DNA of 63,963 nucleotides, filler included, from Sluysia triapertura (Eukaryota), in assembly GCA_046118255.1 (NCBI GenBank). It is 5 parts of 5 records of this genome, joined end to end, with 100 filler letters (N's around TTAATTAATTAA, not from the genome) between each part and the next. Parts side by side here need not be neighbours in the genome. Positions count along the whole stretch, not along the records: positions 22,941 to 36,923 come from JBJNIA010011652.1; positions 37,024 to 52,849 come from JBJNIA010217474.1; positions 52,950 to 63,963 come from JBJNIA010190152.1; 2 more parts are not named here. One strand, 5' to 3'. Position numbers and translations under genes: made by a program. This document shows, piece after piece, positions 1-63,963 of the stretch. The notes beneath the pieces are model-generated. The model worked only from the letters and a program-made list of their open reading frames with translations, was not told where the DNA came from and made no database searches. Numbering within the stretch: the first letter of the stretch is position 1; each line of letters begins with the position of its first letter.

Positions 1-366
1 AACAAAAAGTGCAACATAGTTATCGAAGCTACAGAGTATCCTACTTCGATAGCTCTTCTTTTTCCCTTACCTCCCTCCTCCTTTCAATCCTTTTTGCCAA
101 ATCTTTACGAGCACGATAAGGCTAACTTTACAAGATGGAAAAATGGAACATCATTCACACATGTTCCACCCATGACGGCAGAAGATGAGGATCGCTTAAT
201 TTTCGTAGCGTACTCATATGCTTATGACTTCTTACACCAACCACACACCTCCCAGATATCTTGCACACCTTACTCCCGTCAGTATTATAATTCTTATATT
301 GACCGTTATTCCATCCAATCAGAATTCATTATCCGTTGCAGCAGCGACTGTAACGTAACATCATAG
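1..366 (+). pseudogene. Truncated paralog of the orphan 427-aa ORF at 27208-28491
   Basis: Frame 1 is open from base 1: IVIEATEYPTSIALLF...LPNLYEHDKANFTRWKNGTSFTHVP...LIFVAYSYAYDFL...TPYSR. It aligns by eye to VQIEAEEPLTTFAVLF...FPLLYKSDFDNVYYWQQGFTFTHTP...LMFMAVHLALDFV...TPYHR. The 5' end lies outside the window and the frame stops early. Confidence 0.7.
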
Positions 367-689
367 AAGAATTTTTGTTAAGTGCAAAGATGACAAAATG
401 TAGAATAGCTTTAGATCATTATCGATGTATGTGTAAATGTTTATTTCAACATTTGAAAGTAAATATGCGATGTCAAGGTAATACAAGTTGTTGCAGTGAG
501 ACAGATTTAACGCAAAATATTGTTAAAGATAATGAAACAATGAATGAAATAATTAAATTTTAAATAAGGACTTTTGAATATGATGTGAATACTGTAAAAT
601 GTGTTGTTGACTGAAAAATAGAAATAGAAAAACAGAATGTACAATAGTGGTCATATTATTAGACTAAAACAGGAAGAATATGTTTTTCT

Positions 690-1080
690 TTGATGGTCCG
701 TCAAAAAGTGGTAGTTTGGCAAAATGTGGCAGAAAGAAAAAAAACATTCTACGATGAATCATAATGTTACCAGTATGACTTTGCAGAAGCAGTTAGAGAC
801 TTGGGGAATTCACGTTAGTACCAGAACTGTTGGGAGACTTGTTAACAACGGTTTACGAGCGAGACGACCCAGAAGAAAACCTAAGTTGACACAGAGATGA
901 TTAATAAAAGGTTCGCATGGTCTAAGCTACACCAACATTTAATTGAGAATGACTGGAGTCAAGTGTGTTTAGTGACAAGTCGTCTTTTCAAGTTTTGATC
1001 AAAGACCACTTTTGTAAGAAGGAAACCTAATAAGGAGTTTCACCCTAATTGTGTCATAGAAACTGTGAAACATCCAACTT
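690..1080 (+). mobile_element. Degenerate Tc1-family transposase fragment
   Basis: Frameshifted translation includes NNGLRARRPRRKPKLT, KRFAWSK, NDWSQV(F)SDKSSF and PNCVIETVKHP, which are typical Tc1 HTH-to-first-D motifs. Confidence 0.8.
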
Positions 1081-1879
1081 TTGATTAATATCCTTGAAAA
1101 ATGGTCTTTCGTCTAATAATTTGCCCACCACCATATATGCATACGTATTTGGGGAAGTGATTTTAAAAGCGAAACCTGAAGAAATTAAATCACATAGTAA
1201 AGATTATCACATATATATCGTGCTGATTTGTTGTTGAATGACATTACTAAATTATATCAATTAAAGAAGAAAAATAAAATAAAATTATTGTTTGAAAAAT
1301 TAATTATTTGAATGTATTTTAGTTTGTTTGTTTTTATTAGTTGTAGAAATTTTATGCGGACTTAATTAAATGTTTAGCAAGAAGTAAAAGTCAAGTTTTC
1401 CATTCCTTACATGAAAGAAAGACATTCATTGTGCCGTTATGTGAACGGATTTAGTTCAGTAGATGTACTTCTATATCGACCACGACTGCCAGTTAATTTT
1501 AGAACGAAATGTTTCATCAACAAAATAAAACTATGCTGCATTTTCTCATTTGAACGTTGTGTGGAGGGCAATAAATAATCGAATTTAAACAATCTATTAA
1601 TATTTTCATTTAATTTTAATTTTTTGTCAAAAATATTTATAACAATAATTAAACAAAAACGTTTTAACTTTAATTTAATTGTCCGTAACAAAATAGGCGT
1701 GTTAAGAAATTTAACACGATAACAAAATTTGTCATTTTATTATTTATAAACAATAAAGAAAAACAAAACGAGTAAATAGTAAATACAAACGAATTTAATA
1801 ATAAAACTAGCTTGATTAACTTGGATCTAAGTGTTACGATCAAAAATTCTGTTAAGACAAACATTGAATTAATAATAAG

Positions 1880-3050
1880 GAAAACTGTTGATGCAAAAAA
1901 ACTGAGAAATTTGGAAAATGAATGCTGTTCAACCAGACATATTTATCAATTGAGATCCACTCAAGTAAGGCACAAATCGTTATGAATCCACTTGTTTTTA
2001 ATAAACTCATTGCATTTAGACCTTATATTGTATTATTAGATTCCATTTTGGATCATTAGGCCATTCTGTTGTTAAATATACATTTTCAAAAATCATCCAC
2101 TTGATGCAAGTGAATAAGAAGTGTTGATTGTTTTTGTGAATAATTCATGCCAGTTTTTGCTTTGTTGAGGTATTAAATATTCATTTAAATCCGCAAAAAC
2201 AGTATACTTATAAATACCTTTAGTTCTGTATAAACAATCTTGTAAAATATCCATTTGTCCAAAATATTTTATTTGTTCTACATAATTTGCTTGTTTAGGC
2301 CAAATGTCAACTTTTAATGGCAATTTCCAATTAAGAACTGTTATTAAACCTGCTTTTCTGAAATGATTGATTATATGGTTAACTTTTTCCCGTGTTGAAT
2401 AATTATACATAAAAATTTTATCAACTCCCAGAATTTGACTAATGATTATTGTCTCTAAGAATTGATCTATTTTATTATATTTCATATTTAACGGTGAAAC
2501 ACAAAGTGCGAATAAATCCTCAATTAATTATTTATCATTTACAATGGTAACCGTTAAGTTATTTCGAACATCATTTGACATTTTTTTTAATAATTGATAC
2601 ATGTTTTGGTAAATGTACCACGTTCAAAGAACAAATGAGGATTAAAGCTCTATAAAGTAAGTCTAAACCTTCAGGAATTTCTAGTGGATAAGCTTTTGTT
2701 ATTTCTGTGGTGAATTTTTTAAATATATTTTTACCATATTCTAAACAAGAATAACCATGCATTTTTTTCGAAACTGATGACTTAAATTCGACCTTTTGCT
2801 GCCATAATAAATGCACTATATACGTAATTATCTGCCAATGTATTATTAAATAATTCGACTGGTTGAAATAATTCTTCGGACATTTTTGATTCTGATCGTA
2901 TAGTAGTATTGAGAGGTTTTTTAATATTTAATTTTACTAAACGTTGAGTTTTTAGTATTTGTGCATTATACTTTACATTGATAAAATAAATGAATGCTAG
3001 AACTATAAAAACTATAGTTTAATGACGCAAACGAAATATGATGCCCAGAA
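1880..3050 (-). pseudogene. Glycosyltransferase family 92 (DUF23) pseudogene, intronless
   Basis: N-terminal hydrophobic segment, then YVYSAF, FALCVSPL, LGVDKIFMYN, YFGQMDILQDCLYR and VFADLNEYLIP (DxDE-like). Interrupted by frameshifts and stops. Confidence 0.75.
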
Positions 3051-3149
3051 AATATTCAAACCTTGTTTTTATGGTACCATGGGATTCCACATCCAACCAA
3101 TATTGATTTTTTCATTTTTTTAATTAATTATTTTTATTATTTTTATTAA

Positions 3150-6100
3150 TGGTACTGATATAATAGATCTACATATTGTGTTATCACATTGCAAATAAAT
3201 ATAATTTCTATATGTTTTAAATAACGTACACTTAAATTTGAATCACTAACTGAATTGTTAACCGATTTGTTGTTACCTGTCAAATGTAAATTAATCGAGT
3301 TAGTTATTTCATTTGATAAGCTGTTTTTATTTGAAGTTAAGTTATTCGATGGTTGTAATAAGTATGGTGTTGTAACAGATGTCAATCTTGTTGAAGTTGT
3401 AGACAATGTTGCAGTTATAGGAGTACATTGTTTATATTTATGGTGATGTTGATTGTTAATGTCACTACTTGAAGAATTGTCAAATTTAGATTGTTTCTGA
3501 AAATTCGAAGTTGATGGACGTAGAATTTGTTGATTATGTGAATAACGTTAATGACGTAAATGAGAATCTTGTGAATTATTCACCATGTGATTGTTATTTG
3601 ATTGTTATTGTACAAAGATGAAGTATAATTTCTGTTAGATTTTTCTGACCACAAATGCGAATCTTTTTTAGTAGATGTGTAATGATCATCATCATTTGAT
3701 GGACTATTTGATAAGTTTTGATTCTGATCCCATGTAGAATTTGAATGTGGAGGAGGCATACCGATATCGCGTTGACTGAATAATTTCTCATCATTAGTAA
3801 TGTTTGGTACTTGAGAATCTTGATTTTTCACAGCAAGTGCTTTTTGTTTTTTTCTTTTTTTTATATTTTCATCATTTCATAATAATTAGATGTCTCACTA
3901 CTACTTCTAGTACGTTGTGAATCACTTCGGTAACGAAAATCGTTTGTAGCTGATGATGAAACAATATTCATTGAATTATTGATACAATCATTTTTTGTGA
4001 ATTAGTATTATTGTTTTGATCATTTTTAAAAAATATTTCCATTTACTCTTCATACAATTTACTGACTCGGTCTATAAAGGGATCTGGATTTAACACTTTA
4101 TTATTAAATAAAGTTTTAGTCATATTATTTTTGATGATTTTTTCAGGCGAAATATCATTATCAGATGAAATAGTTGAAGAATATTGGTTCAATAATTGAG
4201 CTGTACAAAAATCTTTCATCAAAATAACTCTATTAGAACTAGATTGATTTGTTTTATTCATAGCAGTTTCCTTTAAATAGTAATAAATGTGTTAATAAGT
4301 CTTATAGATAATTAATACAAGCGTGTAAAATCAACATTTACTCAGGTGTATCTCAGAATAAAAGTACTATATTTATTTTAAAACGAAAACAAATGCGTGT
4401 TAAGTCAATTAATTTAATTTTTAGATACAAATTAATTTTGCTGTTTTCATTATCATATGCATAAAATTCACCAAGAAAAAATTAAATTAATTGTTAATGA
4501 TGCAAGCCATTATTTTATTATTCTTACCTCCGATGCCTTATGAGCCTTGATATTGTCTGCTTTGTGTGTATCTAAATAAAAAATACATTCAATATAAATA
4601 CGTCATAAAGGATACATATTGACTTCCATTAATGATAAAAATAAATTGAAAATCTTTTGTGGTGAAGTTATGTATTTGTGACACGAATACCGTCATAATA
4701 ATAAAGGATACATTTGAAAAATAATACCAAATGATTATTCTTTAACTTTCACATTTTTTTAGTTATTTAAAAATGGTTTGGTAAGGAGCTTATTTTATTC
4801 ATCTTCAGTAAGAGTTTGATATAATCACTTAGCTCCATAAATTATTTGCAAATGCAAAACATTTTAAATATCACACCATGCTTTAAACTGTATCCAAGAC
4901 AATAATATAGAGAAAACTTTTACCCAACTTCGTCCCACTGTACTTATTTGAATACATTTCATTATTTATTTTCTTTTTATTCTTGCATTTTTTTGCATTT
5001 GAATTTAGTAAATATCAAGGTAAACACCCTTTTTAAGTTAAGAACCAATTTTTATGTAGAATAACTTATTTTTGCAATAACATAAATTTTATTTAAATTT
5101 ATCTAAAGAAAATGTACGTGATGCGAAATTAATAAATCAAAAGACCAACTTTCTAAATTTATATATTTGTCTTGATAAAACTACAAATGTCTCAATGCAC
5201 GTCACACTTACACCCAAACTTAGTTTTCAATCAAAAAAATAATAAAAAAAGTAATAAATCCATTCCAAAATGAGATTTATATTTTGGAAACTAATCTATA
5301 AAAATGATATACCAAAGCTCGATTAAAATTGTTAATATTTCACCAATTTTTATTTCAATTGTAAAATATTTTAATACAATTTCTTTCACTGTCAGTGTAA
5401 TTTTTCAAGAGTAATATGATTGGAGTTTAAATTGGTTATTTAGGAATTTAGGATGAATAATTCTAAAATGAAGTCAGTGCATTTAAAATATATACATTCT
5501 TCGCTAAAGAAATACTTTTCAACTTTAACTATTTTGATACTTAAAAATTTACATTACTATTAAGTATTACATTAATCAACTATTACATTACATTAACTAT
5601 TACGTTTCAAAATGTTATTTTATCTTATATTCACAAAAATGGGTCTATTATTTTATTGCTTTATATAATTCATTAATATAATCAAAACACGTATTATTAT
5701 TATATTTCAGTAATTGTTTAATCATGTATTATATCTTGGGTTGATTCATAAGTTGTGCGGTTTTTAAAATTCATAGTGATCAAGAATAAAAACTATGCAA
5801 AAAATTCCAGATAAAATGAATTTATTAAATCATTAGAAAAAAATATCTGTCTCAATCAGTGACATAATCACCGCCACAATCGATCACTTCATTCTATTGT
5901 CTGGTAGTTTGTCAATCCCACATTTGAAGAAGCTTGGTGATTTTTGGTCGAAAAATTCTTCAATCCACGTTATTGCCTTTTATCCACAAGCGCAACAAAT
6001 CATTCTGGTGACTTTTGCAGCGTTTAAATGTTGATTAAAATAGAAAAGGAATGTTCATTTTTATCTACCTGCCACTCCATTTTAATGAGGGTAATGCAAG

Positions 6101-7433
6101 TGAAAGCTAAACAGATAATTAGCTGAAAGAATGTAACTCAAATCAGTTAAAACAAGAAGCTGGTGTTTTCTTTGTGACAAATGACAAATTTATGCACCAA
6201 CCCAAAAGTAAGACAACATAAAAATTAAGTTTTCTTAAAAATATTCTACTATAAAATTTATAGATAACCAATATATAAACCGTTCTTTATTGGAGTTTAT
6301 TTCTTAGAAAACAGCCTATATGAAAGATGCAGATACTTTATTCACTCAAAACTACAAAAAAATCAAAATAAAATGGAAATACAAGTCTTATAACTAATCA
6401 TTAAATAATTATTGATTGCTGTTCAATAACAAATAATTCCATTGTATTGTTCGTACAATATACACTATTTTACAAAATTTAAGATATCATATGGATCATT
6501 TTGTATATAAGATTCTTTGTTTACTGACCACTGTAACGTTTTACATATAGACAATGTGCATGCAAATTACGTTTACAAAAAACCATGTCAACATTCAAGT
6601 CTCAATAAATAGTCTTACAGTAAATTGATAATGAAAATTTAATTACTTGTACATTTGGTTACACTTTATTGCAAGGAAACCTAACTTTAAACTCGATTTG
6701 AACAGCTTCAGAATTTAAAATTTTGAAGCAAGGAACCAATACATTTTGCAGTTTTGAATTTTGAACTTACATAAAAACAAAATACAGTGTATAAAACAAA
6801 AAAATTCTTTAAAAAATATAAGATTATGTATTTTATAATTATTAAAAATTCTAATGTAAATTAAATTTGTTAAAATATATTCCATGTGAATACTGTCGCA
6901 GAATTTCATCTGTGATAGTAGATAATCAACATCGATGTTTCAAACATAGTCATTTTGTACTTTATAGACACCAAGTAAATGAAGCCTTTTACATAAAAAG
7001 CGAGAATATAAGTTTTGTTAGCATTAAATTCAAAAACGCATTAGAGTCAATGATTTGAGCCACAGCCTGATTTATACGATACAAATTTAATTACAAATAA
7101 TAGTGAAAATATAATTACATAAAAAACTAAATAATCAATTAACAAAATATGCAAAAAATTACAATTACTTGGATTAGTTTTTGTATTTTCATGTTTATTA
7201 GGTGATTTCAAAACACGATCTTTACCATATTCTGCACAAAATTTATCGTTACGCAGTGATGAATCAGAAGTAGATTTGTGAAGAGAGCTAGGATTACTGT
7301 ACACTAGGTTTTGTTCTATTGACAAATTTATAGCATCTTTTAATGTTTCCGTTTTACCGATATCAGAAGAAATGTCTTTATATCTTCTTTTAATACACGA
7401 CGCCGATGTTCTTGAATTATTATTATCTTGTAT
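3150..7433 (-). pseudogene. Low-complexity S/N/T-rich coding exons of an unidentified, probably disrupted gene
   Basis: Several AG/GT-bounded segments (about 7170-7433, 4530-4573, 4047-4272) plus ORFs 3580-3831 and 3146-3406. Frames do not join cleanly and no domain was recognised. Confidence 0.3.
5855..6100 (-). mobile_element. Mariner transposase C-terminal remnant
   Basis: WIEEFFDQKSPSFFKCGIDKLP...IDCGGDYV resembles the mariner C-terminus (FF..K...FY..GI.KLP.RW..VID..G.Y). Confidence 0.7.
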
Positions 7434-7845
7434 CTAAAAACATTTAATAAAAATACTAAAACGAAATCTGTTTAAGCTTATACTATATTAAAATAGATAT
7501 AAATTATCAAAATTTGCTTTTAAATTGTTTAATTTTAGATTGTTTCTAAATAATATTTTGCAAAATATTAAGTTATCCCAAAATAATGTACCATTTGCGA
7601 AAATAAAAAATATTTTTATTCAAACTATATATTTATTATTCACAATAGTAACCATCGTTTTCCAAACATTCTTGCCAACGACGATGTAACTGGTTAATAC
7701 TAATACTAACCATTAGTTTAGAAGTGACGGTAATTGTTACTACTAAAGGTTTTGATCTTTAAAAACTGAGCTATTGACTGAAACAATATTTCACTAAATT
7801 CAAAGTGAGCCCATTCTAGATTCACATAATAAATGAATTTAATTT

Positions 7846-7848
<3 letters not shown>

Positions 7849-7910
<62 letters not shown>
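7849..7910. repeat. (AAT)n microsatellite
   Basis: About 20 perfect AAT units. Confidence 0.95.
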
Positions 7911-7913
<3 letters not shown>

Positions 7914-7934
7914 CAATAAATAAATAAAACTTAC

Positions 7935-8094
7935 AAGGCAAAAGTTTCATTGTATTCTGCACTCCACATATTTGATTTTGTTTTAGTTGCAAATTTACGT
8001 TTTTTATTAGATATATTTGGTCCTAATAAATTTATTTCGACAAATGGTTTGAAAACTGTCGTTGTTTGCCAGTTAAGTTTGCGTACTGACAAAA
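7935..8094 (-). CDS. unc-13: unc-13/Munc13 C-terminal C2C domain exon (isolated)
   Basis: tttcag|...|gtaagt exon encoding LSVRKLNWQTTTVFKPFVEINLLGPNISNKKRKFATKTKSNMWSAEYNETFA, which matches the Munc13 C2C pattern LKWQT..FRPFVEV.L.GP.LSDKKRKFATKSK.N.WSPKYNETF. Neighbouring unc-13 exons were not found. Confidence 0.8.
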
Positions 8095-8194
8095 CTGAAA
8101 TTAATGCAATAAGTTAACATTGACATATCAAGGATGATATTTGTAGAAAAAAAGATCAAGTTGATCGGTAACTTACAATTGTAAGGAATTGTTT

Positions 8195-8520
8195 TATTCA
8201 TCAAACTATGTATCCATATTGTTTATATACATTTGCCACTTGGCGGAAGATTTTTCATGCAGGTTATATAAAACCCTAGCGGATTAGAATCAATGATTTT
8301 GCGGCATTGTCGGAATTAAAATATATTTCTATTAAAAAAGTGATAGTCAGTGGAGGTTAGTTCTGGTGAGTATGGAAGATAATGAAAATGTTCCAATTCC
8401 AATAAGGTAAAGCGAATAAGCTGACCAATCTAAGCTCTTTTCATACATTTTGTATATTTCTGTTGTGATCAATATTGTGCAGTGGTCTGCGTCTGGTTAT
8501 TTATCCTTACCCAACCACTA
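8195..8520 (-). mobile_element. Mariner transposase remnant
   Basis: LELEHFHYLPYSPELTSTDYHFF (a YSPDLAPxDY motif) followed by IDSNPLGFY. Confidence 0.75.
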
Positions 8521-8879
8521 TGCTGAACGTGATTCAGACCTAGGTTCATTAAATGTCAAAGAATGAATTTATAAATATTGCTCAAACAATTTCACTTGTT
8601 TTAATTATAATACATCTTTTTCTCAACCTATTTTAAAGTATAAGCTAGTATAGTGTTTATTGAATGAAGGCAGTACACCTTGATAAGTAAACATGTATTA
8701 AACTGAGTCATACTTATTTGTGCTCGTCTAAGATAGAAATTCGAACTTTACTATTTCATTATATACACAAAAAATAAATGACAAATTTGATACTAAAATA
8801 ACGACCATTGTTTAAAATTCGTAGCATTTTTAAATTCTAAAATTTCAGATTTTATTCAATTTACAGTATTGTAATAAAT

Positions 8880-9500
8880 AACAAATTTTTTGCAAAATCA
8901 CTGCATTATTGGAAAAATCGCTATCAAAGGTACAAAAGAAAAATGCCAATTGAAAATGATAATGTAATAAAAGTATGTATTACTTAGAATTGGTATCAAA
9001 GTTTAGAGATCTAAACCTAATCAAAAAACTTCAGCCTGGAAAACAGACATTAACTGATGAGTCGCCAATATTATCTACTAATATTGGACTTTCACACTCA
9101 ACAGTAATACATAAGTTACATTCATTAGGTAAACAGGTAAATGTGCTTAAAGAAATAATCCACGAAAAGTCTCAGAATTGAAATTTAAAACCCTAGAGAA
9201 AATCCTTTAGATAAAGATTTTTCAAGCGAATTGTTATGTGTGATGAAAAATGGGTTTACTTTAAAAGTCCTAACAAGACTTATACGATACTTTCCAATCG
9301 ACAATAAGGATGAAAATCATTGATAAAAAGCTTATGATTAGCATTTGACCGAATATGTTATGAGATTATTCCTGATGATCAAAACAAAAATTGTGTCTTC
9401 TGTGAACAATTAACCAAGAAAAGAATAATTACGAAGTTTTACCGCACCATTATATTTTCATTTATTCAGATCCACTGTCAATTTTCTTGTCTTTCTTCCA
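8880..9500 (+). mobile_element. Mariner transposase remnant
   Basis: GLSHSTVIHKLHSLGK (second HTH) and FFKRIVMCDEKWVYF (first catalytic D, TxDEKW motif). Confidence 0.75.
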
Positions 9501-10080
9501 AATACAAGAAATAGTATAAAAAGCGAATTTTAGATTTTGCTTTTAAATGGAAAATGTCTTAGAACATATTTTTTTGATGTTTTATTCAAAATATGCAAAT
9601 GCATATTTTAATTTTCGTCAATTTTTAAATAGTGGCATAATCTCTTACTTAAAGTCTTATTTAATTGTTCACTACCATTTTAAATAGTCAAACAGTCTTG
9701 AATTATCCTGTATAAATTTTAATGTAAATATTAGTTTCATTTACATTAAGACTCGTGTAATTTTGAAATCCAAATTTTAAATAGTGGAGTAAAATCGTTA
9801 TAATCATTACATTAGAAAATATTGAGTGTGATATTTACAACTGACCTAAATTAAACATTATAGCTCTATTTGTGCATTTGAAAAAATCTTGTATCACAAC
9901 AAACTTCATTAAAATAAATCTATTTTCACTTTTAATGAGTATTCTTTTAAATATAGAAATATACAAATAAAGAAATTATAGCAATTTGTTCGATTAAGAT
10001 AGTTACTTTTTCATTTTCGTACATTGTTTTAACAAAATTTTTACTGTGTTTAGAAAAAATGTTCTGATGATTATATATAT

Positions 10081-10176
10081 GTTAGACTTCGTAAAATGGA
10101 CTGACCGGGGATCGAACCCGAGACCATCGCTGCGCAGTTCGATTGCTCTACCACTGAGCTATCAGCACCGTCTAAC
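10081..10176 (-). mobile_element. tRNA-derived repeat (SINE or pseudo-tRNA), copy 1
   Basis: Reverse strand has A-box TAGCTCAGTGGTAGAGC, B-box GGTTCGATCC, acceptor-like GCTGA/TCAGT and a TTTT terminator, flanked by the inverted repeat GTTAGAC/GTCTAAC. The anticodon stem pairs poorly. Confidence 0.75.
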
Positions 10177-11099
10177 AAATTCAATTCTACCAAATGGCAC
10201 TTTAGGCCTTTTACCCCAACAATATTGTTAGTGTCTGTTGCGTTACTCCTGGTTGCTTTGTCTTAATTACATTGTTATTTTTGTTATTTTAGTTGTTCTC
10301 TTATTGATAATAAATTATATTATGATTTTTTGTTTAATAGTACATCATTTTCGTAGTTTTGATTTGATTTTCAAGAACTTAAATTTGGTATAATAGTTAT
10401 TACTTTTATAAAAGAAGATTACTGCAGAAATATATTCGATATACTGACTATTTAAATTATTATGTTTCCTTAGCTAATCAAGTTAATATTGAGTCATAAT
10501 AGCTAATAATTTTAAAAACGCAACATATACACTAACTGGACAATACCAACAGGATTCACCCTCTCATATTTTGTAAACAATTTTGTTATTTTAGAAGATT
10601 CCTCTTGATTTTAATCTAGATAAATGATATACATTTTGAAGTAACTTTGTATCATACGATTTTAAAGTGATATTTTTAGAGAGTGTATATTTGTGTTATA
10701 ACTAGATTAGGATTAAGTTACACAAATTGATATTTATGGTTATTATAGATTTAATTTGTTTTGATAATTTTTAATAATTTCATATTTCAGATAATAATTA
10801 TTTTATAGATTGTTTAAAGTATATTAAATTGTTGGTTTTTTTGATTTCTTCATTGGATCTATAATATTCGAAAGTGATTTATTATTGTGATAAATATATT
10901 ATTGGTAATTATTATTATTATTATTATTATTAAAAATATTTCTGTGACATTAATATAATTCCGAACACTTTTGTGTTGTCTAATAATTCCCAAATTCACA
11001 ATAAGGAATTAAACCGACCATAATGCCTTTGACATGTAGGTGCGTGTTATAATTGTAAATATTAGAGCTGAAATTTTTAAAGAAATTGTAAATAATTAT

Positions 11100-11174
11100 G
11101 TTAGACTTCGTAAAATGGACTGACCGGGGATCGAACCCGGGACCATCGTCTGCGCAGTCCGAATGCTCTACCAC
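11100..11174 (-). mobile_element. tRNA-derived repeat, copy 2 (cut by gap)
   Basis: Near-identical to 10081-10153. Confidence 0.75.
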
Positions 11175-11274
11175 NNNNNNNNNNNNNNNNNNNNNNNNNN
11201 NNNNNNNNNNNNNNNNNNTTAATTAATTAANNNNNNNNNNNNNNNNNNNNNNNNNNNNNNNNNNNNNNNNNNNN

Positions 11275-11284
11275 AATAATAATG

Positions 11285-11348
<64 letters not shown>
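11275..11348. repeat. (AAT)n microsatellite
   Basis: AAT run at a contig edge. Confidence 0.95.
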
Positions 11349-11350
<2 letters not shown>

Positions 11351-11619
11351 TACAACATTTATATTTGCAGCTGTTTCTTCCTTAATATTTCTTTTCCAAA
11401 CTATTAATTTGTGTCGAAAATAGGTTTGATTAATAAAATTAATTAAAATCGATCTTCTGAAGATGTCAGTTCTCAACTTGTCTGTGTTATAAAGATGGAA
11501 ATGTTATTAAGGTTTGCTAAGTATGATAATTAAGCCGGACCTCGTATAATTTGTGTAAATTACATTACAAAATAGAATCGGTTTTTGTTTTAATAAAATA
11601 ATAAATTTACATTTAATTG

Positions 11620-11917
11620 CTAAATTGATCGTTTTGGTAGATCCGCAAATTGATGGAATATTTATTACGCATGCTTTAAGTGTCGTCGTTATGACAACAT
11701 TCTCGAGTTTCCCAATAACAATAATTATTTCCGATCTCGTGGTATTGTAGTTCCTATATTCCATCTGTGAATTTTCACTAATGCTGAGATTCAGAGTGTA
11801 TAATAAATTCATAACTTCATCTTTCATGATCCACCGGAACCACAAAATCAATAACGATGTTCGATATTGTAATACCGTAAGTTTATGTATCGTTAAATCA
11901 TCTGAAGTATACAACGC
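11620..11917 (-). CDS. FN3-like exon, divergent
   Basis: LTVLQYRTSLLILWF...LYTLNLS...LENVVITTTLKAC has FN3-like B-strand W and C-strand Y spacing and resembles ORF 13372-13812. Confidence 0.35.
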
Positions 11918-12086
11918 TGTTAAAATAAATCTTTATTCAGAAATGTGTAATTTTTAAAACAATACAACTTATTCGATTTGCTGAAAATCAGCACACCGAA
12001 ATACACATGTTACTGAAAACGAAAACAATTATACAAATTATAAATAAACATATTTGAAAATAAATATTTTATCTTATTAAGTTATT

Positions 12087-12229
12087 GGCGTACACTCAAA
12101 CTTGTTTATGAGATTTTTTATTTGTTCGATTTTTTGTGCGTTTTTTGTGGGTTCTCATTTAATCACAATTATGAGATCGCGTAAAAAACGCACAAAAAAT
12201 CGCATAAAAACAAGTTTGAGTGTAGTGCC
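12087..12229. mobile_element. Palindromic MITE (PIF/Harbinger-like ends)
   Basis: Ends GGCGTACACTCAAACTTGTTT...AAACAAGTTTGAGTGTAGTGCC, inner arms TTTTTTGTGCGTTTTTT/AAAAAACGCACAAAAAA, and TTATT direct repeats on both flanks. Confidence 0.75.
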
Positions 12230-13422
12230 TTATTAGAAAATTCAAACATGACTCGGAAGGTGAGGAAACGAACTGAAAATCGATTAAAATTTAAGTGGAT
12301 ATTATTCTTTGACTTATCCAAGATAAACTTATTCAAATAAAAGTACGATAACGAAACTTTCTATAACCTGAACTTGTACTTGCAAAATATCTGAGAGTCA
12401 GTCAGCCTCATAAACACGATTTACGTTTATTTCTAAAGGACGTGTTATTAGGGTTTCTAGAATCAGTAGAAGCTTTTATATTCATTGACAGCATATGTTT
12501 AAATGTTATTTTTATGAACGAAATAACAATGGGGCTATCTAACTGATGTCTTTTTACTTATTCGGTTAAACAGATATATATTTATAAATTTATATATTAT
12601 TGTTTTCTTGTCGAATAGATAATAGTCAGTTAATATAGGTGCAACTAAACCAAAAATAATTATATACAACTAAAATTTCTTAAAAAGATCGAAACTAATC
12701 AAAGCAATACGAACAAATGAATTGTATACAACACAAGAATTAAATCAATTAAGGTTTCAGTTTAATTGCAAAAATTACAGAACAACTCAATATAATAATG
12801 ATAAAATTCAATATAGTAATAAGAGGACTTAATAATATTTTATGATTTTAAAAATTATTTTAAGCTAACCTTTAAGGTCTAGAGTTCAATTAACGAATTT
12901 AGCCTCTGCCTTTGAATTGTTTTAAAGAATAATAAAATAGAATATGTTAAAACTAAAACTTGTTAGTATTTATAGCAGTCAATGACTAATCGCAATCGAG
13001 TGGCAGAATTCCACAATCTTTTTTAGAAAATAATATTTTCCTTTTTCGAACATTTACGATTTTAGAGTTTTTTGAATGGTTTATATCTAGGTTTACTAAA
13101 TCTTGTTTACTTTGTTCAATAATACGAGAGTTTATAAATTTTTCATTTTTTAGAATATAAGCGGTTGCTTTATGGGTATGTGATACCTAATTATTGATTA
13201 TTTGTATACTTATTCATCATATGTATTGTAATATAATTATTTCAATAATGTAAATTTGTTTGTTTATGCATAAAATTAAACGTCACATTATAAAGTGATA
13301 AAAACAACACAATTTTATAGTATTTCATGGTCGTGGTTGGCTCCATGTTAAAATATTTTGTCTCAACGTAATTAATTAAAATTCGTTAAATTATATACCA
13401 AAATAAAATCAAAGTCAAAATT

Positions 13423-13812
13423 ACCGCTTATATTTTGACACTTCGTTGTAATATTTTCCGAATAAAATTCATAACTCGTCCAATGAGTTAGTCGGATATA
13501 AAAAGTTATTTTCGAGTCACACAATGTACAATTAGTAGTTATTAAAAGTTTCTCGAATTTAGCTGACCCATTTCCCATGTATTGTGGTATTTTCAAAGAA
13601 CCACTATGGTTACCTTTGTATAATTGACAGAACTTGTACTTGTCAACATTGTAGTATACGGTACAGTAACTTTTAAAACAGTCAGATTCATAGTTAGACC
13701 ACACAATATAAAATTGAGTCCGCATATATTTAGTATGGTATTTCATTATTGTTATAGACACTGAAATAATCGATAATTTATTAAGCTCGGATAACTTTTT
13801 CAATGAATACAT
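13423..13812 (-). CDS. Cys-containing FN3-like exon or ORF
   Basis: KYMRTQFYIVWS...YCTVYYN...FEKLLITTNCTLC parallels QYRTSLLILWF...LENVVITTTLKAC of 11620-11917. GT donor near 13424. Confidence 0.35.
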
Positions 13813-15499
13813 TTGAATTGTTAAAAATTATCGATTTGTTGTATTAATTAATTAAAAATACGCTAATTTTTTAAATTATTTAAATACATTCATTTTAAAT
13901 AAAATAACTAAATGATTAATTTGATCCATTGGTAGTTATAAAATCGCCATATTCCAATTCATCAATCCTTTATGGTGCACTAATTTAAAAGAGTGTCAAT
14001 AAACAGCGGACCACAAAGAGTTAAGAGATTTAATTGTATTTTAACCATTGTCTAATTTCAAAACTTTATCTTCAGTTTCAACATTTATCGATTAAATAAA
14101 ATGAAAATATTTGGAATCTTGACGATGTAATTATCAGTATTATAAACAGAGATGCGATAACAACTGACACATCGAATATATAGAACCAAATTATTGATTT
14201 ATAAATAATTGAAAATGTTGTTGAAATAAGACTAAATTTTAATTTAAATTTGCATAAAATTGAGCTAATCATTACTATATATTCATTTCCAGCTTTCGCA
14301 TTTCTCATTTCATAGCATTAAAAGAAAAATGGCAATAAATAAAGTTTTTAAGAAATTAACAGAATAAATTAATTTAAATATTGTGCTGCTATACTTAAGT
14401 TATTTTACTGAAAAGGTACAAAATTTAATGTATTATAAAACTACTAAATTTAAAAACTAATATTGTAAATAATATCAGCAATCATCATAGATAATTTGTA
14501 TTGATTATAACATTAGAGTGGGCAACCGTTTAGGATTTCTTAATGACGCTAGACGAAGTTTGCAAGTGATCATTCTGAGGAATAATACTATTAAAGCTAT
14601 AAGGTTCTACTGTGCTGAGTTTCTATTTAATTATAAAGACTGGGATGGATCTTTAGAACAATGTTACACTTAAATTCTCTTCTGTGAACTCTTAGTACAA
14701 AATTTTTTTATTCAATTTAGACTATTCCCAGTTTAAAATAATTGATTTATAGAGAACTTTACAGCTGCTCCAGACAACTCATAAACACGTGCTACCAGTC
14801 TTTAGTCAAAAATTATTACAAGAAACTCAAAAGGAAATGTATTAATTTCAGTAGAAATGTTCGTAGAATCTTTATTATACTGACTCCACTGGCACAACAA
14901 ATATATAAAAATATGCACTTTAGATAATAAGTTGGTCTTAACATTTGAATTTAAATTTGAAATATTTTATTCGTAGAGTTAAACTGCTGCATACTTTATC
15001 AAATATTTAAAATATATTTTAGGTCTTGTATTAGACAATAGAAAAAACTCGAATTTTTGTTACCCACAATAGTATAATAATATAATTTATGACGATATGA
15101 ATCTGTCAAATTAAGCGATAAATATTTATGGATTCGTTTAAAACTGATGCTGTCCGAATTTTTGCGAATTTTGCGAATTTACGAATTTTTTATCGACATA
15201 TTTTACGTAGTATATAGAACCTTATTTCTCGCAATAAATATCTAATTACTCGCGATTTCGGACCGTTTATATAATATTTTCAATTTTTTAATATTGCATT
15301 ATGTTATTATTCAATTTCATATGCACATTACGTACTAAAATTAATCTCTGTTTATGCAAAAATGAACGTTACGTCTTTATTACATTAAAATTATTATTAT
15401 TAATATAAATTTATTGCTAATTACTATTATTATTATTATTATCATCATCATTCAAATAATTATCGTTATTATTACTATTATTATCATTATCAGAAAAAC

Positions 15500-15770
15500 C
15501 TGAACCCTATAACGTGTCCAAGTCTCGTTCGTCGAAAACTTTCTTTGTTTCAACATGTAAAATTATTGGAGGGTGTGGGAGTTGTTGCAGCATTCATCCT
15601 ATAGTCCAAACGTAGCTCCATCTGGTCACGGTCTTATTCGATCATTGCAACACTTTATGAAAAGTCGCCAATTTAAGTCATTTGACGAAGTTGAATAATG
15701 ATGTCAAGAATTCCTTAAATTCAAAGTCGAAAAGTCATACCTGGACCAAATTTGTTGGCAGGACACAGAA
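15500..15770 (+). mobile_element. Mariner transposase remnant
   Basis: WELLQHSSYSPNVAPSGHGLIRSLQHFMKSRQFKSFDEVE corresponds to WEVLPHPPYSPDLAPSDYHLFRSLQ. Confidence 0.8.
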
Positions 15771-16399
15771 CATCATCGTCTTTATTTTGTTTTTCATACA
15801 AATCATTATTTTAACAAAGTGCACGAATTTTGATGACAATTTTCGTAGGTCAGTCGATTTGGTACACGTCTCATTCGGTAAAACAGAAACTGTTCCACAA
15901 TTTGTGTAGGAAACACGATTCAATATAAAATGTACTTCATATTTATACCCCAATTCTGTGTGGTTAGTTAAATAACTTATGCGCATACAAATAGGTGCAA
16001 AGACATTATTTCGTCATTTTTACAACACGTTAGCAAATATTAATTAAAATTTAATTGATGGAAGTCGAAATACAGTGATACCTCTACTAACGAAAGGCTC
16101 CACAAACGAAATTTTCAGGTTACGAAAGGTGGAAACTTCAAAACATTAGTACAATATTATCAATTGCAGCATCAAGTCGTGGTTGGGATAAACAAAATGT
16201 TGAAAAATGTATAAAAATGTATGGGTTCAGCATTATCTAGTTTATCTAATGTAAATTGCAGCGTGAATTCAGAATGATATATTGGAGGATCAAAATAGAA
16301 GACAAAGTCTATGGAAATACGTTTCGATTCAAAAGACCCAGGAGTAGAAAAGTTAGAAGAAAAAGACGAATTGTTGAGAAATCATTTGGTATATTCGCT

Positions 16400-16730
16400 C
16401 AAATGAAACGAGGCTTGCCACACAAATTTAAAACAGGAGAACCAAATGAATTATGGCAAGTTGGTTTAATGGAAATTATTGCATGTTGAAAAATTAATAA
16501 TGGCTTTTAATAATAATATATTTTAAATTGTGTGGATGTGTTTTCCAGATTTGCAAGAGCAATACAGAGTGATAAACAATACAGAAATTATTAAAAGTAG
16601 ATAGACTAACCTACACCTTTTCAAACTGATGTAGGCAAAGACCTTGACAATAAAGATGATTAAAAGTGCTTGAATTAATCATTATTCAGTGTTTAGTCGG
16701 TGCAAGGCAAAATTAGTTGAACTATAAGAG
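16400..16730 (+). mobile_element. Degenerate Polinton/Maverick (adintovirus)-type retroviral-like integrase
   Basis: NELWQVGLMEI...NNGF...LNCVDVFSRFA...PTPFQTDVGKDLDNK...HYSVFSRCKAKLVE. This follows the Polinton rve pattern LWQADL.DM..N.GYKYIL..IDVFSK.A...LQTD.G.EF.N...HYS..S..KA..VE. Confidence 0.7.
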
Positions 16731-16747
16731 ACAGAATAAAAAATATT

Positions 16748-17600
16748 TTTGAATAATTTCGTATGTATTACTGAATAGTTTTTTATATAATATTGAATAA
16801 TATTATTAAATGTATATATTACTGGATAATTTTGTTTATATTATTGAATAAGTTTGTATATATTACTGAATAATTTCGTATGTATTATTGAATAATTTTT
16901 ATATATTATTGAATAATTTCGTATATATATTATTAAATAATGTATATATTTTTGAAGAATTATATATATCATTGAATAATTTTGCATATATTATTGAATA
17001 ATTTCATATATATTACTGAATAATTTCGTATATATTATTGAATAATTGTATATATTATTGAATAATATATTACTGAATAGTTGTATGTATTATTGAATAA
17101 TTTATATATTATTGAATAATTTCGTATATATTATTAAATAATGTATATATTTTTGAATAATTTTATATATATTCTTGAATAATTCTGTATATATTACTGA
17201 ATAATTTTGTATACATTACTGAATAATTTTGTATACATTACTGAATAATTTTGTATACATTACTGAATAATTCTGTATATATTACTGAATAATTTTGTAT
17301 ACATTACTGAATAATTTTGTATATATTATTGAATAATTCTGTATATATTACTGAATAATTTCGTATATATTATTGAATAATTGTATATATTATTGAATAA
17401 TATATTACTGAATAGTTGNNNNNNNNNNNNNNNNNNNNNNNNNNNNNNNNNNNNNNNNNNNNNNNNNNNNNNNNNNNNNNNNNNNNNNNNNNNNNNNNNN
17501 NNNNNNNNNNNNNNNNNNTATACATTACTGAATAATTTTGTATATATTATTGAATAATTCTGTATATATTACTGAATAATTTCGTATATATTATTAAATA
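16748..17600. repeat. About 21-23 bp AT-rich minisatellite
   Basis: Tandem variants of TATATTACTGAATAATTTTGTA, spanning a gap. Confidence 0.95.
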
Positions 17601-17625
17601 ACCCTTCAACATAAATCAAATCCAA

Positions 17626-18320
17626 CTAACCCTTCGCATTGTTGCAGTAACAGTGTTTTACCTGATTATGAAACATGACGTTGCGATTGTAGATACTGAT
17701 ATTAAAAGTAAAATTGAAATGGCACGATTCGATACGCCAAATATTGAGTTTGCTATTGGCTGACGACGCCTCAAGTTCTTTCTTGGTCTCGAAGATACCG
17801 TTTCTGAGTACATAAATTATGAAAATACAATCAGTGTTGACGCAGAATAAGTAACTGTTTGCCCATATTAATGAATAAATTATAGCATTTCCTTCACTCT
17901 GTGACACTACTTCCAGAACTGGTACTGCAATTATAAAATCGAGAATTAATGAATGAAAATATTCATAGAAATTAGATTTAATTTCGGAGTAACACAGCTT
18001 TTGATAATGAGTTAATTGGAACGATTTTTGAGCAGGTTTAGAAGTTTACTGATTAATGTGTTGATCCATGGCATCGTCAACTTGATGGTTGAATGTCTCT
18101 TTTTATTAATTAGTCCACATTTTAATATAAACTTTTTGAAATTGCGAATAACAGTTGCAGCACAAGAAGTATTCTTCCAAGTTAGTTCATTCATTTGCAT
18201 TTTCTCTAAATTTCCACTGCGTTGTGAACATGAAATGACAGATCCTTCCCTTATTTATATAAGATTAAAATTGTGGCGCCCAGGTATGTATGCAACACAT
18301 TCTAAAGGTAATGGGAGTTG
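17626..18320 (-). pseudogene. Unidentified coding-like segments, weakly FN3-like
   Basis: VPVLEVVSQSEGNAIIYSLIWANS...IFIIYV...FTFNISIYN. Stops are present. Confidence 0.25.
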
Positions 18321-19091
18321 AAATAAATTTCTACATTAAATTAGTAATCTATAAGCCATCTTTATGATATCGTAAAATATAAAAGATTTATATTCAAAAT
18401 AAATATCCATATTATTAATTCTATTCAGTACCACTCAAATTATAATCTTAAAATAATATTCAATTTCAAATCTCAATTCATTATTGGTTATAAACAAAAT
18501 AGTTGAACTACTGAGATTATTGGCCAGAACTCAAACAATTCATTTTAATTCGTGTCAGCACTATGATAATAAATATAAGATTAACTTCAATGATAATTTA
18601 TGATTATTGTTATCTCGTAGCTTTGGAAATGTTTTCTAAATATCTAAAATTCTTCTACGATTCATATTTCTTTTCCGGTGCGTGGCCTCTTCCCTATTAA
18701 AAATCCATTGTTCACAGAAATTTAAAAAGTAGTCAAATTTATGAATTTTATTTATATGTTTACTGCTTCCACACAACTGACCAATAGAAAAATTGATACA
18801 ATAATACTATATAGAAATAATGTGGAACCAAATAAATAAATAAATAATGAGAATCATTTAAAAGAAAATTGTGGAATGACAACAACTACATTAGTGTGTT
18901 GTCTTTTTGTGCAAATATTTTGAATATTCTTTGCTGATTATTTTTCTTTGATCGTTAAAGAGTATTTGATAAATATAACATTTTATAAATTGGAAGCAGT
19001 CGGAGAAACAGTTAAGGTTCAAATAATCGACTATCGCGTCTCAAATAAAGAATGAAAAATCCTATAGAGTGTCTACTTTACGTCATGGGTC

Positions 19092-19829
19092 CAGTGGTGA
19101 ATTATGAAATTTTTAACAACGGGCTCGCTCTTTTGTCTCTAGAGTCATCGTATGAACTAGCACTCTAGCAATGTGTCACTGCGACTGACAAAAAAATAAT
19201 GTTAATTAAATGGTTTACTTATACAAAAAACAACAATATTATATTAATAAGGAATAGAACAAACAATAGAGTGGAATAACATAACGAAAAAATATGCCAT
19301 TTGTTAAAAAATAACTAAAAGTACTACTACAAGAAATTATTTACAACTTATACCATACAACTTATACTACAACTTGTGCCATACTGTATTTCCTTCCTGC
19401 TTCACGTCTTGTGATCTCTTAGATTTATCCAGAGTCGAGAGATGATTTTTCAAAAAAGATTTAACGTACGAATTAGGGTTAAATTCTTCCACAGATTTCC
19501 CATTTAAACAGATCGTCATAAAATGCAAAACGATATTATTCATCGAACTAAAAGCTCGTTCAGCTTCAACGCTGCTAACAGTGTTTATTTCCATGACGTT
19601 GGATTGGAATTTTCAAGTCAGTGTGCGTTTTCTATGAAATCTCTAAAGTCATTTATTTTAATTTCATTTTTCAAAATAAAATTCAAAGTTCTTATTCTCT
19701 TTTCTCATTCTTCCATATTGCACCTTTCAGGATAGCACACATTAAATATGTTTTTCAAGAACAATGGGCTCGCAAATCATAGAATAATTTAAGAAAGGGC
19801 TCGCGCGAGCCTCCTGTAGCTCACCAATG
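19092..19829 (-). mobile_element. Internally deleted hAT element
   Basis: SSVEAERAFSSMN...FMTICLNG matches the hAT dimerisation domain. Imperfect TIRs CAGTGGTGA/TCACCAATG. Confidence 0.75.
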
Positions 19830-20802
19830 GTAGTATGACGATATTTTTAAAAAATAACCATAAATTATACAGAATTTTTAAAATACTTATTAAATATTTC
19901 TAACATTTCGACAGATTTGAAACATACATCGTTAATAATTCACAAAATGTACAAAAAATGTAACAATAAAAGACTTAGTGAATTTATTTCTAAAAACACT
20001 TTAAATAGGAATGTATCATAATAAAAGATTTGATCATATTAAAATATTATATTATTTAAAACGGATACTTTTTAACTATATTACATAAACAACATAGATA
20101 AAGCATAAAATAATGTTCAAATGTTTGTTTATTATTGCTTATTGATCTAATTTTTAACATTTTCTTACCATTTTAAATGTATTTCATTAATATTACAGAT
20201 ACAAATGCAAAGAAGTGGCCCTTCTCACGAATTTTGGACATTTGACCAAAAACTTTATAATCGTTTTTTATATTGTATTGATTAAATTGATTGAACTTCA
20301 TAGATTTGGTGTTTTTTCTATTCCGAAGTGAAAAAGTTCTGAAAATATTCGTATTTTGTTCATATTTGAATATTACGTTGATATTTCTGACGTTAATAAG
20401 ATACGTTCTTATTAAATATAAATTATTAAGCAATATAAACTTTTGTTTCCAAAAGAAACTGAACCAAATGCGTTAATACGTTATAGAACAACTTTAGTCA
20501 ATTATAAAGACATCAATGTCAAATAAATCGTTCAGTACAGAAATGAAAAAGTCTCAAATAAAAATGATATTGTAAAAAAAACATAGAAATTTGAAAATAA
20601 ACTAAAATTTATTTTGACTGTGTTCCAATAATTTACATTTAATAATTAAATCACACATACCAAATTTTGAACATTTGAAAAAATATAATTTAATATAAAT
20701 GTCTAAAGGTACAGTTTTTACTTTGTTATCTTGACACCGCTTTCTCTAGAAAAACAAATCTCGATAAAATATTGTTTAATAAATTCATTATTTACTTAAA
20801 AA

Positions 20803-21088
20803 TTATTTTTCATTATTTTCTATTAATTTCTTTTCGTCTAATACTTCATACGTAAAATCTTCATTCTTTAAGTTATTTGTAACACATCTGTAAATATTTA
20901 AATTAATTATATAATTTATAATGAAAAAAATATCACTTTGAATATAATTTCAATTTATCTGTGCATGGATCATTTGTATCTCCAGCTAAAAATCTGGGAA
21001 AAAATTCTTGAAAGCATTTATCATAAGATTCTTTCAATGTTTGACACTCCGGATAAATACTGAATATTAATTTTTTGTCATTATCCAT
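20803..21088 (-). CDS. TRIAP1: TRIAP1/Mdm35 twin-CX9C mitochondrial protein; exons 21088-20937 and 20887-20803, 49-bp GT-AG intron
   Basis: MDNDKKLIFSIYPECQTLKESYDKCFQEFFPRFLAGDTNDPCTDKLKLYSK|CVTNNLKNEDF...* contains two CX9C motifs and the YD.CF..F..FL.GD..DPC signature. It is absent from the ORF track because it is spliced. Confidence 0.9.
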
Positions 21089-23451
21089 TAAATCAAATTA
21101 AATCAAAAATTAAAATATTATAATACATAAATGAAATCAATCAAAAAATAATAAATATATAAAAAATATATAAGAACGTTTTGTTTAATATGTGTTGCTC
21201 AATTTTAATACCTGATGGTTAAATAAATGTAATTAAAACGGATAAAAGGATATTGAAAAATTAAAACTTTGAATTTAAATTATTTAAACAAACATGTACT
21301 TAAGTAAATGTAAAAGTTGTTTAAATAAATGTAGAAAATAAATTATAACAATTTATTTTCTGTAAATTCTTGGATGTTTTAAATTTATTACGTGTACAGT
21401 GTAATAATGAAATAAATTTTTAGATTTTTGATACATTTAAAGTACGTTTTCTTAAAATTATATTTTGAATTGGTAAATAAAAAAAGTTTGTTGAAAATGA
21501 TTTTGAAGAGTAATTACTTTTCAATTTCTTATTTTGGCAAGCATTGAAAAAGTTTTTGTTAAATCTGGCAAAACCAGCTAAATTTTGATGATGACATAGA
21601 CAATGGCATAATTATGTAAATAATTTTTAATATCAAACTACATTATTTGAGTTTCAAAGTAAATTAATTCTTTTCGTTATTATTTATTGAAGTTAAAATA
21701 AATCATAATTTAAACTATAGTAAATAATAGATTGTAGGTAACATAATTTAGATTAATCACCTAACAAATTCATTTTGATTTCTAAATTTATTTTATCACT
21801 TAAACGCTTAAGATTAATTTTTGCTAAGATTAATAATTAAAAATTATAATATTAATAGTGTAAATTTAATAAAATATAACAAGTACAAATTTCAAAAGTA
21901 CAAGAAAACCAACAAAAAAGTGAAAATTTTGAGGTCATTCGTGCTTCCATTCGTAATGTTACGTATTCCGTCTTGTGAACAATTATAAATTTAGATGGGT
22001 CCGATTTGTAACGTGCAGTAGACGTAGCTACAGATTTGACTGAAAAGAAAAGTACTCTTAACGATATGGCGGTCTTTCCTTAAGTTAATACACCTTACGT
22101 TTATCAATAAACAGCGTGAAAGCTCTTATCAAAAATATATTCGTAATTTTAATTTTAACTGAAAACTCTTTTCAAATATAATATTTGTAATTTTAATTTT
22201 AGCGACAAAAAACCAAAAATCGGATTAACTAAATTTGTTGAATACAAAAGTTTTATAAAATGTTTAACAAATAACACGATTAAGATATTAATAATAATAT
22301 AGTACTTACTTTTAAAGAATGAACTTCTTTATTTTTATAATAATTTTAAAGGTAAGTTAATCCAGGTGTAATACGTGGATTGAAAAATTAGTAGTATTTT
22401 GACGCTACTTATCGAAGCGATTAACCTTAACAAATATTATCTTACTTTATCTTTACAATAAAAATCGGACTTTTGTTACGATTTCTCGAACAATACCAGT
22501 TGTCGAACAATCAATTTATAAATCGAATTTCCTTCAATTTCACGAATAAAACCAAATGATTTAGTACAACCAAAAGTCAGATATCTAAAATTTCAAATTA
22601 CTCCAGTGTATAACTGTTGGGATTGCCCGATTGTGGATTGAGAGACGAGTAAAAGACATATAGAATTACAAATGAAGGAAAAATTGATGAGAAGTAGCAG
22701 ATGAAGTGTTGTAAACACTGTTGAAATAAGAATCATGAAAGAGAAAACATTTTTAATATTTTTAACAGTTAAAGAATATCTTGGGATTCCAAAGACCTAT
22801 ATAAGGGTTTGAGACCTTATGGAAGCTTGAGATGGACTTGNNNNNNNNNNNNNNNNNNNNNNNNNNNNNNNNNNNNNNNNNNNNTTAATTAATTAANNNN
22901 NNNNNNNNNNNNNNNNNNNNNNNNNNNNNNNNNNNNNNNNTATTGTCATGACAATGCTCTACAACCTTTTCCGAGACTATCTATGGTAGCATCGAAAGGT
23001 TTACTAACAAACAAAGGTTGATGAGTTATCTGATCTTCTTCTATCAAAAATAATGAATAGAGATCTGCTTTGAAGAATTTTGAAAACAAGTGTTGTTATA
23101 TGCAAATCATCATATGAATCTTTTATTAAATCTTGCACAAATTCGCTCACATCTAAATTATTTCTACAGACACTTCTATATCTTTTAGTATATCTTGTTG
23201 ACGATGATGGATTATTAAATTTAGGATTATGTGGCAAGAAAAATGTAACGAAACCACGATTAGCCAAAATAATAGGTTTAAAACATAACATAGCGAATTC
23301 GTGAATACTTATTTTTCGAGCTGGTGTATTTGATCTAAATACAGATGGTGGTCTTTAGTCGTAAAAACGCTAATATTTGAACTTCTACTCTGCTTAAGTT
23401 GTATATCTAATGTAAACTTTATATTTTATAACTTATATATGTGCGTCGAGT

Positions 23452-23470
23452 ATCCTTACTCTGGGCACCA
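23452..23470 (-). promoter_or_regulatory. Primer-binding site of an LTR element (tRNA-Met elongator-like)
   Basis: Reverse strand reads ...TCCAACA-c-TGGTGCCCAGAGTAAGGAT: an LTR end followed by a TGG-starting PBS resembling TGGTGCCCCGTGTGAGGAT. Confidence 0.55.
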
Positions 23471-24189
23471 GTGTTGGATTTATAAATAATTCAAATTTAA
23501 TAATTATTCTTTGTGAAACTTAACTTAATTCTGAATACTCTTGTATAAAAATTTAAATGTTTGATTTCGGTTTAAACTAATTATTATTTGTTATTAAATT
23601 TTGAATTTATACCAACTCTATTAAATCTCATTTTAAATTGATATAAAACATTATAGTCTTAATAATTATTTTAATTTTATTTTAAATAATTTAATTTAAA
23701 CTTGAAAAATAAATGAATGTTATAAAGTTTAAAAATTTGAAAGGATTTAAAAGATTTAAGGAGTGAATATCACGTTACATTAGGATTGAAATTATAATAG
23801 TATCTTAACAAATAAACACAAAAATAATCATTTGCTTAAGGTGTAAGGAGTAACAACAAACAAAGTATTGATTGATCGCCAGTGACGGTTTTCGTCATTG
23901 TTGTTCAAAATCTGTACTGAATAAATATTAGGATTTTAAGTTTTTATTTTTTATATAATTTTGTCTTTAAAATTAGTTGTGTAAATGTATTAGAATTATA
24001 TCATTAACATTAAACTATTATTATCTTATTTATTCTTTTTAATGTTTTTCAATCAATAATTTAGACAATGAGTTATGTACATTGCGTAATCTGTCAGAAG
24101 TCTTTTCACAAAACTATTTCCTACATACATAAAATACACTTATAATTATCTACTTTTAATTAGAACTTATAAATTGTCTGCTTTGTAGG

Positions 24190-26776
24190 TTTGGGGTTGA
24201 ATTACATTGTTTATTATAATCATTAGTGGCCTCAAGGTAATTTAGGGCTTTTTCGGTTTTTGAAATGGATTATGCTATACAATTTAATATAATTTAATAC
24301 TTCTGAAGAATAAAAATTACCATGATTAAAATTGCTTATATCTACGAAAAAGACTAAACTAACAAATGAAGATTTATTTTTACAAACACTGAAATCAAAA
24401 ATATTGAATTGAATTACTGCGTTCGGATACATTTGATCTTCTCAGGTTGTGTGATTTTTTAACACAAAATTGTCTATAAGATTATTGAATTTAGTATCTT
24501 GATTCGAAGTGTTGTAGTTTTCCTTGATTGCTAAATCGTGCACATACTTGATATTTTGGATGTCCGACATTAAGTCATTTAATTGCTCTGCATTACTGTA
24601 AAAAATATTAATTGAAGTTTCACTATAGCGTATTTGAGTAATGGTATGGAAATATCTGCATGATACTCCAAATTTGCTACATTGGCCAAGACTATTTGAT
24701 TCATATTGACACTGTCCTGTTTGGAATAATTCGTGTTTTTGTTGACTTGAAAAAACGCAGATCATAGACGAAGTTGAAAGAATTCGATCGTTTATAACAT
24801 TACTTGGTATCAAATAATCTATTGAAATTTCGCTAAGAGATCCTTTGAAGACAGATGAATCAGGATCTAATGGAATTGCAATAACGGTTTTGTATCTGTC
24901 ATCAGGAACATCATCATTGCATCCACCATCTTCATTGAGATAATTAGGAATATTTGTTGGAATGGGGATCAAACAACCTCTAACTACTAATTGAGAAATC
25001 CATTCTAATTTGTCAATTTCTTTAGTTATTAAATCTAATTCAACCGCATAAATACGATGTGTCCCAAGCATTTTAATGTCATTGTCACTTTTGTAAACTG
25101 ATTTAAGTATTGTGTACAATGAATAACACTTGAAGAAAAACATAGACTAGCGTTATTTAGGATTTTATTTAAGATCCAAAAAATGTACGATATCTGATTG
25201 ACCTAATAAATCTAAGGCGAACTTTCGGCATTAGTCTATCAATTTTCATAATATTAATTCTCTTCAATAACCTTAATGGTAAACGAAATTCTCCTGGCTC
25301 TGAACTCCTGATGATGAGTATCGATTGTTATGCCTATGCGACATTGAAGTTAACTCTAAAAAACTAAGTAGTGAATTCATTACATCCAGTTCAATTTGAA
25401 TTGAAGATTCACATACCTTAAGAATAGAATAAGGGTCATGTAGAGCATAAGACAAGATTGATAATCAAAGACAGGATAATTTGAAAATTTTATTTTGTTG
25501 TGATACGATAAATGATTGTAAGAAATACTTGATTCTATTTTATTTTTCAGCTGGTTATATGGTTCGATTGGTTGATGTCTCAACATCTCTTCTTGATTTG
25601 TAGTTCCAATTGCGTTTCTAATTTTTGTAATTTTTTATTGTAAAAATAATGATAAAATTTTTATTCTGTCACTTATGATTAAAATTGTCTAATCAGATTG
25701 TTAGTTACAAACATTTGATAATTTACTTTTTGTGTATGCATCTTTTTTTAGCTTGATTGGTTATTTGTAATTTGTATTTACAATGATTGGATGTATAATC
25801 AAAAATAAAACGTTGACATAACTACTCTGTGAATGTATGTAATAAAGTAATTGAACTGTACTGTCTGATTGGACGTTCAATTAGAATGATAAAAATAAAA
25901 CATTGAAACAAGTTTGATTGGGCGTCCAATCAAACCATAAAACTGGATATAACTAATGTGTGGTTTAGTTAATGCCTGTATGCAAAATGATTATGATCAA
26001 TACCTGTCACCATTAAGTTTGTACAATTGATTAAATGGTAATTAAAAAGATGGTGACAGGTGAATGTGTTTTGTTAATGAAAAATAATCACTATGTCGTG
26101 GTATAAAAATAATGATAGTGGAATTAATAATTAAAATAATTAACAAAATTCGTAATTATAATAAAATAGTTAATTATATACACTAATGATAATAATAATA
26201 CTGAATAAACTAAAATAATGATAATAATAATATTAAAATTAAATTTAAAACTAAAACGCATAAATTTCACATAACTTTCTGTTCTTTCTCTTCATTCTGA
26301 ACTTACTTAACAAATGAATTTAGAAAAGTGAAATTTATTAACTTAAAAATACTAAAAAACGATTAAGAGGTGTAAATACTTGAGTGTTAATGAATTAAGA
26401 ACTTGAAATATTTTGAGTTAATTTTTACTAGCATGAGCTGTAACTTGATATTCTAATGTTATGAAAGTGTCGAATAAAATATTCTTGATGAATCCTTAAT
26501 GTAATTTGCTGATTTTGAATATCATTGTGTTTTGTATGTTATGGGGTTGTACATTTGAAATGATTTGAAAAATGGAAGTTGATTTTGGTGGATCTAAGAA
26601 GAATAAGATATAAAAATGGTTGTGAATTTAGAAATGTGAGTTGTAGATCTTGGGGTAAATGTTATGTTGACGTAGGGTTGTGTAAAAAATGGTTTTAATG
26701 AATTTATGAAAATGTAAGTTATATATAAAATAAAATTTTTAATAAAATTTGTTAAGGTAATAGATTGGCCACCACA
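24190..26776 (-). mobile_element. Giant solo LTR, TGTGGTG family, copy 1 (2587 bp) with cargo ORF
   Basis: Starts TGTGGTGGCCAATC on the reverse strand, with GTAGG direct repeats at 24185-24189 and 26777-26781. The far end is degenerate (TTT instead of TGT on +). The first kb resembles the copies at 31360, 38421, 48371 and 56688. Confidence 0.8.
24232..25610 (-). pseudogene. Cargo reading frame in LTR copy 1: disrupted protein with a CCCH-like zinc finger; longest intact piece 24442-25143
   Basis: CQYESNSLGQCSKFGVSCRYFH = C-x9-C-x6-C-x3-H. Upstream pieces are joined by frameshifts and stops; no introns are apparent. Confidence 0.5.
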
Positions 26777-27207
26777 GTAGGATCCAATTAAGTGGAATTC
26801 AAGTATTTCGCAAAGGTATATTCCTACATATTTGAAAAATAACCTGAAACCGTACTTAATCAAAACATCGAAATACAGGAGGCGGAAATAACACCACCAG
26901 AATAACTTGTATAAAATAAAGAAACACGCAATAGATATACCGCCTACAAATTTCCCTCTTGGCCTGACGCGGTCTCTGAAACATAATCGCTGCCGAAGGC
27001 AGATAAGAAGTATTTATATGGAGGCAGGGCAATATAAATGGATGAAAGATTAAGGTTAAATCCCTTCCCAAAGAAGAAAAACAATTAATTTTACTTTTAT
27101 TTTCTTTTATTTCCTTAAAATACATAAGTCATTTGATTGAATGTATATAATAAAAAAGTAAATGTTAAAAAATAAAAATATAAACTAACGATTATTTTAC
27201 ATTTTTA

Positions 27208-40129: not shown

Positions 40130-42413
40130 TTACCCTGTTTGTCTACTTTTATTTGTTTTTATATTAGAAAAAAAAATTATTTTGTCTTGGCATTTTAGTT
40201 ATAATTTTGCCTTTATGCGAATATGTAGTAGTGAAGTTTTTTTTACTTTTTTTTAATTTTTATTATTATTCCATCATTATAGTGAATTCTTTGACTTTTT
40301 TTGATTTTTTATTATTGTTTCATTATTATCCAAGGTAATTTCTTTCCTTTTTTACTGAATCTTTTTACTAAAAAATTCTAATTTTCTGTTAGGATACTTT
40401 GAAAATGAGTAGCGACGATGAATCGGATGTGGAATATGAAAATATATTTTGTATAACTGAAAATGGATCTGATGAAAGCGGAAATTCTTGTAATGAAGAA
40501 AGTGACAGTGATGATGAAAATTGGCAATTACTTAGTAATGAAGTATTTGCTGAGGCTCCCGACAGGTTTCCGTTTACTGCCAATCCAGGGTCAACTGTTT
40601 TGAAGGAAGAATTAGATAGTTTTGAATATTTTAAATTATTTTTTGACGATTTTATTTGCAACCTGCTAATTGTTGAAACCAATAGGTATGCTCAACAACA
40701 GCCAACAACTTCTGAACGCTCCGATTGGCAACCAATTACAAAAGAAGAAATGTATATTTATTTGGCAATCATAATTTTACAAGGTATAATCAAAAAACCT
40801 GTAGAAGAAATGTACTGGTCGAAGAGGGAAATTATAAATACTCCATTTTTTTACAAAAATTATGTCGTATAAACGATATAAGGACATAAAAAAACATTTT
40901 CATATTGTCGATAATGAATCATTTGATCCAGAAAATCATCCATGTCCAAAATTATATAAAATATGGACATTTTTTGAAAACATCAATAAAAAGTTTTCTA
41001 AATTCTATGTTCCTGATAGAGATGTATCCATCGACGAAAGTCTTATGCTGTACAAAGGCAGACTTTCGTGGAAACAGTACATTCCTACTAAAAGATCAAG
41101 GTTTGGGGTTAAATTTTATAATTTATGTGAATCTAGTTCTGGATATGTATATTCCAGTATCATTTATACAGGCAAGGGTACTTTCCTCAATAGCCAATAC
41201 TCAGATCTGCCTATAACTTCTCAAATAGTTTTAACCCTATTACAACCTCTTCTCAATCAAGGGTATTGTCTAACCACCGATAATTTTTACACGAGTCCTC
41301 AGTTAGCAGATATTTTAATAAAACAAAAAACAGACACGTATGGCACCCTAAAACAAAATAGAAAAGGCTTACCAGATCAACTAAAAAGTAAAAAATTGAA
41401 AAAAGGTGAAACCGTAAGTGTTAGACAAGGAAAAGTGATGGTGCTCAAGTGGAAAGATAAAAAAGACATAACATTATTATCTACAATACATAATAATGAA
41501 TTAAAAAATACAAATAAAGTAGACAAAGAAGGAAACCCGGTAAAAAAACCTATCCTTGTGATGGATTATAACAATACAATGGGAGGAGTAGATCTAATGG
41601 ATCAGCGAATACATGATTATGCTATAGCTAGAAGTAGAGGCAAGAAGTACTACAGAAAAATTTTTCTCAATTGCTGGATACTTGCATTTTAAATTCTTTT
41701 ATATTGTATAAAAAAACGGTGGAGAAAGAGAAAATTTCGAATTTCGAATGTGTCTTGTAGAACGGTTAGTAGAAAATTTTCATACAAGTGAACCTTCAAA
41801 AAAAGGGGAAGACCTAGTGCAACTCCAAGTCCTCTAAGATTAACAGAAAGACATTTTCCAAGTATTGTTTCACCAGCCGAAAAAAAGACAAATGTTTCTC
41901 GTAGGTGTGTAGTGTGCAGTAAAAATAAAAAAAGGAAAGAATCTCGTTATGAGTGTAAAAACTGTAATGTCGGATTATGTATTGTCCCGTGCTTCGAAAT
42001 TTTTCACACAAAACTGAATTTTTAGTTTCAATTATTGAACAAATAAAAATTAATTATATTTATTTATTTTATTACTTATCATCCCACCTTAAATTTCTCG
42101 TTTTTGTATTTTTTTAGTTTTGGTCACCATTTTGACATAAATATAATCGAAAATGAAGCAAAAATTTAAAATTTCTGGCCAAAATATAAAAAGTTTCAAA
42201 ACTGATAAATATTTATAATGTACTCTTTTAATTTGATACCCAACACAAAATTTAAAAAAATACTTTTTTAGTCAAAATTGACCCTAATTTAAAAATTTTT
42301 AAGAAAAAATATTTTTTTATAATTTAAACTAAAACAAACCATTTTCACTAATAAAAAAAATAGCCAGTTTTCGACCATACACTTGAAAAATAAATAAACA
42401 GGTAAGGGGTTAA
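40130..42413 (+). mobile_element. piggyBac (PGBD4-like) transposon; transposase 40405-42025 split by frameshifts
   Basis: Acidic N-terminus, SIDESL, KQYIPTKRSRFGVK, TTDNFY, YNNTMGGVDLMDQ, and a C-terminal RCVVC...YECKNCNVGLC..PCF..FH. The right end is AAACAGGTAAGGGG-TTAA; the left end is only partly recognisable (TTACCCTGTTT). Confidence 0.92.
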
Positions 42414-43149
42414 GCCTGTAATTTACATTCCATAAAATTTTAATAGATTATTGTATAATTAACTTTTATTTGTAATCAAATTCATCAAAATATTTAGCAA
42501 ATTATGTGTTAGGGCTTATTTTTTTACAGAATAGACACTGGCGTTTCAATTAGTTAATCAGTGAGTAATCCCACTTTTATTTCCTTTACTAGAGACAAGT
42601 AGAACTAACATCAATTTTAAAGTCTATTATAAGTTGAAGCAACCTAATAAATACAACAAAATGACGCACGTACTGAAAATTAAAGTTTAAATTTACATAT
42701 CTGTAACAAAAAGTGAATAACACTTATAACACGATAAATAATTTTCATTAAAGTAATTTATATTTAAGTAATAAATTTGCTATTACATTATATTTTATTA
42801 TTAATTATTCTCATTTATTATTACTGTGCTATATAATTACTATTCATTTATTAAATTTTTTGGGCACAGATATTACCAAATGCTTTAGTAATGTTACTGT
42901 TCTATTATTTTTTATCAGTATTAATACAATAAAAATAATAAAATTATTATAAAAATAGAAGAGTATTATTAAATTATACAAAATTTAATGTAAACCAATA
43001 TTTAATTTTACACGTTTTTATACTTACTTATATTAATAAGTAATTTAGTACGTTTTTTAATATAAAAATGAAATAAATAAAAATCTGAATATCCTGTTTA
43101 TATTTATGTAATATATAAATTGTCATATAATACGGTAAGTTTATTTAGA

Positions 43150-44117
43150 ATGCATAAACTTCTATGTGCTTTAACAATAGTTACTGTCTTTGCAGATATT
43201 ATTGCAATTCAGTTCGAGAAATGCTTGAAAGATCATGAAAATTCTTATAACAATATAATGCCCGGAGATGGTGGATTTCTAATTTTATTACGGGATTTAA
43301 CTGGTAAAATGGTTGATAGGTTTGTACCTGGTGAAAAGTATAGGCTGATTATAAAGAATCAAAAATATGGAGTAGGGTTTCATGATTATTCATTGTATTC
43401 AACTTTGCCTGTGACAGATTTTAAGAAAAAAGGTTTGGGTCACGAAAATGTTGGTATGTTTATGATCACAGAAAAATATGGCCATCTAAATAAAAAGTGT
43501 CCTAATAAAATATTTAGTACTGGATTAAATTTGAGGCGAATTGTAAGAGTAATATGGGAAGCTCCTAAATATCCTATTTCATGTATAACATTTTATGGTC
43601 AAATTATTATGAATAGAAAAATGATTTTTGAAAATGAAGGAATGCTTATGAAAAAGTTGTGCCCGACAAAAGTATTAGATTTAAAAATATTAATGCAAAT
43701 GAAATTGAAAGATGAAAATATGACTATGACTAAACCAAAACCATTACCACCTATGATTAAAGAGTGTTGTGCATGCGGAGAAGCTAGTTATCGAGTTACA
43801 TTTCAAGGATTATGGTCAAAATCAACCCATCCTAAAGATTGGCCCAAGTACAAAAGTATGTTACATTGGACAAATCTTATTGGAGCTACCCATGATGGCG
43901 AATATTTTATTTATTACAATGGAGGATATGCAAGTACTGGAGTTAGAAGTATTTGTTCATATGGTGACAATACAATGTTGAAGAAGACTTTCGCAACTAT
44001 AAAAGTAAAAAAACATCTGAAAAGTTTTTTCTCTTCTCGTGGAATTTGGAATGAAGATGAATTGTTGGATAACAGAACAGGCTATATAGCAGTTAACAGA
44101 ACTTATCCGTTGTTTAG
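43150..44117 (+). CDS. SPON1: F-spondin (spondin-1)-like, first coding exon: signal peptide, Reeler domain and start of Spondin_N
   Basis: MHKLLCALTIVTVFA signal, GDGGF...FVPGEKY...WEAP...CITF (Reeler), and CCACGEASYRVTFQGLWSKSTHPKDWP...HWTNLIGATH (Spondin_N). Donor AG|GTTAGT at 44118. Downstream exons were not identified. Confidence 0.9.
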
Positions 44118-44355
44118 GTTAGTTGAAATTTCTTACTCCAATGTTAAACATAAATAGCAAAACTCTATTTGAAAGAAAAGGTTTGATTTTCTTTAATTAT
44201 TTATAATTTTCATTACATTACAAGGATTTAATAATTTATTTTTTAATAATGAATCAATGTTTCTTCTTTATCGTGAATCCGTGAAACTAGATTATAAATG
44301 AAAAAATTTATAAAATAAAATAAATTTGTAATATTATAAAATATATCAAAATATA

Positions 44356-44477
44356 TTAACTCATAACTGGCCGCTAAAAATTCTTAATCGACTGTTTGAT
44401 GGCAACACAAACAAAGTTATTCTGGATTTCGGACAAAAAATGACGTATTACTAAGTCAGCAGCCAGTAATGAGTTAA
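44356..44477 (+). mobile_element. TTAA-flanked MITE, copy A
   Basis: TTAA-CTCATAACTGGC...GCCAGTAATGAG-TTAA, with an inverted related copy at 49554-49648. Confidence 0.75.
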
Positions 44478-44641
44478 ATCAAAACATAATTTTAAATATT
44501 TTGAAATTAAAATAATTTTGATGAAAATGAAAATTAAGTTTTAAATATTTTTTACAGTTACATGCAAATTCAATAATGCTTTCTTTAAAAAATTATAATT
44601 ATTAAATTGTTACATCTTTTGTTACATTTAATAAAACAGCA

Positions 44642-45952
44642 TGTGATGAAAAACCCGTAACTTAAAATTTTATTAGTTTTATGAGTAGTGTTTTTATAAA
44701 TGGAAGGTATAATGTTTGGTTGCTTAAAAAATTTTTGAATTTTGTAATCATGAGAAAGTTTTTATTTGTTTTGGAAGATGAAACTAATGTTATATGGTTT
44801 GTTGATTGTTTGATGACGTTATTCTGTGTGTGAATAATTGTCGTTTTGTTGAGTTTTGTAGCAAATTATCATTAAAGGATGAGTTGGTGAGGTGATTTTG
44901 AGTTTGGTATTTGTGAGGCGATTTATTATTTGTTTTGGGTGATAAAAATTGTATTGTATTATGTTTTAATTGTTCCGAATTGCTAATGTGTAAGTGTGTG
45001 TGTCATTGTTTTTATTGTTTGGAATATGTTGTGAAGATTTGACATTATTACGTGAATTGGTGGCATGGTTTTGTGTTTTATGAAGTTGCTTATTATTTGT
45101 TTTGAATTGCAGAGATTGTGTTTCATTATCCTTTGATTGTTTAAAATTATTATTATGTGCATTTGTATTGCTGCTCTTGCTCTCTCCAAGATTTAGTGAA
45201 GGTTTGGTATTATTGTATGAAATGTCTTGTACTTGATGTTTGTTATATATTTTGAATGGTAAAGGTTGTAATACTTTATTTGTTGGTTGTATGATAGTTT
45301 TGTTATGTGGACTGATATTGCTATTTTTGTTGATACATGCATTTTGAGACGGTTTGATGGTGTTAGCTAAGTTTGTAATGTTTTTCTGTGTTTTACTTAG
45401 CTTTGTTTTATTCGATTTATGTTTGATGTATGTTGAATTACATGGAGATATACTGTGGAGTACATTCTTCTGTAGATGGAAGGTGACATGTTTTTTGCTT
45501 AGATTTTTGTTCTGATCTATGTTTATATTCAGAGGTGTATGGTTATTTTGAGGTTTTGTGAATGTATTAATTATGATTTGTTGAAGTTTGTTTTATCAGT
45601 GAAATTATTAGATGAAAGTGTTGGTTGATGTTGTGGTATTGTTGTATTTGAGAAGTCTCTTATGTAGGAAATACTTTTTGAGTATAGTTTTGATGTCACT
45701 TTTAAACATATTTATATTGTCGTATATGATTTTATTTATATTGACGTACTTGTTCAAAGAAATATACATATTATATACAGATTTATTATTATTATAATTA
45801 ATATTATAATTATTTGTATATTTTTTTACAATGTTATATTGAAAAAGATTTATGTTTTTACATTTTAAGATAAAATCACGAATAAAAATTATAAAACGTG
45901 GTTTGGTGGCATATTCGAAAAATAACAGGATTTGTTTGAACTCCTGAGACCA
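44642..45952 (-). mobile_element. Internal region of an LTR retrotransposon: PBS plus decayed N/K/T/Q-rich gag-like sequence
   Basis: PBS TGGTCTCAGGAGT (45952-45940, tRNA-Leu-like TGGTGTCAGGAGT). The C/A-skewed low-complexity sequence resembles 53000-53650 and ends ...TTCATCACA. Confidence 0.6.
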
Positions 45953-45956
45953 TTTT

Positions 45957-48371
45957 TGTATTGGTTTAATTGAAATATTTTTATTATGAAAGATAAAATA
46001 TGTTACATAAAAGTCATTTATCGAAAGGGATGTATTTGTTATTTCAAAACTCTTTGTTAATATATAGAATTTAATGAAAATTTTAACTAATTTTAATTCT
46101 TTACACAAAATTGAAATCAAAAAGACATGGAAAAAACTAAGTGTATTTACTGAAACTAAATTAAAATTTGTTGATGACCAAAATGTTATTTCTCGGATAT
46201 ACCAGATGTTAAGTTCACTAAATAAATAATAAAATATTGTTAAACTCAATTTAGACAAATAGTAATTAAAATTGACTTTTATATGATATGATCGTTCTAA
46301 TTGGTATACGTTAATGTAGTTCACAAACGTGCGACTCGAACTTGCTTGGGCTTGCCTGTAAATGTCTTATAGTCAGAGAGTTTACATAACGACAATGATC
46401 CAGTTCATTTGAAACGATGAGGTCATTGACCAAAATGTTATCTTTAATATTTTGCTGGAATAATCATCAGTAAATATTACTTGTATATGATGAACACCAT
46501 TAGTGAAAACAATGCTTACAGTATTATTTTTGGAATTAACTTTATCTTTAGCATGGTTCGACTTCGCACGACATGACACAGAATATCAAATTCCTTTTCA
46601 ACTTCTTCATAACATGTTGTTAGATGAAGTTGTATTTTTCTGAATATCATTTTTTCTCTCTGCCTTCTTTCACAACTTAATTTCGATGATAAAACACCTA
46701 AAATTCTTTGCGTCTCTTCTTCTAATTCATAATGTATTATTTTATTAATCTTCACAATTATCACTTGTTGTATATGATAAAAAAACTTCTTTAATTTGAA
46801 TCGTATGATAGAGCATCACCAAAATGCGACACGGAGTTGCTGGTATAACGTAAATATCTAAAATACTAATGTTTATATCATTAGCTGCATGCCTTAATCT
46901 CACATTTAATCCTTTGTTCATTCTTATTTACTGACAGTACTTTCGTATTGTTAATTCTAAAGTAGGAATCAAAATCTTTACACATATTGTTGAATGAATG
47001 GGATACCATAAGGAAAAATCTCTTTGTTGTCGTTTTTAGATAAACCAATCTCATGTTTACATTGAAGTAATAGTGGTATAACATGTTGTTGAGCTTGAAC
47101 ATATTTAGAATATTTTAATTTAGATACGTTATCTAGAATTGTAGACAATTTGACTGCCGTTGTTATCATTATAGGACTAAATTGAATTTCACTTTAGAAA
47201 TTGTAAGGTTATAAATTGAAACTGTTCTTTTTATCAATGTTAACTGTTACCTGTTACTATTATTTGTTGATATTCTGATTGTTGTAAACAAAATTATATT
47301 GTATTAAAATCCAATAATGTTTTTCGAAGTATCAATCTCTTGTAATTCTAATTTTTCACTTTTCTGATTATTTTTAACGTAATGAAATCTTCAATTTTAA
47401 GAACACTTTTATTTATTTTTATATATTCTGATTGAGTTTAATTAATGAATTCAGTTGTGTTTGTTTTTGTTTTCAACTCGTCTACTGTATTTTGCGTTTT
47501 TTACTTGGCTATTATTGTGTGCTTTTTTTGTTACTCTATTAAGTGTGTAATCAACTATTGGACATCCAATCAGGAGGATAATAATATTTAGGTATGGAGA
47601 AGTGATTGGATATCCAATTGCAGTGAGCTCGAAATGTTTTGATTAATAACTATCAGTAATGACAGATGGTATGAAGAAATTAGAACTGATAGTGGTGGAT
47701 ACAAAAATGAATTTGAACAATGATAATAATATAAAAAATGCAAAATGTAAAATTGAAATACATAAATCCTTTTCGTAATCATAAAAACACGAATTTTCTA
47801 TTATTTTTTATCCCTTCTTGACATAAATATAATTGAAATCATCTTACGGTTTTTAAAATTTAAACGAAAAATATAATTTTGAAGTTTTGGATGGTATACA
47901 AGCTTGAATGCTGAAAGATTGTAAGATTAAAAAATTTTGGATTGATTTAAGATGTAAATTTGATAGTTTGAGATGTACTTGTGATTTTAATGTCACTAGA
48001 TAATGCGTAAAAATATTATAAATAAACTTTAAATTGTAAATTGATGGTTTTAAATGTAATTGTAATTCTGATATTATGAATAACGGATTGAAATGTTTTA
48101 AGTAAAATTTAATGTGCGTTAATGATCTGAAAGTGAATGAAATTTTAATGTTGTAAAGTATGAAATGGAAATGTTTTGAGAAGTTGTGATAAGGTTTTAT
48201 TGAAAGTAAAGGAGACAAAATATGAAAAGATTTAGATGTAAAAGTATTTAAAATGATACGAAATTTTATACTTGAAATGTTTGATGGTATAAAGTGTTTT
48301 AAAATGTTGTGAAGAATGATTTTGCTGCCTGTTGTGTTACAAAATTTCAAATTGTAGGGTTGGTCACCACA
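45957..48371 (-). mobile_element. Giant 5' LTR, TGTGGTG family, copy 4 (2415 bp) with disrupted unknown cargo (about 46300-47400)
   Basis: TGTGGTGACCAACC...TTTCAATTAAACCAATACA, then AAAA and the PBS. It shares blocks such as ATGTCAAGAAG...AAATTCGTGT...ATTTATGTATTT with copies 2 and 3. Confidence 0.75.
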
Positions 48372-48746
48372 TGAAAAAAGCTGTCTAATGTTTAAGATTA
48401 TGTGGTATAAATTGAGAATTTTAATAATTTTGTTACAAGCTCATTTTGCAATTAAATCAGATGTAATGAGTTGAACCACCACAGTTTGATGTTGCTTTCT
48501 CGTCATAAATCTCAATCGAAATGGATCCATTATAACAATTGCAAACGTTCATTACAGTGATTGGATAAGAATTAATAACCAAAGACATATCCCAATGAGT
48601 AATATTCATCCAAAGAAGCTGATTGTAAGTGTTTTACGATCGTAGCAGAAATAGAGCATTCCCTCTAGTAGCACGAGTTCGTTCTTGTGCTACAAGAAAA
48701 TCGCGTAAACCATCATACAAAACCGCTGCATAGTTTCATTCTAGAA

Positions 48747-49405
48747 CAGGGATGGCGAACCTTTTTTGATGTTCGTGCCACAAAGTCAAAAAAATTCTTT
48801 TTTAAATAGGTAACGTGCCACAATAAAATTTCATTCGAAATGTTAGTGTGGTGAAACTAAACGTAAGTATAATTAAATAAACAAATAAAAGCAATTCTTC
48901 TTTAAACAATTATTTATTAATCAATGTTTTACAAAAGACAAAATGCTAGAAACACAATTCACGTTAAAAATAATTGTTTTAATGTGATTTTTGTTGCTGT
49001 ACACAGATGATAAAGATTTAATATCTGGTTCACATTTAGTTAGTTTCAACACTACGCATACACAGCTCGACGGTTTGCTAAAATGACTAATGCAGTCTGT
49101 CGTCTGATTCGAGCTCTGCGACGGCAACATGTAATAACATTAAAAGACAAAACTGGAATCGCAAAAAATTTTATCTAATGCGCATCTTTATATACTTCGA
49201 GAGAATTCATGCGATATTTTAATAATAAAATGTACAGTTTGAAGGATCTAGTTATCATACTAAAATAGGTATTCAGTACTGTAAATTTATATCATAAATT
49301 ATAAATTAAGTGTAGATTAATAATTTCTAATTCATTTCTATCAAAAAAAGATAACTAATAAAAAATAATTTTGTTTTTGTGCGTGCCATTGGTTCGCCAT
49401 CCCTG
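48747..49405 (-). mobile_element. Non-autonomous hAT (Charlie/SPIN-like) element
   Basis: Perfect 15-bp TIR CAGGGATGGCGAACC/GGTTCGCCATCCCTG, 8-bp TSD TTCTAGAA/TTGTAGAA, and transposase tail CVVLKLTKCEPDIKSLS. Confidence 0.9.
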
Positions 49406-49553
49406 TTGTAGAATGTTAATGAATATCGGAAATTCCTCCCGTAACACTTTATAAATGTAGCCATTTTGATAATGATTTTTTACCAAAAAACAACCTTACA
49501 TTTTACATTTTTCTTACTCAAATTCTTTTTTATTGCATGCACACAATTTTCAT

Positions 49554-49648
49554 TTAACTCATTACTGTTTTTGTTTGTGTTGCCATCAAACAGTCGATTC
49601 ATTTTAAGCGGCTCGATTAAGAATTTTTAGCTGCCATTTATGAGTTAA
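49554..49648 (-). mobile_element. TTAA-flanked MITE, copy B
   Basis: Reverse-complement match to 44356-44477 (TTTGTGTTGCCATCAAACAGTCGATT; GATTAAGAATTTTTAGC). Confidence 0.75.
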
Positions 49649-51290
49649 TTAATATTAATAATTACATTTTTTAACAGGTATGAAACCTTTCATTTCTGTT
49701 GGATCAAAAAGATCTATTCGAATAATAAAACCTGATTTGGATTATAAAAATCAACGAAATAATACAACAATTTCAAGTACCTATATAAATGCTGATTAAT
49801 GAAATTAATTACAGACTTAAAATTGATTTATAATTTTTATTCTACTGACACTATAAAGTAGATTAAAATTGGATTTTTTAATTTTTTGAAATAAAATTAA
49901 TACTTTTTGTTTTATTTTTAATATTAACGGTAGCAAATATTTAAATTATGTAAGCGTTTTATAAAATGGGTGTGCTTTTGAGAATGGGTTTTATGAAATT
50001 TTATTTTATACTTTCATAAGGAGTCTAATATTTTTGTTACATAAGAAGTAATTGATAATGTATTTCATTCTCATAGATATACTCACGAAAAGGTTCTTTC
50101 GTTGAAACGTAAGTGTAAATCCCAAAAGGATCATTTGAATCTAATTTAAATTTTGTATCTTAGAAAATCTAACCTTAAACCTCATTATATAATTTATTGT
50201 TTAGTAATTTAATTATTTTGAATTTCTTTAAAGTTTCGATTAAGATTTATTTCAATCTGAAAGCCAACTAGTGTCATTTGGAAGAGTTTATTTCGATTTT
50301 CATCCCAGACTTAAATTGGATCGAACGTAAGATCATTCGTTCATTAAATCTTAAAATAAATTTACTTTTTATATCATGTAAACGCATTATGTTCAAAACT
50401 ACCTTTAATTGAATTTAGATCTAACCTAACTGAATAATTAACAACCTTATCACTTTTACAACGTTTTATCTATTAACACAAATGTAGATACAACTTTATT
50501 AGACGAAACTATAACAATAAATGAAACCATCTCGATGTATGATCATTTAGTTCGAGTTAACGATACATCCTCTTTTGATATTAAGCACGAAGACAAGATT
50601 GATTTAATTTGATTAGTATACAAACATGCATCGTCCTTTTATTACTGTTATTTTGATAGCATTATCTTCAAAAATTTTAATTACATAATGACTAAAGACT
50701 CATTTGCTTGGTGTATCAAAATTGTAAATAAAATATTGTTTAATTTATATGAAATTTTCGTTAATAAATGTATAACGGACATCGATGAGAACATTGTAAA
50801 TTTGTTACATGTGTTCATAATGATTGCAGCAATCTATCTATATGGGAATTCATTAATGTATTTATAGATAAAGTTGTATCGAAATGGTATCTCAATGAGT
50901 TTTCACCTTCACTTGTACGACTATTCCATTTAGAATTTACTGCAGCAATCCAGTCATCAATGTGTAATATTTAACCCCTTACGGTCCTATTTTATTTCCA
51001 TTGAATCCTCTAGACATCCTATATAATTGCAGCTGCTGGTGTTTATGTCCTATAATAAACTTAACTGCAAAATAAAGATTAACAGAATCCGCTTGTAATA
51101 TACGACTAGCGATGGCGTATCTACAAGTAACGAAAATAAATATAATTGTTTAATTTACAAAAGGTTAGTTTCGAAACTTCCTGAGAGTCTATAATGCATT
51201 TTACTGTCTAAAAATTTAATCAAGCAATGTATAGATAAACAATACTTTATTAAGTAAACTTATGTTAGGTTCAACGACTATTCCTAATTC

Positions 51291-51294
<4 letters not shown>

Positions 51295-51332
<38 letters not shown>
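51295..51332. repeat. (TA)n microsatellite
   Basis: Perfect TA run. Confidence 0.95.
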
Positions 51333-51335
<3 letters not shown>

Positions 51336-52999
51336 AATAGTTCTTTTGAAACTTAAAAATCTTAATCTTACCTGCAAAATATCTAAGGAGTCTATCCGCC
51401 TAATACATACGATTTATACTACTCTTAGAGACGCATTATTAGGATTTTTATAACTAAACTTAGGAAGTTTTTTGCTTATACCTTATAATCTAACTAACAA
51501 TCAGTTTAATGATTAATCAATTAATTTAATTTCAAATTTTACAAATTTCACAACCCTTTTATTAAGGTGTTGTTGGAAAACAGATATTTTACTTGATAAA
51601 TTTCACAACTCTTTTGCTAAGGTATTGTTTAGAAATCAAACTTAATATTTTATTTGAAGGAAATTAAGTTAATCTTATTCGATATATTAAAATACAGCAA
51701 AAGAATATACAAAGACTAACAAATGTAAAAGGTACCAATATAATAGAGATAATGATTTTGATAACTCAATTATCAAATTGATTATGTTAAGATTTTAGGT
51801 ATAAATTATCTAACCCTCTTTAAGGTGTTTGTACAAAAATATTATAGGATTCTAAGTGTATTTTAATATTCCCAGAAATTATGGTGAATAAATAAAAACT
51901 TAACATGTAAAACATTACGTAATAGACATGGATTTTCTTTCTTGATTTTTGGATTTCGGTTTTCTACTAACTCAGTTTCTCATTTTCTTCTTGTGTGTCA
52001 AACTAAAAAATTTCGATCTATTAATATTAAACTTACGTTAGTCGCCATTTTCTTAAAAATAATTTAATTTATTCTTTATTTAAGCTAAATAATTTCTTTT
52101 TAACCTGCAAATTAATAATTTAAAACAAAAATTTCTACTCAATAAATTTTTAAATATTTTGACATTTAATATTTTTATTTTTAATGTTATTATTTTTTAA
52201 TATTTATATTTTTAATATTTATAATAATAATAATAATTTAAAGTTTATACAAATATTTATACAATACCAACATGTTATACAATAAAACATACATAAAGAT
52301 AATTTCTGACATATATATATAATAATCAAAGAAATGAATAATGAGAATAAAACGATTTAAAATAAGTGAGTTCACCAACGTATTGGACTTACTAACTTAA
52401 TGGCCAACCGTTGGATTTGTAATCAATGGACAAAATTCAATTTAACTTAATTCAATAGATTCAATATTTTATAAGGAGGTTTTTTGAAGATTTTAGGTAA
52501 TTTAAGTAATTTAAAAAAAATAATATAATTCAGTGATTTTAATAAGTTTCGATAAAACGAACCTGCTATAATGATTTTAAAAAGATTCTTAAATAGAACC
52601 TATTTATTGAGATTTGATTTTAATTAGATTCTTTCGTAGAACCTCTATTTAATCTAGATATTTTAGTAAATTCAAAAAACAATTTCGTTACAAATTCTAC
52701 AGATTATTTATTCTAAACTTACAAAAATTTCACAAATATTCGAATAAATGATAATCAATATAATTAATCAATATATAATATTAATAGCCAATTTAATTGG
52801 ATTATTTTATAAATAATCTTATGCAACAGATTTTAGTAATTATTTTAATNNNNNNNNNNNNNNNNNNNNNNNNNNNNNNNNNNNNNNNNNNNNTTAATTA
52901 ATTAANNNNNNNNNNNNNNNNNNNNNNNNNNNNNNNNNNNNNNNNNNNNAAAATATATAGAGATTCAGTTTTGTTTGATTTAAGTTTTTATAAAGAAGG

Positions 53000-55900
53000 G
53001 TTAATAATTTTATTGAAAAACACAACAGCACAAATCTGTAAAGAAGGTCCCTAAGTTAAACGTGCCATCATTGCCAATATAAATCAAAGGATTATCAAAC
53101 CCAATTCTAAAAAACTTAATACATTTAACAACACATTCAAACAACCTTCCAGAAGTATAGTTAACAAACACAACAGTCAATATCAAAGACAACAAAATGT
53201 CTCAAACCAACAGACCAACAAAAGTAACCCTAAACAAATTAAGGATGTATCGAAACAATCACCTAAAAACACAAATGTTAAAGTCAATATAAAAGACCAG
53301 AAGACTAATAAATCCAACTTTAAACAAGAATGAAAACAACAAAATCAGTGAACAAAATCAAAAGCGTACCGATATCCAAAACAAACAGCCGAAAATTTAC
53401 TCTAATAATCAGATTCAGACAATTCAAATTAAAAACCCAAATAAAACAGAACTTATTATTCCAAAAGAAGTCACAAATCAGAACAATCATATCAAAACAA
53501 TAACACTCCAGTCAATTGTAAAGCAAAACAAATCTTACCTGGTACAATAATTGACTCTACTTCGGCATTCGAGCGACATGTACATACTGAGGTTAACACA
53601 GCCAATTCAAGAACCCGCAACAATCGGATAATACATATAAAAGTAAAATGTATAGCGTGCAATCTAAACGCGCCTTAAAATCAAAAACTTCGACCCTATT
53701 AATATATTACAGAGGTTAACCATACATCCTCAGACATGGTTTAATTATCAGGCGCAACCTTTACGTCCCCATTTAAGTTTTAACGACTACGATATTTCAC
53801 AGGGAGCAATAATTTCAATAAATCATCAACTGCATGGCGGTACTGACGACGAACCTGACATTCTTACACGTACTGAGCAAGATCAAGTAACAAATATCAG
53901 TACTTCGTCGCCGTCACAATTCTTCCTAGATGATACTGGTTCTCCAAGTACATGGTTTTTGGTTGTTGAAGCCATAGGAGCCGATAATAGGAGCCGATAA
54001 TAGGAGCCGAATTTCTTACTCATTACAAACTCCTAGTCGATTGCCACTATAAAACTTTAACAGAGTCCTTCGAACAACTCAATCATATTAAAATTTAACT
54101 TGAGTATCTCAACAGCAATAATATTACTCAATATTTACAACAAATTCACCTAATCTATTACTTGAACAATTCAACCCAGAATATGTTCCTAGATCAGAAC
54201 ATTTTATAAAAGCAATACCTACACCACCGTTCAGACAACGACGACGAGAAAATACGTTCTCATTCAGAGACAGAATTTCTTGAAATGGAAGGACAAGGAA
54301 TAGTGCGACGCTCTTCTTCTTCACGGGCCGCACCTCTGCAAATAGTCAAAATAAAAAGATGGAAGAAAGAAAGATGGAACAATAAGGATATGTGGTGACT
54401 ACAGAATGCTCAATAAAGTCACAGTTCCAGGCGAATATCCTATGCCACTAATAACAGACATTTTTCACAGATTTATAGGTTACATAATCTTCTCTTCATT
54501 AGACCTGGCCAAGGCTTACCATCAAATCCCAGTACATACTGAGGATATACCAAAACAACCGTAATAACTCCTTTCGGTCTAAGAAATGCAGCATAAACTT
54601 TCCAGCGTCACATCGATCAATTTCTTCAAGGCTTAATTTTCACTACAGCCTATATCGATGACATCATAATTGCTTCCAGAGATATCAAACACATCTGGAA
54701 CAAGAATTCCAAAGACTTTCGGACAATAATCTTATAATCAAAATTAACAAATGTCAATTTTTCAAAAATAAGATCATCTTTCTAGGTAACAACATTTCTG
54801 TTGACGGTACAGAACAGAACCACAGGAAACCCGTACAACAGCAATAAGAAACTTCCACAACCTAAAACAGTCACATAAATGAGAAGTTTCTTAGGCCTAG
54901 TCAAAAAATTCCGACGCTTTATCCCGAAACTGTCAGAAATTATTGCACCATTAACAGTTCTATAATCGGAAAAGAAAAATCAACAAATCAATTGGAATAC
55001 AAAATCTCTGGACTCCTTTGAACAAACAAAACAAGCAATTATAAAAATGGAAAATCTTAACAATCGATGCTTCAAATATAGCAATAGGTGCGGTACCAAC
55101 ACAAAATCAACAAGAAACAACCAGGCCCATCGAATTTTATTCCAACGTACTTTCTGCACAACAAACCAAATATTCGGCATTCGACCATGAATTGCTTGCA
55201 ATTTATCTTTCCGTAAAACACTTCATGTATTTATTATCCCAACGCAATTCACACTTAGAACAGACCACAAACTGTTGTTACACATTTTCACAATGAAAAA
55301 CCCACTCCAACAACGGCAAATCAGTTACTTGTCCAAATTCAACTTCAATATAGAATTTATCCCAGGACAAGCAAATGTGGTTGCAGATGCATTATCACGT
55401 GTAGGTTTAAATAGAATTGAATATCAGTCAATATTCACTGTCGAAGAATTACAAAACAATCCACCATTTTTCTAGAAATTTCCAAATTTTCAATAAAACC
55501 ATCATTACAAAATGGAATTTTCTACGACTACCAATTATCAGGTGCTTCTCGACCAGTGCTAGGACAACAGCTCCAAATCAAAGCTTTTGAATATATCCGC
55601 AATATGACATATGCGGAGCTAAGGCCACATATGAATTACTACACTCAAAAGTAGTATGACATCAAACACTGGTGTAAAGCCTGTTTGACTTGTCAATCTG
55701 TGAAAATTCACAAAAACATAAGCCACAAACGCTTCACTTGCCCACAGGCCAACTCTTCGATACAATACACATGGGCATAGTCGGTCCACTACCACAATCC
55801 TGTGGTTACACTTACATCTTAACTATACTTGACCGACAAAGCAGATGGCCTGAAGCGTTTCCAATTAGATCAATAACAACGGACACCATATCCAGAATTC

Positions 55901-56687
55901 TAATAACAAACTGGATTTCACGCTTTCGTGTACCCAAGAGAATTATCACAGATCGAGGAGCTCAATTCGAGTCTAGCCTTTTCAATAATCTACTTAAACA
56001 ACTAGGCAGTGCTAGACTACGAACAACTTCATACCATCCACAGTCTAATGGTATGATATAGATATTCCGTAGAACTCTCAAAAACTCCTTGATTGCGCTA
56101 TCAATATACCATAATGGGGTTGATACGTTACCTTTTTTAATCTTATTAGGCTGGCGTAATATCCCTCATTCTTCAAGAGGATATTCTCCAGCTCAAATCG
56201 TATTAGGAACCGATACTAGATTACCCTTTGAATTGTTCGAACATGATAATCCGTCAGAAAAAATATATTCACCTCTTTTGCAGCAATATTTCAACGAATT
56301 GAACAAATCAACACGTCACAACGAGAATCCTCACATTTATATACCTAAAAACATTTCAGACGGCAAATTTTTGTGGCTCAAATCAGAGAATCCAGAATAT
56401 CTTCAACCAAGATAAACCGATCCCTATAAATTCATCCAGTTAAATTCAAATAACAACACAGCTTCATCGACATTAACGGAAAATCAAAAACAGATAACTG
56501 ATGTAAGCTTAAACCAGCTGCAATTCTAGTTGAAGAAGATTCACAAACTATACCAATAAAGAAATCAGTAACCTTCAATAACACGACTACTCTACTAAAT
56601 GAACAGGGTTTACACTAAAATCAATTAAACCTATCACATTCATCTTAATTTTAAATGTCTGTCGTTCCGCGTCTTCGAGGGGGCTGA
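53000..56687 (+). mobile_element. Decayed Ty3/Gypsy retrotransposon internal region (gag-like, protease, RT, RNase H, integrase, PPT)
   Basis: FLDDTGS / IGAxFLTHYKLLVD (protease); RICGDYRMLN, FSSLDLAKAYHQIP, PFGLRNA, YIDDIIIAS (RT); TIDAS, TDHKLL (RNase H); IVGPLP, DRQSRWPEAFP, TDRGAQFES, YHPQSNG (integrase); PPT GAGGGGGCTGA at 56677-56687. Confidence 0.95.
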
Positions 56688-56942
56688 TATGGTGACCGAC
56701 CTATTACTTTTGGCAAATTTTATTTAAAAATTTTCTTTTGAACATTACAAAACCACATAAACTTTCAAAATATACAATATACATTTTAAAATCCATTAAA
56801 ACATTTTATACATAGTTCCATGTCAATATAATCAAAATCATATATTTCAAAATCACACTCACCCTTAATATATACGACTCACATTTTTAAATTCACAGTT
56901 CAATACAAACATAACTAAAATCATATCCTTTTCAACACCACA
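56688..56942 (+). repeat. 3' LTR start of the Gypsy element (TGTGGTG family; short or truncated)
   Basis: Directly after the PPT: TATGGTGACCGACCTATTACTTTTGGCAAATTTTATT..., collinear with the first about 250 bp of 31360+. Ends ...TCAACACCACA. Confidence 0.8.
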
Positions 56943-57470
56943 ACAGTCAACTGAATAGTTAAATATCTTTCGTCAAATAAATTGCAAGGTGTTTCCTTTT
57001 AAATGAATCGTGAGGTAATCTCCGTCAAATAATTTTGTTTCAAATCTCCCATCACTTGAATACTAAGGAGTCACTAAAACGAAATGAAAATTGTGTGAAA
57101 TACAAATGAAATACTTGTTGAAGTGACCTTAATGTAGAATTTAAATTATTTGATTTAAACAAGGTATTTATCTTTAATAATGTAATTAATTTAATTGTAA
57201 CAAAAATAACTATATTAATTTGGCATCAATATTAAATAAATCCTATTTTGAAAATTAATCATTAATTTCATAAATTCTAAATATAAATCAGTTAAATTAT
57301 TGATTAGAAATTATTGTAGAATTGCACGATATTTGGAAAAAATATCATTTTCCACATAAGACCAACCTAATCTTGTAATGTTATTGTTGATAAATGATAA
57401 TAAATGTAACTAAATAATAACAAAAAATTAGCACATCAAAAAGTTTTTCTTGTAAAAATATAATTACACT

Positions 57471-57471
<1 letters not shown>

Positions 57472-57531
<60 letters not shown>
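57472..57531. repeat. (AAT)n microsatellite
   Basis: About 20 units. Confidence 0.95.
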
Positions 57532-57532
<1 letters not shown>

Positions 57533-60423
57533 CATTTACTAAAATTAGATAGCATTTAAATATAAATTTACAAATATTAACAACTTAAACGACAAGAAAA
57601 ATAATAACAAATAAATACAATCATCACCTTTATCACTTTCTTTCATGTTTTCTACATATTTGTAATTATTATTAGCGTACCAAGAATAACATCAATAATT
57701 TTATTTTACACACCATTCACTTATATTAAGCACTTACTAAAATTCTACATATTCTTAAATGTATAAAGTTTGCAAGGTATATTAGGTCCTTCAAAGGTTC
57801 CTCAAGAATACCAACATGTATCGATGTCTTTGGAAACTCGAAGATATTCTTGAATGCCTAGAACAATTTTACTTATTTTAACGTTGTAATAAAATATCAA
57901 ATTATAGGTCTGCTTGTAAAACAAGGTTTATATCTGGATGATGACGTGCGTATAAGAATATTCGAAAGGTTCTTTTGTTGCTAAATTCAGCATATACTTA
58001 TTTAAAAACACACTTGGGTCACTAAAGTTTATTAATCAAAATGATATGCGAAAACTCTAAATAATAATTATAAAACAAAAATTGTAACAGTAAAATATTA
58101 TTATTGTTTATTTAACAAGATTTAAAAGTGAGATTATGGCTAATGAAAAAATAGTCGTTTAGTTTATTGATTTTAAGTATAAAATTGTCTTTATCCTAAA
58201 ATAGAAAGATTCCTAACAATTAAAAACTTACGAATTCTTATACAATAAAATATGTCAATCCGATGAATGATTCCTGTAATAACAACTAACCTCTGTGTCA
58301 GAATTATTCAATAGACTGATCCAAACGAATTGAACTAACTAGTAAAGTTTTTATGTCTTCTGTGTTTTTATGTGAATAATTGCTCTTTATATGGTCTTTT
58401 CTTAATATCCGTTGTTCTTTAAAATAAATAATAAATTCAATATGATGTATTTTTAATTGACTTAATGTACTTCCTATTCAATTTTTAATTTTCTTTATTT
58501 ATTTTATAATTTGTTCAATTGTTTTTAGGTACTTCCTGTTTATGAAAAGTTGTTTTTTTAACCATTTCTTTATTTTTAATTAAATACGGGAGATTGCAGA
58601 GAATATATTTTTTATTTTTAACTGATAACTCCATCCTAATTTCAATGAAATCTCTAGCTACCACACGATATCAAGACAACAAGCATTCTTTTTTCTAAAA
58701 TGTCCTATTATTTTTTACATTAAATCTGTATACATTTGTCTTTTTATGACTAACAGTTGGGTCATCTAAACATTAAATCCGATTGAAGTTTTATTTATAT
58801 AAATATTTCACTACATTTATGGAAATATAAAATATTTTTCCCGCAGATTTGATTTAGAATGTGCAATATTTGAGACATTTGTATCGCGAAGCCTTATGAA
58901 ATTAGACCAAATGGAGATTTTTAAGTGTGATTCAAATTTTGAATCATATATGTTTTAGTTAAATAATTTTCTTTAATTTGATTTTATAATTTTTACACTT
59001 AGAAACATTTATCTAAGGTCTTGGTAAAATAAGAATTTGAAAACTGAATTATGTATCACAGCGTCCTGTTTGGATGCACGACAATTAATAACAATGTTTA
59101 TATTAATATTTTTAATGTTTAATAATAAGATTAAATTACGAGAATAAATAAAACCATATTTGCATCTTCGTTCATTAAAGTTAAATAAAATTAATCGTTT
59201 AAATAGTTATCAAAAATTTAGAAAACGATGTAGAAAGTAATTCAAGAAATAATAAGAAATTGAAATAATTTGCAGAAATTGTTTAAATAGATGAAAATAT
59301 TCAAATTATTCAATAAATAAATATAAATATAAAATTATGATTACTTATTATGATTATTTATTTATTTATTTATTATTATTATTATTATTATGTTTACAGC
59401 ATTATTTATTAAAATTATGTTTATTTGGATTTTTTAAAAATGTTATATATCTTATCGAAAAAATAAAAAAGTATTAGCTAGCGCCAATTCTGAAAAAATA
59501 CAAATAAATATTTCATTATTTATTATCTGAATATATTTTCTATACCTACATAACAATCCTTATCATTGTGGTATGAATAAACCATACAAGTTTGAACAAT
59601 ATTGTCTTAACAATAACTTCAAAAAATAGATGATCCGTAAATGAGACTGCATGATGGATAATGATGGATGATGATGATGATGAATGATCCATGAAATTAA
59701 ACAAGAACAATTTAATAATTGATTTTTTATCGGAGAAAATGAAAAGCGGACTTAATAGTAAATCGATAACGAGTTAGACCGAGAACATAAAACCAATATT
59801 TAAAAACCAAGCAATAATTAATTTAAAAATTCGTTTATTTTTATAAAGAATAAATAATAATTGTTGCCATTTTTTCGAAATATTAAGAATAATTTGACAA
59901 AAATTGTTTTATATGTTATAAACTCCTATCGAAATTATTAATCAAATAATACACAGCCAATTAAATGGTTTTTGTAATAATGAGGCTTTAATTATAACAA
60001 GATTTTGTTCACTTTTGAAATGAATAACGATGGATTTTGGTAACTTAAAACCATATAAATAAGATATCCTAAATTAAAATAGAATTGGAAACAAGTAAAC
60101 GATGATAATTTAAATTTTGGAGATTATCTTATGTACAACTCAATCTTCTAAGCATGTATAGTTTATTAAACAAATATTTATAAGGTTTATTGTTTAATTT
60201 ACTTTAGTTAAGTTACTTTAGTTATTTTTAAAAGATTTAACAATACATTTTAAGTATTATTTGATTGCACTTTTTGTTTAGAAACTACCCTAATCAATTT
60301 TGAACATAATGATTTATGATCATTTCTCAATATCGAATTGTCTCATTGTTCTGTTAAATGATTTTTCTATTTATGTAGAATTTTTTTGTGTTGAGGTGTC
60401 ATAGAATAATGATAGTATAATTA

Positions 60424-60506
60424 TTAGACGGGCTGATAGCTTAGTGGTCAGAGCATCGAACTGCACAGCTGTGAACCAAGAGGACAGTCCATTTTATGAA
60501 ATCTAA
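60424..60506 (+). mobile_element. tRNA-derived repeat, copy 3 (diverged)
   Basis: TTAGACGGGCTGATAGCTTAGTGGTCAGAGCATCGAACTGCACAG...CAGTCCATTTTATGAAATCTAA. The B-box is lost. Confidence 0.7.
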
Positions 60507-60942
60507 AATTATAATTCGTCTACAAACTCAAACAATTTATATGAATACACAATATTAAAGAAAAATTATAACATAATTCAGTTAAATCCATTTCTCATCA
60601 CACGTTTACAAATCACTAAATAATTTCTTATACATCGTGTACCATACAATTTATAACATTATCCATTTAAACATTGCTACACTAGAAAGTTATATCTGAT
60701 ACGCAAATATGTGTATTTATATGAATTATTATGGAATAATAAATCAAATAACACATACAAAAAGTATATTTAAATTCCCAATGCAATAGAAACATTTCTA
60801 ATTCATATTTTGTAATTCCTCAATGATAACATTGTCACATTGATTTCCTGCATTAACTGACGTTTTGAATTGTTCAGTTGGCAGATTTAGTTCGATGTCC
60901 ATCTTTATTTCACTTATTTTAATAAATTGTATTAATTAGATT

Positions 60943-61109
60943 TGGTGCAATTGCATCGACTCTGGCTGAAGCTTGAGCCTTTTGAGTACGTGTAACTTCA
61001 CGTGTATCACACAAACGTCCATTTGTAAATATAATCTCTACATTTCCACGAAGATGAGGAACCGTTGTCATACAATCAGCATTCTTTAGATCATCATAAT
61101 GTTTTTACT
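60943..61109 (-). pseudogene. RPLP0: 60S acidic ribosomal protein P0 fragment
   Basis: SKNIMM...VPHLRGNVEIIFTNGRLCDTREVTRTQKAQASARVDAIAP compared with P0 GKNTMM...[40 protein letters not shown]. Confidence 0.8.
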
Positions 61110-62879
61110 AAATTTGTTGTGTCTTTGTACTTTTATTTTTCCAAACTATTAGATTAGAACTCAATAACTAAATAAATTCAAAAACTCGATATGTTCTTTA
61201 TTTTATCACAAGATTACGGCAACGATACAAATTATTCTTCAATGATAAATATTCATGATAAATATCAAACCTTCGTACCCGTATTAATGCAAAATTACAA
61301 TCAATATAAAATAATTCACTAACCCTTATTCCTCTAACTCTAAATACTTATTTTAATCAATTACTAAAGAATAAGCCTTGATGTTATCGTTAACCACAAA
61401 TGAATCAAGGCAGCATCCCTGCATCTAGAAAGTTTTCTTTAATTTGCTTAATTCTCGTCTCTATCGCTTTTCACTTCTGATTTTTTTGGCAGAAATGTAA
61501 TTGCTTATATAGCAGTTTTATGACATTTAGTTAAAGTAAAATTCAGAAATTGAACAAAATGGAAATTAAAATGTCGACAGTAATTTCCGTCTATGTTCAA
61601 CTTCATTATCATTTTAATTATCTAAAGATGATGGTATTTGTGGTAAAAAAATCTCCTTATCTCCTTAATATCATCTAATTAAAATTTAAAATCATTGTTA
61701 CATTGCTTTTATACTAATAACGTAATTTACCAACTTAATTTAAGGATAAAATTAATGAAATAATAAATTTATTTCTCGTATGAATCTTTTGTATAATACT
61801 TTGCATGACAAGTTCAATAACATATTTGAATTAGTATCTTTATAAGCATGTATTTATATGTACTTTATTTAATTTTAACTTTAAATTATAAAAATTAATT
61901 AAAAGAACTAATTTTACGTTATCTACGTTGAGGTGCTTCACAATACTTCATCATTAAAAATACTAATAAAACTCAAAATCTAATATCATTATATGATGAG
62001 CAAACATTTTTACTAAGTTATCAAATTAAACAAATTTTAATTAAGTTAATTAACAAATGTACTTTAATATTTTAACAAATAAAACCTCGTAAAGGGTTTT
62101 ATTTCTTCATATTTCTTTTTTTTGTTTTAATTTAAGTATTTTATATACTTATTTTATCATCTATTATCCTATTATCTTATTCTATTATCCTGAGTCTTGA
62201 CCCTACGTTTATCCTTCACCAGTCCCAATAAATTTTATTTCCACGTTAGCTCTTAAGTTTTCGAATATTTTGTAATTGCTCAATGGCAAAATTATCGGCA
62301 TTGACAGTCATTAATTTTGTCACAATGTTTTCTTGCATTCACCAGCATTTTAAATTAATTTTTTAATGAAAAAAATATTGAAAATTTCAATTCTACGCTG
62401 CTGTAATTTGAAATGTCAATATTTTAAAACAAAAAGAATGTTATAAGTACAATGTGTGTACTAATTTTAGTCTGCATTATTATCATAAGTCACAAAACAC
62501 ATTTTAAAGTTTTTTAATACTAGATAGATTTTGTGATAAAGGTATTTTAATATAAAATTTTTATTATGGCAATTGCTACACATTTTAATAATTAAAATAA
62601 CAAAGTAAATATGTAAATGTAAAAAATAATGGAATAAATAATCTGATTATTTTATACTTAACAATTATAATAATTATAATAATGTAATAATTATGAGGTG
62701 AATGCTTTAATGTTCAATAACAAGTTTTACAATTCAATTACATTTAGTGTATAAATCTTGTTTACATGTGTCAAAATTAAAAAAGAAAAAAGCATTGCAG
62801 ATTTATCAACGATGTTTAAATATTTATCTTGATAAATACGATTTTGGAAGTTGAAGGGGTGCACATAACTCAAAATATC

Positions 62880-63418
62880 AAATATGAAATGAGTGTTAAA
62901 TAGTTCATTCCATAGGAATATCATCAAATTCAAGACCTTCGATCAAGGATCTTCATCTACCATGGGAAAACTATGATTCATCGTCTGCATTGATAGGAGA
63001 CGGAATATCACTATGATGTGTTTGTTCTAACTGTGTTTGTTGACTGTGATTCATTATCACTGTGTGACTGTGTGAACTGATGACCGATCACGATATTAGT
63101 TTGTATAACAGAACCAATCATAATATTTGAATTATTTGATGATCTTAAATGTCGATTTAAAGATAATGGAGCTCGATTACGTTTAGATACAATATAGAAA
63201 TTGTCGCTATTATTAGTAGTATCAAAAAGTTCTGGACTAGTACAATTATTAGATGTGAAAATGAATGAATGAGCATGTTGTCTAGTAACATTATTATTTT
63301 CACGATAATGTTACTATCACTTTCGTCGATTATGTCATCAGTATCGGTGATGCAATTGTTATTACTATTTGAAGAAATTAATTTAGTTGGAATCGGAGTA
63401 ATGATTGGTGATGTAGAA
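62880..63418 (-). pseudogene. Disrupted S/T/N/D-rich coding-like exon
   Basis: An AG acceptor is followed by STSPIITPIPTKLISSNSNNNC..., with frameshifts. No domain was recognised. Confidence 0.25.
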
Positions 63419-63963
63419 CCTCAATAAAACATTTAAACATAGAATAAGATTAAATCTAATAATAGATTAATTAATTAAAAATCTTAATAAAATTAAATAA
63501 GAAAAAGTACGTTTTTGAGAATAACTTTTGAATGCGGAATGCTATGTTAAATTTGAATTTGTGTATGTATTTGTTTTGAAAGATCTTTCGACGAAGGTAT
63601 GGTTTGACCGAGTTCGTGCAAGGAAAGCCTTAATATTGATAAAAGTCAAATTTTAATTATAGAATGTTGAATTTTTTATACTTAGAGTGATGCAAATGTG
63701 ATGAGATAATAGCTATGAAGGAGAAGAATCTATAAGTGAGTTCGAAATGTTGGTAGAATGGTTTGTTTCAGAATAAGAATCTTAAAACATTTTTCATTAG
63801 AAAATTGGGTGGAAAAAATAAAAAATAAATTAAATAATAGAAAGTGAAATTAAATTCATTATTTTTATAATTGTTGCGTCTTTAGAACTTGTCAAATATC
63901 AAATTCACTATTAAAGTCTTATTCAGTTAAAATCTTAATAGTTTTAATAGTTAGTATACTGAA

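Follow-up and report, generated by a model that had tools for sequence, protein, structure and literature searches.

The analysed window, a stretch of 63,963 nucleotides from the AT-rich genome of the animal Sluysia triapertura, contains four long units (A to D) and one short unit (E) that open with a common terminal sequence, together with a broken Ty3/Gypsy internal region. The original prediction had placed TGTGGTG(G/A)YC starts on five segments; a motif search of the window found the motif exactly at four of them, 26776 (-), 31360 (+), 38421 (+) and 48371 (-), while the fifth, at 56688 (+), opens with TATGGTGACC, one change from the motif. Each scored against the other starts, these five occupy ranks 1 to 5 among 46,498 T-initial 34-mers. 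Beyond these, a sixth family start was found at 48483 (-) and, at 44642 (+), a 31-mer resembling the start. The block of 0.8-1.3 kb said to be shared behind the starts holds as a layout, which in A to D consists of a C/A block, an AAT repeat, hairpins and a CCAAT cluster (the latter found in all four long units), but not as sequence. Over bases 1-450 all six pairs of A to D exceed locally shuffled controls (z 3.6-30.9), over bases 451-900 only B-C (z 8.3) and C-D (z 4.2) beat every shuffle, and over bases 901-1300 no pair of the four rises above the shuffled controls; identity across the shared 5' block is 58-73%. In the same kind of shuffle comparison the final 120-200 bp of the five units are mutually unlike (z -1.1 to 1.6), the first 250 bp are not repeated inside A, B, C or D (scores 25-29 against shuffle means of 25.5-28.6), and no primer-binding site (PBS) was found after base 255 in any of these four. 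Stops or frameshifts interrupt the cargo frames of all four long units, none of which retains an open piece longer than the 234 codons in A, and the copies in the window are dead. A search of Rfam across positions 23000-58000 returned 0 matches at E 1.

Copy number was estimated as summed contig depth of sequencing run X1, in which the single-copy level is 14-25; the comparison was made with the cargo of C and the whole of E left aside. A run search of the window returned one run, with 0.41 of its words, and no RNA run among those listed, an outcome that carries no information on expression; the window may derive from the same sample as X1. Judged by contig depth, the 5' block is present in far more copies than any single cargo. 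The direct repeats GTAGG, TTGAA and GTGAG that had been proposed as target-site duplications (TSDs) are all present. Since CA plus a matching 5-mer occurs within 5 kb of 44% of 4,948 random positions, each 5-bp repeat needs outside support, which was obtained for B and A and not for C.

Unit B (31360..34228, +, 2869 bp) has TG...CA ends and is flanked directly by TTGAA (31355-31359 and 34229-34233). It is inserted in the right terminal repeat of a DNA transposon (30332..34460, strand not assigned; 233-bp arms, 89% complementary), which we take, from a transposase motif rather than a family search, to be Tc1/mariner-like. This terminal repeat resumes on the far side of B, and its partner at the other end of the transposon represents the empty site, with a single copy of the TTGAA 5-mer. 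Both ends of B are fixed by this empty site, which establishes B as a single TG...CA insertion carrying a 5-bp TSD; a second CA plus TTGAA within B (position 2258), considered as its end, was ruled out by the same comparison. Hairpins and CCAAT boxes occupy 32160..32440 (+). All six depth bins of B lie at 843-8008, the five that follow the first at 843-2486, and 24-54 variant contigs were found at each of seven listed sites in 32667-33724. The unit shows several features expected of a solo LTR: it has TG...CA ends and a flush TSD, and neither a second LTR nor a PBS or pol was found inside it. Its cargo is enclosed in this single unit.

Unit A (24190..26776, -, 2587 bp) is a candidate long solo LTR by its start motif, repeats and depth, with the GTAGG repeats (24185-24189 and 26777-26781) flush with both ends and likewise no second LTR, PBS or pol inside. 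At exactly 26776, among the contig loose ends listed (6 of 4,055 and 6 of 904 rows), 85 run X1 contigs depart from the window into unlike flanks, and therefore this start is a real element end; the ends at 31360, 34228, 46357 and 48371 fall outside the rows listed, which does not count against them. The opposite terminus, which reads AA rather than CA (one letter off), matches the end of E at 10 of 13 positions, a score reached by 0.028% of windows. Its TSD is further backed by a finger spacing like that of B and by a depth step at 24190, the last depth bin of A being 184 against the 173 expected from such a step. Accordingly, the placement of A's cargo inside one TSD-bounded unit that has no second LTR is well supported. 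A hairpin and CCAAT cluster spans 25570..26060 (-), with seven boxes in 360 bp; the spans behind the CCAAT p-values were picked after the boxes had been seen. Broken frames run from 25586 and are followed by the open piece of 234 codons (24445..25146, -), which contains an Unkempt-like CCCH finger at about 24645-24711 (PF25427, E 8.7e-7, under the Pfam cut-off); against structure 5ELH the cargo gave E 0.053. The 234-aa piece had 0 hits among 89 candidates and 0 in 1.84 billion representatives, and the depth of the A cargo is 251-375, as compared with 14-25 for single-copy sequence.

The CCA-adding enzyme that had been recognized as the cargo of B was confirmed by domain and homologue searches: positions 32679..33682 (+) encode a TRNT1 fragment corresponding to residues ~95-436 of a 479-aa homologue, disrupted by one frameshift and four stops. 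It lacks the GG.VRD part of the active-site motif, and the second aspartate is altered; neither the complete N-terminal nucleotidyltransferase motif nor the open frame of an active class II CCA-adding enzyme is present. With half of this motif missing, the encoded protein could at most, judging by its sequence, have bound tRNA ends. The fragment continues through a position where 30 of 60 short hits from the database are interrupted, probably the site of a widely conserved intron, and it is cut at both ends, with no A-run longer than 7 and no poly(A); by eye, no TSD of its own was found. It looks like a piece derived from mRNA and amplified along with unit B, and an apparently intron-less, doubly truncated mRNA piece would point to reverse transcription. 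Neither a close relative nor a sister copy of the B cargo was found among 1,952 and 74 hits, the best reaching 37-40% over most of the query.

A decayed CCCH finger homologous to that of A follows in B (33700..33800, +); the likeness of the two (z 6.3) was reached by 0 of 200 shuffles. Across the six frames of the window the strict CCCH motif is confined to A and B, and in both the finger lies ~480-500 bp from the unit end. TRNT1 stops, in sense orientation, ~20-50 bp short of this shared module, and at that position the front part of A is a different one. Thus both units carry the finger, preceded by TRNT1 in B and by orphan sequence in A, and the cargo of each is present in multiple genomic copies. 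Since the finger is common to them, the cargos of A and B are not wholly unrelated, contrary to what had been supposed, and instead of carrying separate genes these two copies are better read as having different front parts joined to a common finger; the CCCH-like assignment itself stands, although below the Pfam cut-off.

Units C and D are less regular. The 5' end of C (38421..42560, +) is certain and its 3' end doubtful. It carries a broken coiled-coil-like cargo (~39340-40120, +) and then a piggyBac-type transposon (40120..42413, +; PF13843, E 4e-15 and 8e-68) with a decayed left end and a right end just before TTAA, so that about 2.3 kb of the unit are piggyBac, which the earlier reading had missed. 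The GTGAG repeats lie at 38416-38420 and 42561-42565, and an amplified end of the family type was not found at this TSD: the terminus of C matches that of E at 4 of 13 positions, and across the final 146 bp of the unit the depth comes close to the single-copy level (31 vs 16-20 at a likeness of 85%). Unit D (46357..48371, -, 2015 bp up to the CA before a PBS-like site) has no TSD and bears a broken, unnamed cargo from ~47169 (-); its depth is 4046-5879 in the 5' block and 107-498 elsewhere. No named homologue was found for the C and D cargos, whose hits were confined to weak, sub-threshold matches to coiled-coil or DUF families. The 112 bp directly upstream of D (48372..48483, -) form the extra family start.

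The PBS-like site after D (46333..46356, -) lacks the first T and has TCGA in the register of a tRNA T-loop, and a B-box reading fits as well. Its pattern, which was set post hoc, has this sole match on either strand of the window, and a literature search found no match for the motif. The end of D at 46357 is unlike the family end, one 644-bp contig departs from D at 46345, and depth is flat across the D end and the PBS-like site (162, 186, 183), with no step up on the LTR side. Beyond the site lies a repeated, non-coding-like region (44642..46332, -; depth 162-313 outside microsatellite bins) with a C/A-rich second half, which on neither strand resembles the Gypsy leader, E or the 5' blocks (z -1.5 to 0.9). 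It ends in the 31-mer at 44642, which is inverted relative to the family start and, though imperfect, outscores every other non-self window among 46,498; at 44641 two contigs carry another flank.

The link of the family to retrotransposons is provided by positions 52960-56942. A broken Ty3/Gypsy internal region (52960..56676, +) with a C/A-rich leader encodes pol in the Ty3/Gypsy order of reverse transcriptase (54355-54844), RNase H (55045-55472) and integrase (55678-56058), detected as Pfam RVT_1, RT_RNaseH and rve; the 5' end of the element is lost at the gap 52850-52949. A polypurine tract (56677..56683, +) stands 4 nt before E (56688..56942, +), a 3' LTR of 255 bp with inverted ends and no cargo, whose last 7 bp exactly invert the family start and whose own TG reads TA. 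Of the proposed adjacency of LTRs to priming sites, the polypurine tract before E is present, and the PBS after D is weak to moderate. E is 73% like B over 170 bp, the homology (z 21-24) extends to the end of E, and both the homology to A and B and the C-skew end at 56942; an apparent match of sequence past E to B and D is explained by AAT microsatellite. The first 255 bp of B are homologous to an LTR that follows pol and a polypurine tract. In both A and B the stretch that aligns with E is precisely the opening 255 bp, and beyond these only the last ~13 bp of A and B match it; for B this terminal match is 7 of 13, reached by 4% of windows and including the CA used as a criterion.

We consider it somewhat more likely than not that A and B are long solo LTRs of Gypsy-related, probably non-autonomous elements, the front part of whose ORF came from host mRNA. 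Several features of the proposed cargo slot stand: the cargo within a single unit, a 5' end homologous to a Gypsy LTR, and an mRNA-like TRNT1 piece. On the other side, the only LTR joined to pol is the short, empty E, and the finger is common to A and B. Of the arrangement that would speak against such a slot, pol-bearing elements having only ~255-bp LTRs with cargo between them, one half is seen in E, whereas the cargo of A and B lies within a unit; the window holds neither an element with two long LTRs nor a long unit on a pol-bearing element. Taken together, the original prediction is partly confirmed, its core being real and its details overstated. The interior of such LTRs would have grown between a conserved start and a conserved end of ~13 bp, E being either a short form or possibly the product of a deletion between two TTCAA motifs. 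The CCAAT block may drive transcription, which would place the ORF in R/U5; reverse transcriptase could then switch to a co-packaged mRNA and back, exchanging the ORF front, and copying of U5 would carry the chimera into both LTRs. Recombination between the LTRs would leave promoter-plus-ORF cassettes with a TSD, presumably mobilised in trans by pol-bearing elements like that of E.

An unlikely alternative is that the long units are single non-autonomous cassettes with LTR-derived ends, moved as DNA, Pack-MULE-like, by an integrase or a Ginger-type transposase. The link to pol, which exists for the short LTR only, would agree with it, as would the inverted 31-mer and second flank that close D with its downstream region, the weak inversion of the B end relative to the family start (rank 168), and the TGT...CA ends which Ginger1 and Ginger2 have in common with Gypsy (PMC2836005). 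The same account gives Ginger elements terminal inverted repeats of 40-270 bp, a 4-bp TSD in animals and a transposase gene, none of which was found in A to C, where the repeats are of 5 bp, and a Pfam scan of cargo pieces gave no hit to an integrase-like transposase lacking reverse transcriptase. Moreover, no TSD was found for 48371-44642 as a unit, and the truncated TRNT1 piece points to reverse transcription. Rather improbably, the cargo could instead have entered a long LTR once and independently, as a LINE-driven or Helitron-driven retrocopy or DNA insertion, and been carried since as a passenger with no recurring slot. Of the cargos, only that of B leads back to a host gene, those of A, C and D being orphans, LTRs are described as gaining small-RNA pieces through SINE insertion (PMC10886601), and a poly(A) or TSD may have decayed beyond recognition; but TRNT1 ends in sense beside the finger, just where A has another front part, has no poly(A), and its 3' truncation is unlike L1 retrocopies as portrayed in PMC5131818. 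Ordinary capture, with a 255-bp 5' LTR, internal cargo and a 3' LTR lost or decayed, is very improbable: E looks complete at the length that corresponds to the first part of A and B, and all 15 Drosophila cases in PMC5131818 replace internal ORF sequence, but the TSD of B is flush with an end where no 3' LTR stands, A to D lack a PBS behind base 255, and a second LTR in B should still be visible, as most contigs matched to the window (12,689 of the 19,393 from run X1) are >90% alike.

The solo-LTR reading has partial counterparts among known systems. Animal LTR-mediated retrocopies are mRNA pieces cut at both ends, without poly(A), in sense orientation, forming two-gene chimeras and amplified as non-autonomous elements (Tan et al., 2016, PMC5131818); the TRNT1 piece is alike in its two cut ends, missing poly(A) and orientation, but the retrocopies replace the ORF between two LTRs, whereas B encloses its cargo in one TSD-bounded unit. 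The Cassandra, Helenus and Ajax TRIMs also have host-derived sequence in a non-autonomous LTR, animal Helenus being tied to Gypsy, but they carry fragments of small RNAs, with a Pol III promoter, and their LTRs are short, in contrast to kilobase coding pieces behind CCAAT boxes in units of 2.6-2.9 kb (Kojima, 2024, PMC10886601). LTRs of 1.9-6.5 kb in Ogre show that the lengths of A and B fall within a known range, and many host-like domains are described in planarian Gypsy elements of the Burro/GYPSM1 kind; in both, the extra ORFs are placed in the internal region, whereas the Gypsy element in the window is compact, with no Burro feature noticed (PMC6431247). A literature search at the level of listings, with subscription papers, Repbase and the supplements of PMC5131818 (where junctions within LTRs may be recorded) outside its scope, found no protein-coding capture inside an LTR beyond MMTV sag and the small-RNA TRIMs. 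MMTV sag is similarly a protein-coding frame in an LTR, but a single fixed viral gene, unlike a variable front on a shared finger downstream of a CCAAT block. It is positioned in U3, upstream of the promoter.

A wider reading is possible, though tentative and rather doubtful: a Gypsy lineage would have used its LTR as an exchangeable gene slot, with a Pol II promoter and an ORF in R/U5, in which pieces of host mRNA, here the tRNA-end-binding body of TRNT1, were joined time and again to one constant, Unkempt-like finger that binds RNA, kept by selection in the active family and scattered as promoter-plus-gene solo LTRs. LTR elements prime on tRNA 3' ends, and a captured domain predicted to bind such ends would be suggestive for that reason. 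Gene capture by LTR elements has so far been described for the internal region, which collapse to a solo LTR removes. Cargo in the LTR would, if this is true, be doubled at each insertion, survive the collapse and bring its own promoter, a direct way for chimeric genes to arise at many scattered sites. For Sluysia triapertura, false multi-copy "gene families" of TRNT1 and CCCH fingers are predicted in annotations of the genome.

The sole LTR joined to pol in the window is E (56688-56942, +), which follows a region of reverse transcriptase, RNase H and integrase, all broken and in Gypsy order (52960-56676), and a purine tract, as originally described for an LTR after the Gypsy PPT. E is 73% alike to B across 170 bp and homologous to A and B through base 255, its last, and its final 7 bp are an exact inverse of the family start, TGTGGTG(G/A)YC; past base 255 homology and C-skew disappear. 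Hence this LTR is short (255 bp) and empty, which is the main result against the original prediction of giant, gene-carrying LTRs on a Gypsy element. As a whole, that prediction was confirmed in part as an observation and supported in part as an interpretation.

The window (GC ~25%) comprises five contigs of 11-16 kb with 100-base gaps at 11175, 22841, 36924 and 52850, each spelled N44, a 12-base all-frame stop linker and N44. The long units A (24190-26776, -, 2587 bp) and B (31360-34228, +, 2869 bp) share a contig, C (38421-42560, +) and D (46357-48371, -, 2015 bp) lie on the next, and E on the last; their closeness may be an artefact, adjoining contigs not necessarily being genome neighbours. 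Spondin and family-92 glycosyltransferase genes, recognized by Pfam profiles, and the 35-40% matches of the tRNA CCA-adding enzyme (TRNT1) piece of B to molluscs, nematodes and insects point to an animal genome. Repeat structure only was taken from X1, the contigs of one public run, which may be the sample behind the window; summed X1 depth is not copy number and is therefore quoted beside the single-copy depth of 16-20 over the spondin-type exon (PF06468; 43081-44157, +), a single-copy sequence between C and D. The window also contains a minisatellite (16733-17601, unit ~22 bp), abundant repeats at 35992-36850 (151 contigs exit at 36850) and 23574-23900 (65 exit at 23574), a very abundant element of ~120 bp that is flanked by TTAA and has inverted ends (44356-44475; 80 contigs exit at 44355-44356), and tRNA-like sequence without a normal anticodon at 10078-10168 and 11097-11174, inside a 77-bp direct repeat (95% alike) that may be a tRNA-derived element.

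Scored each against the remaining starts, the five named starts took ranks 1-5 among 46,498 windows, and 85 X1 contigs cross A's start into dissimilar flanks (agreement 0.43); the unit start is real. A sixth family start, 112 bp extra immediately upstream of D (48372-48483, -), is possibly a nested insertion target. The C/A-skewed 5' block, expected to be shared over 0.8-1.3 kb, proved shorter: against locally shuffled controls, homology was detected in 6/6 pairs of A-D over bases 1-450, for B-C and C-D only over bases 451-900, and in no pair over bases 901-1300. Beyond the shared sequence A-D have a common layout of an AAT repeat, hairpins and then 2-7 CCAAT boxes. X1 depth in D is 4046-5879 over the 5' block versus 107-498 over the rest; copies of the front block far outnumber those of the D cargo.

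Three units were thought to be bounded by exact 5-bp repeats. A matching 5-mer after CA arises by chance at 44% of random positions, so all three TSDs required outside support. A Tc1-like element carries B within its right terminal repeat; its left terminal repeat aligns with both B flanks and holds the 5-mer once, as an empty site; B is thus one 2869-bp TG...CA insertion, with the strongest TSD support of the units. It is repeated over its whole length: the X1 depth of its six bins ranges from 843 to 8008, and 24-54 variant X1 contigs occur at the seven listed sites of its cargo. The 5-mer of A is present twice within 6 kb; its TSD is upheld by the end at the first of these, where the last 13 bases are 10/13 like E's end (0.028% of windows reach this), by a finger-to-end distance of 498 bp versus 475 in B, and by the X1 depth of the end bin (184), which fits the 173 expected from the step there. 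An open 435-codon orphan frame (27184-28491, +), 400 bp from A's start and directed away from it, has single-copy depth and no Pfam match; its paralogue stands at the window's left edge (16-291, +; 32% across 93 aa, E 7e-10). The repeat of C lacks comparable support: since ~2.3 kb of the unit is a piggyBac-type transposon (40120-42413, +; transposase nearly whole with frameshifts, left end decayed), X1 depth over the last 146 bp is 31 (single-copy 16-20) and its end is dissimilar to the family end, unit C is doubtful.

D has no TSD. It alone among the long units has a PBS-like site, which lacks the first T, carries TCGA in T-loop register and is, post hoc, the window's only such match; one 644-bp X1 contig tracks D as far as 46345 and then diverges. 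Against the claimed PBS, depth is flat over 46357 and D's end is dissimilar to E's. The repeated region after D is closed by a start-like 31-mer at 44642 (+), inverted to D's start, where two X1 contigs carry a different flank; the unit so closed showed no TSD.

The CCA-adding enzyme was recovered as cargo of B, in a broken frame: TRNT1 residues ~95-436 (numbering of a 479-aa homologue), with four stops and one frameshift; the piece starts from the first of the catalytic aspartates, and the motif's GG.VRD half is missing. The motif ending LRYF is present in 60 of 74 short database matches, and 30 of these 60 break directly after it (32 flagged, P0189 and P0154 removed); 118/120 full-length matches continue past it. 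We read this break as a widely kept intron; the B piece passes the point ungapped, and no A-run >7 occurs in B. The CCCH-like cargo of A has an Unkempt-like finger (PF25427, E 8.7e-7, under the cut-off; 5ELH, E 0.053), and database searches gave no homologue for the remainder. This cargo is likewise repeated (X1 depth 251-375; one contig 83% alike across 483 bp). The cargos of A and B are not unrelated, as had been supposed: a decayed CCCH finger in B, <=~50 bp 3' of TRNT1, matches that of A (z 6.3; 0/200 shuffles as good), and across six frames the strict finger motif occurs at these two sites only. No finger was found in C and D, whose cargos received no name from profile search.

Taken together, the data comprise a single insertion with TSD, termini shared with a Gypsy LTR, no second LTR, a variable front on a shared finger, and amplification. 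We lean slightly towards the long units being solo LTRs of long-LTR elements, probably non-autonomous, in which the CCAAT block would be the promoter and the ORF would be located in R/U5; its front would have been replaced through template switching to host mRNA, and recombination would have left solo cassettes behind. That a long unit is a single cassette moved at the DNA level seems unlikely; Ginger, according to the portion of the source available, requires long TIRs (PMC2836005). Still less probable is a one-off insertion of cargo into an LTR. Least credible is a cargo in the internal region of an element whose 3' LTR has gone: the pol-linked LTR is short, but none of A-D contains a second copy of its own first 250 bp, and A and B are not short LTR-cargo-short LTR; they look like E's two ends holding 2.3-2.6 kb between them.

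Putative solo long LTRs with replaced fronts may be set beside several known systems, as far as the accessible parts of the sources go: Ogre LTRs measure 1.9-6.5 kb and the Burro elements of planarians have host-like domains in their internal part (PMC6431247), pieces of host small RNA are known within LTRs (PMC10886601), and the corresponding parts of PMC3726574 and PMC11410931 hold nothing further on cargo inside LTRs. No case of protein-coding host capture inside an LTR was among the matches listed in our literature searches. Gene capture by template switching is documented across animals and, in the part of that work available, is sited in the internal region (PMC5131818), whereas here the cargo lies within a unit without a second LTR.

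Follow-up and report, generated by a model that had tools for sequence, protein, structure and literature searches.

Coding cargos within the putative long terminal repeats of a Ty3/Gypsy-related family in Sluysia triapertura

A family of long repeats occurs in a 63,963-nucleotide stretch of DNA from the eukaryote Sluysia triapertura (GenBank assembly GCA_046118255.1), hereafter designated as the window. One of its members, copy 4, raises the question of whether the coding cargo that it carries lies inside a retrotransposon's long terminal repeat (LTR) or inside a DNA transposon of the Ginger type. The family most likely consists of retrotransposon LTRs, each holding a different captured coding piece inside the repeat. 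Judging from the DNA sequence, copy 4 is probably (at about 0.72) a 2.4-kb 5' LTR from a Ty3/Gypsy element, now decayed and truncated, that captures mRNA pieces within its LTR. An earlier note had reached the same conclusion, an LTR rather than a Ginger element and a cargo inside this LTR, with a tRNA-Leu-like primer binding site (PBS) behind copy 4 as its key evidence. The conclusion is supported, but the evidence that carries it now comes mainly from copy 2, from copy 5 and from the lack of terminal inverted repeats (TIRs), while the PBS-like site is reduced to a moderate supporting clue.

Anatomy of the repeat family and its Gypsy pol

Copy 2 (31360..34228, plus strand; 2869 bp) has the anatomy of a solo LTR with a cargo, TTGAA being duplicated on both sides. 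It is a single insertion: the host Tc1 element has the empty site, with TTGAA only once, in its opposite arm, and this fixes the boundaries; the duplication is 5 bp long, or 6 when the terminal A is counted. Copy 3 (38421..42560, plus strand) is also a solo LTR with a 5-bp target-site duplication, GTGAG, and contains a coiled-coil cargo (~39330-40167) together with a piggyBac remnant. The combination CA+GTGAG has a single occurrence within 8 kb, at the end of this copy (0.3 expected). Copy 1 (23472..26776, minus strand; 3305 bp) is an LTR ending in TCCAACA, separated by 1 nt from a second PBS-like site starting with TGG (23470). Among the long copies, only 1 and 4 lack a duplication, and it is in these two that CA is followed, after 1-4 nt, by TGG. 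Copies 1-4 have TG...CA termini without long inverted repeats, and terminal direct or inverted repeats are absent from all four of these long copies; copy 5 begins with TA.

Copy 5 ties the family to a Gypsy pol. Preceded by a 7-nt G-tract (both in 56677..56960, plus strand), it was recognised from its similarity to copy 2 as the start of a 3' LTR of the same family (73% identity over 172 nt, E 8e-24), and it stands directly behind the tract and the broken Gypsy pol of element 5 (53990..56580, plus strand), with the order PR-RT-RH-IN. Copy 5 is recognisable for only ~270-280 nt, its likeness to copy 4 is weak (score reached in 4 of 150 resamples), and the block common to copies 1-4, described below, is absent from it. 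The order of pol, purine tract and LTR is shown for copy 5, not for copy 4, and the tract is only 7 nt long. Five proteins match the pol over 1100 aa, two of them with a CHCC motif (CsRn1-type), and the integrase and pol match proteins bearing DUF7041 and the CHCC Gag motif. No Gag was detected before this pol, and the CHCC motif of a Gag was found neither there nor behind copies 1 and 4, all of these being truncated regions. Element 5 is cut by a gap at 52850-52949. The window contains no intact element with two LTRs, nor any case of a pol plus a cargo-bearing LTR within one element.

Several other models were considered for these sequences. An LTR of only ~255 bp was dropped because no long copy repeats its own head at the far end and because the likeness of copy 5 to copy 2 continues to ~280 nt. 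A candidate sixth copy at 36106 on the minus strand was abandoned (p 0.75), as was the view that the 3' ends repeat the family start in inverted form, for which they rank at the 30th-64th percentile.

Copy 4 and the sequence beyond its proposed end

On the minus strand, copy 4 begins with TGTGGTGACC at 48371 and runs to CCAATACA at 45957, which gives a putative 5' LTR of 2415 bp (45957..48371) with TG...CA termini; AAAA follows at 45956-45953, then TGGTCTCAGGAGT at 45952-45940. A second reading of the sequence bore out this order of motifs, which the earlier note had described from the TG start to AAAA and the PBS-like site. The start of copy 4 belongs to the family, its first 300 nt being homologous to copies 2 and 3 (score reached in 0 of 150 resamples). 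Its C-rich, G-poor head (47850..48371, minus strand) is U3-like; the same interval is also a stop-free frame of 172 codons. The right end at 45957 is a predicted one, placed from the CA and the PBS-like site. Copy 4, whose far end is lost, shows no target-site duplication and no purine tract in front of it, and matches to CA+TTTCA or CA+TTTTCA occur downstream only at chance frequency. The 3' ends of copies 1-4 show no alignment to one another, and one of 18 comparisons between them fell under 0.05. The end of copy 4 had been likened to that of copy 3, a resemblance that turned out to be marginal and not above chance (p 0.06 over the last 30 nt and 0.045 over the last 100 nt); the 9-mer common to both ends has seven occurrences in the window.

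The PBS-like site (45940..45952, minus strand), located 4 nt after the terminal CA, is identical at 10 of 12 positions to the Leu PBS (12 nt) that PMC8905726 gives for Steamer elements, and departs after base four from the Trp PBS motif given in PMC2582038. In the 1.7-kb candidate zone where, to judge by the sister copies, the end of copy 4 should lie, 13 of 3000 resamples yielded such a site with CA no more than 5 nt upstream (p 0.004), a value about ten-fold weaker with other primer types allowed, because one tRNA motif was tested. Such sites are not rare in the window: its two strands hold three of this 10/12 class, where 30 resampled windows average 1.2. Elsewhere in copy 4, TG-anchored Leu-motif sites with up to 2 mismatches are absent, also near its first 255 bp; the earlier note had seen no PBS after the first ~255 bp. 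The site at 45952 may have had a role in priming. The window also includes a single tRNA-like gene, whose anticodon is not readable.

Beyond this site lies an A+C-rich, N/K/T/Q/S-rich sequence that is ORF1-like in composition and would represent a decayed, truncated internal region (44770..45939, minus strand). It is one of three merged regions with A+C of at least 0.62 among 1210 windows, the other two being located before and within the Gypsy pol of element 5. A decayed ORF is present past the PBS-like site, with neither pol nor a second LTR behind 44770..45939. The downstream sequence had been called gag-like, which is true of its composition (low-complexity, N/K/T/Q/S-rich open frames) and not of its homology, no Gag homology being found behind copy 4 or copy 1. 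Similarly, its likeness to Gypsy internal regions holds for base and residue composition but fails in alignment with the pre-pol region of element 5 (p 0.22); alignment with the region behind copy 1 gave p 0.51. An open frame of 252 codons (45608..46366, minus strand; first Met at 45769) crosses the proposed LTR end and the PBS-like site, and has no match in Pfam or PDB and no usable one in Atlas. Coding-like sequence is continuous from ~47170 to 44770, across the proposed LTR end, without a visible boundary, and the PBS-like site could therefore be codons. A codon-usage test of low power, in which the true integrase frame scored z 0.4, gave no support to the tail or post-PBS frames.

Two other interpretations of copy 4 have to be weighed at this point. 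It is unlikely, yet worth considering, that the LTR family is real and the site at 45952 is chance coding, spelling W-S-Q-E in a long frame or providing an AAAATGG start context, with copy 4 longer or truncated and its true end elsewhere. The location of the site inside the 252-codon frame would agree with this, as would the five CA-N(0-5)-TGG sites of the candidate zone, the lack of both a duplication and an aligned 3' end in copy 4, and a strong A+C shift that begins only ~250 nt past the site. However, the published PBS is matched by just one of these five sites (the zone p of 0.004 cited above), the CA-then-TGG layout recurs in copy 1, and 2415 bp is within the length range of the sister copies. 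Moreover, an open tail frame is present in copy 2 as well, which has a proven end, and leaves the LTR in the same phase as the frame of copy 4; the tail of copy 1 is not open. Far less credible is a non-autonomous Ginger-type DNA transposon extending over 44642-48371, with a short imperfect inverted repeat and with cargo and site both internal. Position 44642 on the plus strand does resemble the inverted family start, as the best of 287 zone candidates and rank 16 of 7132 TG positions, but the likeness spans only ~33 nt and two non-family positions score above it, so that a match in the zone is not unlikely (~0.1, by estimate). There is no duplication at 44642 and 48371, TIRs are absent from copies 1-3, and RT and RNase H precede copy 5. 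Ginger1 and Ginger2 share the TGT-type 5' end, but are described with TIRs of 40-270 bp and, in animals, a 4-bp duplication (PMC2836005), in contrast to the absence of such TIRs, the 5-bp duplications and the linkage to RT and RNase H seen here; a 5-bp duplication does occur in the protist TDD elements. The Ginger assignment was rejected because no copy has terminal inverted repeats, and copies 2 and 5 by themselves largely refute it.

A common block followed by different coding cargos

In each of the four long copies, a promoter-like block is followed by a different coding cargo on the sense strand. The block of copy 4 (47555..47828, minus strand) comprises three colinear motifs, an ATT-rich stretch and two ATTGG/CCAAT pairs. 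Pairwise comparisons of this block were significant with copies 3 and 2, not with copy 1, and leave-one-out profiles recovered two of the four left-out copies, the profile of copies 1-3 missing copy 4 and that of copies 2-4 missing copy 1. From its motifs, the common block may have promoter activity. Coding signal was detected in the cargos of copies 1-4 on the sense strand only, and comparison of the cargos with each other gave no match among segment pairs.

The cargo of copy 4 (46385..47170, minus strand) is a decayed coding sequence, with 5.5 reading-frame breaks against 12.7 +/- 2.0 in 400 resamples and 14.5 on the antisense strand. One of its frames had no homolog among 1.84 billion representatives and the other frames had none in Pfam and PDB; weak DARPin/ankyrin matches were the only ones obtained (best E 0.012). 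A host gene was identified for one of the four cargos, that of copy 2, which is a broken, intronless fragment of a CCA-adding enzyme (TRNT1; 32660..33625, plus strand) without the catalytic DxD. Its alignment to a named homolog of 446 aa covers residues 114-403, with a single frameshift and without an intron, and its best named matches, 31-39% identical, come from many phyla. In animals, TRNT1 has introns in this region, as the host parent gene presumably does. Partial, intronless, in sense orientation, without poly(A) and with element sequence on both sides, this cargo fits an LTR-mediated retrocopy. Copy 1 carries an intact ORF of 234 codons (25146-24442, minus strand) with a weak CCCH zinc finger and host-like codon use (z 3.8). 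None of 71 candidates qualified as a homolog at E 1, Atlas returned CCCH leads only, all below 0.9, and the single-sequence fold, with a mean pLDDT of 33, was left out of the reasoning.

The cargos could also be the element's own selected accessory genes, expressed from the LTR in the manner of MMTV sag or the extra domains of Burro, with capture as a secondary event. We hold this to be possible but doubtful. The intact ORF of copy 1, with its host-like codon use, and the occurrence of every cargo in sense orientation after one promoter-like block are in line with selected genes, and a CCA-adding enzyme presumably acts on the very tRNA end that primes these elements; however, the cargos are mutually unrelated, the CCA-enzyme piece lacks its DxD, and in copies 2, 3 and 4 the cargo is broken, although decay after insertion may explain this last point. 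An entry of the cargos after integration, as LINE-made retrocopies or DNA-level insertions in ordinary solo LTRs, is improbable. Nested insertions are indeed abundant (piggyBac in copy 3, copy 2 in Tc1) and every cargo is found only once in the window, but position and sense orientation are the same in all four copies (1 in 16 for orientation alone), copies 1, 2 and 4 have no A-run of 8 or more, and the far side of the cargo is not common to the copies, unlike what an interrupted common LTR would leave.

Proposed capture within the LTR and its significance

If copy 4 is the LTR of a capturing element, a degenerate primer binding site of Leu type and then ~1.2 kb of ORF1-like internal sequence would lie behind it, and it would belong to a lineage of long LTRs that each have their own coding piece directly after a conserved promoter-like block. 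Cellular mRNA would be co-packaged with element RNA, and in minus-strand synthesis, the simplest point being the obligatory first strand transfer, the reverse transcriptase would jump to the mRNA and then back to element RNA. The captured piece would land within the LTR in sense orientation, without introns or poly(A), the next replication cycle would put it into both LTRs, and LTR-LTR recombination would later leave solo LTRs with promoter and cargo, of which copies 2 and 3 would be examples. We infer both this route, by template switching, and when it acts; for LTR-mediated retrocopies, a switch of template onto mRNA is the published route (PMC5131818). In the 15 Drosophila cases presented there, the retrocopy had taken the place of some of the internal ORF sequence between the two LTRs. 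The retrocopies of Tan et al. 2016 likewise are partial, sense, intronless and sometimes chimeric mRNA pieces behind an LTR promoter, and differ from those described here, which lie within the LTR and persist in solo LTRs. Gene capture by LTR elements is known, and it is the placement inside the LTR that departs from the animal cases consulted, in which the capture lies in the internal region.

Elements of the Mag lineage, including Steamer (PMC8905726, PMC3286476, PMC10663159), share a 5-bp duplication and TG...CA termini with this family and have a Leu-type PBS directly after the 5' LTR, the place of the PBS-like site in copy 4, but their LTRs of ~120-300 bp, with no cargo in the descriptions consulted, contrast with the multi-kilobase cargo LTRs of the present family. 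Gypsy elements are known to combine a Leu PBS with a 5-bp duplication (PMC3286476, table for the Mag lineage; Steamer). The Mag traits of a Leu or Ser PBS and a mostly 5-bp duplication have counterparts here in the Leu-like site and the 5-bp duplications, and are not unique to Mag. On best-match evidence, the relatives of the pol are of CsRn1 type, not demonstrably of Mag type, and the traits described for the CsRn1 clade fit neither the Leu-like site nor the 5-bp duplications, which counts against the proposed reading. The CsRn1 clade (PwRn1, AgCR; PMC2582038) is represented by the DUF7041 and CHCC-Gag proteins among the matches of element 5, but the features given there for the clade, namely a Trp PBS, LTRs ~330-380 bp in length, a Gag that is conserved and, for PwRn1, a duplication of 4 bp, were not seen here. 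With MMTV sag, located in U3 (PMC4667437), the family shares a coding frame inside an otherwise ordinarily non-coding LTR; as described, sag is one fixed retroviral gene, whereas the pieces here are several and unrelated, mostly broken, and host-derived in at least one case. Burro/Ogre elements (PMC6431247) are likewise Gypsy elements, have LTRs of several kilobases and carry additional coding content that is partly host-like, but by their description the extra domains and ORFs occupy the internal region, and not the LTR as here. A Burro identity was also weighed for the copies and found no support.

The literature searched, which took in few subscription papers and neither Repbase nor supplements, contained no description of varied host cargo within LTRs; this is weak evidence of novelty. 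The PBS-like site of copy 4 itself adds modest support to the picture of LTR capture. A cargo inside the LTR would be duplicated with each cycle, could be carried without loss of the element's pol, and would survive when recombination takes out the remainder of the element, so that solo LTRs would become ready-made promoter-plus-gene cassettes. Four different cargos in four long copies within 64 kb suggest a high capture rate in this genome, which would allow the reverse-transcription step of capture to be tested directly from the junctions. More tentatively, the LTR of this lineage may be a standing gene trap, where mRNA is repeatedly captured at one position after the promoter and copied into both LTRs, the captured piece providing, in some subfamilies, the 5' portion of a reading frame that continues past the LTR end and the PBS into ORF1, a frame of the kind seen in copy 4. 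If so, each subfamily would make a different host-derived N-terminal extension of the protein in the Gag position, and the genome would be seeded with solo cassettes that combine a promoter and a gene.

Related units and their cargos

The window consists of AT-rich, animal-type DNA (26% GC) and is dense in mobile elements. Five related starts were found, at 26776 (-), 31360 (+), 38421 (+), 48371 (-) and 56688 (+). The first four open long units, copies 1 to 4 (26776-23472, 31360-34228, 38421-42560 and 48371-45957), and the fifth, copy 5, opens the 3' LTR behind the broken Gypsy pol of element 5 (53990-56580). In their first 300 nt, copies 1-4 exceeded all 150 composition-matched resamples in every pairing except that of copies 1 and 4 (5 of 6 pairs). 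Because local alignments reach only ~60-73% identity, the copies are separate subfamilies and not LTR pairs. At about 470-1050 nt, copies 1-4 have three colinear motifs and CCAAT/ATTGG sites in common; this shared block was significant in 4 of 6 copy pairs, was recovered in 2 of 4 copies by a leave-one-out profile and, judged by its motifs, is a putative promoter. An intact 435-codon ORF with host-like codon use (z 3.9) and no Pfam match (27184-28491, +) is divergent from the copy 1 start, ~400 bp away. Host genes are represented by a long single-exon, F-spondin-like stretch (43081-44157, +) and a glycosyltransferase family 92 fragment (2093-2527, -). A tandem array with a unit of ~22 nt (16733-17601) extends across an assembly gap.

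Behind the shared block, each of copies 1-4 carries a different coding sequence, or cargo, on the strand of the element, and pairwise comparison of the cargo segments gave no protein match. That of copy 2 is a piece of a CCA-adding enzyme, for which a search to E 0.001 gave 599 homologs, the 120 listed being 31-39% identical. It is colinear with residues 114-403 of a named 446-aa homolog, interrupted by a single frameshift and by no intron, and a profile from 34 named proteins matched it at positions 110-400 of 447; no DxD remains upstream of the match. A second, different coding-like stretch follows (33626-33830, +), so that this cargo may be a chimera of at least two mRNAs. In copy 1 the cargo is an intact ORF of 234 codons; its CCCH finger is weak (Pfam E 8.7e-7, short of the curated threshold), and a search for homologs found none. 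Copy 3 holds coiled-coil frames. The copy 4 cargo (~47170-46385, minus strand) is a decayed sense-strand coding sequence by its reading-frame breaks (5.5 against 12.7 +/- 2.0 in 400 resamples; antisense 14.5), a signature also seen in the CCA piece and the copy 3 cargo; searches gave it no identity. Copies 1, 2 and 4 contain no poly(A)-like run.

Copy 4 and its surroundings

On the minus strand, copy 4 extends over 2415 bp from TGTGGTGACC at 48371 to CCAATACA at 45957; next come AAAA and TGGTCTCAGGAGT (45952-45940), as the earlier note had read them. This last stretch, resembling a primer binding site (PBS), agrees at 10 of 12 positions with the Leu PBS of Steamer elements quoted in the available part of PMC8905726. 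The likeness reported between the ends of copies 4 and 3 is marginal (p 0.06 and 0.045). The sole tRNA-like sequence in the window (10097-10168, -; partly repeated at 11097-11174) has a broken anticodon arm with an unreadable anticodon and is possibly a SINE head.

The copy 4 head (47856-48371, -) runs for 172 codons without a stop (p 0.0015), the same first frame being open for 17-73 codons in the other copies. Short family-start look-alikes occur 112 bp upstream of copy 4 (48483, -) and, inverted, at the far end of its internal part (44642, +). A miniature element lies 375 bp upstream (48746-49406; 15-bp inverted ends, near-perfect 8-bp duplication), presumably of the hAT superfamily by its terminal motif. 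An imperfect inverted repeat (44344-44535 / 49545-49660; 88-100% blocks of 21-48 nt) flanks the miniature element together with copy 4 and the internal part of the latter; it might represent a host DNA transposon or have caused the truncation.

Behind the PBS-like site, the gag-like low-complexity sequence previously described is borne out in composition and not in homology. A+C of 0.62 was reached by only three merged regions among 1210 windows, namely this one, the stretch before the element 5 pol and part of that pol, and the first two have similar N/K/Q/S-rich frames. These frames behind copy 4 gave no Pfam, Atlas, PDB or Gypsy-protein match, and direct alignment to Gypsy internal sequence was not significant; the tie is compositional.

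LTR identity and the clade of element 5

The earlier note took the copy 4 PBS as key evidence for an LTR rather than a Ginger transposon, with the cargo inside it. This conclusion stands, on a different footing: copies 2 and 5 carry the LTR call through proof of insertion and linkage to pol, respectively, and the PBS agrees. Copy 2 lies in the right arm of a Tc1-type element (30332-34460; long arms, 207/233 identical; broken transposase). The left arm retains an empty site with a single TTGAA, and TTGAA stands on each side of copy 2, which is thus one insertion (31360-34228) with TG...CA ends, its age bounded from above by the Tc1 host. Copy 5 is preceded by a broken pol of order PR-RT-RH-IN and a 7-nt G-tract, and is 73% identical to copy 2 over 172 nt. 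The copy 3 end is the sole CA+GTGAG within 8 kb; inside this copy is a piggyBac transposase remnant (40393-42412, +) with a right end at TTAA, its left end not being found. Copies 1 and 4 lack a duplication, and of the long copies they alone are followed by CA, 1 or 4 nt, then TGG. The terminal TCCAACA of copy 1 fits YNYAACA, a general LTR end motif in the portion of PMC3601003 at hand, and 4 of the 12 positions in its PBS-like site deviate from the Steamer motif.

The element 5 integrase has 692 Gypsy-type homologs, and CHCC and DUF7041, marks of the CsRn1 clade, occur in two of the five listed matches over 1100 aa. In the accessible text of PMC2582038, this clade has a Trp PBS, with a 4-bp duplication in PwRn1. 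These pol marks would conflict with the Leu-like PBS and 5-bp duplication, a Mag pattern according to excerpts of PMC3286476, PMC8905726 and PMC10663159. Nowhere in the window do a pol and a cargo-bearing LTR occur in one element. Copy 5 can be recognised over ~280 nt only; its LTR may be short and without cargo, as is hinted by a weak similarity between 57082-57243 and the copy 1 end (p 0.009 or less; narrowly the best of ~550 non-self windows). Two of the four scaffold gaps (11175-11274, 22841-22940, 36924-37023 and 52850-52949; each a 12-nt stop-codon linker flanked by N runs) limit what can be read, one truncating the sequence downstream of copy 1 and the other removing the 5' part of element 5. 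A weak tblastn match to the Gypsy RT region (35839-36015, -/+; E 0.03-0.6) is perhaps another decayed retroelement.

Probable gene capture within LTRs

We consider it likely (probability about 0.7) that copy 4 represents a 5' LTR enclosing its cargo, and that the cargos derive from co-packaged mRNAs by template switching. By itself the PBS-like site is not rare (the window has 3 sites that start with TGG and show no more than 2 mismatches, where resampled windows averaged 1.2); a site within the 1.7-kb zone of the expected end with CA just upstream arose in 13 of 3000 resamples, counted for one tRNA type. That the site is a chance match, the real end lying elsewhere, seems improbable. No boundary is visible at 45957 because a 252-codon frame (46366-45608) spans the proposed end and the site; a 208-codon frame follows in phase after four clustered stops, and 0.025 frames of at least 200 codons are expected per resampled window. 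The crossing frame cuts both ways: an open frame also runs off the proven end of copy 2, where the terminal CA has the same codon phase, and the copy 1 tail is non-coding. In yeast Ty1, ORFs beginning inside the 5' LTR are known. A Ginger-like unit (44642-48371) is very unlikely, since terminal inverted repeats, like direct ones, did not exceed shuffled controls in copies 1-4, whose ends do not resemble an inverted family start; Ginger elements have, by definition, TIRs of 40-270 bp and, in animals, duplications of 4 bp (PMC2836005, available part).

For the origin of the cargos, selection as accessory genes is compatible with the anatomy and deserves some weight, although we think it unlikely; later independent insertions appear more doubtful than either this or a chance PBS. 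Under capture by template switching, a co-packaged mRNA would be taken up through a mis-jump, probably at first strand transfer, which would explain the fixed position, the sense orientation in 4/4 copies and the absence of introns and poly(A). LTR-mediated gene capture is already known, and template switching has been published for internal captures (PMC5131818 and PMC9674220, as far as their available text extends). Every retrocopy of the Drosophila set in the former took the place of internal ORFs, and MMTV sag is a known gene inside an LTR (PMC4667437, in part). Within the limited literature covered, no report was found of varied host cargo within LTRs of one lineage. Borne in an LTR, a cargo would be copied to both ends of the element and may be left behind in solo LTRs.
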